This document shows, in pieces, positions 1-64,000 of a stretch of DNA of 64,000 nt (within the stretch, counting starts at the first letter, position 1; the number at the start of each line of letters is the position of its first letter). The DNA is from Candidatus Parcubacteria bacterium (lineage in GTDB: Bacteria; Patescibacteriota; Minisyncoccia; UBA6257; HR35). The translations under genes were made by a program, and so were the position numbers. Under the pieces are notes generated by a model. That model saw only the letters and a program-made list of their open reading frames with translations. It ran no database searches and was not told where the DNA came from. The DNA lies in contig BPJI01000002.1 in assembly GCA_026004535.1 (NCBI GenBank), forward strand, positions 688 to 64,687, given 5' to 3'.

Positions 1-309
1 TTCTTCTACTACAAACTCATTTAATAGTTGAGACGATTCCTGCAATGTTATATCTAAATTGCAGTTTCCCCCGGTGCAAACATCTCCTATTCTTTTTAAA
101 TACGGATCAAAACCTATGTATTTTACTCTGATATAATCATTATTGTTTATACTTTCCGAATCTAATGTGAAATTGCCGTTTGCGTCCGTTGAGGTGCCTA
201 TAATACGTCCATTGAAGTTTTTTGGTGTTCCATCAGAATCAGAAATATAAACATTGGCGCCTGCCAAATATTCTCCATTGTTTGATTTTATTTTCCCTGT
301 TATTTTCAT
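1..309 (-). CDS. CarboxypepD_reg-like domain protein; partial. The N-terminus lies in the window (ATG at 309) and the ORF runs past the left edge
   Basis: The reverse strand from 309 to 1 is 103 sense codons with no stop. The protein begins MKITGKIKSNNGEYLAGANVYISDSDGTPKNFNGRIIGTSTDANGNFTL, which matches the carboxypeptidase-regulatory-like fold typical of Bacteroidetes SusC/TonB N-termini. Confidence 0.5.
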   Translation of the reverse strand, partial: MKITGKIKSNNGEYLAGANVYISDSDGTPKNFNGRIIGTSTDANGNFTLDSESINNNDYIRVKYIGFDPYLKRIGDVCTGGNCNLDITLQESSQLLNEFVVEE

Positions 310-320
310 ATTTTTATTTT

Positions 321-866
321 TTATAGAACTTCTTTACCTGTTACTTGTGATAATAAACTTGTCATATTTGAATTTGACATTAAAGAAGCCAACTCTTTTT
401 GTGATATGCACCCCTTGCCTGTTACGCTTCTTAAATATTCGGAAGTTTGAATCCCAAAAATACCGTCTATTTTTATATCGCTTTTGCCATATCTATATTT
501 TAATATCAACTGCAACAATGCTATTTCAATTGATTTTTGATACGGTGAAGTTATTTCAATCGGATAATTTATTTGTCTTGGCAATCTTTTGGTTATATTT
601 ATTACATTAAACATTGTGACATATCTATTTATTACACCCGCACTCTGCGTGTCCGTCTGACTGCTACACGTGTCCCTGCCCGTAGTATCGTTGCCCGTTC
701 CCGTATTATTATTATTGACATTGTTTCCATTTGAATTGTTGCCCACTGATTTTGACCTTACTCTGTAAAAAATATAAGTAAATGATGCTACCAAAAAAAC
801 TAATAACGAAATATAAAAAAACAATTTTGCCAATAAAATATTTTTATTACCATCCCGCTCTATCAT
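321..866 (-). CDS. membrane-anchored protein with a PG_binding_1-like peptidoglycan-binding motif
   Basis: It has an N-terminal TM helix, an Asn/Thr-rich linker, then LQLILKYRYGKSDIKIDGIFGIQTSEYLRSV, which resembles the PG_binding_1 consensus (LQ..L...G....DGiFG..T..AV). Confidence 0.5.
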   Translation of the reverse strand: MIERDGNKNILLAKLFFYISLLVFLVASFTYIFYRVRSKSVGNNSNGNNVNNNNTGTGNDTTGRDTCSSQTDTQSAGVINRYVTMFNVINITKRLPRQINYPIEITSPYQKSIEIALLQLILKYRYGKSDIKIDGIFGIQTSEYLRSVTGKGCISQKELASLMSNSNMTSLLSQVTGKEVL

Positions 867-885
867 GTTTAATTAAATATTTTTT

Positions 886-1764
886 TTAATTATTGTTTTT
901 TGTTTGTTTTTTTGACGTCTTTTTGTTTCTTTTTTTATTATTTTCATCTTTATTATTATTCACATTCGTCACTGTTTCCATTTGCGCAAGTTCAACATTA
1001 CTCCTTACATTTGCAGTATCATATTCCGTACCGTTAAATTCTTGAAACTGACTGTTGCCGTCTGTTACAATCTGATTGTATAATATCAATCCTAACAATT
1101 TTGATATTTCCGACTCCGTATTTATATATTCACCGACAAAAAAATAAAACACGTCTTCACTCATTTCGTTATTCTGCGTGTAATTCACCAATAAGCCCCA
1201 TTCGTCTGATGTTATCGGCTCAAAAAAATTATATGGCAACGCTCTGTTAAATACTCTGTCCCAAAGAATATATTTTACAATAAAAGACGCTTTACTGATA
1301 GAATCTTTTTTTATCGGAAACTCATCTTTTAATTTGTCAAAATATCCTGCATATATTGAACTTTGCGTATATTCATTAAAATTGATCCCTTTAACATAGT
1401 TATAAACATCTTTACCTGCTGCCACAACAGGACATGCCCCGCATTCCTGCCCGGTTTCTTTTTTTTCCCTGCCATTTTCCTTTTCCTTTTTAAAATTTTC
1501 GGTCTTTCCTTTGCCGACATCCATGAAAGTGTCTGCGTAATTATGCGTCAATGTATTTGTTCTTCCTATACCGACATTATCATCAACGACGACATTATCA
1601 TCATTTTCGTTGTTTTTATTGTTCTCTTTCTTTTTTTTATATTTTACAAACAATTTGACGCCATAAAACAGTCCGAATGTTATTAGGGATGATATTAAAA
1701 CATAAACGGCAACATTTCGGGGGTTTTTATTTAATTCAATTTCGTATTTGCTTGTATCAATCAT
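886..1764 (-). CDS. hypothetical membrane-anchored protein (292 aa)
   Basis: A long ORF with an N-terminal TM segment. The internal ORFs on both strands look spurious. Confidence 0.5.
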   Translation of the reverse strand: MIDTSKYEIELNKNPRNVAVYVLISSLITFGLFYGVKLFVKYKKKKENNKNNENDDNVVVDDNVGIGRTNTLTHNYADTFMDVGKGKTENFKKEKENGREKKETGQECGACPVVAAGKDVYNYVKGINFNEYTQSSIYAGYFDKLKDEFPIKKDSISKASFIVKYILWDRVFNRALPYNFFEPITSDEWGLLVNYTQNNEMSEDVFYFFVGEYINTESEISKLLGLILYNQIVTDGNSQFQEFNGTEYDTANVRSNVELAQMETVTNVNNNKDENNKKRNKKTSKKQTKNNN

Positions 1765-1776
1765 AAATTATTTGTT

Positions 1777-1962
1777 TTAGATATTTTTTTTTGCAACGGT
1801 TACTATTGATGGTCTGCCCAAATTTTTTATTTGGTTTAAAAACGCCCGGTTTCTCATTTGCTCTTCTTTCATTTTTTTAACATAATAATATATTTTATAT
1901 GACAAAAATAACAATATTGTAAATAATAGAGCATAAACAAATATTTTTCCTTTATTTTTCAT
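1777..1962 (-). CDS. small membrane protein (61 aa)
   Basis: A short ORF with one hydrophobic helix, packed tightly between neighbouring genes. Confidence 0.3.
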   Translation of the reverse strand: MKNKGKIFVYALLFTILLFLSYKIYYYVKKMKEEQMRNRAFLNQIKNLGRPSIVTVAKKNI

Positions 1963-3410
1963 TAACCTATTCTTTGGGATACCGTAGTTTTTTGTACTCT
2001 GCCCGCAAACGTTCTCCCTATTTGTTTTAACCTGTCTGCCGATGAAATATTTGGATCGCCTACCGAAGGCAATTGCTTACATTTTGCATTTTTGTTTATC
2101 AATAATTGTGCATCGTAATATCTTGGAAATAGTTTCATGCCAAAAATTATATTCATCATCGCAATAATATAACCACAATTTTGATCAAATATGTTTCTGT
2201 TTCTAATTAGACCTGTTAATGTTTGTTTTATTTGTGCGACGGTCATAAAACTACTGTCTTTGTCAAATAAGCCCTCCGGTGGTGCCGTCTCGGTATCGGG
2301 ATTTTCTGCATACCACTCACTTAAAGATTTTGCATAATTTGGCAATTCGGTTAATTTTGAAGGATACGCATAATTTTTCCCTAAAAATATCAATGAACGC
2401 AAAGATTCTTCATTAACATTTGGGAAACTCGGTGAAACAAGATATGTATAAGGAATATTTGTTTCACTTTCAGTATATGTCATATTTGTATTTGTAGAAG
2501 TATTCAGCTGGTTTATCATACCAGAAATAACACCGTGTTGCGGGTTTTTCATATCAGAATAAACATTTCTGATTTGTTGCGTTTGTTTTTGCGTATTTAT
2601 CTGATACTTAAACACACGAATAAACTTTGTTTTATATCCCCATCCTAAAAACCGTCCAATAGATAAGCAAACATATGCAGCATCCGATACATTTCCTACG
2701 AACACCTGTTCGTTTATATCATAATAGTAAGAACCTAATGAATTGAAATTTTGTCTTGTAGTCAATATTGTTGATTTAGTAATTTCTTTCACTCTATTGA
2801 AATCCTTTACAGGCACATAAATAAATTGATTGACTTTCTTATATTCAGTCAAACCTTTTGTTTTTAAGTAATTTATAGTTTCAGTATCATAATAACAAGG
2901 CATATTTTTATACTTATACATTTCATAATACATTGATTTTTCTTTATCCCATATCCATCCGCCATATTCAGGAAATTGTTTCATATTTGGAATCACCTCC
3001 GTGATAAATAACTTTTGTATAAAATCTAAATTTCCGCTCCAACTGTCAAAATTTCCTTTACCATAATTATTTTCAAACAAGCCCTTGCCAATCATATATT
3101 CGCTTACGGCATTTATTTTATCCGTATTTATATCTAAAATAGGATAATTATTGCTTGACGTTATCGGAACACCCGCCCATGAATATTTTTCGTCCTTGTA
3201 AATATAAAGTCCCGTATTGTCATCTTGGTCATAATCAAGGAAATAATCATTTTTAGTTTGGCTATTACTTGAACCTAAATCTCCATCATCATCTCCGTCC
3301 AACAATGCGTCCAACTCTTCTTCTTGCTTTTTCATATAGAAACTATAACCCAAATATATCAAAGCACCTATGAATATTATTTTTAGGATATTATTTGTTA
3401 TGCTTTTCAT
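1962..3410 (-). CDS. hypothetical N-terminally anchored protein (482 aa)
   Basis: A long ORF with an N-terminal TM helix followed by an acidic stretch. I recognised no catalytic motif. Confidence 0.55.
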   Translation of the reverse strand: MKSITNNILKIIFIGALIYLGYSFYMKKQEEELDALLDGDDDGDLGSSNSQTKNDYFLDYDQDDNTGLYIYKDEKYSWAGVPITSSNNYPILDINTDKINAVSEYMIGKGLFENNYGKGNFDSWSGNLDFIQKLFITEVIPNMKQFPEYGGWIWDKEKSMYYEMYKYKNMPCYYDTETINYLKTKGLTEYKKVNQFIYVPVKDFNRVKEITKSTILTTRQNFNSLGSYYYDINEQVFVGNVSDAAYVCLSIGRFLGWGYKTKFIRVFKYQINTQKQTQQIRNVYSDMKNPQHGVISGMINQLNTSTNTNMTYTESETNIPYTYLVSPSFPNVNEESLRSLIFLGKNYAYPSKLTELPNYAKSLSEWYAENPDTETAPPEGLFDKDSSFMTVAQIKQTLTGLIRNRNIFDQNCGYIIAMMNIIFGMKLFPRYYDAQLLINKNAKCKQLPSVGDPNISSADRLKQIGRTFAGRVQKTTVSQRIG

Positions 3411-3511
3411 AAATATAATTTAATATAATTTATAAATTTAATACAAATATAAACAAATTGTGATTGCTTATATTAAAATTAAATATTAAGATTTATAGTT
3501 ATTTTACTATA

Positions 3512-3775
3512 TTAGTTTAGAGAATCTTTACTATAATTTTCGCTACTGTAATCAATTTTGCAGGCGTCGTCTTTACCGAATGATACGCCCGTTCCCCACA
3601 TGGTATTTATACTGCTTAAGATGTCTTTTGGCTTGCCTTTGCACATAAGAACGTCGTCTTTGTTGACGGAATATTTGTTTATTATTGCCTCTCCTCCTTC
3701 AACCTCAATAATGACACCGCCTTCTTTATGAGATTTGCCGGTAATATACCCGCCTATATGATATTTTTTTCGCAT
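3512..3775 (-). CDS. hypothetical protein (87 aa)
   Basis: An ORF with a Gly-rich N-terminus (HKEGG, EVEGGE). Confidence 0.4.
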   Translation of the reverse strand: MRKKYHIGGYITGKSHKEGGVIIEVEGGEAIINKYSVNKDDVLMCKGKPKDILSSINTMWGTGVSFGKDDACKIDYSSENYSKDSLN

Positions 3776-3821
3776 TTATATGAAAGCACAGAATAATCAT
3801 TTTTGTTGCATATTAAACACT

Positions 3822-4115
3822 CTAATTTTTAATATCTTCTTCATTTTTTTTGAATAACTCTTCTTCTAATTTTTGACGTTTTATCTTACTTCTTTTATAT
3901 TCTTGATAATTTTTCAAAAATACCATATAAACAGAAAGAAAAACCACCAATCTGACTATCAATGTGGTTATATCATTTACGATTTCCATATTTGTCATAA
4001 TCCACGCAGCAATTCCTATAAGTACATTTTTTATCCCGTCCCAAATATTGTCAAATGATATGTGTTTATCCCAACTCATAATAATATAACTATTTCCAAT
4101 GATGTGTTCTGACAA
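3822..4115 (-). CDS. small membrane protein (97 aa)
   Basis: Two predicted TM helices. It overlaps the 3' end of the next ORF by 40 nt. Confidence 0.4.
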   Translation of the reverse strand: MSEHIIGNSYIIMSWDKHISFDNIWDGIKNVLIGIAAWIMTNMEIVNDITTLIVRLVVFLSVYMVFLKNYQEYKRSKIKRQKLEEELFKKNEEDIKN

Positions 4116-4390
4116 TCTATAACGAACGAATTTGGTGCATAAACCCTGCTTTCAACCTTTGGCAATTGATAAATTTCATTTGGTTTTATTACATTTACCT
4201 TATCAGCATCTGCAATATTAAACTTTGTGTTAGTCGTCTCATCAATACATACAATATTGGCTTTTTTTGGTCTCAAATAAGCATCATTACTACCCGTATT
4301 TCTTATTGTCATTCCTTCTATCGGATAGTCAATAGTGAATAGTCGGTTGCTTATTCTGAATGGAAATAATATGTAACTTGTGTCAAACAT
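4076..4390 (-). CDS. hypothetical protein (104 aa)
   Basis: An ORF within an operon-like array. Confidence 0.4.
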   Translation of the reverse strand: MFDTSYILFPFRISNRLFTIDYPIEGMTIRNTGSNDAYLRPKKANIVCIDETTNTKFNIADADKVNVIKPNEIYQLPKVESRVYAPNSFVIDCQNTSLEIVILL

Positions 4391-4392
4391 AA

Positions 4393-5019
4393 TTACTTAA
4401 TGTTTCCGATTATTTTATTCTCTAAATTGTTATCAAGGTCTAATTTTTTAACTTTTATATTACTCAAATCTTCACCTTTATTTTTCATCTCCTCTACTTC
4501 ATCTTGCGTATAAAACTGAACACATTCGGAAGTCAATCCCATCACTTTATCATCACATATAATCGCTCCGTCCAACAAATAATATGTTTTTCCTCCAAAC
4601 TCAAATGGAATATCTTTGCTTATGAATAACAACAAATATGTGCTGTTTATGTCTTTGATATTTTCATTGTTTTTGTTATTTTCCTTCCAGTTAATTAAAA
4701 TATCATTTAACATTGTTTTAATTTGATTTACAAACAAAAACAGTTTACCTAACATTTTTGACAGTTTCACTTTGTGCTGTTCATTCGTTTTTGTATTTAT
4801 TAAGTGTATGCTTATCCTGTCTTCATCCTGAAAATACTCATATTTAATTCTCAAATCCTGTGGCTCAATTTTGAAATTTTTCTTTGCATAAGACACACAT
4901 TCTTTGGTTAATGCAAACAGCATAAATTTCATTGCATCTTTTTGCGACATTGATGCAACAAACTCTGTTACATCTAAATTACCACCTTTTAAAGCATTTG
5001 AAAACATTTTTCCTATCAT
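4393..5019 (-). CDS. hypothetical protein (208 aa)
   Basis: A long ORF with no overlaps. Confidence 0.5.
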   Translation of the reverse strand: MIGKMFSNALKGGNLDVTEFVASMSQKDAMKFMLFALTKECVSYAKKNFKIEPQDLRIKYEYFQDEDRISIHLINTKTNEQHKVKLSKMLGKLFLFVNQIKTMLNDILINWKENNKNNENIKDINSTYLLLFISKDIPFEFGGKTYYLLDGAIICDDKVMGLTSECVQFYTQDEVEEMKNKGEDLSNIKVKKLDLDNNLENKIIGNIK

Positions 5020-5062
5020 AACAATATATTTTTTTAGTTATTTAATCACAAAGTTAACAATT

Positions 5063-5587
5063 TTATTCAATTAAATCACTTAAATAAAAGTCCACCATAA
5101 ATTTTAAATTTAAAGGTATTCCAATATATTTAACGCTGTATAAAAACTCAATTTGAAATATCGTGCTATTTTTAATTGCTTCTTGATTGCTTTGTTTTAA
5201 TTCTATATTGAGTTTTTTGATTAAGTCAATCAAAGATGTGCTCAAATTTCTTAAATCAATCTCTCCTTCCAATTCTATTATATTTGTTCTGAACGGCTTA
5301 ATAACTTTAATGCTGTCATTTATATCATACAGTTTACCTATATATTTGTTTTCAACATAAATATTATATTCATGTTTTTTTACGTATATGTTAAATAAAT
5401 TTTTTGATTTAAATTTTACTTTCAAATAAATATATGCCTTTTTTTCGTTTAAATCTATTTTCTTTATTTTCGCCAATAAAATTTCAAATTCAAAATCCTG
5501 CAATTGTCTATATTCTCTCAAAGCAGTTATTCCCAACCCGGTCAAACCTATTGCAATTCCCAAAGATATGCCGCTTGATTTACTCAT
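5063..5587 (-). CDS. hypothetical protein (174 aa), N-terminal TM
   Basis: A long ORF with a hydrophobic N-terminus (ISLGIAIGLTGLGITAL). Confidence 0.5.
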   Translation of the reverse strand: MSKSSGISLGIAIGLTGLGITALREYRQLQDFEFEILLAKIKKIDLNEKKAYIYLKVKFKSKNLFNIYVKKHEYNIYVENKYIGKLYDINDSIKVIKPFRTNIIELEGEIDLRNLSTSLIDLIKKLNIELKQSNQEAIKNSTIFQIEFLYSVKYIGIPLNLKFMVDFYLSDLIE

Positions 5588-5723
5588 AATTAAACGTGTA
5601 TAATATAATACTCTTTGTTCTGATAAAATATGCCCGATTTATTTTGTTTTTTGATGCTCCTTCTTGTATTGATGTAAATAATCAAAAATGTTGAAAATAA
5701 TGTAAAATATGCCCAAAAAACTC

Positions 5724-6191
5724 TCATTTTAATTTGTTTATATATTCGCTTAATTGAGAATACTCTTCATCATTAAGCAAATTTTTCATATTTATCATAA
5801 AATCTTCCTTAAACGACAAAGTGTATATCGTATTAAAGCATTTCCAATCCTGAATTGTTTTTACGGCACTTTTAAAAATTGACATCAATTCACTAAATTC
5901 GCCATCAGTAAAAATGCTGAAAGTTGATTTATTGTCATTGTAAATAACTCTAATTTTAACAACAGCATTTTTAAACAATTTTGTTTTTATTTCATTTGAC
6001 AGGCAATTCTTTTTAATATCATCTGATTCATTTAATGTGCTCCCTGAACCTGACTTTTGATTGATTAAATCATACAAAGCGTTTTTTTCAGATTCGTTTC
6101 TATTTGAACGAATAAGAAAATATGCAAACGTTCCCGTTGAAATGAAACCTAAAAAAATTAAAGATACCGGTATTTTGCTATTTTCTGCCAT
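5724..6191 (-). CDS. hypothetical N-anchored protein (155 aa)
   Basis: An ORF with an N-terminal TM helix. Confidence 0.5.
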   Translation of the reverse strand: MAENSKIPVSLIFLGFISTGTFAYFLIRSNRNESEKNALYDLINQKSGSGSTLNESDDIKKNCLSNEIKTKLFKNAVVKIRVIYNDNKSTFSIFTDGEFSELMSIFKSAVKTIQDWKCFNTIYTLSFKEDFMINMKNLLNDEEYSQLSEYINKLK

Positions 6192-6555
6192 ATTTTATAG
6201 CATAAAGTAATGGCAATGATTTTACAACACCATATAACAAAAATCCAATTCCTGCCACAATTCCTACTTTTATAAACGTATTTGTGTAATTTGCATAAAA
6301 ATCATTGATTTTATTCAACCAACTGCGTTGGTCTTGTATCTCAACACCTCTATCCAACATTTGTTTATAAAAATAGTCATTTGATTTCAAACTTACATCT
6401 CCCAATTTTGAAAATGCATATAAGAATATAGAATTTGCCCTAAATTTTCCATACCTTCTTTTTAACTCATCATACCACAATATCCATTCTTCGGGTGTGG
6501 ATGATTTTGAAGGTATGGAAATTATAGATTCGGGCAAATCTTTATAATCCTTCAT
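6178..6555 (-). CDS. hypothetical protein (125 aa), C-terminal TM
   Basis: An ORF that overlaps its downstream neighbour by 14 nt. Confidence 0.5.
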   Translation of the reverse strand: MKDYKDLPESIISIPSKSSTPEEWILWYDELKRRYGKFRANSIFLYAFSKLGDVSLKSNDYFYKQMLDRGVEIQDQRSWLNKINDFYANYTNTFIKVGIVAGIGFLLYGVVKSLPLLYAIKYGRK

Positions 6556-6570
6556 TCAATTTTGTATTGA

Positions 6571-7305
6571 TTATCTTTTGTTCGGTTTTTTTGCGGGTTT
6601 ACGTCCACGTCTTGCGGGCTTTGGTTTTGATTCGGAACGGCTTGCGGGCTTACGTCCACTTCTTGCAGGTTTAGGCGTTGAAGCAGTTTGGCTTGCCGGT
6701 TTGCGTTTACGTTTTTTGGGCTTGCGTCCACGTCTTGCGGGCTTTGGTTTTGATTCTTCCTGGCTTGCGGGCTTGCGTCCACGTCTTGCGGGTTTTTTAT
6801 CTTCCTTGTCAATTTTGAAATCTGATGCATTTCTCTTTGCATCATCAACAGTTTTTACTCTACACGCAAAAGATGAAAGACCAATTTCATCTATGCCCAA
6901 TTTGATGCCACTTCTTACTTTTTTACCTTGATTGCTGCAATATTCTTTTATTTTTGCGCTATCATTTCCCGTATAGTCCTTATATACTTGTAAAAACTTT
7001 ACAGGGTCGGTCGTTGCTAATCTTGATATGATATAATCCCCCTTGTTGATAAGTTCGGATTTATCTCCCTTTTTGCCTTGCACTATCTCTACAGAAGATC
7101 CAATAGAAGACAGTGCATTTTCAAACGAACCTTTTTTGGATTTTGATTGCCCTACCAACTTTCTTTTACGTCCAAATTCGTTAACTACTGAAATTTCCGT
7201 TGTATATATTTTATTTTTCCCTTCTTTGGAAGAAAGGTGTTTGACATCCGTTACATAATAACGTAACGTTAAATGATAAACCTTATTTTTCGATTTTGTT
7301 GCCAT
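6571..7305 (-). CDS. DNA-binding-like protein with a C-terminal tandem K/R/P-rich AT-hook-like repeat
   Basis: The C-terminal roughly 75 aa carry four copies of a KPARRGRKPA(S) module, encoded by the GC-richer DNA tandem repeat at 6591-6800. Confidence 0.6.
   Translation of the reverse strand: MATKSKNKVYHLTLRYYVTDVKHLSSKEGKNKIYTTEISVVNEFGRKRKLVGQSKSKKGSFENALSSIGSSVEIVQGKKGDKSELINKGDYIISRLATTDPVKFLQVYKDYTGNDSAKIKEYCSNQGKKVRSGIKLGIDEIGLSSFACRVKTVDDAKRNASDFKIDKEDKKPARRGRKPASQEESKPKPARRGRKPKKRKRKPASQTASTPKPARSGRKPASRSESKPKPARRGRKPAKKPNKR
6591..6800. repeat. GC-richer tandem direct repeat with units of about 21-27 nt grouped into roughly 51-nt super-units, inside the 3' part of the coding region
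   Basis: The unit cttgcgggcttacgtccacgtc and its variants recur about 8 times. Confidence 0.8.
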
Positions 7306-7406
7306 AGTTGTAAGTTTTAAAATTAAAATTTGATACTAAATTAAAAATATTTTTTTTATTTTTTGTATTGATTGCCTGTTATATTTTTAGCATATTTATT
7401 ACAAAT

Positions 7407-9533
7407 TCAGTTATTCGTTGAAAATGTTCTTGACAATAATAAAATACCTGACAATATCATAGCACTCATAACAACAATTGATATTGTTTTTCTTTTTCTT
7501 AATTCTTCCAATCTTTTTTCATCATCATTGTTTGGATTTTGTGCATATTGCTGTGCTTGTAATAGTGCTTGTGTCAATTCTTGATTTACGTTTGGGTCGT
7601 TTTCATTTACATTGTCAGCGGGAACGTTTGTTTCTTGGGCTGGTATAAATAATTGTATCAATTCAATAACACTTTGTGCTAAAGCAGCAATTTGAGCAAG
7701 GTCTAACGCAGTTTTTGCGGTGGCTGCTGCAGTCGTTCCACCATCCAAATAATATTCGTAATAACTATTCAAATATTCCAATTCTTCATCCGGTATATTA
7801 GCGGTTTCTAAATAATAAAAGTGCGTGTTTTTATAATAATCGGTTTTACTTAAATCCAATTCCATAAAATCAATATCATAAGCAATGTCGTTTGCTATAT
7901 CTTTTAATCCAACTTTTCTTTTCCATCCAAACGGGTCTTTAAATAAGATATTTTTTGCTTTTCTTGTTGCACCTATTTCAACAGAAGCATCTAAATTGAT
8001 TTTATCGAAACCAATTTTTTTAACCATCTCATCTATGAATTTTTTGTATCTCTCCGGGTCTTGCTCTTTTACCATTTTCAATACCGAAGCATATCCCCAA
8101 AGATTTGACCTTAAAGCACCTATGAATGAAGCACGTAAGTTTCCAAACATAATTGCTGTCGGCGGGAATACACGTTTAATAAACCTGTTAAACACACTCA
8201 TTCCCCTTTCTGATTTTACCAATTCCCTGAATTTTTTACGTTCATCTTTGATCTTCTCTCTTACTGATTTCCAACAATCTGCTTGTTTTTTGCTTAAAAT
8301 CAAAAAAGACGAACCGCACTGTTGTCTTCCTTGACGTCTTAATTCTTTTATTTTATTACGCTTTTCTTTGCGTTTCTCACGAATAATTTTTTTTCTTTCC
8401 AATTTAGATTTTAACTTTTCTTCTCTTAATAATACTCGTTCTAACTTTTTGCGTTTTCTTGGATTAGTTTTGGCTTTCTCCATTAATTTTTGCTTTCTCT
8501 TTTCCAATCTTTTTAAACGCCATTTGTCAAATATCAATTCATTTTCGTTTCCTTCCAAATCGCTTAATATAATAAAAAACAATTTTGCTCCTTCATCTTT
8601 TGTAAGCAGACCATTATTAACATATCGGAAAACCTTTTCATAAACATAATCTTCTAATTGATTTGCCGTTTCTTCGTCATTTTCTTTTATTAATTGCTTG
8701 TAAAAATAAATATTTTGAGGCGTTACAATATCTTCATATATTGCCCTTGCCAAAAATTCTTTATCGGTTTGCAAATGAATATCAAATTTGATTTCATTAT
8801 CTATATCATAAGACACTCCGTTTGGAAGCACATTATCATCGCCTTTCACATGTGTAATGATATAATCGCAAAATTCAACATCATCAAAAGGATGGTGAGG
8901 TATATTTTTTAGTAGTTTGATATTTGATTGTACTGTATAAAGAAACAATACAACATCAGTAATGGCATAATAAATAAACGGATGAAATTCAATTGTATCT
9001 AAAAAGGTAGTAACATTTCCATCATTTTTTACAAGAATACCTATATCTTCATTTGCAGTTTGAACAAGTAAAATAGAATTTAAAAAGTCATCAATATTGC
9101 CATTTGCAGAAATATCAATTTTTACAGGTTTTTCTTTTAGGTTGTTATCAAGTCCTTTAAAATTTAATTCAAATTTTACCAATGCGTTTCTTACAATTTT
9201 TTTAATTCTTGCCTTTCCTATGCTATCACGGAAGTTTATGCTTAAATCATTTAATAATTTTTCAAACTTTAATTCGGCTTTCTTGTCTTTTATACCTGCG
9301 TTCAGCAAGTTATACAATGTATATCCTACATTAAACCAATTATATGCAATTATGTTGAATATTGCGTCTGCTGTTAATGTTTTATCATTATGTAAATTTC
9401 TTTCTTTTGCATAACGTAAAAAGTTTTTGTATCTTTTATGGAAATACTTTTCCAAAACAATTTTTTTGCCCGTTTCTGTTGATATATTTGATTCTATCGT
9501 GCTTAAATTTTTATTGATTGAAACTGCTTTCAT
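7407..9533 (-). CDS. hypothetical large protein (708 aa) with a highly basic K/R/E coiled-coil-like core and a C-terminal TM helix
   Basis: A long ORF with five spurious antisense ORFs inside it. The middle is a charged KRLEKRKQKLMEKAK...KEKRNKIKELRR stretch. The C-terminus carries ISIVVMSAMILSGILLL. Confidence 0.6.
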   Translation of the reverse strand: MKAVSINKNLSTIESNISTETGKKIVLEKYFHKRYKNFLRYAKERNLHNDKTLTADAIFNIIAYNWFNVGYTLYNLLNAGIKDKKAELKFEKLLNDLSINFRDSIGKARIKKIVRNALVKFELNFKGLDNNLKEKPVKIDISANGNIDDFLNSILLVQTANEDIGILVKNDGNVTTFLDTIEFHPFIYYAITDVVLFLYTVQSNIKLLKNIPHHPFDDVEFCDYIITHVKGDDNVLPNGVSYDIDNEIKFDIHLQTDKEFLARAIYEDIVTPQNIYFYKQLIKENDEETANQLEDYVYEKVFRYVNNGLLTKDEGAKLFFIILSDLEGNENELIFDKWRLKRLEKRKQKLMEKAKTNPRKRKKLERVLLREEKLKSKLERKKIIREKRKEKRNKIKELRRQGRQQCGSSFLILSKKQADCWKSVREKIKDERKKFRELVKSERGMSVFNRFIKRVFPPTAIMFGNLRASFIGALRSNLWGYASVLKMVKEQDPERYKKFIDEMVKKIGFDKINLDASVEIGATRKAKNILFKDPFGWKRKVGLKDIANDIAYDIDFMELDLSKTDYYKNTHFYYLETANIPDEELEYLNSYYEYYLDGGTTAAATAKTALDLAQIAALAQSVIELIQLFIPAQETNVPADNVNENDPNVNQELTQALLQAQQYAQNPNNDDEKRLEELRKRKTISIVVMSAMILSGILLLSRTFSTNN

Positions 9534-9545
9534 AATTGTAAAATT

Positions 9546-9773
9546 TTATAGAAATGTATAGTTTTTTAATTTGTTAATTTCCTCTTCTCTTAATAGATTG
9601 TAGTTTTCAATCCTGCCATGAATATACTCTGCAATGAATAGAAATATCGCAGGATAAATAATTTTAGAAAGTAGGTTATTTTTGGTTAAATGAGCAAATA
9701 AGAAGCCGCCCGTAATGGCAATTACGTAATTTAGTTTCTTATAGTTATCATCATATATTTTTGTTTCATTCAC
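9546..9773 (-). CDS. small membrane protein (75 aa)
   Basis: An ORF with two hydrophobic segments. Confidence 0.4.
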   Translation of the reverse strand: MNETKIYDDNYKKLNYVIAITGGFLFAHLTKNNLLSKIIYPAIFLFIAEYIHGRIENYNLLREEEINKLKNYTFL

Positions 9774-10074
9774 TTTTAAATAATACGCTTATTAAAGATA
9801 TAAGTAACAAAGAAACTGATGCTATTCCAATGATATAAAATATTTTATTTACTTCAATTTTATCTTTTTCTTCTTCATTATTTTCATTTTTCAATATATC
9901 TTCATCGTTCCCCGTATATGTTTCGCTTTGGTATAAATTATCGTTAAACAATTTATCCAAATAATTTTTAATGTCTGTAAGTGCTTTTGAAGAGTTAATG
10001 TTTAATGAAGGATTGCCTTCATTGGATATATCAAGATGTTTTTTGTCGTCGCTATTTAAATAGTTGATAACCAT
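9766..10074 (-). CDS. C-tail-anchored membrane protein (102 aa)
   Basis: C-terminal TM segment IIGIASVSLLLISLISVLF. Confidence 0.45.
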   Translation of the reverse strand: MVINYLNSDDKKHLDISNEGNPSLNINSSKALTDIKNYLDKLFNDNLYQSETYTGNDEDILKNENNEEEKDKIEVNKIFYIIGIASVSLLLISLISVLFKSE

Positions 10075-10076
10075 AA

Positions 10077-10631
10077 TTAGAGTTTTCTTAAAATAAGTGC
10101 AATAACTAATATTGCCAAAATAATTTTGATGTATTCTAATTGTTTTTTAGTTATTTGAAATGTAACCTTTTCAACGTTTCCTTGATTTGTGTTTTGTTGT
10201 GTGTTTGTGTTTGTGGTGTTTGATATATTTGATGTGGTGTTATTTTGGTCTGATACAGGTGAAAATATGGTTATTTTTACAGTTTGAAAATCTTGTATGT
10301 CTTTCGTTAAATTTGCAGCTAATAACTCTCTTTCGCTTTTAGGATAGTCAATATTGTTGATAAATTCAAATATCTTTTTAGTAACATAATCTGCGTCGTC
10401 TTTAAATTCAATTCCCTTATTGCTTAAAAAATCTTTAAAAATATTCTCTACATACTTTTTATCTTTATCTAATTTGTACTTAATGAAAACTCTTAAATCT
10501 TCCTCTTTTACATTAAATTCAACAAATGTAGGTGGTGCTAATCTTGATGTCTCTGTATCAAGTAAATATGTGTAATTATAATGAGAATAGTCAAGCACAT
10601 TTTCAAGGTCTCTGAATATTACGTCTGCCAT
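10077..10631 (-). CDS. C-tail-anchored membrane protein (184 aa)
   Basis: C-terminal TM segment IILAILVIALILRKL, preceded by an Asn/Thr-rich linker. Confidence 0.5.
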   Translation of the reverse strand: MADVIFRDLENVLDYSHYNYTYLLDTETSRLAPPTFVEFNVKEEDLRVFIKYKLDKDKKYVENIFKDFLSNKGIEFKDDADYVTKKIFEFINNIDYPKSERELLAANLTKDIQDFQTVKITIFSPVSDQNNTTSNISNTTNTNTQQNTNQGNVEKVTFQITKKQLEYIKIILAILVIALILRKL

Positions 10632-10639
10632 AGTTGTAA

Positions 10640-11452
10640 TTATTGTTTTGCTTTTAATATAAAATAACCTATTAACGAAAGCATTAAAACCGATACACCA
10701 ACAATTATGTAAACCATAGAGTTATCTTTTTCAGTTGGTGTGTTGGGATTTGTTGTAATAATAATAGGCGTATTTGAGCTACCGCTTGTAGTTGTTGATG
10801 ATGTGTTACTTTTATTACCTTTAAGTGTTCCGAATAAATTAGAAGCACTATTTAATAAGTTACCAAAAGCATTTAAAGTATCTGGAAGTGATTTTTTAGG
10901 TTGAGGTGAAGATGTAGATGATGAAGAAGAAGTGCTGCTTGATTGTTGTGCCGTATCATAAGATAAACTTTCTCCCAATGAAACAATATAAAGCATAATT
11001 GCTTGTGCAAGATTTATATCTTGAGTAGTTCTAATTTTTTCTGCAATTGCATCCATCAATTGTTTTGGGTCGCTTTTATATGTTATGTTATATTTATCTA
11101 AAATAGCCATTAATGTGGCATCTTTATTTTTAATTTTTTCAATAAATAAAGGCAATATTTTCTCTTCATCAAATCTTAAATCAATAACACCATTGTCAAC
11201 ATTTTCAAATGCAGAATCCAAAAGATACTTATGCGTGTTCTCATCCATAAAAACATCATAAGTTAAATTACTTCCTACAATATTGGGATAAAGTGATTTT
11301 GCCCTATTTAATTTCTTGTATTTATAGGTCAAATTAAGATTTTGTATTATATTTTTTCCAATGCATTTATTTGCGTTTATTGAAGTAATAGGGATTAAAT
11401 CGCCTGTAGGTAACAGGCATTTTCCTTCAGGTATAGTGATTGTTGCAGCCAT
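10640..11452 (-). CDS. C-tail-anchored membrane protein with a Ser/Thr-rich linker (270 aa)
   Basis: A poly-Ser/Thr low-complexity region followed by the C-terminal TM segment MVYIIVGVSVLMLSLIGYFIL. Confidence 0.5.
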   Translation of the reverse strand: MAATITIPEGKCLLPTGDLIPITSINANKCIGKNIIQNLNLTYKYKKLNRAKSLYPNIVGSNLTYDVFMDENTHKYLLDSAFENVDNGVIDLRFDEEKILPLFIEKIKNKDATLMAILDKYNITYKSDPKQLMDAIAEKIRTTQDINLAQAIMLYIVSLGESLSYDTAQQSSSTSSSSSTSSPQPKKSLPDTLNAFGNLLNSASNLFGTLKGNKSNTSSTTTSGSSNTPIIITTNPNTPTEKDNSMVYIIVGVSVLMLSLIGYFILKAKQ

Positions 11453-11455
11453 AAT

Positions 11456-11995
11456 TTAAAATTTAAAAATTAGTTTTGATATATTGTATGTAAATATTAG
11501 TCCAACGCCAAGTAAAAATAAGTTTAATAATGTTTTTTTGTCAATATAGATATTAATATAAACTACATTCGCATTATTATTAGTGTCCATATAAAACTTT
11601 TCGCTTTTTTCTTTAATATCTTTCAGTATTTCTTCGTCGTGTATATCCAAATATTTAAGATTTTCAAAAGCATCTGATAAAGTATTTTTATTTACATCAT
11701 ATTCCAAGTTATCATTTTCAGTAAAGTCAAAAAATAATGTCCGAAAGTCAGAGTAAATGATTCTTTTTTGCTCTTCGTTAATGACTAAATTATCTAAATC
11801 ATTAACAAAAGATTTTAATAGATTTTTTGAAGTCAATAAGATATTTTTCTGTTTTTCGCCGGCCAAAATATCATCTCTTAACTGCATTAAAGATTTTACA
11901 TAATTGTCAGAAAGAGATTGGGGCAATAAAACAGAGTAATGGATAATGAATTTGTCTAAATTTTTTAAGAATGTCAAGTATTTATCCTTATCCAT
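11456..11995 (-). CDS. C-tail-anchored membrane protein (179 aa)
   Basis: C-terminal TM segment LNLFLLGVGLIFTYNISKLIF. Confidence 0.5.
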   Translation of the reverse strand: MDKDKYLTFLKNLDKFIIHYSVLLPQSLSDNYVKSLMQLRDDILAGEKQKNILLTSKNLLKSFVNDLDNLVINEEQKRIIYSDFRTLFFDFTENDNLEYDVNKNTLSDAFENLKYLDIHDEEILKDIKEKSEKFYMDTNNNANVVYINIYIDKKTLLNLFLLGVGLIFTYNISKLIFKF

Positions 11996-12013
11996 ACTTT
12001 GTTTTTTTAAAAA

Positions 12014-12035
12014 AAGGGCGGTTTTATCCGCCCTT
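12014..12035 (-). terminator. rho-independent terminator hairpin AAGGGCGG-ttttat-CCGCCCTT, flanked by A and T runs so it can act bidirectionally
   Basis: A perfect 8-bp GC-rich stem lying 20 nt downstream of the 12055-12849 gene, followed by a U-run on the minus transcript. Confidence 0.7.
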
Positions 12036-12054
12036 TATGTTGTAAATAAAGAAA

Positions 12055-12849
12055 TTAACGGCTGAATAATCCGCCCAAAATTGAGCGTTTTTCAACGGGT
12101 TGGCTTTCCATAGGTTGGTCGATGGAAGGAGCAGGTGCTTGAATGGTAGCAGCCGATTTAACCATTCCGCCTACTTCAGCAATGGGTCTACCACCAATCA
12201 TAGGAGTCGCAGGCACTGCTGAAGGTTCTAAAGGTCTTACCACAGGGCTTGCACCAAACAATTGATTAGAAGGTACTACTTGATTACCTACGAAGAAATT
12301 GAAGGTAATAGAAGAGTTAGGAGCAATGATACCAACGATGCTTGTTTTTGCATCTACTTTAATTTGCAACGGAACATCAACGATGCTTTGGTTTTGATAA
12401 CGTCCGTCAATGAAAGCAGAAACAGGTATGGAACTTGTGAGAGCCTTGCCTGAAGCATCTTTGGTTACTACTTTCAAAATTTGTTGCAAATTTGTTTGTG
12501 TTTGTGAAACAATACGAACACCTGCAAATACGGTAGGTTGGTTTGCGGTTTGTGTGTAAATTTCGGCATAGGTCAAATCAGGGTCGCCGGTAGTAATCCT
12601 AATTACACCACCGGAGGTTGGTACACCTTGTAGGTTTTGCTCACTCGGGTCGGTGATTTGAAACCTGTTGAAGTTAAATAACACAAATCTACCTTGATTT
12701 GCAGGGTCGGTGTTTGTAACAATAATTGAATAAGGGATAGAAGTCATTGCATACGGCAAAGTCCCTGCGGGAAGGCATCCTGAATCTAAAAGATAGTCAT
12801 GCCCATCCCCCATGTCGTATGCGAATCCAGTTTTTAAATTCCTGTTCAT
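12055..12849 (-). CDS. GC-rich, codon-biased gene for a probable abundant virion structural protein (264 aa)
   Basis: It is markedly GC-richer than its surroundings. The protein is Thr/Ser/Val/Gln/Gly/Pro-rich and beta-rich with no Lys/Asn bias, and its C-terminus is Pro/Ala-rich. It is followed by a strong terminator. Confidence 0.6.
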   Translation of the reverse strand: MNRNLKTGFAYDMGDGHDYLLDSGCLPAGTLPYAMTSIPYSIIVTNTDPANQGRFVLFNFNRFQITDPSEQNLQGVPTSGGVIRITTGDPDLTYAEIYTQTANQPTVFAGVRIVSQTQTNLQQILKVVTKDASGKALTSSIPVSAFIDGRYQNQSIVDVPLQIKVDAKTSIVGIIAPNSSITFNFFVGNQVVPSNQLFGASPVVRPLEPSAVPATPMIGGRPIAEVGGMVKSAATIQAPAPSIDQPMESQPVEKRSILGGLFSR

Positions 12850-12904
12850 AGTTTTAAATTTTTTTGGTTAAACATAATTGTTCATAAAAGAACTGCTTTC
12901 ATAA

Positions 12905-13009
12905 TTAATTGCCTTGTTCTTTGGTTGTGATTTTGAAATAAATCACATTGCCAATTACTACAGCAACTACTGAAAGCAGAAGACCGATTAAAACAGATTT
13001 TGCGTCCAT
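12905..13009 (-). CDS. 34-aa hydrophobic mini-protein (MDAKSVLIGLLLSVVAVVIGNVIYFKITTKEQGN)
   Basis: I translated it by hand; it is below the ORF-track cutoff. It shares the GC-richer codon style of the adjacent gene and has a single TM helix. Confidence 0.3.
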   Translation of the reverse strand: MDAKSVLIGLLLSVVAVVIGNVIYFKITTKEQGN

Positions 13010-13158
13010 AATTAAAAAGTTTTTAAGGTTAATAATTGCAATACAAATTTAGGTAAATTAAATACACAATAAAATTTTTTGCTGCTTTTATTTTTGTAGT
13101 AATATCATTTAGTTTTTAACCTACCGCCATTTTAATTATTAACAATACAAATGTGCTG

Positions 13159-13196
<38 letters not shown>

Positions 13197-13267
13197 CTGA
13201 ATTAACGTTCTAACTAAATATCAACCTACGACTCTTATTAACTAAATAAATTAAATTATAATATAAA

Positions 13268-13291
13268 TATTATTATTATTATTATTATTAT
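13268..13291. repeat. (ATT)8 microsatellite
   Basis: atattattattattattattattatc. Confidence 0.9.
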
Positions 13292-13293
13292 CT

Positions 13294-13510
13294 TGTTAAT
13301 AACTCAAAAAAAATCAAAAATTTTTTTGCTAAACAACTGATAATAAATTATTTAAACGCTAAAAGTTATTAACAATTGCTGTTAATAACTTGTTAATAAG
13401 TGCCATTTTATTGTTAATAACCTGTTAATAATATGTTCATTTTATATTTGTTTCAAAATAAGTAACTTAAATAAAAAAATTATTTTTGTATTATTAAAAT
13501 TGTTAATAAA
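13294..13510. promoter_or_regulatory. iteron array of at least seven copies of the mini-palindrome GTTAaTAAC/GTTAtTAAC; candidate replication origin or multi-operator region
   Basis: Copies at 13294, 13365 (inverted), 13381, 13392, 13412, 13423 and 13501. Two pairs lie 11 bp apart. GTTATTAAC-n7-GTTAATAAC forms an inverted repeat. The array sits at the divergence point of the two strand blocks. Confidence 0.5.
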
Positions 13511-13529
13511 GTTTTCTAAATTTTAAAAT

Positions 13530-13808
13530 ATGGAAAATTCAGAATTAAAAAGGAAAAATTTCTTGATAAAATCTATTCAAGATTATATTCAAGCAATTGA
13601 AAATGAAATAAATGAGAAAAAATTTAAAAGTTATGATGATTTATTGTTAATATACAAAAGGATTGAATACATTGAAGCATATATTTTATTCTCGAACGAT
13701 ATTTTTGATGAAAATAATGAAAGTGATAAAGAGTTAAAAAAAGAATTGATTAATAAATTAAAAAAACTAAATGAAGAGTTGTATAAAAGAATTGAGATTA
13801 ATAAATAA
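13530..13808 (+). CDS. hypothetical coiled-coil protein (92 aa)
   Basis: First ORF of the plus block, rich in charged heptad-like sequence. Confidence 0.45.
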   Translation: MENSELKRKNFLIKSIQDYIQAIENEINEKKFKSYDDLLLIYKRIEYIEAYILFSNDIFDENNESDKELKKELINKLKKLNEELYKRIEINK

Positions 13809-13813
13809 AAAAT

Positions 13814-14284
13814 ATGTCTAATTTTTATCAATTAAGGAATTTCGGTGGGAACGGAGAAAGTATTTTCAAAGAAGATTTTATTGATTATTTTAAGATACCG
13901 TACAAAGACGTAAGAGACAATATCATTTACAGGAAACTTGAAGTGGACTACATAATAAATGGTGATGTAAAAATTGAAATTAAAACTACAAATTCGACAA
14001 ATTACTTGTATTTTCTTGAATATAAACTCTATAAAAAAACGAATGAAATAAAAACAGGTTGGTTTTATTATTCAAACTCAAATTTTTTTGTTTTTGTATT
14101 GATTAAAACAAGAAAAATTATTTTCTTAAAAAGAACGGATGAATTTTATATTTATTACGAAAAACACATTAAAAACAAATATAAACTAATTGAAGACGAC
14201 CAGAATACAATAATCTCATATTATAGAAAAGTGCCAATAAAATCTTTAAGAAATTTCATTGTAGAATATCAAAGATACATTTAA
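13814..14284 (+). CDS. hypothetical protein (156 aa), possibly a PD-(D/E)xK-like nuclease
   Basis: The segment EVDYIINGDVKIEIKT resembles a D...E-x-K nuclease core. The match is weak. Confidence 0.45.
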   Translation: MSNFYQLRNFGGNGESIFKEDFIDYFKIPYKDVRDNIIYRKLEVDYIINGDVKIEIKTTNSTNYLYFLEYKLYKKTNEIKTGWFYYSNSNFFVFVLIKTRKIIFLKRTDEFYIYYEKHIKNKYKLIEDDQNTIISYYRKVPIKSLRNFIVEYQRYI

Positions 14285-14307
14285 TTTTGTATTAAAAGAA
14301 TTAATAA

Positions 14308-15138
14308 ATGCAGGAAAATTTAAAAAATAAATTTCAAGAATTGATAAATGGCAGTATAAATCAACCTTATATTGAGTATTTATATAATAATTATGTTCAA
14401 AAAAAAATTGAAATATCTCAAAAAATAGGATTGCAGAAAAGACAAATATTAGTTTACACAAAAAGCGAATCCGAATATATTGAGAAAGCATATAAGCATT
14501 ACTTCGATGTTATACTTCCAGAGTTTTTTTCCATATTGTTTTTAAATTTTATCTTTACAATACATAATAAAAATAAATGCAGGGAGGAAAAAATACAAAA
14601 AAAGGTTTCTTATATCAATAAATTGACGAAATATTATTTGTATAATTATCAATACTCAAATACAAAGTATGGGAATTATGATTATAAAAATGACACGATT
14701 GCCATTGAGTTTCTTATATTTATGATTTATTATTATGATTTTGCTCTAAATATGAAAGTAATGAACAAAGATGAGATAAAAAGATTGCATACAAAATTAT
14801 ACGAAATAGACAAGAACGAATCTATTCTGCTTGCAAATTCATACGTTTTTAATTTGGCAAATGATATAATCTTGAATAAAGAAATGCTTAATAATATGCA
14901 GTTTAATCAATTATTTTTTTTATTAAATTTGCAAAACTTATGTCTTTTTATGCTCGGAAAGTCAATTAATAACAATAGTTTTTATTTTGGAAGTTTTTAC
15001 AAAGTATTCAATGAAAAAATAGACAATCAGAAAGATATTGTAAGCAGTTTATTTTTAAATCAAAATAAAAACATAAGTATTATATTTGGCAACGAATATT
15101 TGCAAAATATAAAATCAAAAATAAATAGCAAAAAATGA
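14308..15138 (+). CDS. hypothetical protein (276 aa)
   Basis: A long ORF overlapped by 4 nt (ATGA) by the next gene. Confidence 0.5.
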   Translation: MQENLKNKFQELINGSINQPYIEYLYNNYVQKKIEISQKIGLQKRQILVYTKSESEYIEKAYKHYFDVILPEFFSILFLNFIFTIHNKNKCREEKIQKKVSYINKLTKYYLYNYQYSNTKYGNYDYKNDTIAIEFLIFMIYYYDFALNMKVMNKDEIKRLHTKLYEIDKNESILLANSYVFNLANDIILNKEMLNNMQFNQLFFLLNLQNLCLFMLGKSINNNSFYFGSFYKVFNEKIDNQKDIVSSLFLNQNKNISIIFGNEYLQNIKSKINSKK

Positions 15139-15845
15139 AAACAACTTATTTTGATAAGCAAGGTAAATCTTACTTCTATAATCAATACTTGATAAAAAAT
15201 TATAAACAAATTTTTTTATCAATTCCACTTGGTGGGGTAATGAATGATATTAGCATGTCAGAATATTTTAAAAGTTTTGTTGGTAGCATATCGGAGCAAA
15301 TAATCTTATATTCTTTCCTTGAAATGATAAACAATGAAGATGATATATTAAATGAGTATCTAAATAGAAGCCAATATGCTAAATTAGAAGAAATATCCGA
15401 TAAATATAAGTACCTAATAGACATGCCTTTTATGTATGATGAGTTAAAACAATTTTATAATTCACTTGATAATAAAACTATGTTGCAATTTGAATCTAAT
15501 TTAGTTAGATACATAAACCAAACAATAAATTCAGACGAATTTGTAGATTATTTTAATTTACCAAATAATGACTATTATTTAGATTATTCTGACGAAAATC
15601 AACTATTTAATGAATTGCCGGAAGTAATTAACGGATATTTAATTGAAAACAGCGACGTTTATTTTAACATAAATAAAAACTTTAGAATTTTAATACAATT
15701 TGCAGAAGAGTTGTATAAAAAAGATAAAACAAAAAAAGTTATTGAACCTGTAAAAAATAACTGCTACAAATATCTTTCAGAAAATGAAATAGTCAACTTA
15801 TACGATAGGTTGAATAATATAAAATATGCTTTATCATATAAATAA
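15135..15845 (+). CDS. hypothetical protein (236 aa)
   Basis: A long ORF. Confidence 0.5.
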   Translation: MKTTYFDKQGKSYFYNQYLIKNYKQIFLSIPLGGVMNDISMSEYFKSFVGSISEQIILYSFLEMINNEDDILNEYLNRSQYAKLEEISDKYKYLIDMPFMYDELKQFYNSLDNKTMLQFESNLVRYINQTINSDEFVDYFNLPNNDYYLDYSDENQLFNELPEVINGYLIENSDVYFNINKNFRILIQFAEELYKKDKTKKVIEPVKNNCYKYLSENEIVNLYDRLNNIKYALSYK

Positions 15846-15867
15846 AACAAACTAAAAATTTATTACT

Positions 15868-18800
15868 ATGCAAGAAGGGAAACTTTTAAAATATAGCAAA
15901 AACGTACTGCTTGATTTATCAGGTAAAGTAAAATTTGCAGAGGACACTCTTATACCTTTTAATCTATCTGCAGAATTGAGCGAGCAAGAAACAAATCTTT
16001 TGTTTGACATATTAAAAGAATTAGAGAAGCATGAAGATATAAACAAAAACAAAAGTTTATACTCTTTATTATTGCAATATCTTGAACTTAAATTAAAGCC
16101 AGACAAAATAGATGATATTGCCGAAAATTTAACAGGGGAGCAATTATACGCAATTGCACTTGGGATAAGAAACTTTGAATCAAATAATCATAGAAAAGGT
16201 GTTATCATAGGTGATACGATGGGATTTGGTAAAACAAGAATAGCAGCGGGCTATGTTCAGTATTTTATTAACAGGCGAAATGCACCATTTTTTGTATGCT
16301 CAAAAGAAGTGTTATTAAGTGAAATAATCAACGAATATATTGAGATTAATAAATCTAAATTTTATGATGCAAATGGTAAATTTGATATTAAGAAAGCAAG
16401 GAAATTCAAATTGCTGCTTTTTAACGAAAGAAAAAATATAGATGTTTTATATAAAAAGGGTAAAGAATATGTATCTGAAACAATTTATAGTTCAGATATA
16501 AATGATTTGAAGAATTTTGTTGAAGATGTTTTAAATGATGAGTTGTTGAGAAAATTTATTTTGTTGTTTAACCTGTTTAACTTTTCCGGGAATAAAAATT
16601 TAAGTAAAGAAATTAAAAATTATAATAAAAATTTGGCAAAATATTACACTGATAAAAATAAAGTTAGAGATTCAAAAAAAGAAGAAGGGCATAAATATTA
16701 CTATTTTAAAATGTTGTTTTCTGTTGGTTATATTTTGCAAGATGATATTAATTTTGTTAAAAATAAAAGATTATTTTATGTTAACAATAAAGAAGAATTG
16801 GTTGATGTATTAGATTATTTGTCAGATATAATTGAAGATTTTGAAAATAAATACAATGAAGCGAAAAAAAGATTTTTTGAGATACTTGTCAATAATGGAT
16901 TTATTGGCATAGGGACAACATATTCTCAATTGAGAACAGATTTTAGTGCAAATGATTTATACATAAATGTTGATTTGTCAAATTTCTATAAAAAAGACAA
17001 TTTTAAAGTCAAATTTAAAAATAAAGACAATAAAACGTTAAAAAGCATATTGTTTAACTTAACAAGTATATTTACTAATGTAATTTATGACGAATCGCAC
17101 AATATCGCAGGTGCAGAAACTATTGGTAAAACTACTACAAACTTTTTGTATCATAATTTCCATCCATATCTGAATTTAATTGCTTTTGAAAGTTTACTTT
17201 ACTCTTTAGATATAAAAAAATATGAGTTAACAAAACCTATATTGCAAGAAAAATTAAAAAACGACGAAAAAAATAGGTTTTCAACTTTAATTGAAGCATT
17301 AAATACCACAAAGTTTATATATGTTTCAATTAGTAAAACATTTACTAATCTGCTTCCTGAAAATGACAATCAAAATGATGATAACAAAAAAGAATTTTTA
17401 TGGTTTTTAAATGATGCTTTGAAAAGTGATTATATATCTTTATCTAATGATTTTATATCGAATAAGTTTAGTGCGTTTATGTCAGCAACTTTTGTTAAAA
17501 ATAATGGTATTATAATGCCTATTTTGTCTTTGTTTACAGATATAGGCACATTCCCAAACAAGATGATGTATTTTATGAGTTTTGATACGAAGATGTTTAA
17601 TAGCGAAAATGCAATATATTTTAAGCAATATCTTCCTAAATATTTAACAAAAAGAGGTTATTATATCAATAGGCAATTTGAATTGGTCACACCGCAATAT
17701 GAACCTATTAATTACATAATAAATAAAAATCAAAAAGAAAATGTAAATGATATTTATAAAAGGTTTATCAATCATTTTAAATTGCTTAAATCCAAAAAAT
17801 ACATAATGGAGAATATTTATTCTTATTTTTTATTAAAAAACGTAATTGATGTTTATAATTTTAAAAATTCAACAGAAGGATATTTTATTGATATTTTTAG
17901 AGAGAATCTTGTTAATGTCAATAGTATTTTAACCTCTGTAAACACAAGCGATTATGGCAATTTCAAAAAATTATTCATAAAAACCATTATTGATATATCC
18001 AATTTTTGCGAGGATATAAGCATTATTGAAAAAGCGTTTGGAAAAAAAATAGATGATAGTATTGTGAATAATGATGTTTTATATGATATGTTAAACAATG
18101 ATAATGAATTTGATTATAAATTAAGATGCACATTTATTATTATTCAATTTGGTGCTATAAAATATGGGTTAAATAATTCAGAGATAAAAATAATTACTTT
18201 AATAGACGATTCGATTTATCAAAACACTTCAGGTTTTAATATTTGGAAGCGAATTGATGAATTAATAGGTGTAAAGGAAGAAGATAACTTTTTCACGAGT
18301 AATGGTTTTCAAATTTTCAAAAAATATAAAGAAGCCAAGGATTTTATATTAGAAACAAAAGGAAACGATATTAATAATGACAATAATGATTCTATATCAT
18401 ACAAAATTAATTTTGAATATACAATAGATGAAATTTTTCAACCTTATACAGAAAAAAGATATGAAAATATTCTAAAATTTTACGAAGACAATAACACGTA
18501 TTTTAATTTATATGCATATGCCAATACAGACCATTTACTTGCTGTAAGACGATTAATTGCCTCAAATATTATTTCAATGTTTACAAAATTTAATTTTGGA
18601 AGGTTTAATAATAGTTTGGTGAAAAATTTCATTACTGCAATAAAAACTGTTGATATAACTCACAAATCTATTGAAATATTAGAAGGAAACAAAAATGAAA
18701 AATTAGATTGGATTCCTAAAAACAACGATGGATATAAGTTAATTGTATCATATGACCATACATTTGATAACTATTCAAAGGTTATATTAAACTCTTATGA

Positions 18801-21800
18801 AGGAAAGAAAGTTAAAAACGATGTAAGATATTTATTTGACGCAATAGAAAAAGATAATAATGTTTTTAAGAATATAGCATATCAAATAAATTTAAACTTT
18901 GTGGTTGACGATTACGAAAAACTATTAAATAAATATAAAGATATAATTTTAGAAAAATATATTGAGTATTCAAAAGATAAACAATTACCAAATGTCGATA
19001 GAGCATTTCAAATAATTGACAAAACATATTCTTCATTATTTACAACCGAAAATGAATTTTCAGGGTTTCCCAATGATAAATTATTTTGTTTAAAAGGGCA
19101 ATACTCTATTTATAAAAACTTGCAATACTTATATCAAGAATATTTAATCAATAAAGATATTGATTATAATATCCCATTTCAGCCCTATGATTATATAAAC
19201 AATACATTAAAAAACTATTTCAGGCAAAAAGGAATTAAATTTAATATGCTTGATGGTACGGGGAGGAGATATAAATTTGAACAAATACAGGGAGACAGCG
19301 AAGGGTATGGATATATTATTAAGACAGGTGAAATTTTGGCAGATAGTGATGAAAGTGAAGACGATATTGACGATATTGATGAAAACGAATCTATATTAAC
19401 AACAAAAGATATTGAAAGTGATGAAGAAATTGAAAGTTCAGAAACAGAAAGTGAAGATGAAAATGTTTATGTTGCTGTTTCAAAAGACGAGAATTACATA
19501 ATTAATTTAAGAGAAAAAATTCATTTGTTTAATAATGATAATCAATACAATTTAATAATAATAAACAGGCGTGCTTCTGAAAGCGTATCCTTACATGCAT
19601 CAGAAAAGTTTAAAGACAGAAGACCGAGAGTAATGATTATTGCAGAAGCAGAATCTAACAGTATCAATGAGATACAAAAACGTGGCCGTATAAATAGAAG
19701 AGGGCAAGTCGCAAAACCTTATTATTACTATCCTTACACAACCATACCTTACGAGAAAAGAATAATTATGATGTTAAAGAAAAAATTGATTCATTTGGAA
19801 GGCGTTACAAAAGGAAATAGAAACCTTTCCGATTTTAGTGAGGAAGAATTAAGAAAATTGCAAGATTTAGAAAATGAAGATGCAAATAAAATATTAGTAG
19901 ATATATTGCAGAAAAAATTAAGCGATTCCAGTTTGCCACTATTTGATTTGCATCTTTCAGATATGCGTGATTTGTTTGCATTGATTCAAGATAATGAAAC
20001 GGGCAGAGATGAAAGACGCTTTAATAATAGGATTGCGAGTGGAAAAGGATTGATAACTAAATTTATGCAAAATTATTATGTGTTTGATTTTGAAACGCAA
20101 GAAACAATACTAAACTCACTTATTGAATCCTATTTTAATATAATAAAAGATGTTGTAGAAGAAAAACCAATAAAAGCAAATATAGAAAGTAGGGATGTAT
20201 TTTATTATTCTAATTACAACAGATATTACGATTACAATAATGAAAATTTAAATAATACATTAATTGAAATACCGGAAATAAAATATTCTTTAACTTATAG
20301 AGAAAAAAATAATAAAATCAATTATGCAAACATTTATATTGACGCAATTAAATATTTGTCTAATGTAGATGAAGATAAAAAAATTATTAATCAATACATT
20401 GCGTTTTTAAAATATGTAACAAAAGAAAATGAAAGTGTGGTGCAAGATGAAGTATTGGCAAATGTTTTGGATGTAGATAGTTTATATGAAGATTTATATT
20501 ACTATCATGAAAAGTTAATGCAGGGGGTTAATATAAATATAAAATATGCGTTTATATTATTAAAAGCATTCAACATATTTGCTTCTTCTTTAAACAAGAA
20601 AACGTACATTAATTTATTGCGTGGCTTCTATTACAAATTATACAAGACACATATTTTAGGTTTATATGAGAAAGTAATTGAAATGTTTTCACAGTTCAAC
20701 CAAAGGCAAAATTTAATAAGCCAGATTGATTATTTTTCTAACTTGCAACTATTCAAGCAAAATGTCGAATTGTTGTTAAATATACCGGAAATAGATAAAT
20801 ATCAAGATGGCGATGAGTATTTTGAGGAACAAATTTCAAAAATTGAAGGTAAATATCACTTAATTAAAGATGAAAATGGTGAAGAATTTAAATTATATGT
20901 TCTTGAAAGTAATGAAGGAGAGTCAAATGTGCCTGTCATAATGCAATTAGATAAGAAAATTGTAGATTTAATTATATATTTATCGGATGTTAACAGGGCA
21001 TATCTATATTACAAAAAGATTGTCGCACATATTTACGAGAGCATGAATAGGGAAGGAAGTGAAATAAGCAAAAATATATCTGATAAATTGAAAAAGGATA
21101 TATTGGATATTATAGTGAATAATAAACATGATTATTACAATAACAATATTGACATACATTTAAGAAAAGTAAAAAATGAAATTTATCACAATGCTCTTTG
21201 CAATGTGCTTGTTAAAAAAATGTATTTACAAGAAGCAAATAAAGTTGAAACGAAAATTTTTAAAGATGGTATATCATTGATTCAAAAAATAAATACAAAC
21301 TTGTATAAAAAATTGTATAAAGCATGGGAAAAAGTTTTCAATAAATTAGATAATGAAAATAATAATATAAATGATGTAATCAGAAAAATGTATTTTGGAA
21401 AAGATATAACTCAAGACGAATATTTAAAATTAGATAAAAAAGAAGTTGCAAAATTTGAGAAATATCAAAGTGAGGTAAAAAAATCATTGATATCGTACAC
21501 AAAATATTTGTTTGATAAAGCGGTTAAACATTATGAAGATAATTTGTTGAAAGATAAAGATGAAAATACAAATGTAAATTTTCACTTATATCAAAAGATA
21601 GATTTAAAAGAGTTGGTTGATTATGTAATTGACTATATGTCAAATAGCGAGTATGTTTTAACTAACGAAATAGTTAATGTTGTAGAGAAAGAAGCGTATA
21701 TTGAGGAGAACTATGATAAATTTGTCAAATTGCCAAAAAATCTTAAAGATTTATACATTAAAGAAATAAGATATGGCAATATAGAAATGCTGATTGATAA

Positions 21801-22440
21801 TATAATGATGAGAAATCCTATTTACACAAGTGTGCATGAGTTTAATAATTTTAGTTTAATGTATCCGGCATTTATGTTTTTAACCACAAACTATAATGAT
21901 ATTAAATTTACTTCAATATTTAATATTATATATAATTTAAAAGGTACAACTGTGTCAGGCAATCCTTCCAATGCAGTAATGTTTATTACAAATATGAAAG
22001 AGCGTCAATTTAAATTAGTGATTGCATTTTTAGATAAAGTTGTTAGTGATAATGAAGTAACAATACTGAAGCAAGATTTTTCTAAAATTTTCTTTGATAT
22101 GCAAAATAAATTAGACATAGATAGTGTTAAAGAATATGATGTTTATTCTAAAGACAAAGAAATAGAAAAAGCTTTGGATGTGTATGAAAAAATTGAAAGC
22201 GAAAACAAAGTGCAGGTTGTAGCAAACAATATATTTTATACATTGAATGACAAGTTTATTGATGCAAACCTAAAAAGCAAAACATTTTTGATTGGTGAAG
22301 GTATATTCAGTCAACCTTTAACAGGAATAATAATTAATGCAACAAGTGAGGGCGGAATAGATGAAGAGACACCTGTGTTAAACATTAATATACCAATTAA
22401 AATTGATAACATTACGGATATAATTAATAATATAAATTAA
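15868..22440 (+). CDS. giant (2190 aa) SNF2/DExH-like superfamily-2 helicase with an insertion of about 850 aa between the two RecA lobes and a C-terminal extension of about 900 aa
   Basis: Motifs at helicase-appropriate positions: motif I GDTMGFGKT (nt 16210-16236), motif Ia FFVCSKEVLLSEI, motif II VIYDESHNIAG (nt about 17089), an SAT-like MSATF, motif V-like NRRASESVSLHA and motif VI QKRGRINRRGQ (nt about 19675). An acidic D/E/S low-complexity linker sits just before the C-terminal lobe. Confidence 0.75.
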   Translation: MQEGKLLKYSKNVLLDLSGKVKFAEDTLIPFNLSAELSEQETNLLFDILKELEKHEDINKNKSLYSLLLQYLELKLKPDKIDDIAENLTGEQLYAIALGIRNFESNNHRKGVIIGDTMGFGKTRIAAGYVQYFINRRNAPFFVCSKEVLLSEIINEYIEINKSKFYDANGKFDIKKARKFKLLLFNERKNIDVLYKKGKEYVSETIYSSDINDLKNFVEDVLNDELLRKFILLFNLFNFSGNKNLSKEIKNYNKNLAKYYTDKNKVRDSKKEEGHKYYYFKMLFSVGYILQDDINFVKNKRLFYVNNKEELVDVLDYLSDIIEDFENKYNEAKKRFFEILVNNGFIGIGTTYSQLRTDFSANDLYINVDLSNFYKKDNFKVKFKNKDNKTLKSILFNLTSIFTNVIYDESHNIAGAETIGKTTTNFLYHNFHPYLNLIAFESLLYSLDIKKYELTKPILQEKLKNDEKNRFSTLIEALNTTKFIYVSISKTFTNLLPENDNQNDDNKKEFLWFLNDALKSDYISLSNDFISNKFSAFMSATFVKNNGIIMPILSLFTDIGTFPNKMMYFMSFDTKMFNSENAIYFKQYLPKYLTKRGYYINRQFELVTPQYEPINYIINKNQKENVNDIYKRFINHFKLLKSKKYIMENIYSYFLLKNVIDVYNFKNSTEGYFIDIFRENLVNVNSILTSVNTSDYGNFKKLFIKTIIDISNFCEDISIIEKAFGKKIDDSIVNNDVLYDMLNNDNEFDYKLRCTFIIIQFGAIKYGLNNSEIKIITLIDDSIYQNTSGFNIWKRIDELIGVKEEDNFFTSNGFQIFKKYKEAKDFILETKGNDINNDNNDSISYKINFEYTIDEIFQPYTEKRYENILKFYEDNNTYFNLYAYANTDHLLAVRRLIASNIISMFTKFNFGRFNNSLVKNFITAIKTVDITHKSIEILEGNKNEKLDWIPKNNDGYKLIVSYDHTFDNYSKVILNSYEGKKVKNDVRYLFDAIEKDNNVFKNIAYQINLNFVVDDYEKLLNKYKDIILEKYIEYSKDKQLPNVDRAFQIIDKTYSSLFTTENEFSGFPNDKLFCLKGQYSIYKNLQYLYQEYLINKDIDYNIPFQPYDYINNTLKNYFRQKGIKFNMLDGTGRRYKFEQIQGDSEGYGYIIKTGEILADSDESEDDIDDIDENESILTTKDIESDEEIESSETESEDENVYVAVSKDENYIINLREKIHLFNNDNQYNLIIINRRASESVSLHASEKFKDRRPRVMIIAEAESNSINEIQKRGRINRRGQVAKPYYYYPYTTIPYEKRIIMMLKKKLIHLEGVTKGNRNLSDFSEEELRKLQDLENEDANKILVDILQKKLSDSSLPLFDLHLSDMRDLFALIQDNETGRDERRFNNRIASGKGLITKFMQNYYVFDFETQETILNSLIESYFNIIKDVVEEKPIKANIESRDVFYYSNYNRYYDYNNENLNNTLIEIPEIKYSLTYREKNNKINYANIYIDAIKYLSNVDEDKKIINQYIAFLKYVTKENESVVQDEVLANVLDVDSLYEDLYYYHEKLMQGVNINIKYAFILLKAFNIFASSLNKKTYINLLRGFYYKLYKTHILGLYEKVIEMFSQFNQRQNLISQIDYFSNLQLFKQNVELLLNIPEIDKYQDGDEYFEEQISKIEGKYHLIKDENGEEFKLYVLESNEGESNVPVIMQLDKKIVDLIIYLSDVNRAYLYYKKIVAHIYESMNREGSEISKNISDKLKKDILDIIVNNKHDYYNNNIDIHLRKVKNEIYHNALCNVLVKKMYLQEANKVETKIFKDGISLIQKINTNLYKKLYKAWEKVFNKLDNENNNINDVIRKMYFGKDITQDEYLKLDKKEVAKFEKYQSEVKKSLISYTKYLFDKAVKHYEDNLLKDKDENTNVNFHLYQKIDLKELVDYVIDYMSNSEYVLTNEIVNVVEKEAYIEENYDKFVKLPKNLKDLYIKEIRYGNIEMLIDNIMMRNPIYTSVHEFNNFSLMYPAFMFLTTNYNDIKFTSIFNIIYNLKGTTVSGNPSNAVMFITNMKERQFKLVIAFLDKVVSDNEVTILKQDFSKIFFDMQNKLDIDSVKEYDVYSKDKEIEKALDVYEKIESENKVQVVANNIFYTLNDKFIDANLKSKTFLIGEGIFSQPLTGIIINATSEGGIDEETPVLNINIPIKIDNITDIINNIN

Positions 22441-22459
22441 ACTTTAAAAACTATAAAAA

Positions 22460-25030
22460 ATGGAAAAAAAACACTTTCTGACATGTTTAGTTCCCAAACA
22501 CAGTGAAATAGAACCTGCGAATCATTGTATCTATATTGGAAAAAATAATAATAACGAACCGCAATTTTTGACTTATTCTTACAATAAAGGCATTATATTG
22601 CCGGAGAAAAAGAATGATAAAGTGATGATTGATACCGAAAGAACAGGATTGTATTTTTCAGAAAAAAATGAGATATTTTTCAAGAAAAATTCAAATATAT
22701 TAATAGAGTTTGGTAATCAAATTTATAATAATAAACACTATTTTAGTACAAGGGGAGAAACAATTGAAAATTTTATTAAGAATTATGATAATGATGATAG
22801 CATGTATTTTTGTTTTACATCATTTCAATTCAATTATATACATGAAGAAAAAAAATATGAATATTTTGATATGTTAAAAAAGATTAATAATGAAAATAGA
22901 GATTTTTTTAATTTATCAGGTATAGTTCATAATACTCATATAGAACCTGATTATAGTTATGATACAATAAATCACCTTAAAACTAAGGAAAATGAATATT
23001 TAACAGACAATGAAATAAAAGAAAATAAATTTATAAAAAACACTTTCTTTTCTTTTATTAAATACGAAAAAACGCAAGAATTTTTAAAAACATTGTTGAA
23101 AAAAGATTTTCTTTACAATAATTTGAGAGAACCAAGAGGAATAAAAGATGCTTTATTTGAATTTAATTATAAAAATATTAAAAACTTTTCAAATAATGAA
23201 AAGCAATTATTTAAAACATATTTTTATAATACAAGATATATTTATGTATATGTAAAAATCGTGCATTTCGACAATGAAAAAAATAATAGATTATATAAAG
23301 TAATTTACTTACCGCTTTCAGATGTAATTTTATTTACTTACTATTATTATTGTTATTTTAATTATGAAACGAACCTTATTAATGAAACTAAATATAATTG
23401 GAAAGATTATTTTTTGGAAAGAATTACAAATTTTTATAAAGTCATAATAAGTGATGACGATATTGTAAAACATTTTGATATTAATGTTAATTTGGAAGGT
23501 AAGTTTGATATATTGAAGGAATTAGAGTCGAAATTCATGAATAAAATTTTTGTAGATGCACGTATATTGTTTGATAATTATCATGGAGATAAAAAAATAA
23601 TAATAGATTTTGCAGATAAAATAATAAATTCTTTATACAACAATAAAGTAATGGTTGTTATTGATAAATACCTGGAGAATAAATATGTAAGTATGGTTAA
23701 TTTTGATTTGAAAAAAATAAATATAAACGAAGTTTTAAATTTCATTAAAAATAATTTAGAATACGCAGATGATTATGATGTTATTGATTTATATGTAAAA
23801 AGAGATATAAGAGTAATGGATGTAAGAGATCATATACACTATTTAGTACATGAACCATTTGAAATAAATAATTTAATTATATCTTACAATGAAATTTCAT
23901 ATTTAACAAATAACTTTAAGGACAATGAATTTGTAATAACATTTAACGGATACGTATTAAGTCATAAGAGCAGCAATATTAAATTACTATTACAAAAAAA
24001 CAAAAAACAAGATGATTTAATTGAAGATATTGCAGAAATAAAAGGCGAAGAATTGGAACAATATATTAAGTCGCAGGTATTGACAAAACCGGTAATGTAC
24101 AAAATCAATAAAGCAGAAGGTGTAAAGAAAATAAATGTTAGTAATTTAATTAGTTTAATAAGACACGATGAAAAAAATATTTACGCATTAAAAAACATCA
24201 AAAAAATCTTATATGATGATAATGGCGATATAGAATCTTTTGAAAGTAAATTATTATTGACAGATACAGTTTTTTCAGATTACTTAATTTACTGCAATTA
24301 TGAGAGTGTTACAGAGTTAATTGAAATAATTGCAAACGCACCGTATAAAGATTGGAAAAAGAAATTCTCGGATAAAATAACAAATTATGAAACTTTCTTC
24401 CTTGATAGTGCAAATTACAAAGACATAACTGCGACTATAAATGATTTGGATAAAAATTATTTATCAAGTACATTAAACGTTTACGGAGAGTATTTGAAAA
24501 GTTCAACTGATATAATAAACAATGACTTTATAAATAATTTTGTCAAAGAATTAGAAAAGAAATATCAAAATCAACTTGCAAGGGAACTTTCGTTACATAT
24601 TACATTGCCATATTTTTATGTATTAAGTTTACTAAAAGCAAACAATAAAAAATTATTTACAGTCGATAAAGAAAGTTTGGCGCTGAAAAAGATTATTAAT
24701 CATATTTTTCTAATGTCAGAAGAGTGGATAGTGTCAAAAATGACGCAAAACAATCTTAATGTCAGATTGTTAAATAGCGATACGATAAATAATGTGGCGA
24801 AAATGTATTTGTTTAGGTTGATGATTAATAATAACTATTTTGTCAACATGGACATATTCTCTATGTTTATAAATAGCAACAAATTATTAGAATTGGATAA
24901 GTACAATGATTACATTAAATCACAATTGGCCTCAACAATATCTGAAATGTATAAAGAAAATTTCATTGACATTGAAAAAGAGCAGTTATTATTAAGTAAA
25001 CTAAAAACGTTTGAGCAATTGAAGATATAA
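22460..25030 (+). CDS. hypothetical large protein (856 aa) immediately downstream of the helicase
   Basis: A long uninterrupted ORF with no recognisable motif. Confidence 0.6.
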   Translation: MEKKHFLTCLVPKHSEIEPANHCIYIGKNNNNEPQFLTYSYNKGIILPEKKNDKVMIDTERTGLYFSEKNEIFFKKNSNILIEFGNQIYNNKHYFSTRGETIENFIKNYDNDDSMYFCFTSFQFNYIHEEKKYEYFDMLKKINNENRDFFNLSGIVHNTHIEPDYSYDTINHLKTKENEYLTDNEIKENKFIKNTFFSFIKYEKTQEFLKTLLKKDFLYNNLREPRGIKDALFEFNYKNIKNFSNNEKQLFKTYFYNTRYIYVYVKIVHFDNEKNNRLYKVIYLPLSDVILFTYYYYCYFNYETNLINETKYNWKDYFLERITNFYKVIISDDDIVKHFDINVNLEGKFDILKELESKFMNKIFVDARILFDNYHGDKKIIIDFADKIINSLYNNKVMVVIDKYLENKYVSMVNFDLKKININEVLNFIKNNLEYADDYDVIDLYVKRDIRVMDVRDHIHYLVHEPFEINNLIISYNEISYLTNNFKDNEFVITFNGYVLSHKSSNIKLLLQKNKKQDDLIEDIAEIKGEELEQYIKSQVLTKPVMYKINKAEGVKKINVSNLISLIRHDEKNIYALKNIKKILYDDNGDIESFESKLLLTDTVFSDYLIYCNYESVTELIEIIANAPYKDWKKKFSDKITNYETFFLDSANYKDITATINDLDKNYLSSTLNVYGEYLKSSTDIINNDFINNFVKELEKKYQNQLARELSLHITLPYFYVLSLLKANNKKLFTVDKESLALKKIINHIFLMSEEWIVSKMTQNNLNVRLLNSDTINNVAKMYLFRLMINNNYFVNMDIFSMFINSNKLLELDKYNDYIKSQLASTISEMYKENFIDIEKEQLLLSKLKTFEQLKI

Positions 25031-25040
25031 ATAATGCAAC

Positions 25041-25271
25041 ATGAACGATGCGAATGATATAAAATTGGAAGAAATGGAAAAATCCCAGTGGGGGAGAATA
25101 TATTCTATATTTATTGTAAGTAATTCTTTAATATTGTTGTTTTTATTAGGGAATAGAAAATTGACAAATTTTGAAAGAATATATCTGATATCTGTTGGAT
25201 TGTTAACTTTTATTACTTGCTACATTGCTTATGAAAATAACAAAAAATACTACAGTTTGGAATTGATATAA
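25041..25271 (+). CDS. small 2-TM membrane protein (76 aa), paralogue of the next gene
   Basis: It has an MND start and two hydrophobic helices. The next ORF has the same layout. Confidence 0.45.
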   Translation: MNDANDIKLEEMEKSQWGRIYSIFIVSNSLILLFLLGNRKLTNFERIYLISVGLLTFITCYIAYENNKKYYSLELI

Positions 25272-25281
25272 ATTGTGAATA

Positions 25282-25524
25282 ATGAACGATTATGCAGAAA
25301 ATAGAAAGCGTGATTTGGAAGAGTTTAAAATTTCGCAAGGTATAAGGTTGTTTGACCTTTTGGTATTTTCGCCAATTTTAATTTATATCGGCATACGTGG
25401 AAAGGTAAACGATGTTTCAAGAGTGGCTTTATTAGTTCTTGCTTTGGTGAGTATCATTTATAATGCTTATTATTATGAGATAACAAATATAAATAGTGAA
25501 AAAAATAATAATTTAAAAAAATAA
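25282..25524 (+). CDS. small 2-TM membrane protein (80 aa), paralogue of the previous gene
   Basis: It has an MND start and two TM helices. Confidence 0.45.
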   Translation: MNDYAENRKRDLEEFKISQGIRLFDLLVFSPILIYIGIRGKVNDVSRVALLVLALVSIIYNAYYYEITNINSEKNNNLKK

Positions 25525-25622
25525 TTATTTAAAAAAATGATAAAATAAAAATGGATGAAAAATTATTATTTTGACATGAAACACAAATTTTTACAATAAT
25601 AAATACAATAAAAATATATTTT

Positions 25623-26576
25623 ATGAAAAATATTTATTTAGAATACGCAAAATTAATAACAGAAAATGTAAAAAGCGAAAATATTCACATCAATACATTT
25701 GTTTTAAGTTTTTTAAGCAATTCAAATAGAGACGAATTTGATGATTTTAATGTTTTAGGAGAAAAACCTCCGTCAAATCTTCTGACCGAAAAATTTTTAA
25801 ATACTATTAATTCAAGTAAATATAGAGAAGGTTTATTGCTTCTTTTTATAAAGAGATTTTATTCTGTATCAAAAGAAATATCATTTAATTGGCAAACATT
25901 ATTCCCGGAACAACCAATATTTGATTCTTTGGATACCGTAAACAAAATAGACAAAATATTGAAAGATATAAAATATAAGCTGACATTTAAAGATATTTTG
26001 CACATCTTATCGGAAGGAAAAAAAATGAGTTTTGCAGAATTTGATTATTTGATGACTAATTTAAGAATTTCTGCATTTGCTCACGAATTTGAAGAATATG
26101 GATTACTAAATTTAATTGATAAGCAATTATTGTATAAGCAGACAAAGACATATTATGACAGAATATTGGACAAAAATGTAGTTCAAGAAATTGAAGAAGT
26201 CGTTGAATTGTATGATTTTAGTTTACCTGCAGCATATAATTTCTTTTTTAAAGGCGATGCGGAATCTATTTTTACATTACAAGGTGAAGAAGGGAATGCA
26301 CGTTTTATTAAAGTTTATGATTATGCAACGGATAAAAGTGTTTATATGGAAGTTGACCCACATACAACAAATGCTATTGATGGTTTGGTTTCATTGTATA
26401 GCATACCGGTAGGTTCGGAAGATTATATTGATTATATAGGAAGGCAAGGTGATGTGATATTTATATCATTTAAAGAAACTAAAGAAGCATTAGAGTTTAT
26501 GAAAAAAGCGGTTGATTTACCAAGAAGAAAAATAACTTATGAAGAGTATAAAAAGTGGATAAAATACGAATCATAA
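25623..26576 (+). CDS. hypothetical protein (317 aa)
   Basis: A long ORF. The internal ORF at 26191-26412 is spurious. Confidence 0.55.
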   Translation: MKNIYLEYAKLITENVKSENIHINTFVLSFLSNSNRDEFDDFNVLGEKPPSNLLTEKFLNTINSSKYREGLLLLFIKRFYSVSKEISFNWQTLFPEQPIFDSLDTVNKIDKILKDIKYKLTFKDILHILSEGKKMSFAEFDYLMTNLRISAFAHEFEEYGLLNLIDKQLLYKQTKTYYDRILDKNVVQEIEEVVELYDFSLPAAYNFFFKGDAESIFTLQGEEGNARFIKVYDYATDKSVYMEVDPHTTNAIDGLVSLYSIPVGSEDYIDYIGRQGDVIFISFKETKEALEFMKKAVDLPRRKITYEEYKKWIKYES

Positions 26577-26599
26577 ACTATATTTAAATAAATTAGATT

Positions 26600-27454
26600 A
26601 TGTATCAAGATTATTTATTAAGAAAAAACAGAGACCATATTATTTATGTTGTGGCCGGAAGAAAAGGTATTGGAAAAACATATTTGTCCGAGCAATTGGT
26701 AAAAAGATATGCCCAAATACATAATAAGAAAGTTTTGATATTTGCTGCCGAAGGTAAAGATTGGTCTTTTGCAAATACAATAAGCAAGAATCAAGTAGGT
26801 AGATTTATAGGTGAAGAATATGATTTCCCGGAAATACTTGCTATAAGAGACAATGAATTTGTTGATTTGGAAGAAAAAGAGGAGGTTTTTAAGGAAGTTG
26901 TTTATAGGTTTAGAAATGGATTATTGGTAGCCGAAGACCTTAACAAGTATCTAATTGGCACAGGTTCAAAAAAAATTATTGCATCTATTGTTGCAAATAG
27001 ACAAAAAAATGCAGACATTCTTTTACATTTTCAATCATTGGCAGCAGTAACGCCAAGAATTTTTCAAAATGCCTATATTTTTAGGTTGCATAAGCAAGTA
27101 GATGATATTTCACGATATAGCAGCAGGATACCGGAATATAAATTGTTTTATATTGCAAAAGATATTGTGGATAATGCCTATAAAAGAGGTGATAAAAGAA
27201 GATATGTTTATGTTAATTTGTTTAATTACAAAATTGAAGGTCAATATAAAATTTCAGAATTTGTTGAATCGGCAATAAATTATTTGACACATAAAAAGGG
27301 CATATTATCCGAATATGAATCGAAACTTTCTGCAAGAATTATGAGTTCGGGGAAAAAATTGAAAAAAAGAATAACAAAAAGCGAAATAAAAAATTTGTCA
27401 TTGAAAGAAGCAACAAAAGATTTGTTTATGCATTCAAAATATCACATAAATTAA
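26600..27454 (+). CDS. P-loop NTPase (284 aa)
   Basis: It carries a Walker A motif, VVAGRKGIGKTYLSE, near the N-terminus and a candidate Walker B (LLVAEDLNKY). Confidence 0.55.
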   Translation: MYQDYLLRKNRDHIIYVVAGRKGIGKTYLSEQLVKRYAQIHNKKVLIFAAEGKDWSFANTISKNQVGRFIGEEYDFPEILAIRDNEFVDLEEKEEVFKEVVYRFRNGLLVAEDLNKYLIGTGSKKIIASIVANRQKNADILLHFQSLAAVTPRIFQNAYIFRLHKQVDDISRYSSRIPEYKLFYIAKDIVDNAYKRGDKRRYVYVNLFNYKIEGQYKISEFVESAINYLTHKKGILSEYESKLSARIMSSGKKLKKRITKSEIKNLSLKEATKDLFMHSKYHIN

Positions 27455-27465
27455 AGCAAACTATT

Positions 27466-28017
27466 ATGGAAGAGCAAATGGAAGAAAATTTGAAAATCAT
27501 CAATTCAATTAAGATTACAACAGAAATAGACAATATATTAAAAATAAATAATTATTTTTCTGATAATGATATAAGGATGCTGTATAAAAACTATTTTCAA
27601 TCGAGTAAAAAAATTAATTTTACGTCTTTATTGAATTTTAAGTATAGTTTATATTTAATGAATATTATATTTACTTTATGGGACATAGATAAAAAGAAGA
27701 TGGAACATCACAAAATACTTTTCAATAACAGAAAAAAAAGAGACGAATTTAAATACACATGTATTGTAGTTATGTTAAGACGTTTTATAAATATCAATAA
27801 TGTATCAAAGATATTAAATAAGAGCATGGCGTCAATATACAATTATGAAAAGGAATACTATAGTGAATTGTATATCAATCACAATGTTAAGCCAAATAAG
27901 AATATGGAATACATTAGCAAGACGGAAACTTATATTACTTTGTTAGGTAATTACGTTTATGAATTTAATAAAATCAAAGAAGATTATTTTTTTAATAATA
28001 CAAATAATGAAAATTAA
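27466..28017 (+). CDS. hypothetical protein (183 aa)
   Basis: An ORF. Confidence 0.45.
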   Translation: MEEQMEENLKIINSIKITTEIDNILKINNYFSDNDIRMLYKNYFQSSKKINFTSLLNFKYSLYLMNIIFTLWDIDKKKMEHHKILFNNRKKRDEFKYTCIVVMLRRFININNVSKILNKSMASIYNYEKEYYSELYINHNVKPNKNMEYISKTETYITLLGNYVYEFNKIKEDYFFNNTNNEN

Positions 28018-28073
28018 ATTACAAGATGCTGCAAGTAATTTTACATTAAGATAAATAGTAAAAATTAAAGCAT

Positions 28074-28436
28074 ATGAAAAAATCAAAAAATCAAGAAAAA
28101 AGTGGAAACATGTTTCAGAATTTATCCGAAGTGGATATTAAAATCCTTGAAATAATTTCAACGTTAAATGAAGAAGATATTAAGAAGTTTGTTACTATTT
28201 TAAATTTGATGATTAGTTCATTGATGAAGGAGTTGGATTTATACAGTAAATTCAATTTTTCGATTTACACATCAAAGGTTGAGGGGAAAATTACGATTTT
28301 AGTGGCATTAAGAGACAATCTTGAAAGAGAGTTATATTTGAGAAAGGCAAAAAGAGAAGGCAAAAATAAAAAGACGAGAACCATTATGGAAATGATAAAA
28401 TTGTTATTGAGTAAATTAGGTATAAAAATAGATTAG
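28074..28436 (+). CDS. hypothetical protein (120 aa)
   Basis: An ORF preceded by aaaaattaaagcatATG, the same start-proximal motif seen at 39858. Confidence 0.45.
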   Translation: MKKSKNQEKSGNMFQNLSEVDIKILEIISTLNEEDIKKFVTILNLMISSLMKELDLYSKFNFSIYTSKVEGKITILVALRDNLERELYLRKAKREGKNKKTRTIMEMIKLLLSKLGIKID

Positions 28437-28491
28437 TCAATAAAATAAATTTGAATTTAAATTATATATATTTGTGTTAAAATAAGAAACT

Positions 28492-29091
28492 ATGAATATA
28501 TCGGAAAGGATAATATACAGAGACCTTCTTAAAAAAGAAGACATCTATTATGAAGATGGGTTTGTTGAATTTAATGATAAATTAAACGAGTTAAATTATG
28601 ATGATAGGAAGGTTTTGTCATTAGGTGAAATAAGCAGCAGAAATTATGGACAAGATATAAAATGTATTTTCAAAGATATTTTATATGAATATAATAGTTT
28701 ACTTGAAAATCTAAAAAGCGAAGAGGCGTTTTATATTTTTGGGCTTTACTATAATTATGAGTTAGACAAATTTATATTTTTTAATGTGCCGAAAGAAGGA
28801 GTTGTAAATTACGAAATAGATGCTGTGAGAGAAAGAGGTTTGTCTGTATTTGTTAATATTGAATATTACAAAAATAAGATAATAAAATATATTGATAGTC
28901 ATAATGAATTAAGAAATCATTATTTGACCTTTAATGGCGAAATTGACGAAAGTGATAACCGTACCATTTTTTGCGACAATTTATTTGTCATCAAACCTGA
29001 ATTTTATTCTTATGATAATGTTTATAGGGAATTTATTAAAATAAGCGAAGGGATGATAAAAGTTCTTGACGTTAAATATTTATATGAATGA
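28492..29091 (+). CDS. hypothetical protein (199 aa)
   Basis: An ORF overlapped by 4 nt by the next gene. Confidence 0.5.
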   Translation: MNISERIIYRDLLKKEDIYYEDGFVEFNDKLNELNYDDRKVLSLGEISSRNYGQDIKCIFKDILYEYNSLLENLKSEEAFYIFGLYYNYELDKFIFFNVPKEGVVNYEIDAVRERGLSVFVNIEYYKNKIIKYIDSHNELRNHYLTFNGEIDESDNRTIFCDNLFVIKPEFYSYDNVYREFIKISEGMIKVLDVKYLYE

Positions 29092-29969
29092 TAGTAAATA
29101 AAGGCATAATAGTTCATGATCCGGATTTTGTAGATTATTACTATAATGAAGCGAGTAATTATTACTTGAACACAGAGGGCATAATAGACGTTCATGGAAA
29201 AAATGTGCTTATATTTTATTTACCAAGAATAAATAATACGTTTTTAATACGATTAGTTTGCCCGGAGACAGGCGACATAATAGCGGAAAGAGAAGTTAAT
29301 CCAATGCAGCGAAACAGAGTAATGTTTCATTTGCCAAATTATGAGAAAGCAATCATAATGCAGGGCTATAAAAAGGGAGATAAATACGATAAAAAGAACA
29401 TCTATTATAGTTTACACGAAGTAGATAAGGCGATTCTCTTAAAAGAAGAAGATTGGGAGTTTTACGAATTTGTATTTCCAATTGTCAGGTATTTGAAAGA
29501 TTATGAAATTGGCACTTATCTAAAAAGTGAAAAAGGTACATATAGTATAAAAATATCCGATTATATTTATCAAAACAACAAACCTATACTTGCCAATGCG
29601 GGCGTAAACGTCCACACGGGGGAATTTATCATATCAAAAATAAATATGTTAAATAAATTTACCTGTCATGAGCGTTTTGCAATTATGTGCCATGAGTACG
29701 GTCATTTTTACGGAAATGATAAATTAAATATACATAGGAGCAATGAGATTGGAGCAGATTTATACGGAATGAAACTATTTATGGATTTGAAATTTCATCC
29801 TTACGACTATATTGCTGCGTTTGAGAAGGTGTATAGTATTGTTCCATCTAAAACTAACAAATTAAGATTAGAAACAATATACAAATTTGCATATCAGTAC
29901 TATAAAGATATTAAGAAAAGGGAAGTATATGCTAAAATAAGATACAAGCAATTGCCTGAAAAAAAATAG
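29088..29969 (+). CDS. putative zinc metallopeptidase (HExxH)
   Basis: FAIMCHEYGHFYGNDK contains an HEYGH zinc-binding motif in a protein of appropriate size (293 aa). Confidence 0.4.
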   Translation: MIVNKGIIVHDPDFVDYYYNEASNYYLNTEGIIDVHGKNVLIFYLPRINNTFLIRLVCPETGDIIAEREVNPMQRNRVMFHLPNYEKAIIMQGYKKGDKYDKKNIYYSLHEVDKAILLKEEDWEFYEFVFPIVRYLKDYEIGTYLKSEKGTYSIKISDYIYQNNKPILANAGVNVHTGEFIISKINMLNKFTCHERFAIMCHEYGHFYGNDKLNIHRSNEIGADLYGMKLFMDLKFHPYDYIAAFEKVYSIVPSKTNKLRLETIYKFAYQYYKDIKKREVYAKIRYKQLPEKK

Positions 29970-29976
29970 TTTATTT

Positions 29977-30789
29977 ATGAGCGTTGATTTAATTACAATA
30001 TTGAATAGAAATGAAGGCAATAAAGAAATAATTGATATTTTACGTGATTTATTTAAAGACAAAGAGGGTGTAAAAAATGATTTTGAAAAATTAAATTTAT
30101 TAAAAAACTACGTATATTTATTATTCGGTTCGCAAGAATATATGCTACTTTTAAAAAATAAGATTATATTAAATGTAGATATAGTAAATGTAAAAAATAT
30201 AACTGATACTGACTTTTTTTATTATTATGACAAGATAATTTCGGATATATTTATAAATGAAGATGGTTTATTTTATGGAAATAATAAGATAAAAAGGGGA
30301 TATTTAAACCTGTTTTTAAAATCAAGCAGTGTGGAAGAATATATTTATACCTTTCATAACTTTTTTTATAGGATTGTAAGCAATACATTAAAATATTTAT
30401 CCAGAAAAGAAGGTTCTATTGGCAATATAATAAGCAATATTGTTCAAATAGGATTTGATGACGAAAATGAGCAGTTGCATATTGAAGATATAATACAAAA
30501 GAAAGAGTATGAGAGTGATTTGGATAATATGTTTAAGAATATAGACAAAAATTTTAATAATAGATGCGATAATGATATTGAGAAAGCGATGGAAATGACA
30601 TTTAAATCAGTTGATATTCTAAAAAAAGATGAAGTACAAATAGAAAATTTAAATAATTTTGTTGTAAGAAATCTTTCTACTTATATTAATCTTATGATGT
30701 TGTATTTTAAAGAAAATTACAAAGAAAGCATGATATTTAACGATGAGACGTATTTAAAACTAATCAATATCACTGAAATATCAAATTAA
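29977..30789 (+). CDS. hypothetical protein (270 aa)
   Basis: An ORF. Confidence 0.5.
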   Translation: MSVDLITILNRNEGNKEIIDILRDLFKDKEGVKNDFEKLNLLKNYVYLLFGSQEYMLLLKNKIILNVDIVNVKNITDTDFFYYYDKIISDIFINEDGLFYGNNKIKRGYLNLFLKSSSVEEYIYTFHNFFYRIVSNTLKYLSRKEGSIGNIISNIVQIGFDDENEQLHIEDIIQKKEYESDLDNMFKNIDKNFNNRCDNDIEKAMEMTFKSVDILKKDEVQIENLNNFVVRNLSTYINLMMLYFKENYKESMIFNDETYLKLINITEISN

Positions 30790-30795
30790 AACAAT

Positions 30796-32667
30796 ATGAA
30801 CGAATTAGGATGGAAAAATAATGGAAATGGTGGCGGTGGTGGTAGCGTCAACATATACAGGTCTTTAGATATTTATATTGACACTGTATATGGAGACGAT
30901 ACTACTGCTGAAATTGGCAATTTTGCCAAACCATACAAGACATCAACAAATGTTTTGAGTGATTTAAATAATTATTTGGCATCCAATTCAATAAACAATG
31001 TTTATATTCACGTTAGCGGTTTGGATAACGATTCATTTAGTTTTAACACATCCGTTTTAACTAATGCAGGAAATTTGAATTTTTATTTTAACATATACAA
31101 CAAGATAAATATAACCATTGATTATTCTTCAATCAACACGCAAAAATTTTCATTTGTTTTTACGCCTGAAACAAATAAAATACAAGCAGAAGGATTTGAT
31201 TACTTTACAAACGTTAATATTAATTTTGTTAACGTAAATTCTTTTGAAACCAATATAAATTTTAACAACATATCATTTAATTTGAATTTGAATGGTCAAA
31301 TAAACACAAATCATGTGTTGTCTGTCTTTGTTAAAGATGTTAATTTTGGAAATAGTTACATTTATGATGGCGCAACATATTCGGATATAAAAAAATATTT
31401 TTATATCAATAATTCACAAAATATATACATTGAAGAGTATCTTAATAATATTACTTATTTTGAAAATTTATACGCTGAAAATTGTCAAAATATCACATAC
31501 TACAATGAATTTAATGATAGTTTGTCAATAGATTATTCGTCACCGGGCATCACAATGGAACATATCATTACAAATACCAAAGATTTTAAATACGATAGTA
31601 TATTAGAATACATAGAAATAATGGATATAAGAAATTCAAGTGTAATAATTCCAGAGAAAATAATTTGTAGTACATTTAATTCTCAAAACAGTGATATAAT
31701 ACGATCCGAAACTTTTAAATTAGAAAGCGTTAAATATCCTTTCGTAATTTTAAAGGAATTTAATATCAGCAATACAAAATTGACATATAAACATATGGGA
31801 TTTAACCCGCCTAATTTGATGTCCCCGGAGATAATATTCTACGGAAACATTAAATCAAAAATTCTAAATAGTTACATTGAGTTGGGTTTAAATTATTTTT
31901 TGTTTGATGAAGGAGAAATAAATATATTTAATTCGTCCGTCAACAATCTTTTGTATCCGCAGAAAGAAGTAAATTATGTGATAAAAATATCAGACATTGA
32001 TGATAAAGATATTAACGGGACGGTTTTAAATAATTCGTTTAACGTGCCATTGGGAAGAGCAATCAGGGTAAATGCGGATATAAGAAATTCAAATTTGTAT
32101 TTTTTGGTTAGTGATGATTTTCAACAAACTCCACCTAACAAATATTTTATGATATTCCAAGACATGTGGGAAGAAAACAGATATACGGGATATATTGACA
32201 TAAGAAATACGAGTATGATATTTAATAACTTATTGAATATATATAATGATAATTTGATAACATTTACTTTTTCCGAATTTTTCTCACCGCTTGTCAGATT
32301 ATATGATTTTAATACGAACGGATTTGTTAATAATACATTGAATTTATATAGATTTATAGGCGAATCAATACATTGTGTAAGGATTATAGATGGAAATGTT
32401 CCCAACAATGTAAATATAAGAAAAGAGGATTATCTGATATATGTGGCAAGACCGATTACAATTATGCTGCCTGACTTAACGGGTACAAACTTTAATAATA
32501 AAACATATACCATTAAAAACATTAACACATCCGAACCCATTACAATACAGGCAACAGGCGGGATACAAATAGACGGTGTGTCGTCATATAACTTGTTGCC
32601 AAACGAATCCATAACTTTGCAATATGTGGATTATCTAAATAAATATCTGATAATAAATAAGTTTTAG
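30796..32667 (+). CDS. N-rich fibre or receptor-binding-like protein (623 aa)
   Basis: A Gly-rich N-terminus (NGNGGGGGS) followed by long Asn/Ile/Thr-rich sequence with beta-repeat character, of the kind seen in tail fibres and spikes. Confidence 0.4.
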   Translation: MNELGWKNNGNGGGGGSVNIYRSLDIYIDTVYGDDTTAEIGNFAKPYKTSTNVLSDLNNYLASNSINNVYIHVSGLDNDSFSFNTSVLTNAGNLNFYFNIYNKINITIDYSSINTQKFSFVFTPETNKIQAEGFDYFTNVNINFVNVNSFETNINFNNISFNLNLNGQINTNHVLSVFVKDVNFGNSYIYDGATYSDIKKYFYINNSQNIYIEEYLNNITYFENLYAENCQNITYYNEFNDSLSIDYSSPGITMEHIITNTKDFKYDSILEYIEIMDIRNSSVIIPEKIICSTFNSQNSDIIRSETFKLESVKYPFVILKEFNISNTKLTYKHMGFNPPNLMSPEIIFYGNIKSKILNSYIELGLNYFLFDEGEINIFNSSVNNLLYPQKEVNYVIKISDIDDKDINGTVLNNSFNVPLGRAIRVNADIRNSNLYFLVSDDFQQTPPNKYFMIFQDMWEENRYTGYIDIRNTSMIFNNLLNIYNDNLITFTFSEFFSPLVRLYDFNTNGFVNNTLNLYRFIGESIHCVRIIDGNVPNNVNIRKEDYLIYVARPITIMLPDLTGTNFNNKTYTIKNINTSEPITIQATGGIQIDGVSSYNLLPNESITLQYVDYLNKYLIINKF

Positions 32668-32682
32668 GAAATAAATGAAAAT

Positions 32683-33456
32683 ATGAACGTTTTTGATATA
32701 AATTGGTTTAATAATCATCCGAATTTAGTACTTAACAAAGGTCAAAAAGTATATTTGGATGATAGAGTTCATTACAAAATAGGAGACGGCGTGACGCCGT
32801 TAAGCCAATTAAATTGGAGAAAAGACATAAAATTATTTAACGAAGGATTAGATGATGTATCTTTTAAATATGGATATGATACAGCATCCGGCAGAATTTT
32901 AAGAATACCCATGAATGCAACAAGAAAATCAAATATTGATTTTGCGAATATAGATTATCCATTTTTCATTCCTGTTACCATACAAAGAAGAATCAATATA
33001 AGAAATATTGCAATCAGAATCCAATCAATAAATACAAATGCAAGTAAACCGTTCCACTCTGTAGAAATGGCTTTCTATAAAATTGACGCAAGTATAAGCA
33101 ATAGTAGATATTTGAATCTCAATAAATTAGGAAATTCGGAAATCATAAATATTTCTGCCGCAGGCATTTATTCTTTCGGTTCATTAACTTTCAACAATTT
33201 GGACACAGGAAATTATGCTGTCGGAATATTGTTTGGCAAACAAGGGAAGGCGATATCAATAAACCCGTTGGTGGTATCTATTTCGTATGATTTTAGTTTG
33301 TTTGGCAATAATGGAGAGTTTATTGTAATAATGGACAACACATTAACAACTTTTAATAATTTGCCGGACAGTTATTCATACGATATGTCTATTGTAAATA
33401 ATTCAATTAACGCAAACGTTCCTTTCGTTTTGATAAGATATGATTTAGTAACATAA
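32683..33456 (+). CDS. fibre or collar-like protein (257 aa)
   Basis: It contains KIGDGVTPLSQLNW, which resembles the GDGxT..W..L motif of tail-fibre and collar proteins. The match is weak. Confidence 0.4.
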   Translation: MNVFDINWFNNHPNLVLNKGQKVYLDDRVHYKIGDGVTPLSQLNWRKDIKLFNEGLDDVSFKYGYDTASGRILRIPMNATRKSNIDFANIDYPFFIPVTIQRRINIRNIAIRIQSINTNASKPFHSVEMAFYKIDASISNSRYLNLNKLGNSEIINISAAGIYSFGSLTFNNLDTGNYAVGILFGKQGKAISINPLVVSISYDFSLFGNNGEFIVIMDNTLTTFNNLPDSYSYDMSIVNNSINANVPFVLIRYDLVT

Positions 33457-33480
33457 TTAGTAACATAAATATAAACAATT

Positions 33481-34155
33481 ATGGCAATTTATCCGAATAT
33501 ACCAATTTATTATTATGACAATCATAATTATTATTCAATTTTTGATAAATATTTTTTTGATGAACAATTAGAAAGCGGCACTCTTGTAAGTGATTTTACT
33601 TTAATTACAAACTTAAAAAAGTTAATAAATGATATAAGTGAATTTAATATAAGTTACGAAGAGATAAGATATATATTAAAAAAATGGTACGAAGAAAATG
33701 CGAATGCAAACAATACAACAAACATAGAGCAAAATAAAGAAATACTCTGCAGATACAAGATTGTTGACAGAACGGAAATAATAAACTATTTTGGAGAGTT
33801 AATGGCTTATGAAATACTTCAAGAATTTGAATACAATTCAAGGCAGTGTAGGATGAAGGCATATAGTTTTGGTGAAAGTATTATTCGTTCATGGGTGTCG
33901 GATATTGATATGATAAATATATTTAACGCCATTTCGCAATATAAATTAGATTTTTATTACAAAGAATATGGGATACACGGAAAAAACTACAATGACTTGG
34001 TTGCAGGTATTATGGACTTTATCGAAGGCACAAATGAATTTACAGGTTCGGGCATTGTGGATATGAATCTGACATTTAAATTAGAAGGCAAAGATAAACC
34101 GCAACTCATTGCAAAATTGAAGCAGTATTTGTGGGAATTTAATTTTAGAAGTTAA
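33481..34155 (+). CDS. hypothetical protein (224 aa)
   Basis: An ORF. Confidence 0.5.
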   Translation: MAIYPNIPIYYYDNHNYYSIFDKYFFDEQLESGTLVSDFTLITNLKKLINDISEFNISYEEIRYILKKWYEENANANNTTNIEQNKEILCRYKIVDRTEIINYFGELMAYEILQEFEYNSRQCRMKAYSFGESIIRSWVSDIDMINIFNAISQYKLDFYYKEYGIHGKNYNDLVAGIMDFIEGTNEFTGSGIVDMNLTFKLEGKDKPQLIAKLKQYLWEFNFRS

Positions 34156-34172
34156 CATTAAAACATATAATT

Positions 34173-34715
34173 ATGAAAATGATTGAAAACATACAATTAG
34201 AAACAAATTTTTGGCTTTATGAATTCTTACATTCTGATATTGCCGAAAGATTTCCAGATATAAAGAAAAAACAATTCAATCCACCTAAAAGCGTTTTGGA
34301 AGAGTTAAAATTAACCGCACAAATGATGCAGAGAATAAGAGATTTATGCACCAGACACATAGATAACAAAATTGTTATACATATTACATCGGGATACAGA
34401 TGCCCTGATTTGAACAAAATAATAAGTAAAAGTAAAACATCAGACCATATGTTTGGCAGGGCTGCCGATTTTGTCATGTATAAAGACGGACAAGTAATAA
34501 AAGATTGTGATAAAATTAAGTATTTATATCAGTTGATTATGACGCATATAAGTTATTATCAATTGATAAAAGAGTATGGCACACGTTCCGTTCCGGCGTG
34601 GACCCATATATCACAAAGAGTGAATAAGAATCAAAATATTAAACAAAATTTGGAAATAGGGCAACATACAAAAAATAATTACGTAATTTTGGATATGAAT
34701 AAATGGAAATGCTAA
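34173..34715 (+). CDS. peptidase M15-family (VanY/L-Ala-D-Glu-like) zinc peptidase; endolysin candidate
   Basis: HITSGYRCPDLNKIISKSKTSDHMFGRAADF matches the M15 SGYR...H(x6)D core, with the downstream His provided by the SDH segment. Confidence 0.7.
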   Translation: MKMIENIQLETNFWLYEFLHSDIAERFPDIKKKQFNPPKSVLEELKLTAQMMQRIRDLCTRHIDNKIVIHITSGYRCPDLNKIISKSKTSDHMFGRAADFVMYKDGQVIKDCDKIKYLYQLIMTHISYYQLIKEYGTRSVPAWTHISQRVNKNQNIKQNLEIGQHTKNNYVILDMNKWKC

Positions 34716-34724
34716 ATTGAGATT

Positions 34725-35111
34725 ATGACAAAATTAGGTAAGTTTATTAGAATATTGCATTTATTCTTGTATTTTATAGGCAGTTTTGCTGCAAGAGTAA
34801 AGTTGCATAATTACACCCTTGCCTCTATTTTGCATATTGCTTTTAATATAGTTCTTGTAATTTTATTTTTGAATAATCTTAAAGAAATTACAGGGATATT
34901 AAAAGAATTTATATCACCACAGCATACGTTTATAATCTTTTTTTTAATTTTAGCCGCATATAATATTTTTTTTGTTTTTGTTTACAGGAGAAATTTTTTT
35001 GAAAACACATATAGTGAGTTTGATATAAATATCGGGATTTCCGACAAAAATAATGAGAAAAAATCAGATGATGAATTTGAGGAGAAAAAATCAGAAAATA
35101 ATGCAGGTTAA
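34725..35111 (+). CDS. holin candidate: a 3-TM protein with a charged C-terminal tail
   Basis: It lies immediately downstream of the M15 peptidase. It has three hydrophobic helices and a highly charged tail, SDKNNEKKSDDEFEEKKSENNAG. Confidence 0.45.
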   Translation: MTKLGKFIRILHLFLYFIGSFAARVKLHNYTLASILHIAFNIVLVILFLNNLKEITGILKEFISPQHTFIIFFLILAAYNIFFVFVYRRNFFENTYSEFDINIGISDKNNEKKSDDEFEEKKSENNAG

Positions 35112-35146
35112 GAATATTGAGAATAAGAATATAAATATTAAGAATT

Positions 35147-35542
35147 ATGAAATTAGGAAGACCAAAGGGCTACGAATACTTTGGGCTGAAGTTTCGTAGC
35201 AAAGTTGAAGCATATTTTTTTGCGAAAATAATGAACACCGGTGCGTATGTAGTAAGATACCAACATTTTATTGTAATGAAAGGATTTATTTATAGGCAAG
35301 AAAAAATAAAACCTATAAAAGTAAAAGTGGATTATGTGATATACAAGAATAAGAAAAAAGATGTAAAAGACATAATTGCTATGGTTCATTACGGTAGAAT
35401 GGACAGTAATGATAAGGCGTTATTGTTTCAATATATGAAACTCTCAAACATTACTCCGCCATTATTAAAATTAGAAACAAAAAGTGAAGTGGATATTTTT
35501 TGCGAAAAAATAGAAAAAGTTTTAGGGAAAAAAATAAATTAA
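35147..35542 (+). CDS. hypothetical protein (131 aa)
   Basis: An ORF; the antisense ORF is spurious. Confidence 0.45.
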   Translation: MKLGRPKGYEYFGLKFRSKVEAYFFAKIMNTGAYVVRYQHFIVMKGFIYRQEKIKPIKVKVDYVIYKNKKKDVKDIIAMVHYGRMDSNDKALLFQYMKLSNITPPLLKLETKSEVDIFCEKIEKVLGKKIN

Positions 35543-35593
35543 TTTAAAATAATAATAATAAATTTGTGTTTAAATTATTAAAATGATATAACT

Positions 35594-36226
35594 ATGGAAG
35601 AATTAGTATTAGATTTACAACAAGTTCCTGTTTTGAACGATATTTATGTGAACATTGCGACCATTAAAGAATATTTAATAAAAGATGGTTTGTGCAGGAT
35701 TAAAACAAACTATGGTGTTTGTTATTTAGAGGAAAAGTATTTTAACAGCGATATGGAATCCTTACCTATTATTCAATTCCCAAGACCTATAAACGAGTTA
35801 AACAAAAAAACAGGTAAAGATGGATGCGTTTATATGTTTAATAAGATTTTGCCAATTATAAATACAAATTTGATACTATCTAAACCTGATGCCAAATACT
35901 TTAATTATTATAGTTTTATTGGCAATAAAGAGGGTGATAGCATAAGATTTGACGAAATAGTCAAATTATTGGATGTTATTACACAAAGGCAGGGGAAAAG
36001 TTTGGTTTACAAGATATGTTTTATGCTGTTTAAATTTAATGATATGAAGGTGGATGATATTGTTACATACTTTAATTACAGATATGATGATAGTTTAGGT
36101 TGTTTTGATATTAGTTTTGGGATAAAATATCAAGAATATGAGCATGAGCCAAGTATTAAGATATATTCTAATAAAGAAATATTGTTAAATTACATAAAAA
36201 GTTTTAAATTTGTGAAAAGTAACTAA
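35594..36226 (+). CDS. hypothetical protein (210 aa)
   Basis: An ORF. Confidence 0.5.
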   Translation: MEELVLDLQQVPVLNDIYVNIATIKEYLIKDGLCRIKTNYGVCYLEEKYFNSDMESLPIIQFPRPINELNKKTGKDGCVYMFNKILPIINTNLILSKPDAKYFNYYSFIGNKEGDSIRFDEIVKLLDVITQRQGKSLVYKICFMLFKFNDMKVDDIVTYFNYRYDDSLGCFDISFGIKYQEYEHEPSIKIYSNKEILLNYIKSFKFVKSN

Positions 36227-36228
36227 AT

Positions 36229-36435
36229 ATGGCAAAACAAAAGGTTAAATATGGTGTTTGTCATGTATGCTATATCGTAGATGGGATAAAGGAGAAAAAA
36301 CATTTACGCTATTGTCCTGTTTGTGATGCTTATATTTGTGTGGAGTGTTTCGGAAACTTGCCAAAAAGAGCATTGGCGGCGGTAAAAAAGCCGTTTTTGA
36401 CAAAAGAGCAAAAAAACTTTTTAAAAAATAACTAA
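36229..36435 (+). CDS. zinc-ribbon mini-protein (68 aa)
   Basis: Three CxxC pairs: CHVC, CPVC and CVEC. Confidence 0.45.
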   Translation: MAKQKVKYGVCHVCYIVDGIKEKKHLRYCPVCDAYICVECFGNLPKRALAAVKKPFLTKEQKNFLKNN

Positions 36436-36452
36436 AACTTAAAACTACATAT

Positions 36453-37634
36453 ATGGAAGAGGTCATATTAAAAAATTTAAAATTACAAATATCAAAAGAT
36501 TCTTTAGAAGCGCTATTCGGAGAAGATTATAATAAAGTTTACAAAGATAAAGACAACATATATGCAAGAACTTTGGCAGGGCATATTAATACCGCAATAA
36601 AATTAAGTAACACATTGAAAGATTATTTGGATAAAATGCAAAAATATGATAAAGATTATAAATTGTATAATAAAATATCAAAAGAATACTATCTTTATTA
36701 CACGCTAATAGGTGGATACCTTATGATGTTGAAACTGTTAAAAGATGGGATGTCCAAAGAAGAATTTATTAAAGAGTTCCCCGACACTAAATTGTCAAAC
36801 ATAATAAAAGAAAACACCGGTTTAAAATTAGATGTGCAGAAGTTGAACGACATATTAAACAGGTTTAATAAAGTGTTGATTAGTGAGAGATTTGATAAAG
36901 ATGAGAGTGTTGATTTGTTTATTAAGTATGCAAACGAAATTATTAACCAAAGAGGTGGCGTAAGCGAGGTTAAAGAAACTGTATCAGATACAGAAACTAT
37001 TGAAGAGAAATTGGAAGAATTACAAGAGGCAGAACAAGAATTGGAGCAAGAGGCAGAAAAAGAGGCGGAGCAAGAAACAGAGACAGAAAAAGAAGCAGAT
37101 AAAAGTAAGAGCGTATCAAGAGAGTATCAGGATGAAATTAAAACCGTCATTTATGATATAAAAGAAGGCAGAGAGGAGTTTTTCAATGCTTTGATTGAGA
37201 AGGTTAATGAAGAAGATGATGACGTATTTGTAAACTTTAATGTTTTGAAACATGTATTAGAAGCAATTCAATATGAAGATTTAAATGTTATAGACATAGT
37301 AAAAGAAATTATTGAAGAGAAAATTGATAATGTAAGAAAAGAATATGATAAAAAAATATCAGAACTGACGAAAAAAATTGAAATGCAACAAAAGGTAATT
37401 CAGGAACTTTCAAAATTGTTGAATGAACACGTAAAAATTACAAAGGAAATTAATGAAAAATTGAATCAGGTTAATCAAAAAACAGAAAAAGTTAAAATGG
37501 TAGTTGAATATAAGGCAGAAGGAAAAAAACCAGAAGAAAAACAAGAAACAATAAAAAAACCATCTGTAAAAAGAAGAATAAGTTTTATCAGCAAAGACGA
37601 ATATACACGTGGAAGCACACGGGGACGTATATAA
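36453..37634 (+). CDS. coiled-coil E/K-rich protein (393 aa)
   Basis: Long EQELEQEAEKEAEQETETEKEADK runs and a heptad-like C-terminal half. Confidence 0.5.
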   Translation: MEEVILKNLKLQISKDSLEALFGEDYNKVYKDKDNIYARTLAGHINTAIKLSNTLKDYLDKMQKYDKDYKLYNKISKEYYLYYTLIGGYLMMLKLLKDGMSKEEFIKEFPDTKLSNIIKENTGLKLDVQKLNDILNRFNKVLISERFDKDESVDLFIKYANEIINQRGGVSEVKETVSDTETIEEKLEELQEAEQELEQEAEKEAEQETETEKEADKSKSVSREYQDEIKTVIYDIKEGREEFFNALIEKVNEEDDDVFVNFNVLKHVLEAIQYEDLNVIDIVKEIIEEKIDNVRKEYDKKISELTKKIEMQQKVIQELSKLLNEHVKITKEINEKLNQVNQKTEKVKMVVEYKAEGKKPEEKQETIKKPSVKRRISFISKDEYTRGSTRGRI

Positions 37635-37676
37635 ATTATAAATAAATAATAAAACAAACAATAAAATCTAAACATT

Positions 37677-38177
37677 ATGAGAAGGAATTATAAATTCATA
37701 CAGCACAAAAAATCTAATCATCTATACGTATTTGTGCCTACAGGAAACCGTGAAACTAAAACCATCGGTTATCTAATGCAGGTTAAAATTAAAGACAACA
37801 AATTTGAAGGAGTATTAAGTTTTAAACCTTGCGAATATAATGAAGCGGATTATGTTGAATTGGATAAAAATGACCCACGTTTCAAAGATTTGTTGGAAAT
37901 TGACTATATGTTTACAGATATTCAAGCATTGATTAGATTGGCTGATAGCAGAAAAATTAAAAAAACAGAACAAGAAAAGGTTCAGAAAGATGATGTCAAT
38001 AACAATGAAGTAGAAACAAAAGAAGTTGATTTGACAGATAGCAAAGAAAGTGAAAAAGAAACCGAAGAAAATGAAAAAATAGATGAGTCAATGAGCAGCG
38101 AAGTAGATTCAAAGGAAAATAAAAAAAGCGTAACAAAAAAAAGAACGAGCAAAAAGAAAAATACTTCCAAAAAGTAA
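37677..38177 (+). CDS. protein with a globular N-domain and a Lys-rich H1-like tail (166 aa)
   Basis: The C-terminus reads KKSVTKKRTSKKKNTSKK. Confidence 0.5.
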   Translation: MRRNYKFIQHKKSNHLYVFVPTGNRETKTIGYLMQVKIKDNKFEGVLSFKPCEYNEADYVELDKNDPRFKDLLEIDYMFTDIQALIRLADSRKIKKTEQEKVQKDDVNNNEVETKEVDLTDSKESEKETEENEKIDESMSSEVDSKENKKSVTKKRTSKKKNTSKK

Positions 38178-38213
38178 AAAAAAAGAAATATAACTAATAA
38201 AAAATTAATAATT

Positions 38214-39305
38214 ATGGAAACAATTGTAACAAGAGTAAATTTGATTAATTACATTAAAGAGTGCAAAAAAGTAAACATTCCAAACAGGAATAAGTTTTTG
38301 CTTTATATTTCAGAATTGTATAAAGCCATTGAGCGTTCAGAAGAAGGAATGGTATATGAAGAGAACGAGCAATGGATAAGTGAAATTGGAAAAGATAAAA
38401 ATTTAGTAAAAGACATAAATGAACGTTTTGGATATAACATTTACAAAGATGTTGTAACAGACATAGATAGTATCAATGAAAGATTGAATGAGTTGACAGA
38501 CGAAATTGATAACGCTTCGTATTCAAGTGATGACAGCATATTAAAAGAGTATAATTGTGAGAGTTATCAAAAGTTGTATAATGAATTTATTGAGAAAACC
38601 GAAGTGTTATTTAATGAAATTATTGAGGTGAATAAAAAAATTGACAGAATGAAAAAAGAATATGAAGACATAACCGGCGAGAATAAAGAAGAAGAAGAAG
38701 TGAAGGAAGTTGATGAGGTAAAAGTTAATAAGGGGGAAAATAAAGAAAACAATCTTGTAAAAGATGAAGATGAAGAGGTAAAGGAAGTTGATAGTGAAAT
38801 TGACGACGAGAATGAGGACGATGAGGATTATGAGGGCGATGAAGACGATGAAACCATTGAGGATGAATTGGAAGACGGGAGCGATGATGAAAATAATGAT
38901 ATTAAAACTTCGAGGGAGCAGGTTGATTTTAGAAATCAATTCCTACCAAAAATAAACAAATTTGACAAATCAAAATCTGAAAAAAGCGAGTTAAAAGAAA
39001 AAAATTCTTCATTTGTAATAATGGCATTTAATATTAGCGATAAAAATGAAGAAAACAAACAAGATGCTGTAAAAAAAGCAGGTCTATTAGCGGGTTCGGA
39101 ACAAAATAAAGACAGCCATGATATAGATATAAATAAAAAGAATGCTTTATTAAATCACTTCAAAAAATTTCCATTCATTTACGAAGAAGATTTAGTTAAA
39201 TTTGGCAAAATAAATGAGAAAAAAAGCGGATTGTTTTCCAAAGTGTATGTTTGTCAGGGAATAGAATTAAAAAAGAAAGGCAATAAATATTTTATGAGCA
39301 AATAA
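38214..39305 (+). CDS. highly acidic low-complexity protein (363 aa)
   Basis: Long D/E runs, for example DEDEEVKEVDSEIDDENEDDEDYEGDEDDETIEDELEDGSDDENND. Confidence 0.5.
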   Translation: METIVTRVNLINYIKECKKVNIPNRNKFLLYISELYKAIERSEEGMVYEENEQWISEIGKDKNLVKDINERFGYNIYKDVVTDIDSINERLNELTDEIDNASYSSDDSILKEYNCESYQKLYNEFIEKTEVLFNEIIEVNKKIDRMKKEYEDITGENKEEEEVKEVDEVKVNKGENKENNLVKDEDEEVKEVDSEIDDENEDDEDYEGDEDDETIEDELEDGSDDENNDIKTSREQVDFRNQFLPKINKFDKSKSEKSELKEKNSSFVIMAFNISDKNEENKQDAVKKAGLLAGSEQNKDSHDIDINKKNALLNHFKKFPFIYEEDLVKFGKINEKKSGLFSKVYVCQGIELKKKGNKYFMSK

Positions 39306-39306
39306 A

Positions 39307-39831
39307 ATGACCGGTCGTGCCGAAAATCTTACCAAAATTTACCTATTATCATCTATATTGATGTTTGTTTCGTCCTATTTTTTTTATTATGTCGTAAATG
39401 TAAAATATAAAGGCATAAAAAGCAATAAGGATAATAAAGAGCCGTTATTTCCTTTAGATAAGAAAATCGTAACTTCTAAATTTGGTTTTAGAATACATCC
39501 AAAATATAAAATACCGAAATTCCACAATGGCGCCGATTATGCAGGCAAAACGGGAGATAAGATATATGCAAGTGATGATGGTATTGTTATAGATAAATTT
39601 TACAATAACGCAGGTGGAAATCAGTTAATAATACAATATCCCAATTTGAAAAATTTAAAATTCGGATATGCCCACCTTAATAAAATATACGTGGAGAAAG
39701 GCGAAAAAGTCAAACGAGGTCAAGTTATCGCAGAGGTTGGAAATACAGGCGTCTCAACAGGTTCACATCTACATTTGACAATAAAAGATTCAAATGGTGT
39801 TTATATTGACCCGGAATCTATATTTGCATAA
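39307..39831 (+). CDS. peptidase M23 (LytM-type) with an N-terminal signal-anchor
   Basis: HNGADYAGKTGDKIYASDDGIV...GYAHL...GNTGVSTGSHLHLTIKD matches the M23 HxxxD / HxH signature. An N-terminal TM segment, LLSSILMFVSSYFFYYVVNV, precedes it. Confidence 0.75.
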   Translation: MTGRAENLTKIYLLSSILMFVSSYFFYYVVNVKYKGIKSNKDNKEPLFPLDKKIVTSKFGFRIHPKYKIPKFHNGADYAGKTGDKIYASDDGIVIDKFYNNAGGNQLIIQYPNLKNLKFGYAHLNKIYVEKGEKVKRGQVIAEVGNTGVSTGSHLHLTIKDSNGVYIDPESIFA

Positions 39832-39857
39832 AATTTAAAAGATAAAAATTAAAGCAT

Positions 39858-41186
39858 ATGGAAAATATAAATGATGAAATCAAAAATGATATTCAAGAAG
39901 ACATTTTAAAGGAAATTCAAAGTCAGTTGGCAAATAAAACGCCGGAAATATCGTCCGATGATTATTTGGATGATGATGTTTCGGAAATAGATGACAATTA
40001 TGATGATGAAAATGATACAGATATAGATAATAGTGAAGAATTTGAAGATGGTGAAGTGATTGAAGAGAGTGCGGAAGAAGTATCAAATTTCAATCAATTT
40101 GCCGAGCCGTCAAAAGACATTCCAAATATAGATTATTCTAAATATTCAGAAGGTTCGCAGGTATATTTAAGCCCTGAAAAGATTGAAAAAAATGCAAGAA
40201 AAACTGCAGAGACAATTGTCGTAATTGGTGTTTCTAATTTAGAGAAGATTGCCAAGAGTATAGCGAAATTTAATTTAATAAAAATGGAGTCGTGGCATAT
40301 AAACGGCAAAATTGATATAGATGCCAAAATTAAGGACTCTGATGGTGATATTATTACGGCAAGAGAGTATATGGCAGAGTTTAATGAGAAGGTTGATACT
40401 ATAATTAGTTTAGATAAGGACTTAAAAGAAGGTTTGTATGACTCTATTTATGAGTTGGCCAAAGAAAGTAAGACAGGTGGTTTAACTGCTTCGCAAAGAT
40501 TGATGTTATATGGAGTAGCGGGATTGTTGGATGTGGGAGAAAAAACAATTATGCTTACGCAAATGAAACACGAGTTTATTAATATGTTGAAAAGACAAAA
40601 AGCAGAAAAAGAACAAGAAAATTTGCATACCGACACTTCATTCAACCCGGATATGGAAGAAAGCATGTTGGAAAAAATAATAGAAGAAAAAACCAAAATG
40701 GATATGCAAAGTGAGAGAGATATAGAGTCAATGAACAATCGTGATTTGGATTTGGATGAAATAAGGGCAAATGTTGAAAAACAACAATCACAATTCAAAC
40801 AAAATAGTGTTGACGATAAAGAAGAAGTTTTTGATGCGAATGAATTTAATACTATCATAGAAGATGATTTTGCTGACATTGACTTGCCAAATGGTCAAAG
40901 TATAAATATAAATGAAATAGATATTGAAGATGAAATTGATAATAATGAAAATAATGATGAAGATGATGAAGTTATCTATGTGCCGAAAGAAAATAGTGAA
41001 GACACACAAGACGATTTTACGGATTTAGAGATTAAAAAGGACAAAAAGAAAAATAAAAAGAACGATGATGATGAGATAGGCAATTTTGATATAAGTAGGA
41101 ATATGCCGAGCGATTTAAGTAATTTTGAGAGTGAAGAAGGCGAACCTAAACGCAGGAGAGGTCGTCCCAGAAAAGAAATAAAATGA
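39858..41186 (+). CDS. highly acidic protein ending in a canonical AT-hook (442 aa)
   Basis: Multiple D/E runs. The C-terminus PKRRRGRPRKEIK contains an RGRP AT-hook core. The four antisense ORFs inside it are spurious. Confidence 0.55.
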   Translation: MENINDEIKNDIQEDILKEIQSQLANKTPEISSDDYLDDDVSEIDDNYDDENDTDIDNSEEFEDGEVIEESAEEVSNFNQFAEPSKDIPNIDYSKYSEGSQVYLSPEKIEKNARKTAETIVVIGVSNLEKIAKSIAKFNLIKMESWHINGKIDIDAKIKDSDGDIITAREYMAEFNEKVDTIISLDKDLKEGLYDSIYELAKESKTGGLTASQRLMLYGVAGLLDVGEKTIMLTQMKHEFINMLKRQKAEKEQENLHTDTSFNPDMEESMLEKIIEEKTKMDMQSERDIESMNNRDLDLDEIRANVEKQQSQFKQNSVDDKEEVFDANEFNTIIEDDFADIDLPNGQSININEIDIEDEIDNNENNDEDDEVIYVPKENSEDTQDDFTDLEIKKDKKKNKKNDDDEIGNFDISRNMPSDLSNFESEEGEPKRRRGRPRKEIK

Positions 41187-41253
41187 TTGATAATGAAGAA
41201 AATATTTAACAGCAGAGAATTTTGATTGTTTATATTAATAATATTGATAGTTA

Positions 41254-41556
41254 TTGATATTTGCTGTGTCTATTTTTAAAATTTATTATGTGAGTGATTT
41301 AAAAAGCGTAAATAAAGAAATATTGCAAATAAAAGACAGTTTGTATAAATACACACTTGAAAGAGAAATTGAAAGCAAAAATTTAAGAGACACAATTAAG
41401 ATCATAGAAAAACAAATATACTTTAACAACAGGATATATGAAAAACAAATTATACAGATTGACACGATTACATCTATTGATACTATTTTTAACAATATAT
41501 ATTCATACATATTGTCAAAGCGATACATTGACGTCTATAAAGATAGGAATAAATGA
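41254..41556 (+). CDS. uncertain ORF with a non-ATG (TTG) start; an in-frame GTG exists at 41287. Its 3' end overlaps the next gene by 119 nt in another frame
   Basis: The translation is coiled-coil-like, but both the start and the gene's reality are uncertain. Confidence 0.3.
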   Translation: MIFAVSIFKIYYVSDLKSVNKEILQIKDSLYKYTLEREIESKNLRDTIKIIEKQIYFNNRIYEKQIIQIDTITSIDTIFNNIYSYILSKRYIDVYKDRNK

Positions 41557-41929
41557 CACCTTTCCAAATAATTATGGTCGGGATAGTTTAATTTTTCTGA
41601 AAAGCAGAGTTTTTTTTATCTATAACCAATATTTTTCTTGTTTTAATTTACAGGATTCAAGAGAATTGTTAAAGTACTTAAAAACATTTGATTATTTAAG
41701 GGAAGAAAATAAATTATTGAAAGAAAAAATAAGCAAATTGGAAATGTTATATTCTAATGAGAAAGCTTATAGTGATAAAATAAAAATTGATTTGGAAAAT
41801 ACATTGAAAACAAATAGCCAATTGCACGATGAAAACTTAAAATTGAAATATAAAAACAGGTATCTAAAATTAACGATAGGGATTTTGGCCGTAACAGATA
41901 TTGTTTTACTGTATTTACTTGTTAAATAA
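41438..41929 (+). CDS. spanin-like envelope protein: signal peptide with a Cys near the cleavage region, coiled coil and a C-terminal TM helix
   Basis: N-terminal segment LHLLILFLTIYIHTYCQSD, a coiled-coil middle (LREENKLLKEKISKLEMLYS...), and C-terminal TM segment LTIGILAVTDIVLLYLLVK. Confidence 0.4.
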   Translation: MKNKLYRLTRLHLLILFLTIYIHTYCQSDTLTSIKIGINDTFPNNYGRDSLIFLKSRVFFIYNQYFSCFNLQDSRELLKYLKTFDYLREENKLLKEKISKLEMLYSNEKAYSDKIKIDLENTLKTNSQLHDENLKLKYKNRYLKLTIGILAVTDIVLLYLLVK

Positions 41930-41933
41930 ACTT

Positions 41934-42194
41934 TTATTTTTTGCTTTTATATTCGTCATAAAGTTTTTGCAAATTCAGCCAAAACCTGCCACTAATTTTT
42001 GTTGATTTTTCTAATTTCTTTGCAATATCTTTATCAATATCAATTTTTTGGCACATAAATTTTTTTAATGTATCCAAATCTATATCTGATATTTGAGAGA
42101 AATATTCCAGAGAGTAATTTAATTCGTTTAATTTTTCTTTTAATGTTTCAGATGGATGAAAAACTATATTTGCTTTGTATTCATTGTTTTTCAT
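41934..42194 (-). CDS. HigA/VapI-family XRE helix-turn-helix regulator with no toxin partner (86 aa)
   Basis: HPSETLKEKLNELNYSLEYFSQISDIDLDTLKKFMCQKIDIDKDIAKKLEKSTKISGRFWLNLQKLYD matches the HigA-like HTH consensus (HPGEiL...L..lg.s...LA..l......l......i....A.rL......FWLnLQ..YDL). Confidence 0.7.
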   Translation of the reverse strand: MKNNEYKANIVFHPSETLKEKLNELNYSLEYFSQISDIDLDTLKKFMCQKIDIDKDIAKKLEKSTKISGRFWLNLQKLYDEYKSKK

Positions 42195-42218
42195 TGTTTT
42201 AGATTTATTTTTATTGCA

Positions 42219-42242
42219 AGTAACTATTATTCGAGCGGTTAC
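42219..42242. promoter_or_regulatory. inverted repeat GTAAC-n13-GTTAC in the divergent region upstream of the HigA-like gene; operator candidate
   Basis: The sequence gtaactattattcgagcggttac lies 25 nt upstream of the regulator's start codon. Confidence 0.3.
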
Positions 42243-42445
42243 AATAATCTTTTGATTGTATAATATCTATCATTATTTTGGCAACCAACTTATAAAGCAA
42301 ATACTTTCAATAAATAAACAAAATTACTACTTTTGACTCTAATTGGACAATAATGATTGCATTTTTTTGCAAATTAAAAAATTATATTTAAATTTGCTCA
42401 CATAAACTTAAAAATATTGACTTATGGAAACTACAAAAAAAACCA

Positions 42446-42967
42446 TTGAAAATGGAGAAAATCTTTTTAAGAATTAAGAAAAACAAAAACATCCAAGACA
42501 ATTATTTCATATCATTGAATTTTACAGATGACAATGGGATGGAATATAGCAAAATACTGAATTATTTTAGTAAAAATGGTAAGGATTATTTTGCCATAAG
42601 AGACAATATGGGAGTATTTTCCGTTTCATTGGATGATATGACAGAGGATAGGTGTGTATTGGTGTATAAAAACGATGAAACCAACACAAAAATCAAATAT
42701 GAATTGGCAAATGCAGGAGGTTATTATATGTATTTTGAAAAACTACCAGAACATGTTGTAAAAAAAATAGACAAAATCTACCAAAAACTTGAAACACAAC
42801 TAATGGAAAAAGAGCAAAAAGAACAAAAAGAGATGAACAATGGAAGTATTAGTAATAATGATGAATATGTAAAATATGAAGTTTACAATGATGAAGAGGC
42901 AGAAGAAATGTTTCCATCACGCAAAGATGAAGACGAAGACGATGTTATTTTTGGTGGCAGAAATTAA
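42446..42967 (+). CDS. hypothetical protein with a very acidic C-terminus ending DEDEDDVIFGGRN (173 aa)
   Basis: An ORF whose acidic tail is faintly reminiscent of SSB DDDIPF tails. Confidence 0.45.
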   Translation: MKMEKIFLRIKKNKNIQDNYFISLNFTDDNGMEYSKILNYFSKNGKDYFAIRDNMGVFSVSLDDMTEDRCVLVYKNDETNTKIKYELANAGGYYMYFEKLPEHVVKKIDKIYQKLETQLMEKEQKEQKEMNNGSISNNDEYVKYEVYNDEEAEEMFPSRKDEDEDDVIFGGRN

Positions 42968-42987
42968 ATGTGAAATAAAATAATGTT

Positions 42988-43488
42988 ATGATAGTAGCAG
43001 GAATAGATATAGGTAAAAAAGGATATATTGTTTTAAATCAAAATTATGATATTTTGGAATATTTTAAAATGCCATTGCTTGCCAATGAGTTAGATATAGA
43101 AGAGTTGAATCGGCTGTTAAACGGCATAAATGAGCAATACGGAAATGTGTTGTTTGCTTTTGAGAAATTTAACAATCTTTTCGGATATTCAAAGCAAGCG
43201 GCAATATCAATAAACTCTCAATTCAATATCTTTAAAACAATTATGATTCTAAATAAATTTAAATACATAACCATCCATCCCAAAGATTGGCAAAAAGATA
43301 TATTTAAAAACCTTGATTTGATTAAAAACGATAAGACACAAACAAAAAAGAAAGAGACAAAAGTTCTATCTTTGCGTGCCTGCCATCATTTATATCCTAA
43401 ATATGCAGGCATTGTAAAGAATAATGATAACTTCGCCGATGCTATACTTATCAGCCATTATGTTTTACGGAAACATATATCTGTCTAA
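42988..43488 (+). CDS. RuvC-like Holliday-junction resolvase candidate (166 aa)
   Basis: The N-terminus MIVAGIDIGKKGYIVL resembles the RuvC/YqgF first-acidic-residue motif. The size is appropriate. Confidence 0.45.
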   Translation: MIVAGIDIGKKGYIVLNQNYDILEYFKMPLLANELDIEELNRLLNGINEQYGNVLFAFEKFNNLFGYSKQAAISINSQFNIFKTIMILNKFKYITIHPKDWQKDIFKNLDLIKNDKTQTKKKETKVLSLRACHHLYPKYAGIVKNNDNFADAILISHYVLRKHISV

Positions 43489-43489
43489 A

Positions 43490-44056
43490 TTACTTCATGT
43501 ATAAATAACATGTTTCCAAATAACCATTCCTTCCGACATAATTGCATATTCGGTCAAGGACTTTGTTTTCTTTAATTCCGCTTAATATACTTGTCCCTGT
43601 GTATTCTTGAAGTATTTTGTCGTCTCCGTAACTATCACGATAGTTAATTTTTAAAAATATTTTTAACGTATCAATGAAATTCCTGTTTGATGATTCATCT
43701 TTGTAGTTATATATGTCTATCAGATTGTTTAGGTATAAAGTAAGATAAAAATAAGACCACGCATAAATATTATTATCTTTAAGAGAGTTGTTTAAAAAAT
43801 TTATTTGCTTTTGCGTTAGTTTATTTTGATTATTTTTAAAAATAGTTTTATAGTTTCTTATGTGCATTAGAGAATTTCCTTTCTCTGCCAGTAAAGAAAA
43901 TGGCAATATGAGCGGCACATTGTTTAATTCGCAACATTCCTTCAACACGTTTAATTTTACATTGTCCATAAATGTTGCCAGATAGGTAATGTCAATATTG
44001 ATTCTTGAACCGAATTTTGGATCGGTCGTGTAGGGTATTTTTATATATAATCTCAT
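43490..44056 (-). CDS. hypothetical protein (188 aa)
   Basis: An ORF overlapped by 4 nt by the upstream gene. Confidence 0.5.
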   Translation of the reverse strand: MRLYIKIPYTTDPKFGSRINIDITYLATFMDNVKLNVLKECCELNNVPLILPFSLLAEKGNSLMHIRNYKTIFKNNQNKLTQKQINFLNNSLKDNNIYAWSYFYLTLYLNNLIDIYNYKDESSNRNFIDTLKIFLKINYRDSYGDDKILQEYTGTSILSGIKENKVLDRICNYVGRNGYLETCYLYMK

Positions 44057-44457
44057 TTTTCATTTTCAATAAGAAGATCTCTTATCAATTCTTTGCCATC
44101 ATCATTCAAATTTAACAGTTTTATTTTGTATTTTATTTTAAGAATGGCAATATTGTGCGAATTTTTATTTAATATATAATCATTGTATAGAGAATAAAAA
44201 TATAAAATAACTTCCTGTTCTATGTCTTTTTTAAATATAACAGATGTCGCAATCTTGCTTTTTATTCTTTTAAATAAATAATCATTAAGCAAAACGTGAT
44301 ATGTGTCCGAAGTAATATATTCCGTATCAAAGTAACGCTTGGCAGTATAAAATATCATATCTTCATAGTCCACGAAAAAAAATAAAGCAAGATTAAATTT
44401 AATTTTATGGGCTAATTTGACAAGTTTATCCGATATTATGTATTTAATTTTTTTCAT
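44053..44457 (-). CDS. hypothetical protein (134 aa)
   Basis: An ORF. Confidence 0.5.
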   Translation of the reverse strand: MKKIKYIISDKLVKLAHKIKFNLALFFFVDYEDMIFYTAKRYFDTEYITSDTYHVLLNDYLFKRIKSKIATSVIFKKDIEQEVILYFYSLYNDYILNKNSHNIAILKIKYKIKLLNLNDDGKELIRDLLIENEK

Positions 44458-45005
44458 TGTTTTTTATTCATTATTTTGATATATTTTTGCGATATTTTAT
44501 CAAAATCATATAGTTTGCTTTCTGCATAAAGGTTGTTTGCCATTTCAAGCAATCTTTTTTTATTCTCTTCAATTGACTCTATTCCATCGCTTGCCAAATT
44601 GTAATTAAATACTTGGTTTCTACTCTTGTAGTAATTGTCCAAAAAGTCGTATGCCTGATACACTTTTTTAAATTTGTATTTAGTAAATCTCTTTTTAATC
44701 AATTCACGTACATAACTTATATCTTCCATTGTTAATTCGTGCGTTTTACTTATTACGCTTAATTCGCCCTCTTCAAATTCGCCATATATCTTCTTAACGT
44801 CCATCAAAAATTTAAGTTTCAATTCGCTTTTTAAATTTTTGTATAGTTCTTGCTTTATTAAACAAATAATTTCTTTAATTTTATTGCTTGATATTGTTGA
44901 ATTTAAGGCATTTGCATAAGCAGAAATTTGATTGAAAATTTTTTTGTCGGTGTTTTCATCGTAATTAAAATAATCAATAATTCCAAAATTTTCTATCTTT
45001 TCCAT
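44454..45005 (-). CDS. hypothetical protein (183 aa)
   Basis: An ORF. Confidence 0.5.
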   Translation of the reverse strand: MEKIENFGIIDYFNYDENTDKKIFNQISAYANALNSTISSNKIKEIICLIKQELYKNLKSELKLKFLMDVKKIYGEFEEGELSVISKTHELTMEDISYVRELIKKRFTKYKFKKVYQAYDFLDNYYKSRNQVFNYNLASDGIESIEENKKRLLEMANNLYAESKLYDFDKISQKYIKIMNKKQ

Positions 45006-45026
45006 ATTATTAAATTTTTATTCTTT

Positions 45027-45758
45027 TTACATTCTACGAAATAAATATATTATCAAAGTTAAAAAAACTGCTGATGTAATAACAATTAAAAATACAAATA
45101 GTATCTTTTCCTTGTCAATATTTGGGTCATCGTCAGTATTATTATTGACCCCAGAAGGTTTTATATCTTCATAAGGGACAAAAATGTGGCTATTTATTCT
45201 GTTTAGTATCCCTTGAAGAAATTTTTTGTTTTTATCTGATTCGTAAGCAGTCCATCTACTCTTTAGCTTATTAAATAATTGCTCTTGTTTTTCTTTATTC
45301 ATTTTATTTATCTCTTCGCTCAATATAGGCATATATTCATGTGGTATAGAAGGATAGTCGGTAATTTTTTTCCCTTTTATTTCCGCAACAGCATTTTTTA
45401 AATCTTGTCGGGCTTGCGATTCACCGGATTTAACCATCATATCAAAAATAAGTTGCTTTATAGACCTATTTTTGATATTATCTAATTTGTTGTTTTTGTG
45501 ATTGTATATGTAATCATAATATAACTTTTTTGCATCATCTTTAGTCAGATTTTGAATAAATTGCTTAATCTTTGTGGGATTGGTATATTTAAGTTTATCC
45601 CTAACAAAATTGCATGTGATACCATATTTTGTGAGAAACTTGTAATTTACGCCGTCAATAGTGCAAAAATTACCTGAATCTAAATTAGAGTCGTTTATTT
45701 CGCCTTCATACTTAAAAACGTGCTCTATTATTTTTTCATAATCTTTTGAATAAGGCAT
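45027..45758 (-). CDS. GH108-like N-acetylmuramidase-domain protein with a C-terminal TM anchor
   Basis: The N-terminus VFKYEGEINDSNLDSGNFCTIDGVNYKFLTKYGIT resembles the GH108 EGG...D.GG.T.yGIt signature. The C-terminal TM segment is ILFVFLIVITSAVFLTLIIYLF. Confidence 0.4.
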   Translation of the reverse strand: MPYSKDYEKIIEHVFKYEGEINDSNLDSGNFCTIDGVNYKFLTKYGITCNFVRDKLKYTNPTKIKQFIQNLTKDDAKKLYYDYIYNHKNNKLDNIKNRSIKQLIFDMMVKSGESQARQDLKNAVAEIKGKKITDYPSIPHEYMPILSEEINKMNKEKQEQLFNKLKSRWTAYESDKNKKFLQGILNRINSHIFVPYEDIKPSGVNNNTDDDPNIDKEKILFVFLIVITSAVFLTLIIYLFRRM

Positions 45759-45832
45759 ATGTTAATTTTGAGACACACAAAAATAAAATTTTATTTAGAA
45801 ATATATTATATTTGCAATATAAAAATTTAAAT

Positions 45833-47005
45833 ATGGCTACTTTAATAGATGTTTTAAAAAAGGAGCAAATAAAAGAATTGACAAATGATAATACGTCTCC
45901 TGTATTATTATTAAACAATTTGGCAACAAATGAAAAGTTATATCTGTATGGTTATGACTTGAAAACCAAAACATTTAAAGGATTGTATGTCGATTCTGAT
46001 GGAGACGCCAAAATTGTAAATGTTTCAAAAACCGAAAACTCCAATTGGTATAATAATCCCGAAAAATATTTGATTATTGACTTGTCGGATATAAAGAAAA
46101 AAAACAATCAAGATTTTGGCAATTACATCAATGAATATATTAAACATGCATCAAAAGTAAATAATAAATTTGAAGAAGGTGGAGTGGTTGAAGGTGGATA
46201 CGAAGACGAAATTGTTTTGAGAAAATCTATTAAAAACTTGTTTATAGAGATAAAAGATTTGTCCGCATTTGATATTTATGCCATTGAGCAATATATCAAT
46301 AAATTCTACGAAGTTCCACTTCCAATAGGTTCTTTTTACGATTATTATTACAAACAAACATACGGATTTACTGATTTTACATTATTTGATTTGCTTGTAA
46401 CCGACGTTGAAAATCTTAAAACTATCAATAATACATTGGTTATTATTACATCAATATTGAATACTGATTATATTTCGGAATTGAATCCTGAAATAGAGGT
46501 TGAGAAATTGAGTGAAAAAGATATTGACATTTTTGAAAGATTGCCGGACGCAGAAACACTGAAAGAAAAAAGGAAAAAGAAAGAAGAAGAAGCAAAAGTT
46601 GAAGTGGCTGAAATCAAAAAAGTTGAGAAAGATAAAAAGAAAGATGAAAGAAAAGTTGTCAAAATTGACGTTTTTGACTTCCCGTTGATAAATGTATTAT
46701 TGGTTGAGTATATTGGCGAGTTCTTTTCTTTTGACGAATCTGAAATGACAAAAGAAAATATTGAATATGTTTACCAATCAATTGATAGTAGTTTGCAACA
46801 ATATATGACCGATAAAGAAATAAACAAAGATATTTATTATTCTTTCGACGAAGTTGAAAAAGAAATAACTGAATTGTATCAATATTCCCAAGAGATAAAG
46901 GACGTTTTAAATAGGTTCTATGCTAATTCAAAAGACGATAGTGATTTAAACAAATATGTTGCATTTAAGTTCATAAAAGGTTTAAGATACTTGAATTTAA
47001 TATAG
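45833..47005 (+). CDS. hypothetical protein. I moved the start to the ATG at 45833 (MATLIDVL...); the ORF track began at an upstream TTG
   Basis: The sequence aaaaatttaaatATG and a -7-like TATATTTG at 45807-45814 precede the ATG at 45833. The gene has a K/E-rich internal stretch. Confidence 0.5.
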   Translation: MATLIDVLKKEQIKELTNDNTSPVLLLNNLATNEKLYLYGYDLKTKTFKGLYVDSDGDAKIVNVSKTENSNWYNNPEKYLIIDLSDIKKKNNQDFGNYINEYIKHASKVNNKFEEGGVVEGGYEDEIVLRKSIKNLFIEIKDLSAFDIYAIEQYINKFYEVPLPIGSFYDYYYKQTYGFTDFTLFDLLVTDVENLKTINNTLVIITSILNTDYISELNPEIEVEKLSEKDIDIFERLPDAETLKEKRKKKEEEAKVEVAEIKKVEKDKKKDERKVVKIDVFDFPLINVLLVEYIGEFFSFDESEMTKENIEYVYQSIDSSLQQYMTDKEINKDIYYSFDEVEKEITELYQYSQEIKDVLNRFYANSKDDSDLNKYVAFKFIKGLRYLNLI

Positions 47006-47008
47006 CAA

Positions 47009-47491
47009 TTAGTTCATATTAAAACAAAAGATTGGAAAAGTTCTTAAATGCACCGAGAGAACGCCTTTGGTTTCCAATATATCTATAATAGGCGTCGGCT
47101 CAAAAATGTTATCATAAAGCAATTCGTTTTCATAAGTTATCATGACAAATTTCTTAATGGATATATCGTGTAAAATTTCTATTACGGCAGGATAATAACT
47201 TTTCAATTTGTCGTCATAATTATATCCCAATATTACAATTGTGGCTGTTTTATTTTCTTTATCATAGTTTATTACGTAATAATGAAAGTATTTATCAATC
47301 AAATGAGCATAAGCAATCTTATCGTGTAATAAAGAATATATACCATCAATATATTCTTGCTTATCGTTGAATTTTAGGGATAGAATTATTCTATCAATAA
47401 CCAATTCGTCAAAATCACTAAAATCGTGGTCTTTATATCTGATTTTAGAGAGTTTATCGTTTAGGTAGTTTATCGAATTTTTAATATCCAT
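47009..47491 (-). CDS. hypothetical protein (160 aa)
   Basis: An ORF convergent with the previous gene. Confidence 0.5.
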   Translation of the reverse strand: MDIKNSINYLNDKLSKIRYKDHDFSDFDELVIDRIILSLKFNDKQEYIDGIYSLLHDKIAYAHLIDKYFHYYVINYDKENKTATIVILGYNYDDKLKSYYPAVIEILHDISIKKFVMITYENELLYDNIFEPTPIIDILETKGVLSVHLRTFPIFCFNMN

Positions 47492-47594
47492 AACATAAAA
47501 ATTTGCAATAAAAATAACAAATTAGTTAAATTTAAAGTGTTTATATCAAAAAGATAATTATAGACATATACTTATAAATTATAATGACTTGAAT

Positions 47595-47825
47595 TCACAT
47601 ACTCTTAAGAATCCACCAGTAATCCCAATCGAAATTGTTCACTCTATGTTGCCAAATATCTTCTAAAGCATTACGGAATCTATCATCAGTAGATGGCATT
47701 TTTTCCAAATTATAAATTCTATTTAAAAAGTCTGTTTCATCTAACCGTCCATGCCACCTAAATATCTTTTATTTTATCTCATCAAAAAGGTCTTTTCTTG
47801 TTACAGCACTTATTTGATTATCCAT
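47595..47825 (-). pseudogene. 76-codon ORF interrupted by a single in-frame TAA at 47769-47771 (MDNQISAVTRKDLFDEIK*KIFRWHGRLDETDFLNRIYNLEKMPSTDDRFRNALEDIWQHRVNNFDWDYWWILKSM)
   Basis: I translated it by hand. The sequence is protein-like on both sides of the stop in the same frame. Confidence 0.35.
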
Positions 47826-48212
47826 AATTCTTTTATTTTTTCACCTAACGGTGTCAGGCGGTACTATTATTAGCATTTTTATGTTTTATTGACAAGCCTG
47901 TCAATATAATTAAGCAATATTTCGCCTTGTTTTGTCAAATAAAACAGATTGATAATCAATAAGGTGTAATTTCATTAAACAAAATTGTTTAAATAACGAA
48001 GTATTATTTCCCCTCATTTTGTTTAAAATAAAGTGTTGACTATCAGGTTTTTGCAATTTATTTAAACAATATTTGTACTAAATTCAACTAATAAATGCAA
48101 CTTTTTGATGGTTCAAATATAAATAAAATTTTAATCTTGGAAAAATAAATAGATGTATGAGTAAATATTTATAGAAAACTCTACTCAAACAAGCAGTTTT
48201 TAGAAAAATTTA

Positions 48213-48220
48213 TAGCTTTG
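48213..48220 (+). promoter_or_regulatory. Bacteroidetes-type -7 element TAGCTTTG upstream of the gamma-class MTase
   Basis: It matches TAnnTTTG and lies 19 nt before the ATG at 48240. Confidence 0.4.
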
Positions 48221-48239
48221 TGTAAGTTAAAAGATTAGT

Positions 48240-49796
48240 ATGGTGATAGAAGCATCACATAAAAAATTAAACGGGGTTGTTTACACACCTCAATGGATAG
48301 TGGAATTAATTTTAGATTATTTGAACTATCAAAAAAATATTGAAACAAAAAGAATAATTGACCCTGCTTGTGGCGATGGAGCTTTTTTAGAAATTATAGT
48401 GGATAGATTTATTAAAAGTGCCCTTAAAAATAATTTATCTACCATTAAAATTAAAGAATTATTAGAGCAAAATATTTATGGATGGGATATTGATAAAAAA
48501 GCATTGAAATTTTGTAAGATTAAATTAGATAATGTTGCTCATCAATATGATATAAAAAACATCAATTGGAATTTAACTAATGTAGATAGCTTAAATAAAG
48601 AATTTGCCAAGAAATACTTTAATTTTTTTGATTTTGTTGTTGGGAATCCACCATATATCAGAATTCAGAATATTGAAAAAGACAAACGAAAAAATATACA
48701 AGAAAGTTGGATTTTGTGTAAGAAAGGTTCTACAGATATATTTTTGGCTTTTTTTGAATTAGGAGTTTACTTATTAAATACAGAAGGGTTATTAGGTTAC
48801 ATTACTCCAAATACTTATTTAAAAACTTCTGCAGGAAAGGATTTAAGAATTTTCATAAAAAACAAATTAAAAACATTAATCAACTTTAATCATTATCAGG
48901 TTTTTGAAAATGCAACCACTTACTCTTTAATTACAATTCTGTCAAAAAAAAATAATGAAAACAAATTTTCTTTATACGAAGGAAATGATAAGAAAAAAAT
49001 AAAATTTGTTGATGTAATTGAAACAGAGAATATTAATAATAACAACTGGATTTTGGCTTCTAATAAAATACTAAAAAGAATAAAAGCAATAGAAAGCAGA
49101 GGAATTCCTTTAAAAGAAATTGCTAATATACATGTAGGTATTACCACACTTGCTGATGATTATTATATATTTGAAAACCCTGTTTTTCAACAAGATACAG
49201 CAATAATATATGTTGATAATGAATACTTTGAAATAGAAAATAATATTTTGAAACCTATTGTAAAAGCATCCATTTTAAAGCATTCTAACGAAGAACAAAA
49301 TAGGTATATTATTTTTCCATACAAACTAAATCATAATAAACATCAAATAATTCCTGAAGAAGAACTTAAAAAGGAATATCCATTGACATATCATTATTTT
49401 ACAAAAATAAAAGACAAACTATTATCAAGAGACGGTGGAAATGAAAATACAGTTGCATGGTATGCATTTGGAAGATCACAAGGGCTTGATACATCATTTG
49501 GTAAAAAGATACTAACATCTCCAATGAATTTAAAACCCAATTTTATACTATGGGAAAAACCTGAATATACTTTCTATTCCGGTTATTGTATAAAATATGA
49601 TGGAGACCTTTACGAATTGCTTAAAGAGTTAAATTCTGATGATATGGACTTTTATATAAAATATGTTAGCAGAGATTATAAAAACAATTATAAATCCTAT
49701 TCTAAAACATTTATTGAAAATTTCGGCATTGATAATCCAAAAATTATTGAAGAATATAAAAGAAAAAAACACTCCTTATTTGATTTTCAGTATTAA
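48240..49796 (+). CDS. gamma-class N6-adenine DNA methyltransferase (518 aa)
   Basis: The motif order is X, I, IV: VVYTPQWIV, IIDPACGDGAFLE (AdoMet binding) and VVGNPPYIRIQ (NPPY catalytic). A long C-terminal target-recognition region follows. Confidence 0.8.
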   Translation: MVIEASHKKLNGVVYTPQWIVELILDYLNYQKNIETKRIIDPACGDGAFLEIIVDRFIKSALKNNLSTIKIKELLEQNIYGWDIDKKALKFCKIKLDNVAHQYDIKNINWNLTNVDSLNKEFAKKYFNFFDFVVGNPPYIRIQNIEKDKRKNIQESWILCKKGSTDIFLAFFELGVYLLNTEGLLGYITPNTYLKTSAGKDLRIFIKNKLKTLINFNHYQVFENATTYSLITILSKKNNENKFSLYEGNDKKKIKFVDVIETENINNNNWILASNKILKRIKAIESRGIPLKEIANIHVGITTLADDYYIFENPVFQQDTAIIYVDNEYFEIENNILKPIVKASILKHSNEEQNRYIIFPYKLNHNKHQIIPEEELKKEYPLTYHYFTKIKDKLLSRDGGNENTVAWYAFGRSQGLDTSFGKKILTSPMNLKPNFILWEKPEYTFYSGYCIKYDGDLYELLKELNSDDMDFYIKYVSRDYKNNYKSYSKTFIENFGIDNPKIIEEYKRKKHSLFDFQY

Positions 49797-49833
49797 AAAT
49801 CTTCGCCTTATGAATGTCGTATTTTGCACAGCA

Positions 49834-49848
49834 TCCGCATTAGGCGGA
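49834..49848 (+). terminator. weak hairpin TCCGC-attag-GCGGA in a GC-rich patch after the MTase
   Basis: A 5-bp stem with no clean T-run. The overlapping ORF at 49663-49869 is probably spurious. Confidence 0.25.
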
Positions 49849-49950
49849 CACGCTTCGCTATATATTTAAAGTGTTTATATTAAAAAAATAATTATAGATA
49901 GATACTTACAATTACTTGATATATTTTATATTTGTAATAAAATAATTCTT

Positions 49951-50802
49951 ATGAGTTCAAAACACAAAGAAAAAATTAAAAAATATGGAAGGAAAATAAA
50001 ATCTCTTGAGAGTAAAAGAGATAAATTAATTAAGACAATAAAGAAGAATAAGAAAACAATATTGAGCAATTTAGATAATATCATAGAAAGTTTGCCGGAG
50101 GTTAAGAGTAAGAATGACTATGATATGATTATGTCTTTTAAAATGGGTGGTGCTTATAGTATGTATGGGATGTCTGCAAGATATATGGCTGCAATGGAAA
50201 ATCCGAGCATCATAAATTTGCATAGGTTGACTTTAAATGCCTTGAGTGGAGTTAAAATTAATGAAAAAGATACCGAATTGTTTTATAAAATACTACACAA
50301 TTGGATAAACTTTCGTATGCCTTCGGTTGAATATCATCACGAAGCATCGTCACCAAATAAAATTGAGTATTTTTTGTATAAGAAAGAAATAGAAAAATTG
50401 AAAGAGAAAATAAATGAAGACGTTGAGGAAATAATTGATTTTTATTTTCAAAAGCAAATTGATATGTATAATACAATAATTTTGCATAGATTGGCATCTT
50501 TGTCAAAAAGAAAAAGAGGAAAGTTAATACAAGAATTTTTAAATAAAAACGGCAAATATTTTTATAGAGAACTAACGCCCGATAAGAATGAATACAAAGT
50601 AATAACATTTGAAGAAATGAAAGGCAAATATGGTTGGTTTAAGGCAGACAATAAGTATAAATTAGAAGTTTATTATACAGGTTATTATTTAAGCAAAAAT
50701 AAGTTTGTTGAGTTTTTGAAAGAATATATGTATATGAATAATAATGACATTGATTATTATTTGGAAAGCAAAATATACTATTTGTCTGAAGATTTTGTAT
50801 AA
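49951..50802 (+). CDS. hypothetical protein (283 aa)
   Basis: An ORF. Confidence 0.5.
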   Translation: MSSKHKEKIKKYGRKIKSLESKRDKLIKTIKKNKKTILSNLDNIIESLPEVKSKNDYDMIMSFKMGGAYSMYGMSARYMAAMENPSIINLHRLTLNALSGVKINEKDTELFYKILHNWINFRMPSVEYHHEASSPNKIEYFLYKKEIEKLKEKINEDVEEIIDFYFQKQIDMYNTIILHRLASLSKRKRGKLIQEFLNKNGKYFYRELTPDKNEYKVITFEEMKGKYGWFKADNKYKLEVYYTGYYLSKNKFVEFLKEYMYMNNNDIDYYLESKIYYLSEDFV

Positions 50803-50855
50803 TAAATACTATAAAATTAAGATATAAACATCACCCTAATTAAATTAAATTTATG

Positions 50856-50863
50856 TAAATTTG
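50856..50863 (+). promoter_or_regulatory. -7-like element TAAATTTG upstream of the 50887 gene
   Basis: It matches TAnnTTTG and lies 24 nt before the ATG. Confidence 0.3.
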
Positions 50864-50886
50864 TTTCATAATTAAATCATAAAACT

Positions 50887-51069
50887 ATGAAAAAAACAAA
50901 AATCAAAAAAAATAAAACAGAAGTAGGCGTATCAAAAAATCCGCACATATTAGAGGAAGATATATTAAAACACGAGGAGCATAAAGATATTAAAACAGGT
51001 ACAAACATTCTTTGTATAAACATCGAAGAGACAAAAAGGAAAGGTTCAAGAATTCGTGCTTTGGATTAG
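50887..51069 (+). CDS. conserved 60-aa protein, paralogue of 57036..57221
   Basis: MKKTKIKKNKTEVGVSKNPHILEEDILKHEEHKDIKTGTNILCINIEETKRKGSRIRALD aligns along its full length with the 57036 product at roughly 70 % identity. Confidence 0.55.
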   Translation: MKKTKIKKNKTEVGVSKNPHILEEDILKHEEHKDIKTGTNILCINIEETKRKGSRIRALD

Positions 51070-51077
51070 TATAAATA

Positions 51078-52436
51078 ATGGACACAATAAAGAATAAAAT
51101 CAAAAATTCTTTATCGTATTATTTTGACCTATTGTCGGAAATTGAGAGCAAATTTAAAGTAAAAGCATATATTGTCGGTGGTGCTGTAAGAGACGCAGGC
51201 ATAGATGAAAAAGTAAAGGACATTGATATAGTTATTATTCCTTATAGGTATAATGTTTCCATAAATTTATTGGAATTGCAGACAAAAAAAATATCGCCTG
51301 CACAGGCGTTTCCTGTCTATATCTACACTTCAGACAATCCCAAATATTCAAACCAGCAGTATGAATTGGCAATAGGAAGGAAAGAGTATAAAACAGGTAT
51401 TGGGCATAAAGGTTTCAATATTGTTCCTGCGGATGATATTTACACTGACTTATTAAGACGTGATTTTACAATAAACGCAATCGCAATAGACAAAAACGGC
51501 GAATTACATTATCCCAAAGACGCATTAAGAGACCTTGAAAAAAGGTTATTAAATCCTGTCGTTGAAAAACACTTCGTAGAAGACCCGTTGAGATACTATC
51601 GTGCCTTACGTTTTGCAACAAAAGGTTTTTCACTTACCCTTAGAATGATAAACACATTAAACAATATCCCACAATACGAATTGGAATCTATTCCTAATGA
51701 AAGAATATCAAATGAAATGATGAAGGCATTTGGCGGTAAGTATCCAGAAAGATTTTTTACCTGCATGGCTTTATTGAATAATATACCTAATAAATTTCAG
51801 CACATAAAAAAATGTTTATACGTTCCTTCGGGAAGAGGTGAAAAGCACTCTGACGAAAGGCATTTGTTAGATCACTTGAATAAAGTATTGAAATTATCAA
51901 CAAGATTGACAAATGATTATAATGTAAGATTGGCGGCATTCTATCATGATATTGGAAAGATATTTACAGACCCTAAAGAATATCCGAGACATTATGGACA
52001 TGAGCAAAATGGCTACGATTTTGCCATTAAGTGGTTCAAAGACATGCGTTTTGAAAATAAAACAGTAGAGATTGTTTCCCGTGCGTGCAGGTATCATATG
52101 CTTATAGACAATTACTATAATTTAAGGTTATCTAAATTGATTGACATTGTTTCTGAAAACAAATATTACATAAAAGAATTGGTTATGGTAAGTATTTGTG
52201 ATGTGGATGATGAAAGGTATGAAAGAGAAGTTTGGGATGTTTTTAATCTTGTCTTGGAGGTGGTGAATATGAAACCGTCAATATTGATTGGTGAAGAAAA
52301 ATTAAAGGAATTAAGCAGGAAAAATCCAGAAAATATCAGAAGTCTTTTAAAGCAACGACGTGTTGAAATATTGAAAGAAAAGTTATTAAGCGATATTAAG
52401 TTTAGTAATTATATGATAATGCAGAAAGTAATATAA
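51078..52436 (+). CDS. cca: CCA-adding tRNA nucleotidyltransferase / poly(A) polymerase-family enzyme with an HD domain
   Basis: The pol-beta nucleotidyltransferase head motif YIVGGAVRDAGIDEKVKDIDIVI (GG.VRD...D.D) is present, and the HD motif AAFYHDIGK lies downstream. The size (452 aa) is typical of a bacterial Cca. Confidence 0.8.
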   Translation: MDTIKNKIKNSLSYYFDLLSEIESKFKVKAYIVGGAVRDAGIDEKVKDIDIVIIPYRYNVSINLLELQTKKISPAQAFPVYIYTSDNPKYSNQQYELAIGRKEYKTGIGHKGFNIVPADDIYTDLLRRDFTINAIAIDKNGELHYPKDALRDLEKRLLNPVVEKHFVEDPLRYYRALRFATKGFSLTLRMINTLNNIPQYELESIPNERISNEMMKAFGGKYPERFFTCMALLNNIPNKFQHIKKCLYVPSGRGEKHSDERHLLDHLNKVLKLSTRLTNDYNVRLAAFYHDIGKIFTDPKEYPRHYGHEQNGYDFAIKWFKDMRFENKTVEIVSRACRYHMLIDNYYNLRLSKLIDIVSENKYYIKELVMVSICDVDDERYEREVWDVFNLVLEVVNMKPSILIGEEKLKELSRKNPENIRSLLKQRRVEILKEKLLSDIKFSNYMIMQKVI

Positions 52437-52530
52437 TAAGTTTGCTATAAAAAAAATAACCAAAAAAAGCGGTTAAAATTTCTTATAAATTAAATTTGTA
52501 TAATCAATAATCATAATAAAATTTACCAAT

Positions 52531-53031
52531 ATGATAAATTTTTTCTTAAAACGCAATCATACAAATAATAATCATCAAAATTATAAATTATATGAGAGGG
52601 GCGGATTATCCTACGAAAAAATGGACATAGTAAGAACAAAAAGTGGGCTTCCGGCAATGTGGGAATCAGGCGGTGGTTATACCAATACGGGTGAAAGCGT
52701 CATAATTGCAGGGAGAAACGGAGAGCGAAAAAAACCTATATACATACGAAAAAAGGGTCATCTTGCCAATCGTGAACATGCACTTTATATTGTAAATAAG
52801 GGAGATATAGTCGTACAGGCATATCATCATAGAGAAGATTTTACAATTAGAGTTTATAAAATTGTAGATTTTGAAGATAATTATGCCATTTTAGAGTTGT
52901 TATATTATTATGAAGATGGAGAATGGGATAAGCCATTGCCAGAGAAATATAAAGATGTTGTGGATGCTGCCATGCATAAAGCCATCATTTATCATTGTAG
53001 GTATCCAGTTTACTATAAAGAGCATGATTAA
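52531..53031 (+). CDS. hypothetical protein (166 aa), possibly a distant member of the tandem family below
   Basis: It shares the N-terminal YERGG/FEKGG motif. A -7-like TAAATTTG lies at 52491-52498. Confidence 0.45.
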   Translation: MINFFLKRNHTNNNHQNYKLYERGGLSYEKMDIVRTKSGLPAMWESGGGYTNTGESVIIAGRNGERKKPIYIRKKGHLANREHALYIVNKGDIVVQAYHHREDFTIRVYKIVDFEDNYAILELLYYYEDGEWDKPLPEKYKDVVDAAMHKAIIYHCRYPVYYKEHD

Positions 53032-53048
53032 AATAAAAATTTACAACT

Positions 53049-53543
53049 ATGATACAGTTTTTTTCAAACAACCGAAAAGGATACAAAAAATTTGAAAAAG
53101 GTGGTATCCCTTCAACAGATACGCCTTTGATAGAAATATTCAACAAACCTAACTTAATTTTTAATTATCTTTATTTAACAGGTTTTGAAAATTTGGAAGG
53201 TATTGACAAAAACAAATTGGTTGCACTTGTATATGAGTTAAAATTATCCGAAGATGATTTGCGGAAACTAAAAGTAATTGATGAATATACTGTATATCAT
53301 GATGGTAAAGAGTATGTTATATTGGAAGAGGGGGAAGAATATGACGAATATGTAAAAGATAGAATTGAGGAAATTATTGAGGAGGCGTATAATCAAATAC
53401 CAGAGCATTTGCAGTATTATTTTGACGAAGAGAAGTATAAACAAGATATATTGATTGAAACTTCAAATGGTGCAACTTTAATTTCAGATACATACAATGA
53501 AATAAAAATTGGCGATAAAGATTATTATGTATTTTACGTTTAA
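53049..53543 (+). CDS. tandem-family protein (164 aa)
   Basis: It shares KFEKGG and IPEHLQYYFDEEKYKQDILI with the next gene. Confidence 0.5.
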   Translation: MIQFFSNNRKGYKKFEKGGIPSTDTPLIEIFNKPNLIFNYLYLTGFENLEGIDKNKLVALVYELKLSEDDLRKLKVIDEYTVYHDGKEYVILEEGEEYDEYVKDRIEEIIEEAYNQIPEHLQYYFDEEKYKQDILIETSNGATLISDTYNEIKIGDKDYYVFYV

Positions 53544-53560
53544 AATAAATGCAATAAATT

Positions 53561-54130
53561 GTGTTTTTATTGTATAAAAACATATTACACACAAAACAAA
53601 ATTACTTTGAAAAAGGCGGGGAAGTAAATCTTTCTCCAAATGATAACAGTATTGTTAAAGAAACGTTATATAACTTCTTTAAAGATTACGACAAAATGCA
53701 CGATTTCATAAAACAAACAGGTTTATTTGATGATTTGGACGATATAAACAGAGTAGTTGCTTTATGCAAATTCGCAGAACTAAAAGAGAGTGATTTATAT
53801 GAATTGCATTATGATAAGAACAAACCATATGAGTTTGTATTGAAAGATGGTAAAATTTATTATGTATTTAATGAGAACGAAGTCGAAATATTGAAAAAGC
53901 CACTTTTGGAATTGCAGGTAGATATTGCAATGAAAAGCATTCCCGAACATTTAACATTTTATTTTGACGAAGATAAATACAAAAATGATGTTTTACTATT
54001 AAATAGTGATATTGTTGAAACGCTCACATTTTCTTATAAAAAATATCAGATAAATAAAAAGTTATATTACGCCTGTGAGCCATACGACATATTTGTAGAG
54101 TCATTAGATAAAGTAGTAAAACAATTTTGA
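53561..54130 (+). CDS. tandem-family protein (189 aa)
   Basis: YFEKGG and IPEHLTFYFDEDKYKNDVLL mark it as a paralogue of 53049..53543. Confidence 0.5.
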   Translation: MFLLYKNILHTKQNYFEKGGEVNLSPNDNSIVKETLYNFFKDYDKMHDFIKQTGLFDDLDDINRVVALCKFAELKESDLYELHYDKNKPYEFVLKDGKIYYVFNENEVEILKKPLLELQVDIAMKSIPEHLTFYFDEDKYKNDVLLLNSDIVETLTFSYKKYQINKKLYYACEPYDIFVESLDKVVKQF

Positions 54131-54144
54131 TAAATTATAAAATT

Positions 54145-54573
54145 ATGAAAAGATTAAAAGACGCAATTCAAATTACATACGGAACAATATATTTTGTGAT
54201 TTATATTGCTGCAAGCATCTTGCAAATATTATTGGCACCTATATTAGTTGTTTATGCATGGATTAAGATAGCAATGATTAGAGATAAGAAAAAACGTGAT
54301 GATAGTTTTGGTTTGTATAACGAAAAAATATCAATTTTGAAGGATATACTCGGAAATGTAATGGGGGCATATTTATTTAATGATGTATTGATAAAAAAAG
54401 ATGGATATAAATTTGGCCGCAGATATGAAACAATATCAAGCGTTCTTGGAAAAAATAAACGATTAGGCAAACTGACTTTTGTAGGCAAAGTGCTTTGTTA
54501 TATTCTTGACAAAATTGATGAGAATCATTGTGAAAAATCAATAAGTTACGATAACATAATTGACAAAGAATAA
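54145..54573 (+). CDS. membrane protein. I moved the start to the ATG at 54145 (MKRLKD...); the ORF track began at a TTG
   Basis: Two TM helices (IYFVIYIAASILQILLAPILVVYAWIKIAMI). The sequence aattataaaattATG precedes the ATG. Confidence 0.45.
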   Translation: MKRLKDAIQITYGTIYFVIYIAASILQILLAPILVVYAWIKIAMIRDKKKRDDSFGLYNEKISILKDILGNVMGAYLFNDVLIKKDGYKFGRRYETISSVLGKNKRLGKLTFVGKVLCYILDKIDENHCEKSISYDNIIDKE

Positions 54574-54574
54574 A

Positions 54575-55066
54575 TTATCTATAATCTTCCAATCTCTTTT
54601 CGTTTTTAAGAAAACTGACTTTCTGCATTATTATATTCAAGTGCTTATCAACGGTATCTTTGTAGTTATTCAGCATATAATACAGCGATTTGATACGATT
54701 AAGTGCGATGTAGTGTTGGTTTAGTTCTATTTTTGCAAGTGTTTCTGATTTATTTACTGCTTTATTTTGTCCTATAAAGTTTATTTTAAGTATGTTGTAA
54801 TAGTTATCAATAATTTGCTCATAGTAGTCAATGATGTGTTTTATCTTGCTCAACAATTTCGATATTTCATACATATTTACAATCAACCTGTCCATTATTT
54901 CAATATATCCGTTTATGTCTTGCGACTCGTTTATTTTTTTATAGTCCGATACATTGTGGTCAATTTCTTTAATTAAATTCTCAACCAAATCTTTTTTGTT
55001 CGTGTATTCATAATTGATGTAATCACGTTCAGATATTAGTTTTTTATCAATCTCATCTTTATTCAT
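54575..55066 (-). CDS. hypothetical protein (163 aa)
   Basis: An ORF, first of a minus-strand island. Confidence 0.5.
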   Translation of the reverse strand: MNKDEIDKKLISERDYINYEYTNKKDLVENLIKEIDHNVSDYKKINESQDINGYIEIMDRLIVNMYEISKLLSKIKHIIDYYEQIIDNYYNILKINFIGQNKAVNKSETLAKIELNQHYIALNRIKSLYYMLNNYKDTVDKHLNIIMQKVSFLKNEKRLEDYR

Positions 55067-55084
55067 ATCTGATACAATTTATTG

Positions 55085-55393
55085 TTATTCTAACCTTGAC
55101 AAAAGTATTAAAAAATACTCTAAATTTTCCGCATTTTCCCCATACATCTTTTTCATAATATCAACACACTCCTCTTTGCTATATCCCGTATCTATTCGGG
55201 CAATGAATTCGTTTACTTTGTCCAATTTAAACGTTCTTATATCTACAATTACGGCATCATACAAAAACTGGTTTTTAAGCATAATTTTATACTTTTCACC
55301 GATTTTATACTTGCTACTTTTTGGTCTGATTGTCGTGAAACTTTTGCAATTTAACTTGTTATTCCAATTGTAATTAAAGTTTATTGTTTGCAT
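55085..55393 (-). CDS. hypothetical protein (102 aa), possibly an ASCH/PUA-like small beta-barrel
   Basis: Only the size and a weak pattern support this. The antisense ORF is spurious. Confidence 0.4.
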   Translation of the reverse strand: MQTINFNYNWNNKLNCKSFTTIRPKSSKYKIGEKYKIMLKNQFLYDAVIVDIRTFKLDKVNEFIARIDTGYSKEECVDIMKKMYGENAENLEYFLILLSRLE

Positions 55394-55405
55394 AGTAGTA
55401 TTATT

Positions 55406-55675
55406 TTAAATTACACTTATCCATTTTTTTTTAACACTATGACGATATTTGGCAATTCTTGTAAATGGATATAATTCTGACAACATGTATTTGGGCAAAT
55501 TTATTCTATATTTATATTGCAACAATTCGCTTACATATACACCTTCTTTTTGAATACGTATTATTGACGACACAAACTCATTCTCTTGTGTCAATCCATA
55601 TACATAAATAATATAATATTTATCTGTTTTTTTCAACAAAATGGCATCAATCATTATGTATTCAGTATTTATCAT
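55406..55675 (-). CDS. hypothetical protein (89 aa)
   Basis: An ORF. Confidence 0.45.
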   Translation of the reverse strand: MINTEYIMIDAILLKKTDKYYIIYVYGLTQENEFVSSIIRIQKEGVYVSELLQYKYRINLPKYMLSELYPFTRIAKYRHSVKKKWISVI

Positions 55676-56123
55676 GTTTCATTTGTTTTGTAAATAATAT
55701 TATTGCGGTGCTTTCTCTTTCTCTTTGTTCTATGACAATTTTAAACGTAATTTCGTCAACATAAATAGTAATCTGTTCATCAAAGTTGGATGGTTCAAAA
55801 TCAATTACACTTTTAAAGCACCGTTTTGGATTTTTTATTTCCATCAAATAATTCTCTACATCAATTCCTTTTTCATAGATATAAACTTCGCAATATAAAT
55901 ACTTGCTTCCATTCATATCAACGAATTTTTCAAATTCTTTTGCCATATCATCTATCATTTCTTCTCTTTCAAATTCCATTTCTTTTATTGTTGCCCTTTC
56001 AATTACTTCCTCCGTCGCATCGCAACCTGCATTAAAAGGGAATACACCTGTTTCTTTCCAAGTAGTATAAACAATATCACGGGCTTCGTCTTCATTTATT
56101 GTTTTTGTTGATAATATTTTCAT
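55662..56123 (-). CDS. hypothetical acidic protein (153 aa)
   Basis: An ORF that overlaps its neighbour by 14 nt. Confidence 0.5.
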   Translation of the reverse strand: MKILSTKTINEDEARDIVYTTWKETGVFPFNAGCDATEEVIERATIKEMEFEREEMIDDMAKEFEKFVDMNGSKYLYCEVYIYEKGIDVENYLMEIKNPKRCFKSVIDFEPSNFDEQITIYVDEITFKIVIEQRERESTAIILFTKQMKHDKY

Positions 56124-56273
56124 AGCTTTTAGTTTTTTGATTTATTTGATTAGTTTAAGAAAATTTCAATAACTTCATATTCCAATATCTTAGGATTAAA
56201 TATAAGGACTATACAAACCCCATTTTCATATTCTTTAAAATCCATGATGCATTCTTTTCTAAAAAAATATGTT

Positions 56274-56660
56274 TCAATAATTGCTCTCATATTTCATTGA
56301 TTTTAATTTATATAACAAATTATTTTTTACTTCAACAGAATTTAAATCTAACTTATTATCAATAATATATTGTTGCACAAATGTTGGCACATCTCCGTAT
56401 TTTGCATTCTTTGAACAAAGATAATGATATACGGTAAATTCATCTCCGTAATCAATAATTTCTGAAGCGTTTTGGTTTTTGTATATTGTGAGAGAGTAAA
56501 AAGTATCGTCTTCAATTATGTGTTTAAACATATTGACCACTCTCTCATTCTCAAGATTCACAAACCTTTTGTAAAAGTTTGTGATATAGAGACGAAAATC
56601 TTTAACGGTAATTATTTTTAACTCACCGTTAAAGATATTGATTCTGATATAGAAAATCAT
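56274..56660 (-). CDS. hypothetical protein (128 aa)
   Basis: An ORF. Confidence 0.45.
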   Translation of the reverse strand: MIFYIRINIFNGELKIITVKDFRLYITNFYKRFVNLENERVVNMFKHIIEDDTFYSLTIYKNQNASEIIDYGDEFTVYHYLCSKNAKYGDVPTFVQQYIIDNKLDLNSVEVKNNLLYKLKSMKYESNY

Positions 56661-56947
56661 AAATATTTTTCAATTATGTGGTAGTTATCTTTGATAAACT
56701 GCTCTCTTTCTTTACGTTTCTTGTAAAACTTCCCTCTTAATTTAGGGTTTCTTTGCTGTATTAACCTTGAATATCTGCCGACTGATTCAAGGTTAATACT
56801 ATTAAATATTTCGTAAAATATTTTTAAATTTTTTTTGCCTTTTACACACTCCGTATATTTTAAGTAGAGTGTGTATAAAATTGCTTTATTTTCCCGTGCT
56901 TCGGGATATTTATTTAAAATTAACTCAATAATTTGTTTGCTTATCAT
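56657..56947 (-). CDS. hypothetical basic protein (96 aa)
   Basis: An ORF with a 4-nt overlap. Confidence 0.45.
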   Translation of the reverse strand: MISKQIIELILNKYPEARENKAILYTLYLKYTECVKGKKNLKIFYEIFNSINLESVGRYSRLIQQRNPKLRGKFYKKRKEREQFIKDNYHIIEKYL

Positions 56948-57003
56948 AGCATTAAATTTTATCGTTAAAAATAAAAAAAATACAAAAAAACAAATAAAAA
57001 AAA

Positions 57004-57030
57004 GGCAACGCCGTTCGGGCGTTGCCTTTT
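57004..57030 (-). terminator. rho-independent terminator GGCAACGCC-gttcg-GGCGTTGCC followed by TTTT (and an A-run on the other side)
   Basis: A perfect 9-bp GC-rich stem 6 nt downstream of the 57036..57221 gene on the minus strand. Confidence 0.75.
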
Positions 57031-57035
57031 GGTTC

Positions 57036-57221
57036 TCAATCCAGGGCTCTTATTCTTGAGCCCTTTCTTTTTGTCTCCTCAACACTGACACACAGGATTT
57101 TTGCACCTGTTTTAATATCACTATGTTCACCGTGTTTTAGTAAATCTTCTTCTAATACGTGGGGGTGTTTAGACACGCCCACCTCTTTAGTTGTTTTTTT
57201 AATTTTTTCTGTTTTTTTCAT
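57036..57221 (-). CDS. conserved 61-aa protein, paralogue of 50887..51069
   Basis: MKKTEKIKKTTKEVGVSKHPHVLEEDLLKHGEHSDIKTGAKILCVSVEETKRKGSRIRALD. It is GC-richer than its neighbours. Confidence 0.55.
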   Translation of the reverse strand: MKKTEKIKKTTKEVGVSKHPHVLEEDLLKHGEHSDIKTGAKILCVSVEETKRKGSRIRALD

Positions 57222-57310
57222 AGTTTTTAAATTTTAAAGTTTACACCATAATATGACGAACATGCCTGAATCCATTGCGACCAGCGGGTTTGAGCCACTT
57301 TTTGACTTCT
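57216..57310. repeat. left copy of an inverted repeat of about 95 bp; it includes the start codon and 5' region of the 57036 gene
   Basis: It matches the reverse complement of 59199-59293. Runs of 35 nt and 21 nt are identical, with one 1-nt indel and a divergent patch of about 13 nt. Confidence 0.85.
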
Positions 57311-57330
57311 TTCATTTTTTATTATCTTTG
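57301..57330 (+). promoter_or_regulatory. Bacteroidetes sigma-A-type promoter: -33 TTTG (57301-57304), 18-nt spacer, -7 TATCTTTG (57323-57330)
   Basis: It matches TTTG-N18-21-TAnnTTTG and lies 18 nt upstream of the MTase ATG at 57348. Confidence 0.5.
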
Positions 57331-57347
57331 TGCAAATACTTATTGTT

Positions 57348-58631
57348 ATGAATAAATACGGTTTAAACTTCATTGGAAAAGAATATGCAATAAATCTATA
57401 TCAAAAAGAAACTGAAAAAAAGTTATATTTAAACGAAAGTTTAAGCAGAAACACCTATGAAACCAACAATATTGTGATACAAGGTGATAATTTAGAGGCA
57501 TTGAAACTATTAAAGAAAGATTATGAAGGTAAAATAAAGTGTATTTATATTGACCCGCCGTATAACACAGGAAACAAATTTGTTTACAACGATAAGTTTA
57601 ATGATTTAGAACTATTCAGCATATTGGGAATAGATAAGAAAGAGTCACGCAAATTAAGAACGAAAAAGGGGCATAATGCATGGTTGACATTTATGTATCC
57701 ACGATTGATGTTGGCAAGGGATTTATTGAGCGACGACGGTGTGATTTTTATCAGCATAGATGATAATGGGTTTTCAAATTTGAAGTTAATATGTGATGAA
57801 ATTTTTGGGGAGGAGAATTTTGTGGCTACACTTATACATCAAAGAGCCAAGGGAGGCGGACAAGCCAAGCATATAGTAAAAGGGCATGATTACATATTGT
57901 TGTATAGTAAAAATATAAATTTAATTAAACCTTTAAGAAGAGATAAAACCAAAAAGTATAAAATTATTGATAAAAATGGAAAAAAATATATTTATAATGA
58001 TGATGTTGTTAGAAAAACTTTCGGTAAATATAACAAAAACATGGGAGACAGAAGATGTTATTATGAAGAATTAAATAAATACAAGAATGAAGCACAGGTT
58101 AAAAAAATTAAAGAAAAGATTAATAACGGAGAATACTTTTTAGAAAAAACAGAATCAGGTTTACATAAAATATGTAAGTTAGAACCACTTGAAGAAGCGT
58201 ATTCAAAAGTTTATTCAATTATTAATAGTAATGATAGCACTATTAAAGTTTTATCTGAAAAAGGTATCGAAGATTTAGAAAAACTTAACATACCAGTTTT
58301 TACTTATCCTAAACCAGTTGAATTAATAAAGTTTTTAATAAAATCTTTACCCGAAAACAACATCATCCTCGACTTCTTCGCAGGCAGTGGCACTACAGGA
58401 CACGCAGTGATGCAACTAAATGCCGAAGACGGGGGCAACCGTAAATTTATACTCGTTCAATTGGATGAACCGTTAAAAGAAGGAACGAAAGCATATCAAT
58501 ATTGCATTGAGCATAATTTAAAACCTGTGCTTTCATCCCTTACTATTGAAAGATTGAAAAAGGCAGGCGATATAATTAAGAATAATGGCAATAATGTGGA
58601 TATAGGATTTAAGGTTTATGATTTAATATAA
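57348..58631 (+). CDS. beta-class DNA methyltransferase (N-4/N-6 domain). I moved the start to the ATG at 57348; the ORF track began at a GTG
   Basis: Motif IV CIYIDPPYNTGN precedes motif I FFAGSGTTGHAV, which is the beta-class order. Confidence 0.8.
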   Translation: MNKYGLNFIGKEYAINLYQKETEKKLYLNESLSRNTYETNNIVIQGDNLEALKLLKKDYEGKIKCIYIDPPYNTGNKFVYNDKFNDLELFSILGIDKKESRKLRTKKGHNAWLTFMYPRLMLARDLLSDDGVIFISIDDNGFSNLKLICDEIFGEENFVATLIHQRAKGGGQAKHIVKGHDYILLYSKNINLIKPLRRDKTKKYKIIDKNGKKYIYNDDVVRKTFGKYNKNMGDRRCYYEELNKYKNEAQVKKIKEKINNGEYFLEKTESGLHKICKLEPLEEAYSKVYSIINSNDSTIKVLSEKGIEDLEKLNIPVFTYPKPVELIKFLIKSLPENNIILDFFAGSGTTGHAVMQLNAEDGGNRKFILVQLDEPLKEGTKAYQYCIEHNLKPVLSSLTIERLKKAGDIIKNNGNNVDIGFKVYDLI

Positions 58632-58663
58632 AAAAATATAGCGTAAACATTAAAAAATAAAAA

Positions 58664-59122
58664 ATGAAGACAAAATTTGAAACAAAGTGGAGTATTTCAT
58701 ACGACTATAAAACATCGGACGGGTTTTTTTTTAAAAGGGATTATGGAAAGTACCGTTCGGGATTACTTTGGATATATAAGGATGGAGTAATATATGTGGC
58801 GGAAGATGAGGACTTGGGCGAAGACCTTATATTTTTGAGAAATGCTGTGCACGGCACTATATTGTGGATAGCAAGAGGAAATTTTGGACAAACCAAAAAT
58901 GACACTAATGCCTTTTGGTTTGATCCGCATGGTTCCTATATACTTATTTGCGTTGATTGTGGTGGTGGTTTCAAAAAGAGTCTTGGATATGCAGATAATT
59001 GGGTGCTGCAAAAAGCAATTTACTACCATCGGGTTGTTTCAAAATGCGGCGAAATAGGGCTCGTTTGGATAATCTTGGATCTTAATGATATTACACAATC
59101 AGACAACGCTGCTAATTTTTAA
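58664..59122 (+). CDS. hypothetical protein (152 aa) co-oriented with the MTase inside the inverted-repeat-bounded segment
   Basis: An ORF rich in aromatic and Gly residues. The antisense ORF is spurious. Confidence 0.5.
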   Translation: MKTKFETKWSISYDYKTSDGFFFKRDYGKYRSGLLWIYKDGVIYVAEDEDLGEDLIFLRNAVHGTILWIARGNFGQTKNDTNAFWFDPHGSYILICVDCGGGFKKSLGYADNWVLQKAIYYHRVVSKCGEIGLVWIILDLNDITQSDNAANF

Positions 59123-59198
59123 TTCTAAATTTAAAAGTTCTACCTTGTAAAAAATATCTATATATTAAATCAAAAGTTCATTTAACATGATAAAACAT

Positions 59199-59293
59199 AA
59201 GAAGTCAAAAAGTGGCTCAAACCCGCTGGTCGCAATGGATTGAGGTGTTTTCGTCATATTATGGTGTAAACTTTAAAATTTAAAACTATGAAA
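59199..59293. repeat. right copy of the inverted repeat of about 95 bp; it includes the start codon of the 59288 gene
   Basis: See the left copy. Confidence 0.85.
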
Positions 59294-59542
59294 AATTACA
59301 GAAGAGAAGTAAAAAGATCGCAAGGTAGTTTTCTTAAATTTTGGGAAATTTGCCTCGATGAAGGGTACTTCATCGGGGATTGGCCGTTTGTAATGGCGGC
59401 CTATACCATCTTCCTCGAAGATGGAGGGAGGAGAACGAGTCAAACAGAAAAAGAGTACCGGGAACTCATGTCCCGGTATGAAGCTCCATCAGCCATGAAA
59501 GAGGAAAAAATAAAAAAGGGCATGTTCGGTGAAACCGAATAA
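59288..59542 (+). CDS. hypothetical GC-richer small protein (84 aa)
   Basis: An ORF with atypical (GC-richer) codon usage, driven by the inverted-repeat promoter/leader copy. Confidence 0.5.
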   Translation: MKNYRREVKRSQGSFLKFWEICLDEGYFIGDWPFVMAAYTIFLEDGGRRTSQTEKEYRELMSRYEAPSAMKEEKIKKGMFGETE

Positions 59543-59556
59543 TGCCCTTTTTTTAT
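59516..59556 (+). terminator. compound hairpin terminator AAGGGCAT-g-TTCGG-tgaaa-CCGAA-ta-ATGCCCTT followed by T7; it overlaps the stop codon
   Basis: Nested stems read directly from the sequence, with a T-run at 59548-59556. Confidence 0.7.
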
Positions 59557-59625
59557 TTAAAGGTGACCACGACCTGTAACGTGAAACACCTGCCGTGTGG
59601 TGCAGGCAGTTAAATTAAAACTTTT

Positions 59626-60072
59626 ATGGAAACTATAATATTACATCAAAACAAGAAATTTAGAATGTATAGCGAAAGAGGCGGCATGACTTGGAGAATA
59701 TTAAAATTGTTCTCTGAGGATACTCTTATCAACGAGGTAAGAGTGTCTGTAGCCGCATTGGAAAGTGAAAAAGGATTAGGTCTGTACGACCAAATCCATG
59801 AAATGCTATATGGAGATTATTATAATAAAATCTCTATAATAGCATGGAGGTATCAAAGCGACATATCAGAATACATGAACTATAGGGATGGGTATCGTTT
59901 TATAAAATTGTATCTTGCGTCAGATAATCAAATTATAATAGATACACACAAAGGAATATATCTTTTGTCCCAAGCGGACGAGATATATTCCCGAAGCGCC
60001 TCATTTACTATAGGAATTGCGAAAATAGTTGCGCACTTCATGAAAGAAAAATTGAATATTCATATATTCTAA
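59626..60072 (+). CDS. hypothetical protein (148 aa)
   Basis: An ORF preceded by taaattaaaacttttATG. Confidence 0.5.
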   Translation: METIILHQNKKFRMYSERGGMTWRILKLFSEDTLINEVRVSVAALESEKGLGLYDQIHEMLYGDYYNKISIIAWRYQSDISEYMNYRDGYRFIKLYLASDNQIIIDTHKGIYLLSQADEIYSRSASFTIGIAKIVAHFMKEKLNIHIF

Positions 60073-60081
60073 AAGAAAAAT

Positions 60082-60102
60082 GGGCACTTGATGCCCTTTT
60101 TT
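60082..60102 (+). terminator. hairpin GGGCA-cttga-TGCCC followed by T6
   Basis: A 5-bp GC stem plus a T-run 10 nt after the stop codon. Confidence 0.55.
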
Positions 60103-60125
60103 AAATAAATATTAAAATTAAAACT

Positions 60126-61064
60126 ATGAGCGAAAAAAATAACATCAAAGATATAAGAAAAAATAAATTAGGGGCAACAGATATTGTTGCGATAAATCTG
60201 TTAAGCCCCTTCAAAACACCGTTGGATGTCTATCTTGAAAAGGTAGACAATATTGATACGGTGGATGAAACAAACGAAAATATTGTATTGGGCAAGTGCC
60301 TTGAAAAAGGTATTGCAGAGGCATTTTGCCAAATACATTCTTATAAATTGTCTGAATTGATTGACGAAAAGTCAAGGCAATTCATACACCCTGAATATGA
60401 TTTTATTTCATGTATGATAGATTATATTTGCCTCGACGAATCGGGGAATTTTAACATACTTGAGATCAAAAACGTAACCGGTGCGGTTAAAGAACCGCAC
60501 AGCCATTATGCTGCACAGTTAAAGATACAAATGTACATTACGGGCGTAGAAAGGGGGATACTGTGTTATTATGATTCTTACGGCTTAAAGCACTTTGATT
60601 TTGAATTGGACAATACAAAAAAAGAAGTGGAAAAAATGATAGAAAAGGCTGTAGAGTTTTGGAACGAACATATTGTAAACAAAGTTCCGCCAAAACCTGT
60701 CACAATGGAAGATTTGGGAAAAATAGAAACAGAAAACATAGAGATGACGATAGAATCAGGTATGATAAATGACGGGACGTTGGAGAACGATATTGTTTAT
60801 TGGTGGAATCAATACAAAGAAGCGAAAAAATATGAAGGCTTGTACAAGAAAAAATCAGAGGACGCAGAGAAAAGGATAGTGCAAGCAATTGCGAATAAAT
60901 TGCAAAACATACCCTCATCTTTGATTGTCAATGATGGGGGAAAAAAATTATTCAAATTGAAAAAAATTCAAGCAAGATATTTGGATAATGATAAAATAAA
61001 AGAAGAGTTGGGCGATAGGATTGAGGATTTTTACAAATTAAAATCATTTTTCCGTTTATATTGA
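60126..61064 (+). CDS. YqaJ/lambda-exonuclease-like PD-(D/E)xK exonuclease candidate (312 aa)
   Basis: IDYICLDESGNFNILEIKNVTG supplies a D...D-E...E-I-K arrangement. The gene is translationally coupled (4-nt overlap) to a RecT-like gene. Confidence 0.55.
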   Translation: MSEKNNIKDIRKNKLGATDIVAINLLSPFKTPLDVYLEKVDNIDTVDETNENIVLGKCLEKGIAEAFCQIHSYKLSELIDEKSRQFIHPEYDFISCMIDYICLDESGNFNILEIKNVTGAVKEPHSHYAAQLKIQMYITGVERGILCYYDSYGLKHFDFELDNTKKEVEKMIEKAVEFWNEHIVNKVPPKPVTMEDLGKIETENIEMTIESGMINDGTLENDIVYWWNQYKEAKKYEGLYKKKSEDAEKRIVQAIANKLQNIPSSLIVNDGGKKLFKLKKIQARYLDNDKIKEELGDRIEDFYKLKSFFRLY

Positions 61065-61891
61065 TTATTAATTTATTAACCCAAAAATATAATGTTATGA
61101 GCATAATGACAAAAACCTACGAAAAATTAAAAAAGTGCCATCCGATTTATACGAATGTGCCGTATGATGACAGCAAATGCAAAGAATTTGCTTTTGCTAT
61201 CTCAAAATTTAAGAAAAATATTTTAGAATCATCTATTGTAGGGGCTTATCTCAAATATGTAAACCTTAATTTGTCGTTAAGAGAAGAGTTGGGAGAGTTG
61301 TATCTTATCCCATACAGAGTCAGAAACTCTAAAGAAGACCTTTATATTATTCAGATGACCTTTGGATATAAAGGTATAAGAAAATGGCTACTTCAAAGTA
61401 AAAATATTAAAAACATCATTGCAAACACCGTTTGCATAAGCGACCACATTCATATTGACTTTGGTAATATGACCGTTGAGCATAGCATAAAAGATTATAC
61501 AGTAAAACGTTCAGACCCTGACAATATTATAGGCGTGTATGCCATTGTTTACTTTACCGACGGAGAAAGATACATAAAGTATCTATCAAAAGATGATATT
61601 GAACGTTATAGGTTGCAAAACCCAGACCAAAAGAAAGATGAAATACGTGGTATTTGGGCTAATTATTATGACTATATGATAAAAGGAAAGTTGATAAAAT
61701 CATTGCACAACGATATACCGTTGGAAGCGGATGTATTAAAGGCAATACAATTGGATAATGCCATAATAAAGGACGTGGAGGAGGTTGATTATGTGAATGC
61801 CGAAGAAGTATTTAATGAGAATGAAAGCAATAAAAATAATGATGGCGATAAAGATTCTAAAAATGAAAGTGATACTAAAAATGAAAGTTAA
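61061..61891 (+). CDS. RecT-family single-strand annealing protein candidate (276 aa)
   Basis: LIPYRVRNSKEDLYIIQMTFGYKGIRKWLLQS resembles the RecT core (..PY......v.fi.GYkGl..la..s). Confidence 0.5.
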   Translation: MIINLLTQKYNVMSIMTKTYEKLKKCHPIYTNVPYDDSKCKEFAFAISKFKKNILESSIVGAYLKYVNLNLSLREELGELYLIPYRVRNSKEDLYIIQMTFGYKGIRKWLLQSKNIKNIIANTVCISDHIHIDFGNMTVEHSIKDYTVKRSDPDNIIGVYAIVYFTDGERYIKYLSKDDIERYRLQNPDQKKDEIRGIWANYYDYMIKGKLIKSLHNDIPLEADVLKAIQLDNAIIKDVEEVDYVNAEEVFNENESNKNNDGDKDSKNESDTKNES

Positions 61892-61914
61892 AAATATTCA
61901 TAAAATAAATAAAT

Positions 61915-62217
61915 ATGAAGAAGCAAATGAAACAGAATTATGAATTAAAAAGATACGATGCATACCATTTATTTGACAATGTTTACCGTGTAAAAATAGG
62001 AATGTTTGTATGTGGCTTTGAAAACTATCAAGACGCAGAAGAATATCTTAAGCAAAATAAAGACAAATGTGCAACGGCGTATATTTATGAAGCGGAATTA
62101 GAGGAGGGTAACACCGTGAATATTTTAAGTAGGGCATATTGTGGATACGGGGATGATGACAAAGGTTCATATTCTTATCACGGCACAACGTTTTATATTG
62201 GTGTATTGGAAAAATGA
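61915..62217 (+). CDS. hypothetical protein (100 aa)
   Basis: An ORF. Confidence 0.45.
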   Translation: MKKQMKQNYELKRYDAYHLFDNVYRVKIGMFVCGFENYQDAEEYLKQNKDKCATAYIYEAELEEGNTVNILSRAYCGYGDDDKGSYSYHGTTFYIGVLEK

Positions 62218-62291
62218 GTGAAATGGATAGTAAGTTAAAAAAAAGAAAACATGTAATTTTGGAAACATCATTCTAAAAAATAAATTAAATT

Positions 62292-62711
62292 ATGGAAATG
62301 TTAAACATGTCAAAGAAAAAATTAGAAATTTCAAGTAGTGAAATTGCAAGGCAATTCTGCATAGACAACAATATTGAATTGCCTAAAGGAAGTGAAGAAG
62401 CATTGGAATACGGAAAAAATTTTGAGAATGTTATTAGCAGTGCTTTGCATTTTTCATATAAATATGGATATACGGGAAACTTAAAAGAGTATATAAAATC
62501 ACATAAGCATATCTTAATTAAAGGTATGCAGGAAATGATGGATTTCAACAATATTGTGATTGATACGGAAATAAAATTAGACGATTATGATGCAAAATAC
62601 GATTATTTAGATTCGTTGACATTCAAACAAATTGAAGCAATGGCAGGTGAGAAACTTTTAGATTATTTCATTAAAGGTATTAAAATAAATGATACTTTTG
62701 AAAAGCAATAG
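62292..62711 (+). CDS. hypothetical protein (139 aa)
   Basis: An ORF; the antisense ORF is spurious. Confidence 0.45.
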   Translation: MEMLNMSKKKLEISSSEIARQFCIDNNIELPKGSEEALEYGKNFENVISSALHFSYKYGYTGNLKEYIKSHKHILIKGMQEMMDFNNIVIDTEIKLDDYDAKYDYLDSLTFKQIEAMAGEKLLDYFIKGIKINDTFEKQ

Positions 62712-62787
62712 AACCGCCCGTGATAATTATCGAGGAAGTAAAGAAATTGAACCAAAACGATAATGATAATATTTAAATCTTAAACCA

Positions 62788-63540
62788 ATGAATTGGAAAG
62801 AAAAATTCCCAAAGGAAAACAGGTATTTTGAAACTGACAACGGGATATTATATTGCGGGGATTGTTTAGAAATTTTACCAAAATTCCCGGAAATGGAAAT
62901 TGATTTGGTTTTAACCGACCCGCCGTATGGAATTAATTTCAATTCTAATGTCCCGAAAAAAGGTAGAGAAAAAGAACTGATTAAGAACGATGATAGCATA
63001 GATACACTTTTAAAATTATTTAATGAATCCTTGAAAAATTTAACAAGAATATTGAAAGATGATGCAGAGATTTATTGGTTTTGCAGTGCCGGTGGAAGAG
63101 TTTCACCTTATGCATATCTGGCAATAGAATTAGAGAAATATTATCCCATTTTTAAGCATAAGAATTTACTCGTTTGGGACAAACTTAGCCCTGGCTTTGG
63201 CTGGGATTGGAGATATCAGCATGAGTTAATTATTCAGATAGTGAAAGGTAAAGGTATCAAAAATACCGACAGCGGTGCTTCGAATATTATACGTGCAAAA
63301 AAAGTCATCCCGCAAATGGACGAGCACCCGACGCCCAAAAGCACGAATGTAATCAATCAAATTTTAATTAGGAAACCATCGGATGTAGTCCTTGATATGT
63401 TTTTAGGCAGTGGCACAACGGCATTTTGCTGTGAAAAATCAAATCGTAAATGGATAGGAATAGAAATCGAGCCAAAATACTGCGAAATGGCAAAAAAAAG
63501 GATAGAATCCGAAGCCAAACAATTAAAATTAAACCTATGA
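62788..63540 (+). CDS. beta-class DNA methyltransferase (N-4/N-6 domain) (250 aa)
   Basis: Motif IV LVLTDPPYGINF precedes motif I FLGSGTTAFCCE, with a C-terminal WIGIEIEPKYCEMAKKRI. Confidence 0.8.
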   Translation: MNWKEKFPKENRYFETDNGILYCGDCLEILPKFPEMEIDLVLTDPPYGINFNSNVPKKGREKELIKNDDSIDTLLKLFNESLKNLTRILKDDAEIYWFCSAGGRVSPYAYLAIELEKYYPIFKHKNLLVWDKLSPGFGWDWRYQHELIIQIVKGKGIKNTDSGASNIIRAKKVIPQMDEHPTPKSTNVINQILIRKPSDVVLDMFLGSGTTAFCCEKSNRKWIGIEIEPKYCEMAKKRIESEAKQLKLNL

Positions 63541-63571
63541 ACCTTTAAGCATAATAATATAATTTAAAGTT

Positions 63572-63856
63572 ATGAGAAATGTTTATTATTTTAAATTTAT
63601 AAAAAACGCTTATTACTTTACTGTTTTAGAAATTAAAAATACGGGAGAGAATAAAGATACGAAAGAGTTTTTTAACTTTAAATTGTATAAATTTGTTTGC
63701 ACTATAGAAGAGTTTAAAAAAATAATACAACAAAGAAAGATAAAATTTAAATGGATTGAAGTTTATACTTTTAACGACAACGAAGATTTTGAGTTGTTTG
63801 ATAGAGTTTATTCTATTGAAGAATTAAACTCTATAGAACCTATAAATAAACAATAA
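63572..63856 (+). CDS. hypothetical protein (94 aa)
   Basis: An ORF. Confidence 0.4.
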   Translation: MRNVYYFKFIKNAYYFTVLEIKNTGENKDTKEFFNFKLYKFVCTIEEFKKIIQQRKIKFKWIEVYTFNDNEDFELFDRVYSIEELNSIEPINKQ

Positions 63857-64000
63857 AAACATACAATTATGAAAGATATTGACATTAAAAATTTCCAAGA
63901 CACCATAATGAGATTTTTTTTGTTTGAATACATAATATTATCCTATTATTATTGGGATTTAAATCCCAAACATTGGGGCATTCCCATTATTGGTTTCATA

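Follow-up and report, generated by a model that had tools for sequence, protein, structure and literature searches.

The gene at positions 6571..7305 (minus strand) encodes a 244-residue protein whose disordered, strongly basic C-terminal tail carries four KPAR(R/S)GRKP modules, and this tail is probably a multivalent, AT-hook-like anchor through which the protein binds DNA. All coordinates refer to the window, by which we mean the whole stretch of 64,000 nucleotides that was analysed. Our preferred view is of a protein that anchors or shapes DNA with low specificity in a dark, phage-like element; confidence in any narrower role is far lower than in DNA binding through the modules. Judged by its sequence, the main feature appears to be a known device, an array of AT-hook-like modules of the kind that serves as an ordinary and widely reused viral DNA anchor. 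What is new here is the orphan domain with which the array is partnered, together with the obscure element that hosts it.

The gene and its product

The open reading frame starts with an ATG and encodes a protein of 27.3 kDa with a pI of 10.5, the highest among the products of the window's ORFs. The NCBI entry 'MAG: hypothetical protein KatS3mg096_586 [Candidatus Parcubacteria bacterium]', which derives from a 69,155-bp contig, has exactly this sequence. The gene is part of a leftward block of 19 co-directional genes, and 15 nt lie between its end and the next start codon. In a window of 27.6% GC the longest clearly spurious ORFs reach about 150 aa, as against 244 codons for 6571-7305. Given its length, its ATG start, the orientation of its neighbours, the tight spacing and the separate annotation by NCBI, this ORF is a real gene. 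A scan for promoters and terminators around it was uninformative.

The product is divided into an N-terminal region (aa 1-168, encoded by 6802..7305, minus strand, pI 9.7), which database and fold searches leave as an orphan domain, and a C-terminal tail (aa 169-244, encoded by 6574..6801, minus strand), which is disordered and polycationic as judged by its composition and by the AF2 model.

Four modules in a polycationic tail

The last 76 residues of the protein are DKKPARRGRKPASQEES-KPKPARRGRKPKKRKRKPASQTAST-PKPARSGRKPASRSES-KPKPARRGRKPAKKPNKR. They include 33 Lys and Arg against 4 Asp and Glu, with a resulting pI of 12.0, and the acidic elements are short only (DKEDK, QEES and SES). In the AF2 model the tail is without secondary structure and has a pLDDT of 43-55. 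Four cores are found in it, all encoded on the minus strand: module 1 (KPARRGRKP, aa 171-179, 6769..6795), module 2 (KPARRGRKP, aa 188-196, 6718..6744), module 3 (KPARSGRKP, aa 212-220, 6646..6672) and module 4 (KPARRGRKP, aa 229-237, 6595..6621). Module 3 is degenerate, a Ser taking the place of the first groove arginine, so that KPARRGRKP occurs three times and KPARSGRKP once. The cores are spaced at 51, 72 and 51 nt, the middle spacing being longer because a basic insert, KKRKRKP (aa 197-203, 6697..6717, minus strand), follows module 2.

The clustering of the modules in the tail is far beyond chance. Across the window's ORFs, 18,040 aa in total, 0.68 RGR tripeptides are expected and six were found, three of them within 63 residues of the 244-aa protein, two C-terminal in other proteins and one in a large helicase. 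When all six frames were scanned for the pattern [KR].?GRK?P, just two ORFs in the window contained it.

The four 27-nt cores vary at five sites, four of which are third-codon positions and one of which is non-synonymous (Fisher p = 0.009, calculated from rough counts of ~7 synonymous and ~20 non-synonymous sites). This third-position bias appears consistent with selection on the peptide. The same test was also considered as proof of the reading frame, for which it is only partly valid: it excludes four frames and leaves 6571-7305 (minus strand) and an antisense ORF, 6578-6931 (plus strand), between which it cannot choose alone because the two have their wobble positions in common. What favours 6571-7305 over the antisense ORF is instead its length, its ATG start and its agreement with the direction of the operon.

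The DNA repeat and its GC-rich island

The sequence-only reading had described four C-terminal modules in this protein, encoded by a clear tandem repeat that is GC-richer than its surroundings and that gives rise to three artefactual overlapping ORFs. The four modules were found as described, and the DNA beneath them is indeed repeated, although to call it a clear tandem repeat is somewhat generous. The repeat is imperfect: an 84-nt unit encoding two modules is duplicated with 86% identity at a period of 123 nt, copy A (6589..6672) encoding modules 4 and 3 and copy B (6712..6795) modules 2 and 1, and a third, overlapping register was found by the repeat search at 69%. The spacing of the cores is irregular, and TRF at its default settings returned only fragments, one with a 21-nt period (6692-6744, score 57) and an 8-nt one. 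This arrangement suggests that one module may have been duplicated and that the module pair was then duplicated in turn.

The higher GC content was borne out. The repeat region has 51-55% GC in 100-nt windows, compared with 27.6% for the whole window, and the 200-nt stretch from 6591 reaches 54.5%, the maximum of the entire 64 kb. The GC island is nevertheless mainly an amino-acid footprint (Pro, Ala, Arg and Gly codons), to which a few atypical codons (CCC, CGT/CGC) add, because GC3 rises to just 0.32 in the tail from a background of 0.26; it follows largely from the residues encoded and carries no separate signal. The atypical codons were copied along with the repeat, and the copies are not independent. 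Horizontal acquisition of the repeat, considered on account of its GC content, was rejected in view of the same GC3 values.

The overlapping ORFs are artefacts, as had been claimed, but they number four rather than three. They open in the GC island because stop codons are AT-rich. The longest has a TTG start and 117 aa (6578..6931, plus strand); it is opened by the stop-poor, GC-rich repeat and runs antisense to the 19-gene block. The others lie at 6552-6848 (minus strand), 6567-6674 (plus strand) and 6678-6818 (plus strand).

Comparison with AT-hooks and silencer loops

The core of an AT-hook is RGRP, with an invariant G-R-P (PMC5028900). This strict core is absent from the tail, whose modules read RGRKP in three copies and SGRKP in one, with a lysine between GR and P; on its sequence, the motif is not a canonical AT-hook. 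The Pfam AT_hook profile (PF02178) gave no match at E ≤ 10 with either the whole protein or the tail alone. As a test, however, this profile is weak, because the window's own canonical hook, in the protein encoded at 39858-41186, itself reaches only 8.8 bits (E = 2.2) against a cut-off of 17.4. The context of the modules, on the other hand, is hook-like: in K-P-A-R-RGR-K-P-A/K the prolines bracket RGR, basic residues flank it on both sides, and the four copies are carried on a disordered tail of pI 12.

RGRKP is the core of AT-hook 2 of MeCP2, which is annotated as an AT-hook in InterPro (PMC5028900). A MeCP2 peptide with this core bound DNA, although ~25-fold more protein was needed than for the HMG-I hook, and its AT-hook character was 'barely detectable', for which the authors blamed the displaced proline (PMC5028900). 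This is the only published binding test of an RGRKP peptide, and because its AT preference was barely detectable, AT specificity of the tail is not to be assumed. MeCP2 AT-hook 2 (PKKRGRKP) and the present modules have an identical RGRKP core and a disordered, basic context in common. They differ in that MeCP2 has a single copy, which is a secondary contributor beside the methyl-CpG-binding domain, whereas four copies are present here. Four copies in a protein of 244 aa could offset the weak binding of RGRKP by avidity.

In HMGA1 and HMGA2, too, short, RGR-centred basic modules are strung along a disordered chain with 10-25 residues of flexible linker between them, and by analogy RGR would be expected to insert here into the minor groove at A/T tracts. 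Their core is RGRP, whereas here it is RGR-K-P, with the N-terminal proline three residues upstream rather than adjacent. What is more, the acidic C-terminal tail of the HMGA proteins is absent here, and the modules are joined to an orphan globular domain of ~165 aa.

RGR is the groove-inserting triplet in HMGA1, Lsr2 and Bv3F, and changing RGR to AGA abolishes binding (PMC8476142). In PDB sequences the RGR-x-P-A spacing of RGRKPA recurs in H-NS (TGQGRTPA, 1hnr) and in Lsr2 (STRGRIPA, 6qkp). The loops of H-NS, Lsr2 and Bv3F resemble the modules in this [Q/R]GR-x-P-A pattern; they are prokaryotic and engage AT-rich DNA by way of its minor groove, and the proteins are often phage- or plasmid-encoded. 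In those proteins, however, one loop is held in a folded domain accompanied by an oligomerisation domain, whereas the 244-aa protein has four copies in an unstructured tail, and no Pfam match to an H-NS or Lsr2 domain was found in it at E ≤ 10.

A bacterial precedent for the overall layout is CarD of Myxococcus xanthus, which has a CarD_CdnL_TRCF domain and four AT-hooks; there, too, an N-terminal domain, engaged in protein interaction, is followed by exactly four hooks (PMC2919716). The hooks of CarD are canonical, HMGA-type ones beside a highly acidic region, unlike the tail described here with its 4 acidic against 33 basic residues. Pfam gave no match to PF02559 (CarD_CdnL_TRCF) in the 244-aa protein.

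The earlier suggestion that RGRKP is close to the AT-hook thus holds in part: it is upheld by MeCP2 AT-hook 2, by the RGR-x-P-A of H-NS and Lsr2 and by a mixed natural array (see below), whereas the RGRP core is missing and the Pfam profile is silent. Specificity for AT-rich DNA, which the likeness to AT-hooks would imply, is unproven. A further claim, that a second protein (39858-41186) ends in a canonical AT-hook, proved correct, PKRRRGRPRKE being present there.

RGRKP modules in other proteins

We scanned IMG/VR for pairs of RGRKP cores with a spacing of 17 residues. Of 14 loci, 12 are genuine arrays (L008-L019), with 2-6 copies per viral ORF. The array-bearing loci are biased towards AT-rich DNA (9/12 have a GC content ≤ 0.36), which is weak evidence because AT-rich genomes favour K-rich motifs anyway.

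Five of the proteins, from giant-virus MAGs, have 2-4 N-terminal KKRGRKPK modules followed by a Cys-rich domain, WCxWCxH...FCSxxCAAAY, which we take to resemble viral late transcription factors. One giant-virus array protein is a SNF2-type helicase with three modules. On a 260-kb contig (L013), a 393-aa H1-like basic protein carries four copies of APAKRGRKPAAAK near its C-terminus and has an AKKPAAKK region. A single array on a 190-kb contig (L016) combines three canonical KRRGRPPKNP hooks with three (K/A/R)(K/R)RGRKPK modules, so that in this natural array RGRKP modules appear to be interchangeable with canonical hooks. Some other viral ORFs, unrelated in the rest of their sequence, carry a single, exact KPARRGRKP tag at a terminus.

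Outside the viral set, a word-indexed protein search with the 244-aa protein returned the protein itself and one repeat-only match, on a Bacteroidia contig (P0002). This match has ten (P/E)AKRGRKPK repeats, through which it passes the Pfam Histone_HNS gathering cut-off.

All these proteins have the RGRKP module in common with the 244-aa protein, and the viral arrays lie mostly in AT-rich DNA. None of them, however, has its N-terminal domain, their fusion partners being others, and none has been characterised. Taken together, these comparisons suggest that RGRKP modules act as a natural variant of the AT-hook, widely appended by AT-rich viruses to DNA-acting proteins.

The N-terminal domain

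The N-terminal region has no match in Pfam or PHROG and no paralogue in the 64-kb window. When the 244-aa protein was searched exhaustively with phmmer against 1.84 billion cluster representatives, only the protein itself was recovered. With the tail alone as query there were no matches, its composition being such that the filter masks it. Sequence searches of the PDB and tblastn against 50,697 phage records in GenBank gave no match, and scans of IMG/VR and of GTDB genomes found no relative. Other genes of the block gave similar results: IMG/VR yielded no relative of the 708-aa upstream gene, and the 264-aa gene that leads the operon matched itself and one 2.9-kb Logan contig (source run DRR290133), nothing else. 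By these searches the element appears to be almost entirely without homologues, and the window very dark.

The AF2 single-sequence model of the 244-aa protein has a mean pLDDT of 47. Only aa 16-66 are modelled confidently, as a beta-beta-beta-alpha unit, and no coiled coil is predicted in the N-terminal domain. Foldseek found nothing at E ≤ 1e-3 in the PDB and BFVD; the weak, non-significant matches were to S5/dsRBD-like domains, to the LeuA regulatory domain and to Rad52/Erf/SSB-like proteins.

Proposed mechanism

We propose that the protein works in two parts, with an orphan N-terminal domain of ~165 aa and a disordered, DNA-anchoring tail of ~75 aa. In the manner of HMGA, Lsr2 and H-NS, the Arg-Gly-Arg of each KPAR-RGR-KPA module would slot into an A/T tract, where the minor groove is narrow, and the flanking Lys, Arg and Pro residues would touch the phosphate backbone and steer the chain along it. 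Four modules 17-24 residues apart, together with the KKRKRKP patch, would confer avidity. The tail could then touch several A/T tracts of a single duplex, or of two duplexes, and so bend, bridge or compact the DNA.

Along the protein's own genome, binding would be essentially sequence-non-specific, because the element is 72% A+T and has ~2,700 A/T runs of at least 6 bp in 64 kb (2,694, covering 37% of the window). The role of the protein would be an architectural one, of the nucleoid-associated type, and the N-terminal domain would decide what is tethered (or oligomerised).

Alternative explanations

It is conceivable, though in our judgement unlikely, that the tail is a generic polycationic neutralising tail without AT or minor-groove specificity, its RGR being incidental, and that the protein would serve as a genome-condensing core in a particle, comparable to adenovirus protein VII/Mu or to the arginine-rich arms found on the capsid proteins of small viruses. 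The little AT preference of the MeCP2 RGRKP peptide would fit such a tail, as would the 33 basic residues in 76 aa with the KKRKRKP patch among them. The surroundings of the gene fit as well. In the leftward block (12849->321) 12 of the 19 products have one predicted transmembrane helix, compared with 4/27 in the rightward block scanned, and the first gene of the leftward block, which lies in the patch of the window that ranks second in GC content, encodes a 264-aa all-beta orphan; the layout recalls structural operons known from viruses with an internal membrane. The exact KPARRGRKP core, however, is kept in three copies and the variation falls mostly on third-codon positions, which points to a specific motif rather than to bulk charge. 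Moreover, no capsid protein, portal or packaging enzyme (terminase) was detected in the window, even at E ≤ 1, and the AF2 model of the 264-aa candidate capsid protein, with a pLDDT of 35, is unusable. Packaging, one of the roles suggested by the sequence-only reading, presupposes a virus whose capsid can be recognised.

A much bolder picture, to which we attach little credence, would make the 69-kb contig the genome of a virus of a type not seen before, native to a hot-spring community and binned with a Parcubacteria (CPR) genome. Its leftward operon (12849->321) would account for the capsid, through an all-beta protein, and for an internal membrane, through a dozen single-pass proteins. The RGRKP-repeat protein would be the genome-condensing core, a bacterial-virus counterpart of adenovirus protein VII with modules matched to 72% A+T, and the acidic proteins encoded at 36453-37634 and 39858-41186 would be DNA-tethered internal proteins.

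Equally doubtful is a role in RNA binding, in which the RGR modules, arginine-rich like extended AT-hooks and arginine-rich motifs, and the beta-beta-beta-alpha unit, likened to a dsRBD or to the N-domain of ribosomal protein S5, would together bind structured RNA. The best Foldseek matches in the PDB are indeed S5 N-terminal and dsRBD-like domains and TARBP2 (E 0.06-0.3), and a review deals, at least in part, with RNA binding by disordered protein regions (PMC9539567). All of the fold matches are non-significant, however, and the model behind them is poor (pLDDT 47), while others among the weak matches point to Rad52/Erf/SSB-like proteins and the LeuA regulatory domain. Elsewhere, what is more, RGRKP modules are fused to DNA-acting proteins, namely the SNF2 helicase and the H1-like protein.

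Slightly less probable again is a regulator of the xenogeneic silencer or counter-silencer type, coating the AT-rich DNA of the element or of its host, and so repressing or de-repressing transcription, in the manner of plasmid and phage homologues of H-NS and Lsr2. Mobile elements often encode proteins of the H-NS/Lsr2 type, which counts for this explanation, as does the RGR-x-P-A pattern common to H-NS and Lsr2. The Cys-rich domain of the giant-virus KKRGRKPK proteins, with its presumed likeness to viral late transcription factors, points the same way. Against this, the 244-aa protein has neither an H-NS or Lsr2 fold nor a Pfam match, no coiled coil for oligomerisation is predicted in the AF2 model, and a genome of 72% A+T would offer a silencer no discrimination.

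Finally, it is most improbable that the ORF is a chance frame, extended by a GC-rich non-coding DNA repeat, rather than a functional gene: the repeat does open ORFs in several frames and no homologues of the protein were found, but at 244 codons the ORF is longer than any clearly spurious one (up to ~150 aa), begins with ATG, points the same way as its neighbours in the 19-gene block and lies 15 nt from the next of them; the cores differ mainly at third positions, and NCBI annotated the same ORF independently.

Implications

The multivalent, AT-hook-like anchor is the preferred reading. If the tail does bind DNA, the protein would be a phage-like case of a habit of AT-rich viruses, the repeated attachment of RGR(K)P modules to unrelated proteins as tethers. 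Such a pattern would span giant-virus MAGs, large phage contigs and this element, and would yield a testable annotation rule for 'dark' viral proteins. The 244-aa protein could also serve as a compact, natural four-hook reagent with which to ask if multivalency rescues the weak AT preference of RGRKP. The larger potential value lies in the context, an element nearly without homologues and an operon rich in membrane proteins, more than in the repeat itself.

Gene content of the window and other RGR-tailed proteins

The window holds genes for a 2,190-aa Strawberry-notch-like helicase, two or three DNA methyltransferases and a CCA/poly(A)-polymerase-HD protein. It also encodes RecT, a YqaJ-type exonuclease, peptidases M15 and M23, GH108 and a Holliday-junction resolvase. 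With its lysis enzymes, RecT/YqaJ, resolvase and methylases, the element looks phage-like.

The two C-terminal RGR tripeptides outside the 244-aa protein belong to acidic proteins. The 442-aa protein encoded at 39858-41186 (pI 4.2) ends in ...EPKRRRGRPRKEIK, with the terminal canonical hook ...PKRRRGRPRKEIK; the RRGRP core of this hook, in the context PKRRRGRPRKE, is encoded at 41154..41168 (plus strand). In the 393-aa coiled-coil acidic protein encoded at 36453-37634, RGR lies at the extreme C-terminus, ...STRGRI (37614..37631, plus strand).

Two features of this part of the window were noticed by eye. One is a 623-aa, Asn-rich protein that looks like a beta-helix (30796-32667); the other is the lysis-cassette-like succession of an M15 peptidase and a two-TM protein (34173-35111).

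Nature of the contig and its recognisable genes

The record assigns the contig to a Candidatus Parcubacteria MAG of a hot-spring series (KatS3mg). Nearly all of the window proteins that we tested are orphans, including those of 708, 623, 856, 482 and 264 aa, and instead of chromosomal DNA of the MAG the contig may represent a new virus or another kind of mobile element. At 34173-35111 on the plus strand, a Peptidase_M15-like ORF directly precedes the gene for a 128-aa protein in which two transmembrane (TM) helices are predicted; the Pfam Peptidase_M15_3 match was placed on this ORF by eye through the sequence motifs SGYRCP...SDHMFGRAADF and not by a per-protein scan. The two genes probably form an endolysin-holin cassette, which supports a lytic, phage-like lifestyle. 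The plus-strand gene at 15868-22440 encodes a 2,190-aa Strawberry-notch-type helicase protein with AAA_34, ResIII and Helicase_C_4 domains. Similarly giant helicase proteins on phages and plasmids, such as DarB of P1, have a role in anti-restriction. The window also encodes a CCA-adding-enzyme-like protein with a PolyA_pol head domain and an HD domain (51078-52436, plus strand), although ARAGORN detected no tRNA genes in the 64 kb.

The leftward block and the divergent spacer

The 19 co-directional ORFs of the leftward block (321-12849, minus strand) gave no matches to Pfam or PHROG. A single TM helix, N- or C-terminal, is predicted in 12 of the 19 products, against 4 of 27 in the scanned rightward block. 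This arrangement is reminiscent of structural operons in viruses with an internal membrane, or of a secretion or surface apparatus. The block opens with an all-beta orphan of 264 aa (12055-12849, minus strand), whose C-terminus is Pro/Ala-rich. The gene lies in the second most GC-rich patch of the window and includes 196 bp without any A/T run of six or more. Its only homologue was found on one 2.9-kb Logan contig, from run DRR290133, and the AF2 model (pLDDT 35) was unusable. It is a possible capsid protein.

A spacer of approximately 1 kb (12850-13813) separates the leftward from the rightward gene block. It contains a T35 homopolymer (13162-13196) and a (TAT)8 repeat (13268-13291). The sequence TGTTAATAA occurs 11 times in the whole window against 4.4 expected, a count that was reached in none of 100 shuffles, and eight of the 11 copies are clustered at 13136-13509, within the spacer. 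The region is a candidate operator or iteron cluster, or a candidate replication origin.

Charge-extreme proteins and hook arrays

A cluster of charge-extreme proteins is encoded on the plus strand at 36453-41186. Its members are an acidic coiled-coil protein of 393 aa ending in ...STRGRI, a protein of 166 aa whose tail is rich in K and S, a protein of 363 aa (pI 4.6) that contains a long run of D/E, a TM-anchored M23 peptidase (39307-39831, plus strand), and a 442-aa protein of pI 4.2 that carries a canonical AT-hook, PKRRRGRPRKEIK, at its C-terminus. Those that join an acidic body to a DNA hook at the terminus might be internal or ejected proteins tethered to DNA.

Arrays of RGRKP cores are also found in viral loci. 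Five AT-rich IMG/VR MAG contigs (L008, L009, L010, L012 and L018; 22-32% GC) encode a giant-virus protein family of ~330-450 aa, in which two to four N-terminal KKRGRKPK modules are combined with a conserved Cys-rich domain, WCxWCxHxF...FCSxxCAAAY. This domain had no match in Pfam; we take it to resemble the zinc fingers of viral late transcription factors. An H1-like AKKPAAKK protein on a 260-kb contig (L013:660-1838, plus strand) has four copies of APAKRGRKPAAAK close to its C-terminus. Finally, the minus-strand ORF at L016:8291-8965, which is truncated where the 8,967-base section taken from a 190-kb contig ends, combines canonical KRRGRPPKNP hooks with both KKRGPKPK and (K/A)KRGRKPK modules in a single array, direct evidence that the hook variants interchange.

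Follow-up and report, generated by a model that had tools for sequence, protein, structure and literature searches.

The 2190-aa product of the giant ORF at 15868-22440 is, as judged by profile comparison, a highly divergent and enlarged Strawberry-notch (Sbno)-like SF2/SWI2-SNF2-related ATPase. It is an odd representative of a known family, and neither a new helicase architecture nor a new system. The window, meaning the whole stretch of DNA analysed, comprises 64 kb (64,000 nucleotides), and the giant ORF most likely belongs to a low-GC, phage-like mobile element.

Gene layout and family placement

The genes and sites considered are listed below, where L088 is a fragment of a related element.

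15868..22440, + strand: giant ORF, Strawberry-notch-like SF2 ATPase, 2190 aa (Pfam, domains of homologues, Sbno profiles)
22460..25030, + strand: orphan partner ORF, 856 aa, starting 19 nt past the giant ORF
25041..25271, + strand: small membrane protein 1, 76 aa (homologue on L088, E 2e-20)
25282..25524, + strand: small membrane protein 2, 80 aa, 2 TM (homologue on L088, E 5e-15)
25571-25600, + strand: near-consensus promoter-like site preceding the 317-aa ORF
25623..26576, + strand: 317-aa ORF, adjoining small protein 2 in L088 too (E 1.7e-16)
26600..27454, + strand: P-loop ATPase, 284 aa (cluster-19 profile of Sbno neighbours, E 1.5e-42)
48240..49796, + strand: Eco57I-type N6-adenine DNA methylase (Eco57I, E 7e-27), 26 kb from the giant ORF

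The giant ORF, its partner and the two small membrane proteins are packed operon-like, with gaps of 19, 10 and 10 nt; the only promoter-like site lies after 25524 and none was found inside the run. At this composition (stop probability ~0.10 per codon), 2190 codons free of stops would arise with a chance of ~1e-101, and an identical giant ORF is encoded by an independent assembly from the same run. The giant ORF (24.8% GC) and the partner (22.8%) form the lowest-GC stretch of the window, whose overall GC content is 27.6%.

The ORFs and helicase motifs originally described are real, and so is the assignment to SNF2-related SF2 helicase-like ATPases; the protein had been left without a named family, and can now be placed as Strawberry-notch-like (AAA_34 + Helicase_C_4). 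The Pfam domain Helicase_C_4 was identified at aa 1207-1429 with 63.4 bits (GA 30.5). In the N-terminal lobe AAA_34 reached 24.2 bits, slightly under its GA of 27, and ResIII also matched. All database homologues (13/13) carry PF13871 and PF13872, and those on plasmids are annotated as strawberry notch proteins. Sbno profiles built from 13 and 75 sequences matched the protein with E-values of 3.6e-51 and 1.8e-47, the former in collinear blocks (residues 71-232, 348-423, 536-642 and 1094-1427). In the N-terminal lobe the 13-sequence profile matched aa 71-232 (2e-21) and the 75-sequence profile aa 69-422 (5e-16), and lobe 2 was matched at 3.9e-36 (13 sequences) and 3.1e-41 (75 sequences). BLASTP against one relative (P0003) gave 2e-12. 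An exhaustive phmmer search of 1.84 billion representatives recovered 1452 relatives matching lobe 2, with no match past about aa 1480. Sequence searches started from the protein or from an Sbno profile reached no solved structure. A fused replicative helicase-primase was also considered and is not borne out, as the giant ORF gave no DnaB, primase or Toprim match (Pfam, PHROG).

Segments of the giant protein and its partner

The order of segments is that of the family, and the catalytic elements are the following.

16072..17136, + strand: RecA-like lobe 1, aa 69-423 (profile matches, motifs I, Ia and II)
16210-16236, + strand: motif I GDTMGFGKT, aa 115, inside lobe 1
16288-16326, + strand: motif Ia, aa 141, inside lobe 1
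within 17080-17112, + strand: motif II VIYDESHNIAG, aa 405 (DESH 408-411), inside lobe 1
17473..17490, + strand: motif III FMSATF, aa 536-541 (SAT at aa 539), aligning with family LSATFAK
17794..19146, + strand: inter-lobe region, aa 643-1093, homologue not detectable (profiles, hhalign, Pfam)
19147..20154, + strand: RecA-like lobe 2, aa 1094-1429 (Helicase_C_4, Sbno profiles)
19303-19461, + strand: acidic insertion, aa 1146-1198, inside lobe 2
19675-19707, + strand: motif VI QKRGRINRRGQ, aa 1270, inside lobe 2
20155..22437, + strand: C-terminal orphan region, 761 aa, mostly helical by prediction (phmmer, profiles, AF2)

Motifs I, II, III and VI are present and collinear and motif Ia is intact too, with a lineage-specific insertion of ~166 aa separating motifs Ia and II. 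The acidic stretch, previously read as a linker before lobe 2, falls inside that lobe, after its first conserved element PFQPYDYI (aa ~1100), at a site which is variable in the family. The exception among the motifs is motif V: the family sequence SGSTG, with a conservation of 90% or more in the alignment of the subgroup, reads ASESV in the giant protein, which has RRASESVSLHAS at the site where relatives read NxSGSTGxSxHA. A few further conserved family positions are also altered, so full activity of the ATPase is not guaranteed.

Motif II and motif VI are 862 aa apart and 910 aa follow motif VI, in accordance with the roughly 850 and 900 residues first estimated. Compared with the family, this wide spacing and long tail are Sbno traits, here expanded ~1.5-fold. 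The inter-lobe position holds ~145-320 residues in relatives; here aa 643-1093 gave no significant profile or hhalign match and no Pfam match. Likewise the C-terminal 761 aa, comparable in length with the ~600 of the family module, were unmatched by either the 13- or the 75-sequence profile or by hhalign. In total ~70% of the protein, comprising the inter-lobe insert and the C-terminal ~760 aa, had no match among the 1.84 billion representatives. The AlphaFold2 model was unusable (pLDDT 32).

The 856-aa partner, originally described as unannotatable, indeed gave no family match in Pfam, PHROG or PADLOC. Only the protein itself was recovered among 5.8 billion clusters, and it has no relative in IMG/VR and no paralogue inside the window. 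Its AlphaFold2 model was also unusable (pLDDT 33). The uninterpretable ~70% of the giant protein and the whole partner could harbour an unrelated activity.

Relatives, methylases and the surrounding element

The closest likeness is to prokaryotic Sbno-like SWI2/SNF2 ATPases (PF13872 + PF13871), such as the one of Persicobacter plasmid pPP10 (WP_338399628.1) and the ~1419-aa proteins of Flavobacteriia. These have a core of the same two lobes, bearing motifs I, Ia, II (DESH), III (SAT) and VI (QKRGRINR.GQ), and share the segment order and a conserved P-loop ATPase a few kb downstream. Typical relatives have ~1260-1420 aa (mode 1419) in the same layout, and those of 1562-1837 aa are methylase fusions. 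The giant protein differs from them in its 2190 aa, its altered motif V and its inter-lobe and C-terminal modules, which are not recognisably homologous. The locus differs in lacking an adjacent methylase and in having an orphan 856-aa gene in place of the directly downstream AAA_5 ATPase.

An N6-adenine methylase was fused, adjacent or near in 58 of the 61 genomic Sbno loci and in 64 of the 70 viral ones. In contrast, no methylase of the Sbno-linked type was found within 10 kb of the giant ORF, and the giant ORF, the partner and the three upstream ORFs contain neither a methylase motif ([DNS]PP[YFW]) nor a Pfam match to one. The best match in the window to the Sbno-linked methylase profile is the Eco57I-type enzyme at 48240-49796, yet it is weak (E 0.001); this methylase is conserved in L088 next to the P-loop ATPase shared with the window (E 1.6e-113).

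The same Sbno subgroup (EVQKRGRIN) was identified on 115 IMG/VR viral contigs, many of 60-76 kb (the contig here has 69 kb), and mostly within polyvalent proteins of 3300-6000 aa, a type to which BS-TP4 gp3 also belongs. As such proteins are common on viral contigs, 2190 aa is not exceptional for a phage; the architecture thought unusual in the original prediction is ordinary for the family, if expanded. These giant phage proteins are much larger, are methylase fusions in 53 of 70 loci and resemble the query only in the helicase core.

The downstream 284-aa P-loop ATPase is conservedly linked with Sbno genes. It has 48% identity to P0164, and its family is a recurrent Sbno neighbour in Bacteroidota loci and on one 69-kb viral contig. 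Overall, 16 genomic loci and a single viral contig showed a ~300-aa P-loop ATPase a few kb downstream of Sbno. The viral contig (L111, 69,028 bp) carries, in this order, a methylase, an Sbno protein of 1936 aa and an ATPase of this family, with an Sbno-to-ATPase spacing of 4.4 kb against 4.2 kb here. Weak P-loop matches of the 284-aa protein were to HerA/DUF87, DnaB_C and terminase-like families and to PADLOC mad8 (1.3e-4).

Both small membrane proteins recur in the fragment L088, as do the 317-aa ORF and the P-loop ATPase, but neither the giant gene nor the partner gene was seen in it. The set 15868-25524 is thus not a conserved unit. Kept where the giant and partner genes were not seen, the two membrane proteins and the 317-aa ORF are backbone genes and not part of a helicase cassette. 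The two small proteins had been called paralogous. They do not align with each other by BLASTP; the z-score of their global alignment is 6.9 relative to shuffled sequences and 3.65 when the shuffling preserves topology, and the ORF at 25282-25524 matches both small proteins of L088 (5e-15 and 7e-5). The two may thus, on these scores, be weakly related.

In favour of a mobile element, the window also carries YqaJ and RecT, three orphan DNA methylases, wall hydrolases of the M15, M23 and GH108 types, a CCA-adding enzyme of phage type and a pair with weak likeness to ArdA. A phage replication module had been proposed as the context; however, no gene for replication, capsid, portal or terminase could be identified beside the giant, partner and small ORFs, nor any packaging or transfer gene within the 64 kb, so the label of phage is only indirect. 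The host was binned as Candidatus Parcubacteria, and the nearest gene relatives are in Bacteroidota.

Putative role and alternatives

For function, the balance tips slightly towards an Sbno-like ATPase of a phage-like element that would act in DNA translocation during establishment or anti-restriction. The protein follows the usual plan of the family, with an N-terminal leader, lobe 1, a helical inter-lobe region, lobe 2 and a long C-terminal region. Every non-catalytic segment is lengthened and has diverged past recognition, as would fit AT-biased drift where the window is richest in AT. Judging from its relatives, it would use ATP to translocate on double-stranded DNA without unwinding, most likely on DNA of the element itself while this enters or becomes established. 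In the methylase-helicase dyads, with DarB of phage P1 as archetype, a SWI2/SNF2-clade ATPase is likewise found on a mobile element, and it was proposed to track along incoming DNA at the expense of ATP, in coupling with a protective methylation of adenine (PMC5512222, Iyer et al. 2017). The methylase of these dyads is of the EcoKI/TaqI-like N6-adenine type. In Sbno-like ATPases the conserved post-helicase C-terminal module includes a SnoC winged-helix (PMC5512222). Such coupling is presumed to shield incoming DNA from restriction. The giant protein differs from the DarB type in having no methylase domain ([DNS]PP[YFW], Pfam) or other polyvalent-protein domains. With a methylase neither fused nor adjacent, it would work with a methylase elsewhere on the element, with the co-transcribed orphan partner or alone; there is a slim chance that the partner and the ~1500 orphan residues replace the dyad methylase with a different activity. 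If so, the locus would represent an unseen route by which a phage-like element of a poorly studied low-GC host sets an Sbno-type translocase against host defences. The remodeller-type anti-defence role first suggested is the most plausible functional reading through the dyads (PMC5512222); the DNA-ejection motor and the novel helicase-based system named beside it found no support. Translocase activity, the anti-restriction or establishment role and any interaction with the partner are what we infer by analogy, as PMC5512222 and PMC3417536 describe no characterised bacterial Sbno-type protein.

A virion-packaged protein of the polyvalent or DarB type, which would enter the host along with the DNA and act there at once, maybe accompanied by the partner and both membrane proteins, is unlikely but has several parallels: the 3300-6000-aa polyvalent proteins that mostly hold this subgroup on viral contigs, gp3 of Bacteroides phage BS-TP4 (5391 aa, Sbno-containing) directly upstream of the portal gene, and DarB itself, a head component (PMC5512222). 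Nevertheless, the surroundings of the giant ORF yielded no recognisable gene for portal, capsid, MuF or other packaging functions, and the ORF itself has no other polyvalent-protein domain (Pfam). Moreover, the Flavobacteriia relatives sit among RepL-like, DnaA_C-like (HTH) and AAA_5 genes, surroundings that look like an establishment or replication module and not a head module. The same RepL-like and DnaA_C-like genes, the DnaB gene ~4 kb upstream of the shared ATPase in L088 and the weak DnaB_C-type similarity of the downstream ATPase would fit a helicase by which the element replicates or recombines, as the replication-module context first named would imply. This is improbable, since the Sbno/SWI2-SNF2 clade comprises duplex translocases and not unwinding helicases (PMC5512222), no primase, DnaB or polymerase match lies in or beside the giant ORF, and YqaJ and RecT are 38 kb away.

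Some defence systems contain SNF2-like helicases, and a tight operon of a large helicase, a partner and small TM proteins could be read as defence or inter-element competition, with the helicase as sensor or motor, the 856-aa protein as effector and the small membrane proteins as abortive-infection effectors. Little probability is given to this arrangement: PADLOC models matched none of the four proteins, the relatives are, with few exceptions, methylase dyads on mobile elements, and L088 retains both small TM proteins together with the 317-aa ORF where the giant and partner genes were not seen. Finally, the low GC content, the diverged motif V and the absence of a nearby methylase might indicate a decaying or relaxed gene, its expansions reflecting constraint lost with the methylase. 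This is very improbable, as the 6.6-kb ORF is unbroken where a stop is expected every ~10 codons, four of the motifs (I, II, III and VI) are preserved intact, and the independent assembly of the same run encodes an identical ORF.

Phages, plasmids and integrated elements widely carry ATPases of the Sbno type, and the giant protein extends the reach of the family to a member with 70% unrecognisable sequence and no nearby methylase. For the annotation of giant ORFs it is useful that more than 90% of Sbno relatives have a fused or adjacent N6-adenine methylase and that a ~300-aa P-loop ATPase a few kb downstream is a recurrent companion. The same Pfam domain pair occurs in eukaryotic SBNO1 and SBNO2, transcription co-regulators in animals, which share no context with this locus; the eukaryotic Strawberry notch genes are considered descendants of SWI2/SNF2 ATPases from selfish elements of prokaryotes (PMC3417536).

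The giant ORF as a Strawberry notch-like ATPase

With a GC content of 27.6% the window is very rich in AT, and it contains a tightly packed group of four ORFs, all on the plus strand:

15868-22440, plus, giant ORF, 2190 aa, the first of the group
22460-25030, plus, partner ORF, 856 aa
25041-25271, plus, small membrane protein 1, 76 aa
25282-25524, plus, small membrane protein 2, 80 aa

At the composition of the window one stop is expected per ten codons or so, and the probability of a 2190-codon open frame by chance is therefore near 1e-101; an identical protein is encoded in a Logan assembly made independently from the same run. The original prediction described a helicase followed by a partner of unknown function, and this observation was confirmed in its ORFs, motifs and distances. 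The helicase motifs, correctly read and spaced, were located in the 2190-aa protein as follows:

aa 115, motif I
aa 141, motif Ia
aa 405-415, motif II (DESH)
aa 1270, motif VI

Motif III was identified as SAT at aa 539. Motif V is ASESV in place of SGSTG, the one blemish in the family match.

The C-terminal lobe is Pfam Helicase_C_4 ("C-terminal domain on Strawberry notch homologue"; 63.4 bits against a cut-off of 30.5) and the N-terminal lobe matches AAA_34 slightly below the Pfam cut-off. The same two domains were identified in 13 of the 13 non-self matches from a search of 5.8 billion clusters. A profile built from the Strawberry notch-like (Sbno) modules of these 13 homologues is collinear with the query (aa 71-232, 348-423, 536-642 and 1094-1427; whole-sequence E 3.6e-51), a 75-sequence profile of genomic relatives matches it with E 1.8e-47, and in NCBI plasmid homologues have the annotation strawberry notch protein. 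Because of these Pfam, cluster-search, profile and annotation matches, the giant ORF can be securely assigned to the Sbno-like branch of SWI2/SNF2-related SF2 ATPases, a named family where the original prediction could find none. The giant protein, the Sbno profile and the neighbouring ORFs had no sequence match in the PDB. The giant protein had a single marginal match, BS-TP4, by tblastn against 50,697 phage records, and for the giant ORF and its partner, as for RecT, the CCA enzyme and the ATPase, scans of IMG/VR gave nothing closely related.

The family profile comprises 1376 positions, with lobe 1 ending at about 257, lobe 2 at 577-777 and about 600 positions after it. The query segments in the same order are 354, 786, 221 and 761 residues, every non-catalytic segment being longer. 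The separation of the lobes is a trait of the Sbno family; what stood of the earlier interpretation is a helicase-like ATPase with motifs I, Ia, II and VI, and what fell is the peculiar split together with the unplaceable family. The acidic Ser/Asp/Glu run, taken before as a linker preceding lobe 2, is an insertion within that lobe (aa 1146-1198), at a site variable in relatives too. In 73 genomic relatives the Sbno ORF ranges from 889 to 1837 aa and its most frequent length is 1419 aa, those of 1562-1837 aa being methylase fusions, and the giant ORF is the longest helicase-only version seen among the relatives surveyed. Viral contigs contain the same helicase subgroup mostly within polyvalent giants of 3300-6000 aa, so 2190 aa is not unusually large for a phage.

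Sbno neighbourhoods in relatives and in the window

GTDB genomes were scanned with a lobe-2 alignment and the neighbours of the best 80 of 473 relatives were clustered. Almost all of these 80 come from Bacteroidota, without a single one labelled CPR. A methylase specific for N6-adenine (NPPF motif; Pfam N6_Mtase/Eco57I) is present in 58 of the 61 loci with sufficient upstream sequence: immediately upstream on the same strand in 44 and fused to the Sbno ORF in 8. An AAA_5 ATPase lies directly after Sbno in 48 genomic loci, and RepL-like and DnaA_C-like HTH proteins are frequent nearby. A family of P-loop ATPases of about 300 aa, weakly HerA/DUF87-like, was identified in 16 loci, almost exclusively from Bacteroidota, where it lies a few kb downstream (cluster 19; about 308 aa, about 6 kb from Sbno).

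This Sbno subgroup is also carried by 115 IMG/VR viral contigs, many of 60-76 kb. The Sbno profile identified an ORF in 70 viral loci, and 64 of these have a methylase either fused to it or close by. The arrangement in one of them (L111, 69,028 bp) closely mirrors the window: a methylase of 1673 aa is followed by Sbno, of 1936 aa, and 4.4 kb further downstream by a member of the same ATPase family, its one occurrence after Sbno in a 69-kb IMG/VR contig. Methylase and Sbno in the relatives correspond to the methylase-helicase dyad of polyvalent proteins, whose archetype is P1 DarB (PMC5512222).

In the window no methylase of the Sbno-linked type lies within 10 kb of the giant ORF, and the [DNS]PP[YFW] motif is absent from the giant ORF, the partner and the three upstream ORFs. 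In the window, the Eco57I-type methylase at 48240-49796 comes closest to the profile of Sbno-linked methylases (E 0.001). The position directly downstream is usually taken by the AAA_5 ATPase in genomic loci, whereas in the window the orphan 856-aa gene occupies it. All window ORFs were compared with 36 neighbour-family profiles (clusters of at least 6 members from Sbno loci of Bacteroidota); matches were obtained only for the ATPase (cluster 19; E 1.5e-42), GH108 and M15, and the partner was unmatched. The giant ORF belongs to a known mobile-element ATPase family, of which it is a divergent and enlarged member without a methylase.

The ATPase family is also present on a related-element contig (L088) and one TARA scaffold (L090). 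L088 contains the one closer homologue of the window ATPase, at 48% identity. A representative of the family had no tblastn match in phage or plasmid reference collections, and the 708-aa, ATPase and 293-aa ORFs of the window had none in the phage collection.

Loci noted for the ATPase family
26600-27454, window, 284-aa P-loop protein
L008, L010, L016, L031, L038, L088, L090 and L111, compared loci

Proposed role of the giant ORF, and its orphan regions

The best-supported reading is that the giant ORF would be an Sbno-type duplex-DNA translocase for mobile-element establishment or anti-restriction, an activity and role that we infer from the Sbno family and PMC5512222. Such a translocase might work with the distant methylase, with the orphan 856-aa protein, or alone. 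A virion-injected protein and a replication helicase are weaker explanations. So is a decaying gene; the ATPase motifs are intact. A defence system formed by the giant ORF and its neighbours is likewise weaker; the partner has no PADLOC match, and the gene set 15868-25524, put forward as a possible conserved unit, is not kept in the 16.3 kb available from L088, which contain the small proteins and neither the giant nor the partner gene.

For about 70% of the giant protein, and for all of the partner, no interpretable match was obtained. An exhaustive phmmer search with aa 1078-2190 against 1.84 billion representatives gave 1452 matches, all inside about aa 1120-1480, and below 1e-30 only the giant protein itself. 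The inter-lobe insert and the C-terminal 761 aa had no match to the corresponding modules of the family (two Sbno profiles, hhalign). The C-terminal likeness between GIIINATSEGG in the query and GHVINATVAGG in relatives is without profile support and was attributed to chance, and Pfam gave no support for an intein or a homing endonuclease inserted between the lobes. The partner was rightly called unannotatable: it has no relative in the 5.8 billion clusters or IMG/VR, no Pfam or PHROG match and no paralogue within the window. Neither paralogy between giant ORF and partner nor internal repeats were found, and single-sequence AlphaFold2 models were unusable (mean pLDDT 32.1 for giant aa 1430-2190 and 33.0 for the partner). 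The giant ORF is of modest interest unless these orphan regions or the partner carry a new activity.

The element, its relatives and its host

L088 is a 20-kb Logan contig (SRR27730024) from another sample, with a GC content of 27.6%, equal to the window. At least 11 window genes have homologues on it, in different order: both small membrane proteins (2e-20 and 5e-15), the 317-aa ORF, the ATPase, the 293-aa ORF, the 708-aa ORF and the Eco57I-type methylase among them. The element on L088 is distantly related to that of the window, and the common genes define the backbone of an undescribed element family.

ORFs shared with L088
7407-9533
12055-12849
29088-29969
35147-35542
48240-49796

In L088, as in the window, small protein 2 lies next to the 317-aa gene. 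Since the small proteins occur in the available part of L088 without the giant or partner gene, they are backbone genes of the element family and not helicase accessories. Their proposed paralogy is weakly supported: the ORF 25282-25524 also matches the L088 homologue of the other protein (7e-5) and their global alignment reaches z 3.65 against topology-preserving shuffles, with nothing from BLASTP between the two. The 293-aa ORF (29088-29969) has a weak M48/zincin-like match (E 0.0012) and is kept together with the ATPase in L088 (6e-45) and L090 (4e-12).

YqaJ, RecT and three DNA methylases were recognised in the window, along with the following; most remaining ORFs match nothing.

34173-34715, M15 peptidase, peptidoglycan hydrolase
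39307-39831, M23 peptidase, peptidoglycan hydrolase
45027-45758 (minus), GH108 muramidase, peptidoglycan hydrolase
51078-52436, CCA-adding/tRNA nucleotidyltransferase with HD domain (phrog_2244, E 2.8e-64)
53049-53543 and 53561-54130, ArdA-like pair, adjacent paralogues (37% identity over 123 aa)

With PHROGs and Pfam, about 55 window ORFs gave no recognisable gene for a capsid, portal, terminase, tail or type IV secretion. The best guess, on indirect evidence, is that the element is a phage, because viral contigs share a similar size and arrangement. The NCBI source label is a Candidatus Parcubacteria MAG; Sbno, ATPase, GH108 and M15 have their closest relatives in Bacteroidota, the Shine-Dalgarno motif is absent from all gene starts examined in the window, the start of the window is overlapped by an ORF with a CarboxypepD_reg domain, and a contig of a second MAG assembly (GCA_026003415.1; L006) has 98.3% identity to 58625-63549. 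The host label is uncertain.

Three different peptidoglycan hydrolases are carried by this one element, and GH108 and M15 are also adjacent Sbno neighbours in Saprospiraceae loci. The CCA-adding enzyme is present without any tRNA gene in the 64 kb, Rfam and tRNA scans of the window having found nothing. The first ORF of the ArdA-like pair (53049-53543) has a weak ArdA antirestriction match, below cut-off (E 0.004). The segment at 51-57 kb with the CCA-adding enzyme and the ArdA-like pair may be an invertible or mobile cassette; it is flanked by two small inverted ORFs, 50887-51069 (plus) and 57036-57221 (minus), whose proteins are 79% identical. L006 has a further match, on the opposite strand, to 57213-57328 (90.5%). 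The run of minus-strand ORFs at 321-12849, each with a single N- or C-terminal hydrophobic segment (all C-terminal anchors at 9766-11995), has no family match for any member; 7407-9533, 10640-11452 and 12055-12849 are conserved in L088.

The divergent intergenic region 12850-13530 lies upstream of the plus-strand block with the giant ORF and contains a run of 35 T (13162-13196) and an (ATT)n tract. The sequence TGTTAATAA occurs in 8 copies inside 13136-13509 and in 11 in the whole window, against 4.4 expected (none of 100 shuffles reached 11). From its sequence the region looks like an operator or iteron cluster. It is located about 3 kb downstream of the GC-skew sign change, at about 10 kb.

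Follow-up and report, generated by a model that had tools for sequence, protein, structure and literature searches.

What does a gene that resembles the antitoxin half of a toxin-antitoxin module do when it stands alone in a phage-like genome? The question is posed by an 86-aa open reading frame (MKNNEYKANIVFHPSETLKEKLNELNYSLEYFSQISDIDLDTLKKFMCQKIDIDKDIAKKLEKSTKISGRFWLNLQKLYDEYKSKK) on the minus strand of a 64-kb window, the whole stretch of DNA analysed here, which belongs to a 69,155-bp contig. The ORF is intact, matches NCBI protein KatS3mg096_623 exactly and has a start codon backed by homologues that begin MKKNEY. Its GC content is in line with that of its surroundings, which are laid out as follows.

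41438–41929, plus strand: convergent 163-aa protein (ORF) with a hydrophobic N-terminus, coiled-coil middle and hydrophobic C-terminus
41934–42194, minus strand: solitary HigA-family XRE helix-turn-helix gene, 86 aa, as assigned from ORF, profiles and predicted fold
42195–42451: divergent intergenic region, 22% GC by sequence, joint third in size among the intergenic gaps of the window
42255–42284, minus strand: sigma-70-like promoter candidate TTGCCA-18-TACAAT for the HigA-like gene (consensus scan, 10/12 matches)
42369–42397: near-palindrome GCAAATTAAAAAAT/ATATTTAAATTTGC with 14-nt arms, 86% complementary (repeat search)
42452–42967, plus strand: divergent 171-aa ORFan KatS3mg096_624, a possible regulatory target, whose sole database match is itself
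42988–43488, plus strand: RuvC-like Holliday junction resolvase, second gene of a short plus-strand pair (phrog_1770, E=3e-15)

A preliminary description of this DNA had called the gene the lone minus-strand gene between two plus-strand blocks. The left side is a 28-kb plus-strand block (13530–41929); on the right, the plus-strand block comprises two genes only (42446–43488) and gives way to a minus-strand block at 43490–45758. The HigA-like gene and the convergent 163-aa gene have stop codons 4 nt apart. Upstream, the divergent gap measures 251 bp (42195–42445), or 257 bp with the neighbour's start placed at the ATG at 42452, as in the deposited annotation.

Both neighbours are ORFans. The 171-aa protein has no Pfam or PHROG family, and its single-sequence AF2 model, at pLDDT 47, is unusable. 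The convergent 163-aa protein has no family match in Pfam, PHROG or PADLOC and is not a RelE-type toxin. Its hydrophobic N-terminus ends in a Cys (…IHTYC), and an M23 peptidase gene precedes its own gene by about 1.6 kb. Possibly it is a lysis protein of the spanin type or a membrane protein.

Judged by its gene content, the window appears to be a novel AT-rich tailed-phage genome. The phage context suggested earlier is supported by PHROG and Pfam matches of tailed-phage type: RecT, a RecE/YqaJ-type exonuclease, several DNA methyltransferases, endolysins of the GH108, M15 and M23 types, a minor head protein and a tape measure protein. Further matches are to a CCA-adding enzyme and the RuvC-like resolvase, and the majority of window proteins, large ones included, have no family. 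One of the large ones, a 2190-aa protein (15868–22440, plus strand), carries Strawberry-notch-type helicase domains (AAA_34, ResIII, Helicase_C_4) with the remainder lacking a family, and recalls the very large helicases that phages and conjugative elements encode. No integrase or recombinase Pfam family was found among the 81 window ORFs, and the window has no tRNAs.

Searches for a related genome came back empty. We searched 50,697 phage records (INPHARED) by megablast and tblastn, IMG/VR with the HigA-like protein, the resolvase of RuvC type and two window proteins of 708 and 482 aa, and also JGI metagenome contigs and GTDB representatives; none yielded a relative. The phage genome itself, 69 kb long, with hardly any structural genes that can be recognised and without a relative in the collections searched, is arguably more novel than its HigA-like gene. 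GenBank files the contig under a 'Candidatus Parcubacteria bacterium' MAG (KatS3mg096), and because the contig is phage-like throughout, this host assignment comes from binning only. A Shine-Dalgarno-like core precedes only 2 of 81 genes, and window GC is 27.6%. Bacteroidota are one example of hosts in which Shine-Dalgarno usage is typically weak.

Family membership and predicted fold

Sequence profiles place the 86-aa protein among HigA-like antitoxins. The NCBIfam model TIGR02607 (HigA antidote) aligns to residues 12–80 with E=2e-8 and 33.9 bits, a score that falls short of its curated equivalog cut-off of 47.7 bits. PHROG 1381, 'plasmid antitoxin with HTH domain', which is filed in the category 'moron, auxiliary metabolic gene and host takeover', matches residues 11–85 (E=3.4e-10, 40.7 bits). 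Pfam HTH models do not detect the protein, and PADLOC defence models give no match for it. Searching PDB sequences with phmmer returned E. coli HigA 2ICP at the top (E=2.7e-5), followed by 3CEC, GraA, P. aeruginosa HigA and VapI.

The protein also belongs to a coherent subfamily. At E≤1e-3, an exhaustive HMMER search of 1.84 billion representatives recovered 486 relatives; those that match best over full length are 40–58% identical to the window protein. TIGR02607 matches 50 of 50 aligned relatives, and a subfamily profile built from the aligned relatives retrieves solved HigA structures with E-values of 1e-16 to 1e-13. The alignment reveals a shared N-terminal NEY.P extension together with the HigA motifs, and the window protein itself carries the signatures HPSE (residues 13–16) and FWLNLQ (71–76). 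Some of its best non-self matches (P0002, P0003, P0013 and P0018) bear two tandem HigA-like HTH domains in one polypeptide of 166–234 aa; these would be covalent 'dimers' of the HigA fold.

The predicted structure agrees with the profiles. An AlphaFold (AF2) model built on the subfamily alignment reaches pLDDT 88.3 and has five helices, at residues 14–25, 29–36, 40–47, 55–65 and 69–85. In a Foldseek search of the PDB the top 38 structures are all HigA, GraA, VapI or YbaQ (TM 0.75–0.82, rmsd 1.0–1.5 Å), making the modelled protein nearest in structure to HigA, not to Cro/CI or C-proteins. It shares the five-helix XRE HTH fold of type II HigBA antitoxins at TM ~0.8 and rmsd 1.0–1.3 Å, as seen with E. 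coli HigA (2ICP/2ICT) and Proteus vulgaris Rts1 HigA (6CHV/4MCT); P. aeruginosa HigA (7CSV/6JPI), P. putida GraA (6F8H) and Coxiella VapI (3TRB) share the fold as well. The HP(G/S)E...FWLNLQ signature and the length class are likewise common to HigA antitoxins and the window protein. Clear homology and the predicted fold together identify the 86-aa protein as a HigA/VapI-family XRE helix-turn-helix protein. The same identity had been proposed at the outset from the letters of the sequence, and profile, sequence and structure tests now support it, with a HigA-like match that spans residues 12–80.

Residues for DNA contact are partly retained. In PaHigA, S26, R32 and T40 are DNA-contacting residues conserved among HigA homologues (PMC6987408). 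Two of these three contacts are kept in the window protein by profile alignment, S28 for S26 and T42 for T40, and Q34 stands in place of R32. Two further residues essential for PaHigA DNA binding, R49 and D43, are not conserved, being I51 and K45 here. K50 adjoins I51, and Lys is common at position 50 among the closest aligned subfamily members. The window protein keeps intact the FWLNLQ helix that serves as dimer interface in PaHigA, and its net charge is about +3 by sequence count. Unlike HigBA antitoxins, the window protein lacks an equivalent of the PaHigA R49 arginine and falls below the TIGR02607 cut-off, and its gene has neither an upstream HigB/GraT toxin nor an operon partner.

The search for a toxin partner

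The HigA-like gene is solitary within the window and is not half of a toxin-antitoxin module there. A type II HigBA module is recognised by an adjacent upstream toxin of the HigB/RelE fold, and this locus has none. The preliminary description had reported no HigB/RelE-like ORF in the gap or in overlapping frames, and its conclusion of orphan status holds for the 64-kb window of the 69,155-bp contig. The toxin remnants it proposed to look for did not turn up either: ORFs in the 251-bp gap are only 20–37 aa long and none has a Pfam match. A Pfam scan of the 81 non-overlapping window ORFs of at least 50 aa returned 15 families in total, with no RelE/ParE/HigB/Gp49 toxin and no other HTH protein among them. 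We also searched the whole window by tblastn with HigB-like toxins paired to relatives, namely the L002 HigB-like protein (PF05015, 28.9 bits, above that family's cut-off) and the 112-aa protein of L008, which is 42% identical to the L002 toxin. The best E-value was 1.3, and no match close to the gene was meaningful. We considered that the gap might encode a structured RNA or RNA antitoxin and rejected this, as Rfam gave no match and neither strand showed a folding signal (z = -0.16 and +0.56).

Relatives of the gene occur both with and without a toxin. A HigB-like toxin lies directly upstream in three genomic contexts and is absent from seven, the closest relative (57%) being among the seven.

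L002 (P0004), 53% identity: HigB-like toxin immediately upstream
L008/L009 (P0154), 39%: HigB-like toxin immediately upstream, M78 peptidase downstream
L017 (P0073), 39%: HigB-like toxin immediately upstream
L001/L010, 57–58%, the closest: no HigB-like neighbour
L003, 46%, and L006, 44%: no HigB-like neighbour
L004/L005, 42%: no HigB-like neighbour; another HTH_3 gene precedes
L007, 40%, L014/L015, 40%, and L016, 39%: no HigB-like neighbour

The paired toxins of L002, L008/L009 and L017 are 110–122 aa long, of PF05015 type, and 1–24 nt away from the antitoxin gene or overlapping it. The window protein resembles these toxin-paired metagenomic members in subfamily, NEY.P extension and motifs, and differs in that the toxin is absent. 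Solitary relatives lie mostly in phage-like DNA (L001/L010, L003, L004/L005 and L006). A subfamily found both paired with HigB and alone in phage-like DNA fits antitoxin capture by phages. The neighbours of solitary copies, phage copies included, are mutually unrelated, so that the gene behaves like an independent one-gene cassette.

The contexts of relatives hold further arrangements of their own. In L008:957-2414 and L009:899-2356, an array of HigB-like toxin, HigA homologue and 256-aa M78 peptidase (ImmA/IrrE-type, HEAGH motif) points to a possible HigBA variant under protease control. Downstream of the closest HigA homologues, L001:290-1400 and L010:3397-3786 encode tandem repeats of about 25 aa (…GLEKGLDVS.YA.PE.DW…), and these repeat-protein genes give multiple staggered self-matches in blastn. 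The L010 homologue itself (L010:3159-3420, a Logan ERR14790953 contig) is 58% identical to the window protein and has an in-frame TAA at codon 63; beyond that stop the HigA sequence can still be read (HLKIPKSFWLNLQKMY), and the copy on the sister contig L001 is intact. The L010 homologue is thus an apparent pseudogene.

Sequenced phages carry lone HigA-like copies too, among them Vibrio phage ICP1 ORF97.2 ('HigA'), Microcystis phage MaMV-DC ORF34L and Rhodococcus phage E3 gp50. Like the window gene, each is a lone HigA-family gene with no annotated toxin neighbour and unrelated hypothetical genes around it. Their products share only 30–34% identity with the window protein (tblastn E=0.01 to 3), and the genes lie co-directionally in small-gene arrays, whereas the window gene stands singly in antisense orientation and has a 251-bp upstream region to itself. 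Orphan HigA-like phage genes are already on record, which makes the present finding less unusual: a lone HigA-like HTH in a phage is a known category, catalogued as PHROG 1381 and discussed as a possible 'anti-addiction' antitoxin.

The divergent gap and the distant iterons

The inverted repeat GTAAC-n13-GTTAC in the gap had been put forward as an operator candidate; the repeat is real, and its role as an operator is not demonstrated. It lies at 42220–42242, is the sole such site in the window, and is embedded in overlapping AT-rich repeats TTATTGCAA/TTACAATAA (42211–42247). Its position, downstream of the sigma-70-like site and ahead of the HigA-like start codon, is a plausible one for an operator. 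Such repeats nevertheless occur at chance frequency, with 34 perfect 5-nt inverted repeats at 0–30 nt spacing observed in the gap against 26.7 ± 7.6 in shuffles, and the site is not conserved upstream of the closest homologue, with which sharing is not significant. The arms are 18 bp apart from centre to centre, about 1.7 helical turns and not a whole number of them, a spacing that would suit a symmetric HTH dimer poorly. At the window gene we could identify no palindromic operator of the kind seen in HigA systems, such as TTAACGTTAA.

Presumably the gap carries the promoters of both the HigA-like gene and the 171-aa/RuvC-like pair. For the former, TTGCCA-18-TACAAT is a candidate only, because sigma-70-like sites are as frequent in the region as in shuffles (8 versus 8.2). 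On the other side, the near-palindrome at 42369–42397, a candidate feature, overlaps a promoter-like pattern, TTTG-n19-TAnnTTTG, which a pattern search found upstream of the 171-aa gene. We set aside a Bacteroidetes-type promoter there, as TTTG-n-TAnnTTTG is not clearly enriched at gene starts.

Other motifs in the gap fared no better. The motif TACTT(G/A)CAATAAAA, shared between the regions upstream of the window gene and the L001 homologue, was rejected because shuffles equalled its score in 11 of 300 trials (L001). TACTTRCAATAAAA, an upstream motif shared with the closest homologue, shows no convincing excess over shuffles; L010 gives no signal for the shared upstream motif, which there lies within a called 44-aa ORF. 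TTATTGNAA has 3 copies in 42211–42313 and 26 in the whole window, a suggestive clustering that we set aside because the motif was picked post hoc. Elsewhere, the largest intergenic gap of the window, also divergent, spans 748 bp at 47492–48239.

The iterons noted earlier near 13.3 kb do exist. Eight of the 11 exact window copies of TGTTAATAA fall within 13136–13509, on both strands, and no shuffle reaches 11. They sit in a 680-bp divergent gap (12850–13529) beside a 35-nt poly(T) run (13162–13196), and this region between two large gene blocks is likely an origin or major regulatory region. A link between the iterons and the HigA-like gene was rejected: the gap contains zero copies of TGTTAATAA, and the two regions have no common motif.

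Readings of function

We give about an even chance to the reading in which the protein is a dimeric DNA-binding transcriptional repressor, acting on its own promoter, on the divergent 171-aa/RuvC-like pair, or on both. The gene would form a single-gene transcription unit with its own promoter in the 251-bp divergent gap, given that it is the only minus-strand gene locally and has that upstream gap and a promoter-like site. As in solved HigA proteins, the product would dimerise through helices 4 and 5 (the FWLNLQ segment) and insert the HTH of helices 2 and 3 into the DNA major groove. It would then repress its own promoter, that of the divergent pair, or both, and binding at other phage or host sites may also occur.

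Familiar phage regulators offer partial parallels to such a repressor. Like phage Aca proteins and Cro/CI repressors, the product is a small phage HTH protein encoded beside a divergent promoter region, where autorepression is plausible. Aca layouts require an anti-defence gene upstream in the same operon. Unlike these, the window gene has no same-strand upstream gene and is monocistronic between convergent and divergent neighbours. It also differs from a CI/Cro switch, as there is no second HTH repressor and no integrase among the 81 window ORFs, and the 171-aa ORFan on its divergent side gave no HTH match.

A second reading, rather unlikely in our view, is that the protein serves anti-defence. 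Free HigA-type antitoxin would neutralise a host HigB/RelE-type toxin and so block abortive infection mediated by toxin-antitoxin systems, the 'anti-addiction' role proposed for orphan antitoxins in mobile elements (PMC7354431, PMC11541004). Among the close relatives, those at 53%, 39% and 39% identity are each encoded immediately after a HigB-like toxin, which argues that the clade binds such toxins; and because the relatives at 53% and 39% have genuine HigB partners, toxin binding may be retained in the window protein. Lone HigA-like copies recur in virulent phages, and the category of PHROG 1381 includes host takeover. Set against this, antitoxin-toxin pairs are usually highly specific, and our literature search found no experimental precedent for a HigA-family phage decoy. 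That the free antitoxin is an anti-defence weapon against a HigB/RelE-type abortive-infection toxin of a possibly uncultivated host is unlikely. The regulator and toxin-neutralising roles are not mutually exclusive.

The two other readings are less likely than either regulation or neutralisation of a host toxin. It is improbable that the gene is a decaying remnant of a captured higBA module, kept by chance and with little or no function. The in-frame stop of the L010 homologue does suggest dispensability in at least one lineage, and the window protein scores below the HigA equivalog cut-off. Yet the ORF is intact, the family motifs are preserved and the predicted fold is confident; the GC content of the gene matches its surroundings, a 251-bp upstream region with promoter-like sites precedes it, and tblastn found no toxin remnant at any E-value of note in the window. 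Very improbable is an unrecognised two-gene system in which the protein is antitoxin or regulator of a non-canonical neighbour, the 171-aa ORFan or the 163-aa membrane/coiled-coil protein: both lack a family, and the 171-aa protein shows weak similarity to the gene downstream of the L014 HigA homologue, but that similarity is marginal (24.6 bits, 28% over 100 aa, 22% gaps), the neighbours of solitary homologues are mutually unrelated, and a divergent/convergent layout is atypical of type II toxin-antitoxin operons. We accordingly rejected the 171-aa protein as a partner, it being an ORFan with an AF2 pLDDT of 47 and a marginal L014 similarity.

On present evidence the HigA-like gene is an ordinary feature of this genome, and its main value is as a data point. 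Should neutralisation of a toxin prove true, the few known phage anti-toxin-antitoxin factors would be joined by one of HigA type. If free antitoxin indeed acts as a decoy for host toxins, the solitary HigA genes of ICP1, MaMV-DC, E3 and this phage would represent a widespread class of counter-defence against toxin-antitoxin systems.

What the first reader, a model, noticed from the sequence alone, without database searches (positions are those of the whole stretch)
57216..59293. Inverted repeats of about 95 bp (roughly 94 % identical) flanking a beta-class MTase plus an unknown 152-aa ORF; each repeat carries the 5' leader and start codon of an outward-facing gene
57216-57310 is the reverse complement of 59199-59293, with 35 nt and 21 nt perfectly identical, one 1-nt indel and a 13-nt divergent core. 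The repeats are GC-richer than the flanks (…CCATTGCGACCAGCGGGTTTGAGCCAC…). Each extends through the ATG and first codons (MKK / MKN) of a gene transcribed outwards: 57036-57221 to the left and 59288-59542 to the right. They therefore look like a duplicated promoter plus 5'-UTR module. Between them lies a 1.9-kb segment with its own host-type promoter, an N4/N6 MTase and an unknown ORF. I see four possible readings. (a) An MTase moron inserted by recombination into a promoter, duplicating it. (b) A recombinase-invertible segment. (c) A shared regulatory RNA leader giving coordinate control of the two flanking GC-rich genes. (d) A homing-type mobile cassette. No recombinase is encoded nearby.
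Basis: seen in the sequence. Interest (0 to 1): 0.65.

Follow-up and report, generated by a model that had tools for sequence, protein, structure and literature searches.

The report
Shared upstream module at phage gene-cassette junctions
The inverted repeat is real, but it is two copies of a portable ~90-bp "front end" that this uncultured phage lineage attaches to different small accessory genes, and they happen to bracket a methyltransferase whose DNA-recognition domain was recently copied from the host's restriction system; this is an ordinary-to-moderately interesting case of modular phage evolution.

Summary
The repeat exists: 57225-57311 is the reverse complement of 59199-59285 (83/87 nt). 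With one 1-nt indel it extends through both start codons.

It is probably not a transposon end, a homing cassette or a structured RNA leader, and a recombinase-driven switch is unlikely. The same module precedes three unrelated small genes: ORF61, ORF84, and a different 65-aa gene in a co-occurring variant contig. ORF84 plus its terminator occurs in a third contig behind a different upstream module, with homology starting 3 nt before the ATG. So the arms are copies of a portable upstream module at cassette junctions, closest to the PeSL "mobile regulatory cassettes" of T4-like phages. One cassette is simply inserted leftward and one rightward.

The arms show no RNA fold better than shuffles and no host-type (Bacteroidota TAHHTTTG) promoter facing outward. 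The only intergenic promoter of that type in 56424-60145 drives the methyltransferase.

That methyltransferase is a truncated Type III Mod. Its recognition-domain segment (57792-58369) is 99% identical in DNA to the mod gene of a complete res-mod system in a Thermonema MAG. This is a recent host-specificity capture, and it identifies the host.

Orientation heterogeneity could not be tested.

The parts
57000..57030 (-). Intrinsic terminator closing the ORF61 unit (13-bp stem, T-run)
57036..57221 (-). ORF61, a small ORFan protein transcribed leftward. It is a real gene with a paralog at 50887-51069 (78% aa, dN/dS 0.07). The paralog has its own TAAATTTG promoter and no repeat.
57214..57311 (-). 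Left arm of the inverted repeat. The 87-nt core is 57225-57311. The L-type variable core is at 57261-57268. Read on the minus strand it is the upstream module of ORF61.
57301..57330 (+). Bacteroidota-type promoter of the MTase. TTTG at 57301-57304 lies inside the inner end of the left arm. The -7 box TATCTTTG is at 57323-57330, 18 nt before the ATG.
   Evidence: consensus from PMC6847099
57348..58631 (+). Orphan beta-class N6/N4 DNA methyltransferase, a truncated Type III Mod homolog (427 aa against about 600-620 aa for the cellular homologs listed)
57792..58369 (+). Central segment of the MTase gene between the catalytic and AdoMet-binding motifs, inferred to be the target-recognition region. 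It is 99% identical in DNA (6 mismatches in 578 nt, none in the last 338 nt) to the mod gene of a complete res-mod locus in a Thermonema sp. MAG. The flanks fall to about 72% and then below detection.
58664..59122 (+). ORF152, an ORFan. It is a real gene (5 synonymous and 0 non-synonymous differences to the variant contig). It has no homolog and no usable structure model.
59199..59295 (+). Right arm of the inverted repeat. The 87-nt core is 59199-59285. It is the upstream module of ORF84. It is identical in variant contig L002 except for one extra A, and there it precedes a different gene.
59285..59558 (+). ORF84 cassette: ORF84 (59288-59542) plus its own terminator hairpin and T-run. The whole unit, and nothing beyond it, is homologous to L006 4998-5265.
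   Evidence: (I22)
60126..61891 (+). YqaJ-type exonuclease and RecT annealing protein, the homologous-recombination machinery that could act on the modules

Best explanation
The two arms are copies of a portable ~90-bp upstream module. It runs from GAAGTCAAA to the A-rich start context AAAACTATGAAAAA.

This phage lineage carries the module in front of small accessory ORFan genes, in a hyperplastic region next to its RecT/exonuclease genes. Such modules, together with the hairpin-type modules seen in relatives, are the conserved patches between otherwise unrelated cassettes. Homologous or microhomology-mediated recombination at them swaps the genes behind them.

The inverted arrangement is a by-product. 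One promoter-less 'module + ORF + terminator' unit (ORF61) sits leftward at the point where leftward and rightward transcription diverge. Another (ORF84) sits rightward. The MTase-ORF152 pair between them is not a mobile unit bounded by the repeats. It heads the rightward genes and has the only canonical intergenic host promoter of the region.

The MTase is an orphan Type III Mod derivative. Its recognition region was recently replaced by gene conversion from the Thermonema host's mod gene. It would thereby protect phage DNA from that host's Type III restriction enzyme.

Shown:
- the repeat itself;
- the same module on three different genes;
- cassette boundaries at the ATG and after the terminator;
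- 99% DNA identity to the host mod gene.

Inferred:
- that recombination at the modules is the swapping mechanism;
- that the module contributes translation-initiation context and perhaps a non-canonical promoter;
- that the captured domain confers the host's methylation specificity.
For: 1. One module, three genes. The module precedes ORF61 and ORF84 in the window and a 65-aa gene in L002. The sequences diverge right after CTATGAAAAA.

2. One gene, two modules. In L006 the ORF84 homolog (82% aa) follows a hairpin-type module. The homology spans exactly 3 nt before the ATG to the end of the terminator.

3. Population-level replacement. L002 equals window 58625-63550, except that the ORF84 unit is replaced by three paralogous small genes. 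Each of these is preceded by a repeated hairpin + leader module.

4. Family relationship. The last ~45 nt of the arm align with the L002 hairpin modules (GTCA..TA.GG.G.AAACTT.AAAA.TTTAAAACTATG). The arm also starts with the same GAAGTCAAA that follows their hairpins.

5. Generic start context. AAATTTAAAACTATG-like sequences occur 17 times against 3.3 expected, mostly at start codons. This fits the A-rich, SD-less initiation context of Bacteroidota (PMC6847099).

6. The genes behind the modules are ORFans or nearly so. All three are under purifying selection.

7. RecT and the YqaJ exonuclease are adjacent.

8. Host capture. The best MTase homolog is the Thermonema Mod, next to a 969-aa Res. There are 6 mismatches in 578 nt over the central inter-motif segment.

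9. Host type. TAnnTTTG boxes are enriched upstream of genes, 27 against 8.3 expected.

10. The arrangement matches the published description of PeSLs: ~100-bp conserved intergenic cassettes reaching the start codon, upstream of ORFans, at indel and replacement boundaries (PMC2839356; PMC4122927).
Against: - Only three copies of the arm-type module exist in everything searchable: two in the window and one in L002. No relatives were found in IMG/VR, JGI metagenomes, GTDB genomes or INPHARED.
- The arms contain no TAHHTTTG box facing outward. They contain only a weak sigma-70-like match (9/12), in a scan that found no more sites than shuffles. So the regulatory function of the module is not demonstrated, and ORF61 has no identified promoter.
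- The arm itself has no stem-loop, unlike PeSLs.
- The 50-nt GC-rich distal half is unique to the arms and unexplained.
- The four clustered substitutions (P about 0.001) suggest a site-specific functional difference or a single complex mutation. The model does not account for this.
- The spacer plus right arm show no substitution between window and L002 (163 nt), while ORF152 synonymous sites differ by 5.4%. This hints at extra constraint or a very recent shared origin.
Confidence: 0.6

Rival explanations
1. Homologous-recombination flip-flop. The 36- and 43-nt perfect blocks let the phage RecT/exonuclease (or host RecA) invert 57312-59198. That segment carries the only canonical intergenic host promoter of the region. 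Inversion would redirect early transcription from the rightward genes (ORF84 and onward) to ORF61 and the leftward genes.
For: - In 56424-60145 the only TAHHTTTG boxes are 57323-57330(+), which is intergenic, and 58830-58837(+), which lies inside ORF152. There is none on the minus strand. So ORF61 and the next two leftward genes lack a canonical promoter.
- The -33 TTTG lies inside the arm, so the MTase promoter would be rebuilt identically after inversion.
- The recombination genes are adjacent.
- The arms are long enough for RecT-type annealing (own knowledge).
Against: - No orientation variant was seen. The window and L002 agree at the right arm.
- Many other operons in this genome also lack a TAHHTTTG box, so its absence is not special.
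- There is no site-specific recombinase.
- ORF61 and ORF84 each end in a strong terminator, which limits any operon-level effect.
- Such a switch has no precedent for a methyltransferase cassette in a phage, to my knowledge.
Confidence: 0.1
2. Coordinate-control element. The unique GC-rich 50 nt of the arms is an operator, or a promoter for a phage-specific factor. It would co-regulate ORF61 and ORF84. The four clustered substitutions would tune affinity differently at the two genes.
For: - The 43-nt and 36-nt blocks are identical in all three copies. There is no substitution between the strains over 163 nt, although ORF152 synonymous sites differ by 5.4%.
- The clustering of the 4 differences is non-random, and the R-type core is conserved in L002.
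- No host-type promoter is present in the arms, yet ORF61 needs one.
Against: - No dyad symmetry or internal repeat typical of operators was noted in the arm, and the repeat finder reported none there.
- No further copy exists anywhere in 64 kb.
- The regulator candidate is unknown.
- Three copies, all nearly identical, cannot distinguish constraint from recency.
- This reading is compatible with, rather than exclusive of, the best explanation.
Confidence: 0.2
3. A mobile MTase cassette whose ends are the repeats: transposon-like terminal inverted repeats, or a homing element.
For: There are inverted repeats on both sides of a cargo that includes a host-related gene.
Against: - No transposase, integrase or homing endonuclease was found.
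- There is no target-site duplication at the outer ends (read).
- The arms contain the start codons of flanking genes.
- The same arm occurs in front of a different gene in L002.
- The host-identical DNA is internal to the MTase and ends far from the arms.
Confidence: 0.03
4. Assembly artefact: a chimeric or inverted join at a repeat.
For: The source is a metagenome assembly, and the left arm is seen only in this contig.
Against: - The arms differ by 4 substitutions and an indel.
- The right arm and both its flanks are reproduced in an independent contig.
- Gene order and the promoter are coherent across the left arm.
Confidence: 0.02

Closest known systems
PeSL (promoter-early stem-loop) mobile regulatory cassettes of T4-like phages (Arbiol et al. 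2010, PMC2839356; Comeau et al. 2014, PMC4122927)
   Same: - A conserved intergenic cassette of about 100 bp that reaches the start codon.
- It sits upstream of ORFans in a plastic region.
- It lies at the boundaries of gene replacements between close relatives.
- It brings expression signals along with the gene.
- Relatives (L002, L006) carry stem-loop + leader versions in direct arrays.
   Different: - The phage shows no T4-like features in the scans run here, and its inferred host is a Bacteroidota.
- The arm has no stem-loop and no host-consensus promoter.
- Only three copies are known.
- The two window copies are inverted, so recombination between them would invert rather than excise.
- Mini-circles were not tested.
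Morons and conserved boundary or linker sequences of lambdoid phages (own knowledge: Juhala et al. 2000; Clark et al. 2001)
   Same: - The ORF61 and ORF84 units are compact, GC-richer 'gene + own terminator' insertions between older genes.
- The exchange points coincide with short conserved sequences at gene boundaries.
   Different: - Classical morons carry their own host promoter. None is recognisable here.
- Here the conserved boundary is a long shared 90-nt module.
Phage orphan methyltransferases that capture host R-M specificity (own knowledge: Hill et al. 1991, lactococcal phage phi50 acquiring part of the LlaI methylase; the multispecific Bacillus phage MTases)
   Same: - A phage MTase without a cognate nuclease.
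- A segment nearly identical to a host R-M methylase gene.
- The expected outcome is self-protection from that R-M system.
   Different: - Here only the recognition region of a Type III Mod homolog was replaced, inside a pre-existing diverged phage copy.
- The phage protein lacks about 56 N-terminal and about 100 C-terminal residues of the host Mod.
- Activity and motif are untested.
Invertible DNA segments (Gin/Cin/Hin systems, Bacteroides invertons)
   Same: Inverted repeats flank a promoter-bearing segment.
   Different: - No site-specific recombinase is present.
- The arms are 3-5 times longer than typical inverton repeats.
- No orientation variants were observed.

Membership tests
PeSL-type mobile regulatory cassette | Repeated conserved intergenic motif of about 100 bp, ending at the start codon of an ORFan | tested here: met
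   There are two copies in the window and one in L002, in front of three different ORFans.
PeSL-type mobile regulatory cassette | Contains a promoter matching the host housekeeping consensus | tested here: not met
   There is no TAHHTTTG in the outward direction in either arm. The only sigma-70-like match is weak (9/12), and the scan found no more sites than shuffles.
PeSL-type mobile regulatory cassette | Contains a stable stem-loop (terminator or attenuator) | tested here: not met
   The arm folds no better than shuffles (z -0.44, +0.69, -0.78 and +0.81). Related modules in L002 and L006 do have a covarying 12-bp hairpin, but the arm does not.
PeSL-type mobile regulatory cassette | Marks the boundaries of insertions or replacements between closely related genomes | tested here: met
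   Window and L002 diverge directly after the arm. The ORF84 cassette in L006 starts 3 nt before the ATG.
PeSL-type mobile regulatory cassette | Recombination between copies yields mini-circles or deletions | not testable with these tools
   This needs reads or PCR. The window copies are inverted, so excision is not expected between them.
Site-specific invertible segment (inverton, Gin/Hin type) | Serine or tyrosine recombinase encoded in or near the element | tested here: not met
   No recombinase, integrase or transposase Pfam family was found in 78 window ORFs. About 5 kb of the 69-kb source contig lies outside the window and was not seen.
Site-specific invertible segment (inverton, Gin/Hin type) | Both orientations present in the population | not testable with these tools
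The two assemblies agree on orientation at the right arm.
Transposon or MITE-like element with terminal inverted repeats | Transposase, or target-site duplication at the outer ends | tested here: not met
   There is no transposase. The outer flanks ...TTTTCTG and TTACAGA... are not a direct repeat, and the arms overlap the start codons.
Structured cis-regulatory RNA leader or riboswitch | Conserved secondary structure or a match to a known family | tested here: not met
   There is no Rfam hit at gathering score, and only E>3 in the arm. No fold is better than shuffles. The 5-bp candidate stem is broken by a substitution in the left copy.
Type III R-M Mod methyltransferase (beta class) | N6_N4_Mtase domain with DPPY before FxGxG and a recognition domain between them | tested here: met
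   PF01555 scores 3.3e-38 over residues 63-374. DPPYN lies near residue 75 and FAGSGTTG near residue 343. The best homologs are Mod proteins of about 600-620 aa.
Type III R-M Mod methyltransferase (beta class) | Adjacent res gene, full-length Mod with C-terminal domain | tested here: not met
   There is no res gene next to it in the window. The protein is 427 aa, against 609 aa for the host Mod. The host locus does have a res of 969 aa. The phage gene is therefore an orphan, truncated derivative.

The most novel reading that the evidence does not exclude
The arm-type module and the conserved-loop hairpin modules of the relatives together form a dedicated, integrase-free cassette-exchange platform. 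Standardised linkers end at a fixed start context. The phage's own RecT/exonuclease uses them to dock, swap and re-orient ORFan cassettes, each an ORF plus terminator, next to the recombination genes. This would be a PeSL-like system evolved independently in a phage of thermophilic Bacteroidota. The inverted pair would additionally allow low-frequency flipping of the promoter-bearing MTase segment.
Probability: 0.2. Interest if true: 0.6.

Novelty: new variant of a known kind. Interest (0 to 1): 0.38.

Why it matters
It would also operate in an unrelated, uncultured phage lineage of hot-spring Bacteroidota.

More concretely, the 99%-identical recognition-domain segment has three uses:
- It gives a direct phage-host link. 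The host is Thermonema, not the Parcubacteria or Woesearchaeota bins in which the contigs were deposited.
- It is a dated snapshot of a phage updating its anti-restriction methyltransferase against a specific co-resident Type III system.
- It makes a testable prediction: the same methylated motif should appear on phage and host DNA.

No Thermonema phage appeared in the held literature.

Tried and rejected
**tRNA, att site or known RNA.** ARAGORN and Rfam found nothing in or near the arms.

**Structured leader.** All four strand/copy combinations fold no better than shuffles.

**Further copies.**
- The 27-nt core, the 16-nt inner end and the 21-nt proximal core have no other match in the window.
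- The exact core is absent from IMG/VR, JGI metagenomes and GTDB genomes.

**Relatives lacking the cassette.**
- Searches with ORF84, the exonuclease and RecT found no close relative in IMG/VR or JGI.
- INPHARED has no DNA match and only <27% identity protein matches.
- The IMG/VR hit L001 is a chance 23-residue match in a GC-rich phage.

**Exact-protein look-ups.** ORF61, ORF84, the MTase (both starts), ORF148 and the exonuclease returned nothing. The Logan contig L003 stops 2.3 kb short of the repeat.

**Diversity-generating retroelement.** The differences between the arms are not adenine-specific, and no RT was found.

**Arm as a remnant of the mod 5' end.** The inward 32-aa and 30-aa ORFs of the arms show no similarity to the 56 N-terminal residues of the host Mod.

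**ORF152 as the missing Mod C-terminus, or as an endonuclease.**
- It has no homolog at all.
- It has no Pfam or PHROG hit.
- The AlphaFold model has pLDDT 45.5 and is unusable, so no fold search was run.

**Integron attC analogy for the hairpins.** A GTTRRRY-like word sits in the loop, not at the base. There is also no integrase. Rejected.

**ORF84 distant hits.** The hits to 365-1568-aa proteins are at most marginal (E 6e-11 to 5e-5). The two inspected, P0125 and P0127, are low-complexity repeats and were judged spurious. P0126 was not inspected.
Full report
**1. Observation**

The repeat is real. Aligning 57190-57330(+) with the reverse complement of 59180-59320 gives an ungapped 87-nt block (57225-57311 against 59199-59285) with 83 identities (also pair I1). 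After a 1-nt length difference in the A/T run, the similarity continues through CTATGAAAAA, that is through the start codons of ORF61 (57036-57221, minus) and ORF84 (59288-59542, plus).

The 27-nt GC-rich core occurs only at these two sites, where shuffles expect 0.00.

The four substitutions lie within 8 nt (57261-57268). In 200,000 simulations, four random substitutions in 87 nt were that close with P about 0.001.

The description of the identity blocks (actually 36 and 43 nt) and of a '13-nt divergent core' is slightly off.

**2. The genes are real**

- ORF61 has a paralog at 50887-51069 (78% aa identity, dN/dS 0.07). The paralog has its own TAAATTTG box, and the homology starts only at AAAACTATG.
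- ORF84 has an 82%-identical homolog in another contig (dN/dS 0.18). It has one more distant homolog in 1.84 billion representatives.
- ORF152 differs from its copy in a variant contig by 5 synonymous and 0 non-synonymous changes. It has no other homolog.
- None of the three has a Pfam or PHROG family.

**3. What the element is not**

- There is no tRNA and no Rfam family.
- Neither strand of either arm folds better than dinucleotide shuffles.
- No integrase, invertase, transposase, reverse transcriptase or homing endonuclease family is found in 78 ORFs of the window.
- The outer ends show no target-site duplication.
- The window is phage-like. It encodes endolysin-type peptidases and a GH108 lysozyme, has tape-measure and minor-head PHROG hits, and encodes a YqaJ exonuclease, RecT and three MTases. 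It has no close relative in INPHARED.

**4. Comparative evidence**

The source is a 69,155-bp contig of a hot-spring MAG labelled 'Candidatus Parcubacteria'.

*L002.* A 5.5-kb contig assigned to assembly GCA_026003415.1, and carrying the same KatS3mg096-series protein, corresponds to window 58625-63550.
- It has ORF152, the 76-nt spacer and the right arm. There is no substitution over these 163 nt, only one extra A.
- Directly after CTATGAAAAA it continues with a different 65-aa gene.
- That gene is followed by further small genes of the same family, one of them apparently truncated. A repeated module precedes these and the ORF148 homolog. The module consists of a 12-bp hairpin, then GAAGTCAAAG, then a leader ending AAAAACTATG.

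*Relationship of the arm to these modules.* The arm starts with the same GAAGTCAAA. Its last ~45 nt align with these modules.

*L006.* A third contig, BPGB01000016.1, is labelled 'Woesearchaeota'.
- It carries the ORF84 homolog behind a hairpin-type module rather than the arm.
- Its homology to the window begins 3 nt before the ATG and ends at the T-run of the terminator.

Two patterns follow. One module serves three genes, and one gene is served by two modules. The junctions lie at the start context and after the terminator.

That start context is generic in this genome. AAATTTAAAACTATG-like sequences occur 17 times against 3.3 expected, mostly at start codons. It has A at -3, as described for SD-less Bacteroidota mRNAs (PMC6847099).

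**5. Promoters**

TAnnTTTG, the Bacteroidota -7 box (PMC6847099), is enriched within 80 nt upstream of same-strand genes: 27 against 8.3 expected, 17 of them intergenic.

Between 56424 and 60145 there are only two such boxes.
- TATCTTTG at 57323-57330 lies 18 nt before the MTase ATG. A TTTG lies 18 nt upstream of it, inside the inner end of the left arm.
- The other lies inside ORF152.
- None is on the minus strand.

So the arms carry no canonical host promoter facing outward, and ORF61's promoter is unidentified. A weak sigma-70-like match (TCGTCA-17-TAAAAT, 9/12) exists in both arms, but the scan as a whole found no more sites than shuffles. Many other operons of this genome also lack the box, so another promoter class must exist.

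**6. The methyltransferase**

The protein has PF01555 with DPPY before FxGxG (beta class).

Its best homolog is the 609-aa Mod of a Thermonema sp. MAG from the same BP-prefixed series of assembly accessions (74% identity over the whole 427 aa). That Mod lies next to a 969-aa Res with DEAD/ResIII/endonuclease domains.

The identity is mosaic.
- At the protein level, residues about 149-368 are almost identical, while the ends are roughly 50-60% identical by eye.
- At the DNA level, 57792-58369 has 6 mismatches in 578 nt, and none from 58032 to 58369.
- 57684-57791 is about 72% identical.
- Beyond that, similarity is below detection.

The identical tract covers the region between the catalytic motifs and motif I, which is the target-recognition region.

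The phage protein lacks the host Mod's first 56 and last ~100 residues.

The host res-mod locus is AT-richer (0.35-0.36) than its neighbours (0.49-0.53). The direction of transfer is therefore not proven.

The simplest reading is a recent gene conversion that gave the phage MTase the specificity of the host's Type III system. This follows a known anti-restriction logic (own knowledge: phage phi50 and LlaI). It also identifies the host as Thermonema (Bacteroidota), in agreement with the promoter type. The repeats are not the boundaries of this exchange.

**7. Interpretation**

The best-supported model is that the arms are two copies of a portable upstream module at cassette junctions. They sit in a hyperplastic region next to the phage's recombination genes. 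One module + ORF + terminator unit is inserted leftward and one rightward, around the first genes of the rightward arm.

The closest described system is the PeSL cassettes of T4-like phages. These are ~100-bp conserved intergenic units reaching the start codon, upstream of ORFans, at replacement boundaries (PMC2839356; PMC4122927).

Two defining PeSL features are tested and not met for the arm itself: a host-consensus promoter and a stem-loop. I therefore call it a variant that works like a PeSL, not a member.

Three things remain unexplained:
- the unique GC-rich 50 nt;
- the clustered four substitutions (the R-type is conserved in L002);
- the lack of any substitution in spacer plus arm between the strains.

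These leave room for a specific operator or promoter function. A homologous-recombination flip of the promoter-bearing segment is physically plausible, but there is no evidence for it.

**8. Verdict**

The element is a new variant of a known kind and is moderately interesting. Most of that interest comes from the phage-host recognition-domain capture and the cassette architecture found in the relatives.

Noticed in passing
window 57792-58369 (within MTase 57348-58631); L004 6634-7211: The central inter-motif (inferred recognition) segment of the phage MTase is 99% identical in DNA to the mod gene of a complete Type III res-mod locus in a Thermonema sp. MAG (GCA_026003375.1; the same protein is also in GCA_026003275.1). 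The rest of the gene is only distantly similar. This is a recent phage-host gene conversion and a direct host link.
   Followed up: yes
whole window; L002; L006: The source contigs are deposited in MAGs labelled Candidatus Parcubacteria (KatS3mg096) and Candidatus Woesearchaeota (KatS3mg002). Bacteroidota-type TAnnTTTG promoters, SD-less starts and the Thermonema mod identity all indicate a phage of Bacteroidota, so the contigs were probably mis-binned by low GC. No Thermonema phage was found in the held literature.
   Followed up: partly
L002 869-905, 1169-1205, 1468-1504; L006 4926-4962, 5512-5548, about 5926-5955: A repeated intergenic hairpin lies between small gene cassettes. It has an 11-12-bp stem of unrelated sequence in different copies, and a conserved 13-nt loop TTAARNNNNCTCA closed by GG/CC. 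Nine of 12 pairs show compensatory changes, and 95.5% of cells are paired against 30-49% in slid controls. There is no Rfam match. It is absent from the window. Its function is unknown; it could be a terminator, a processing site or a protein-binding site.
   Followed up: partly
L006 3442-3479, 4883-4920, 5906-5943, 6651-6688; window 59561-59581: A second repeated intergenic element in L006 (CCAGGGCTGCGTCTGGGTTAACAACGCAG, a hairpin) occurs four times at cassette boundaries. The 21 nt that follow one copy (AGGTGACCACGACCTGTAACG) are identical to window 59561-59581, just downstream of the ORF84 terminator.
   Followed up: partly
window 50887-51069: This is a paralog of ORF61 (60 aa, 78% identical, dN/dS 0.07). 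It has its own TAAATTTG promoter and lies directly upstream of a CCA-adding-enzyme-like gene (51078-52436). The family has no other member in 5.8 billion proteins.
   Followed up: yes
window 59288-59332 against L006 5001-5045: The first 45 nt of the ORF84 coding sequence are identical between the window and L006, while the remaining 210 nt differ at 42 positions. This means either strong constraint on the 5' coding region or a recombination breakpoint inside the gene.
   Followed up: partly
window 57253-57351 (+) and 59257-59165 (-): Each arm opens an inward-facing ATG ORF (32 and 30 aa). The first 19 residues are largely shared (three differ), and both have hydrophobic tails. The stop of the left one overlaps the MTase start (ATGA). 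They are probably not genes, because the MTase promoter lies inside the left one, but this was not tested.
   Followed up: no
window 7303, 11450, 12847, 15856, 45003, 53037, 56945, 57219, 59276, 60114 and others: A genome-wide start context resembling AAATTTAAAACTATG occurs 17 times against 3.3 expected by shuffling, mostly exactly at start codons. It is a Kozak-like A-rich context with A at -3.
   Followed up: partly
window 15868-22440: This 2190-aa ORF has Strawberry-notch-type helicase domains (Helicase_C_4, AAA_34, ResIII). It resembles the giant anti-restriction or helicase proteins of plasmids and phages. It has no PDB or PHROG match.
   Followed up: no
window 48240-49796 and 62788-63540: The same 64 kb holds two further DNA methyltransferases, one Eco57I/MmeI-type and one a 250-aa N6_N4 MTase. 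The phage thus carries at least three orphan MTases. Whether these also mirror host systems was not tested.
   Followed up: no
L006 3958-4874: Two GC-rich genes sit inside an otherwise AT-rich phage-like contig, each between repeated intergenic modules. One is a 182-aa protein with a P-loop-like GPPKAGKS motif and the other an 85-aa protein. They look like foreign cargo cassettes.
   Followed up: no
L006 9428-10250: A 78-nt tandem repeat (7 or more copies, 60-77% identity to the reference copy) lies within ORFs encoding repeated QMEEIRLGLE-like units.
   Followed up: no
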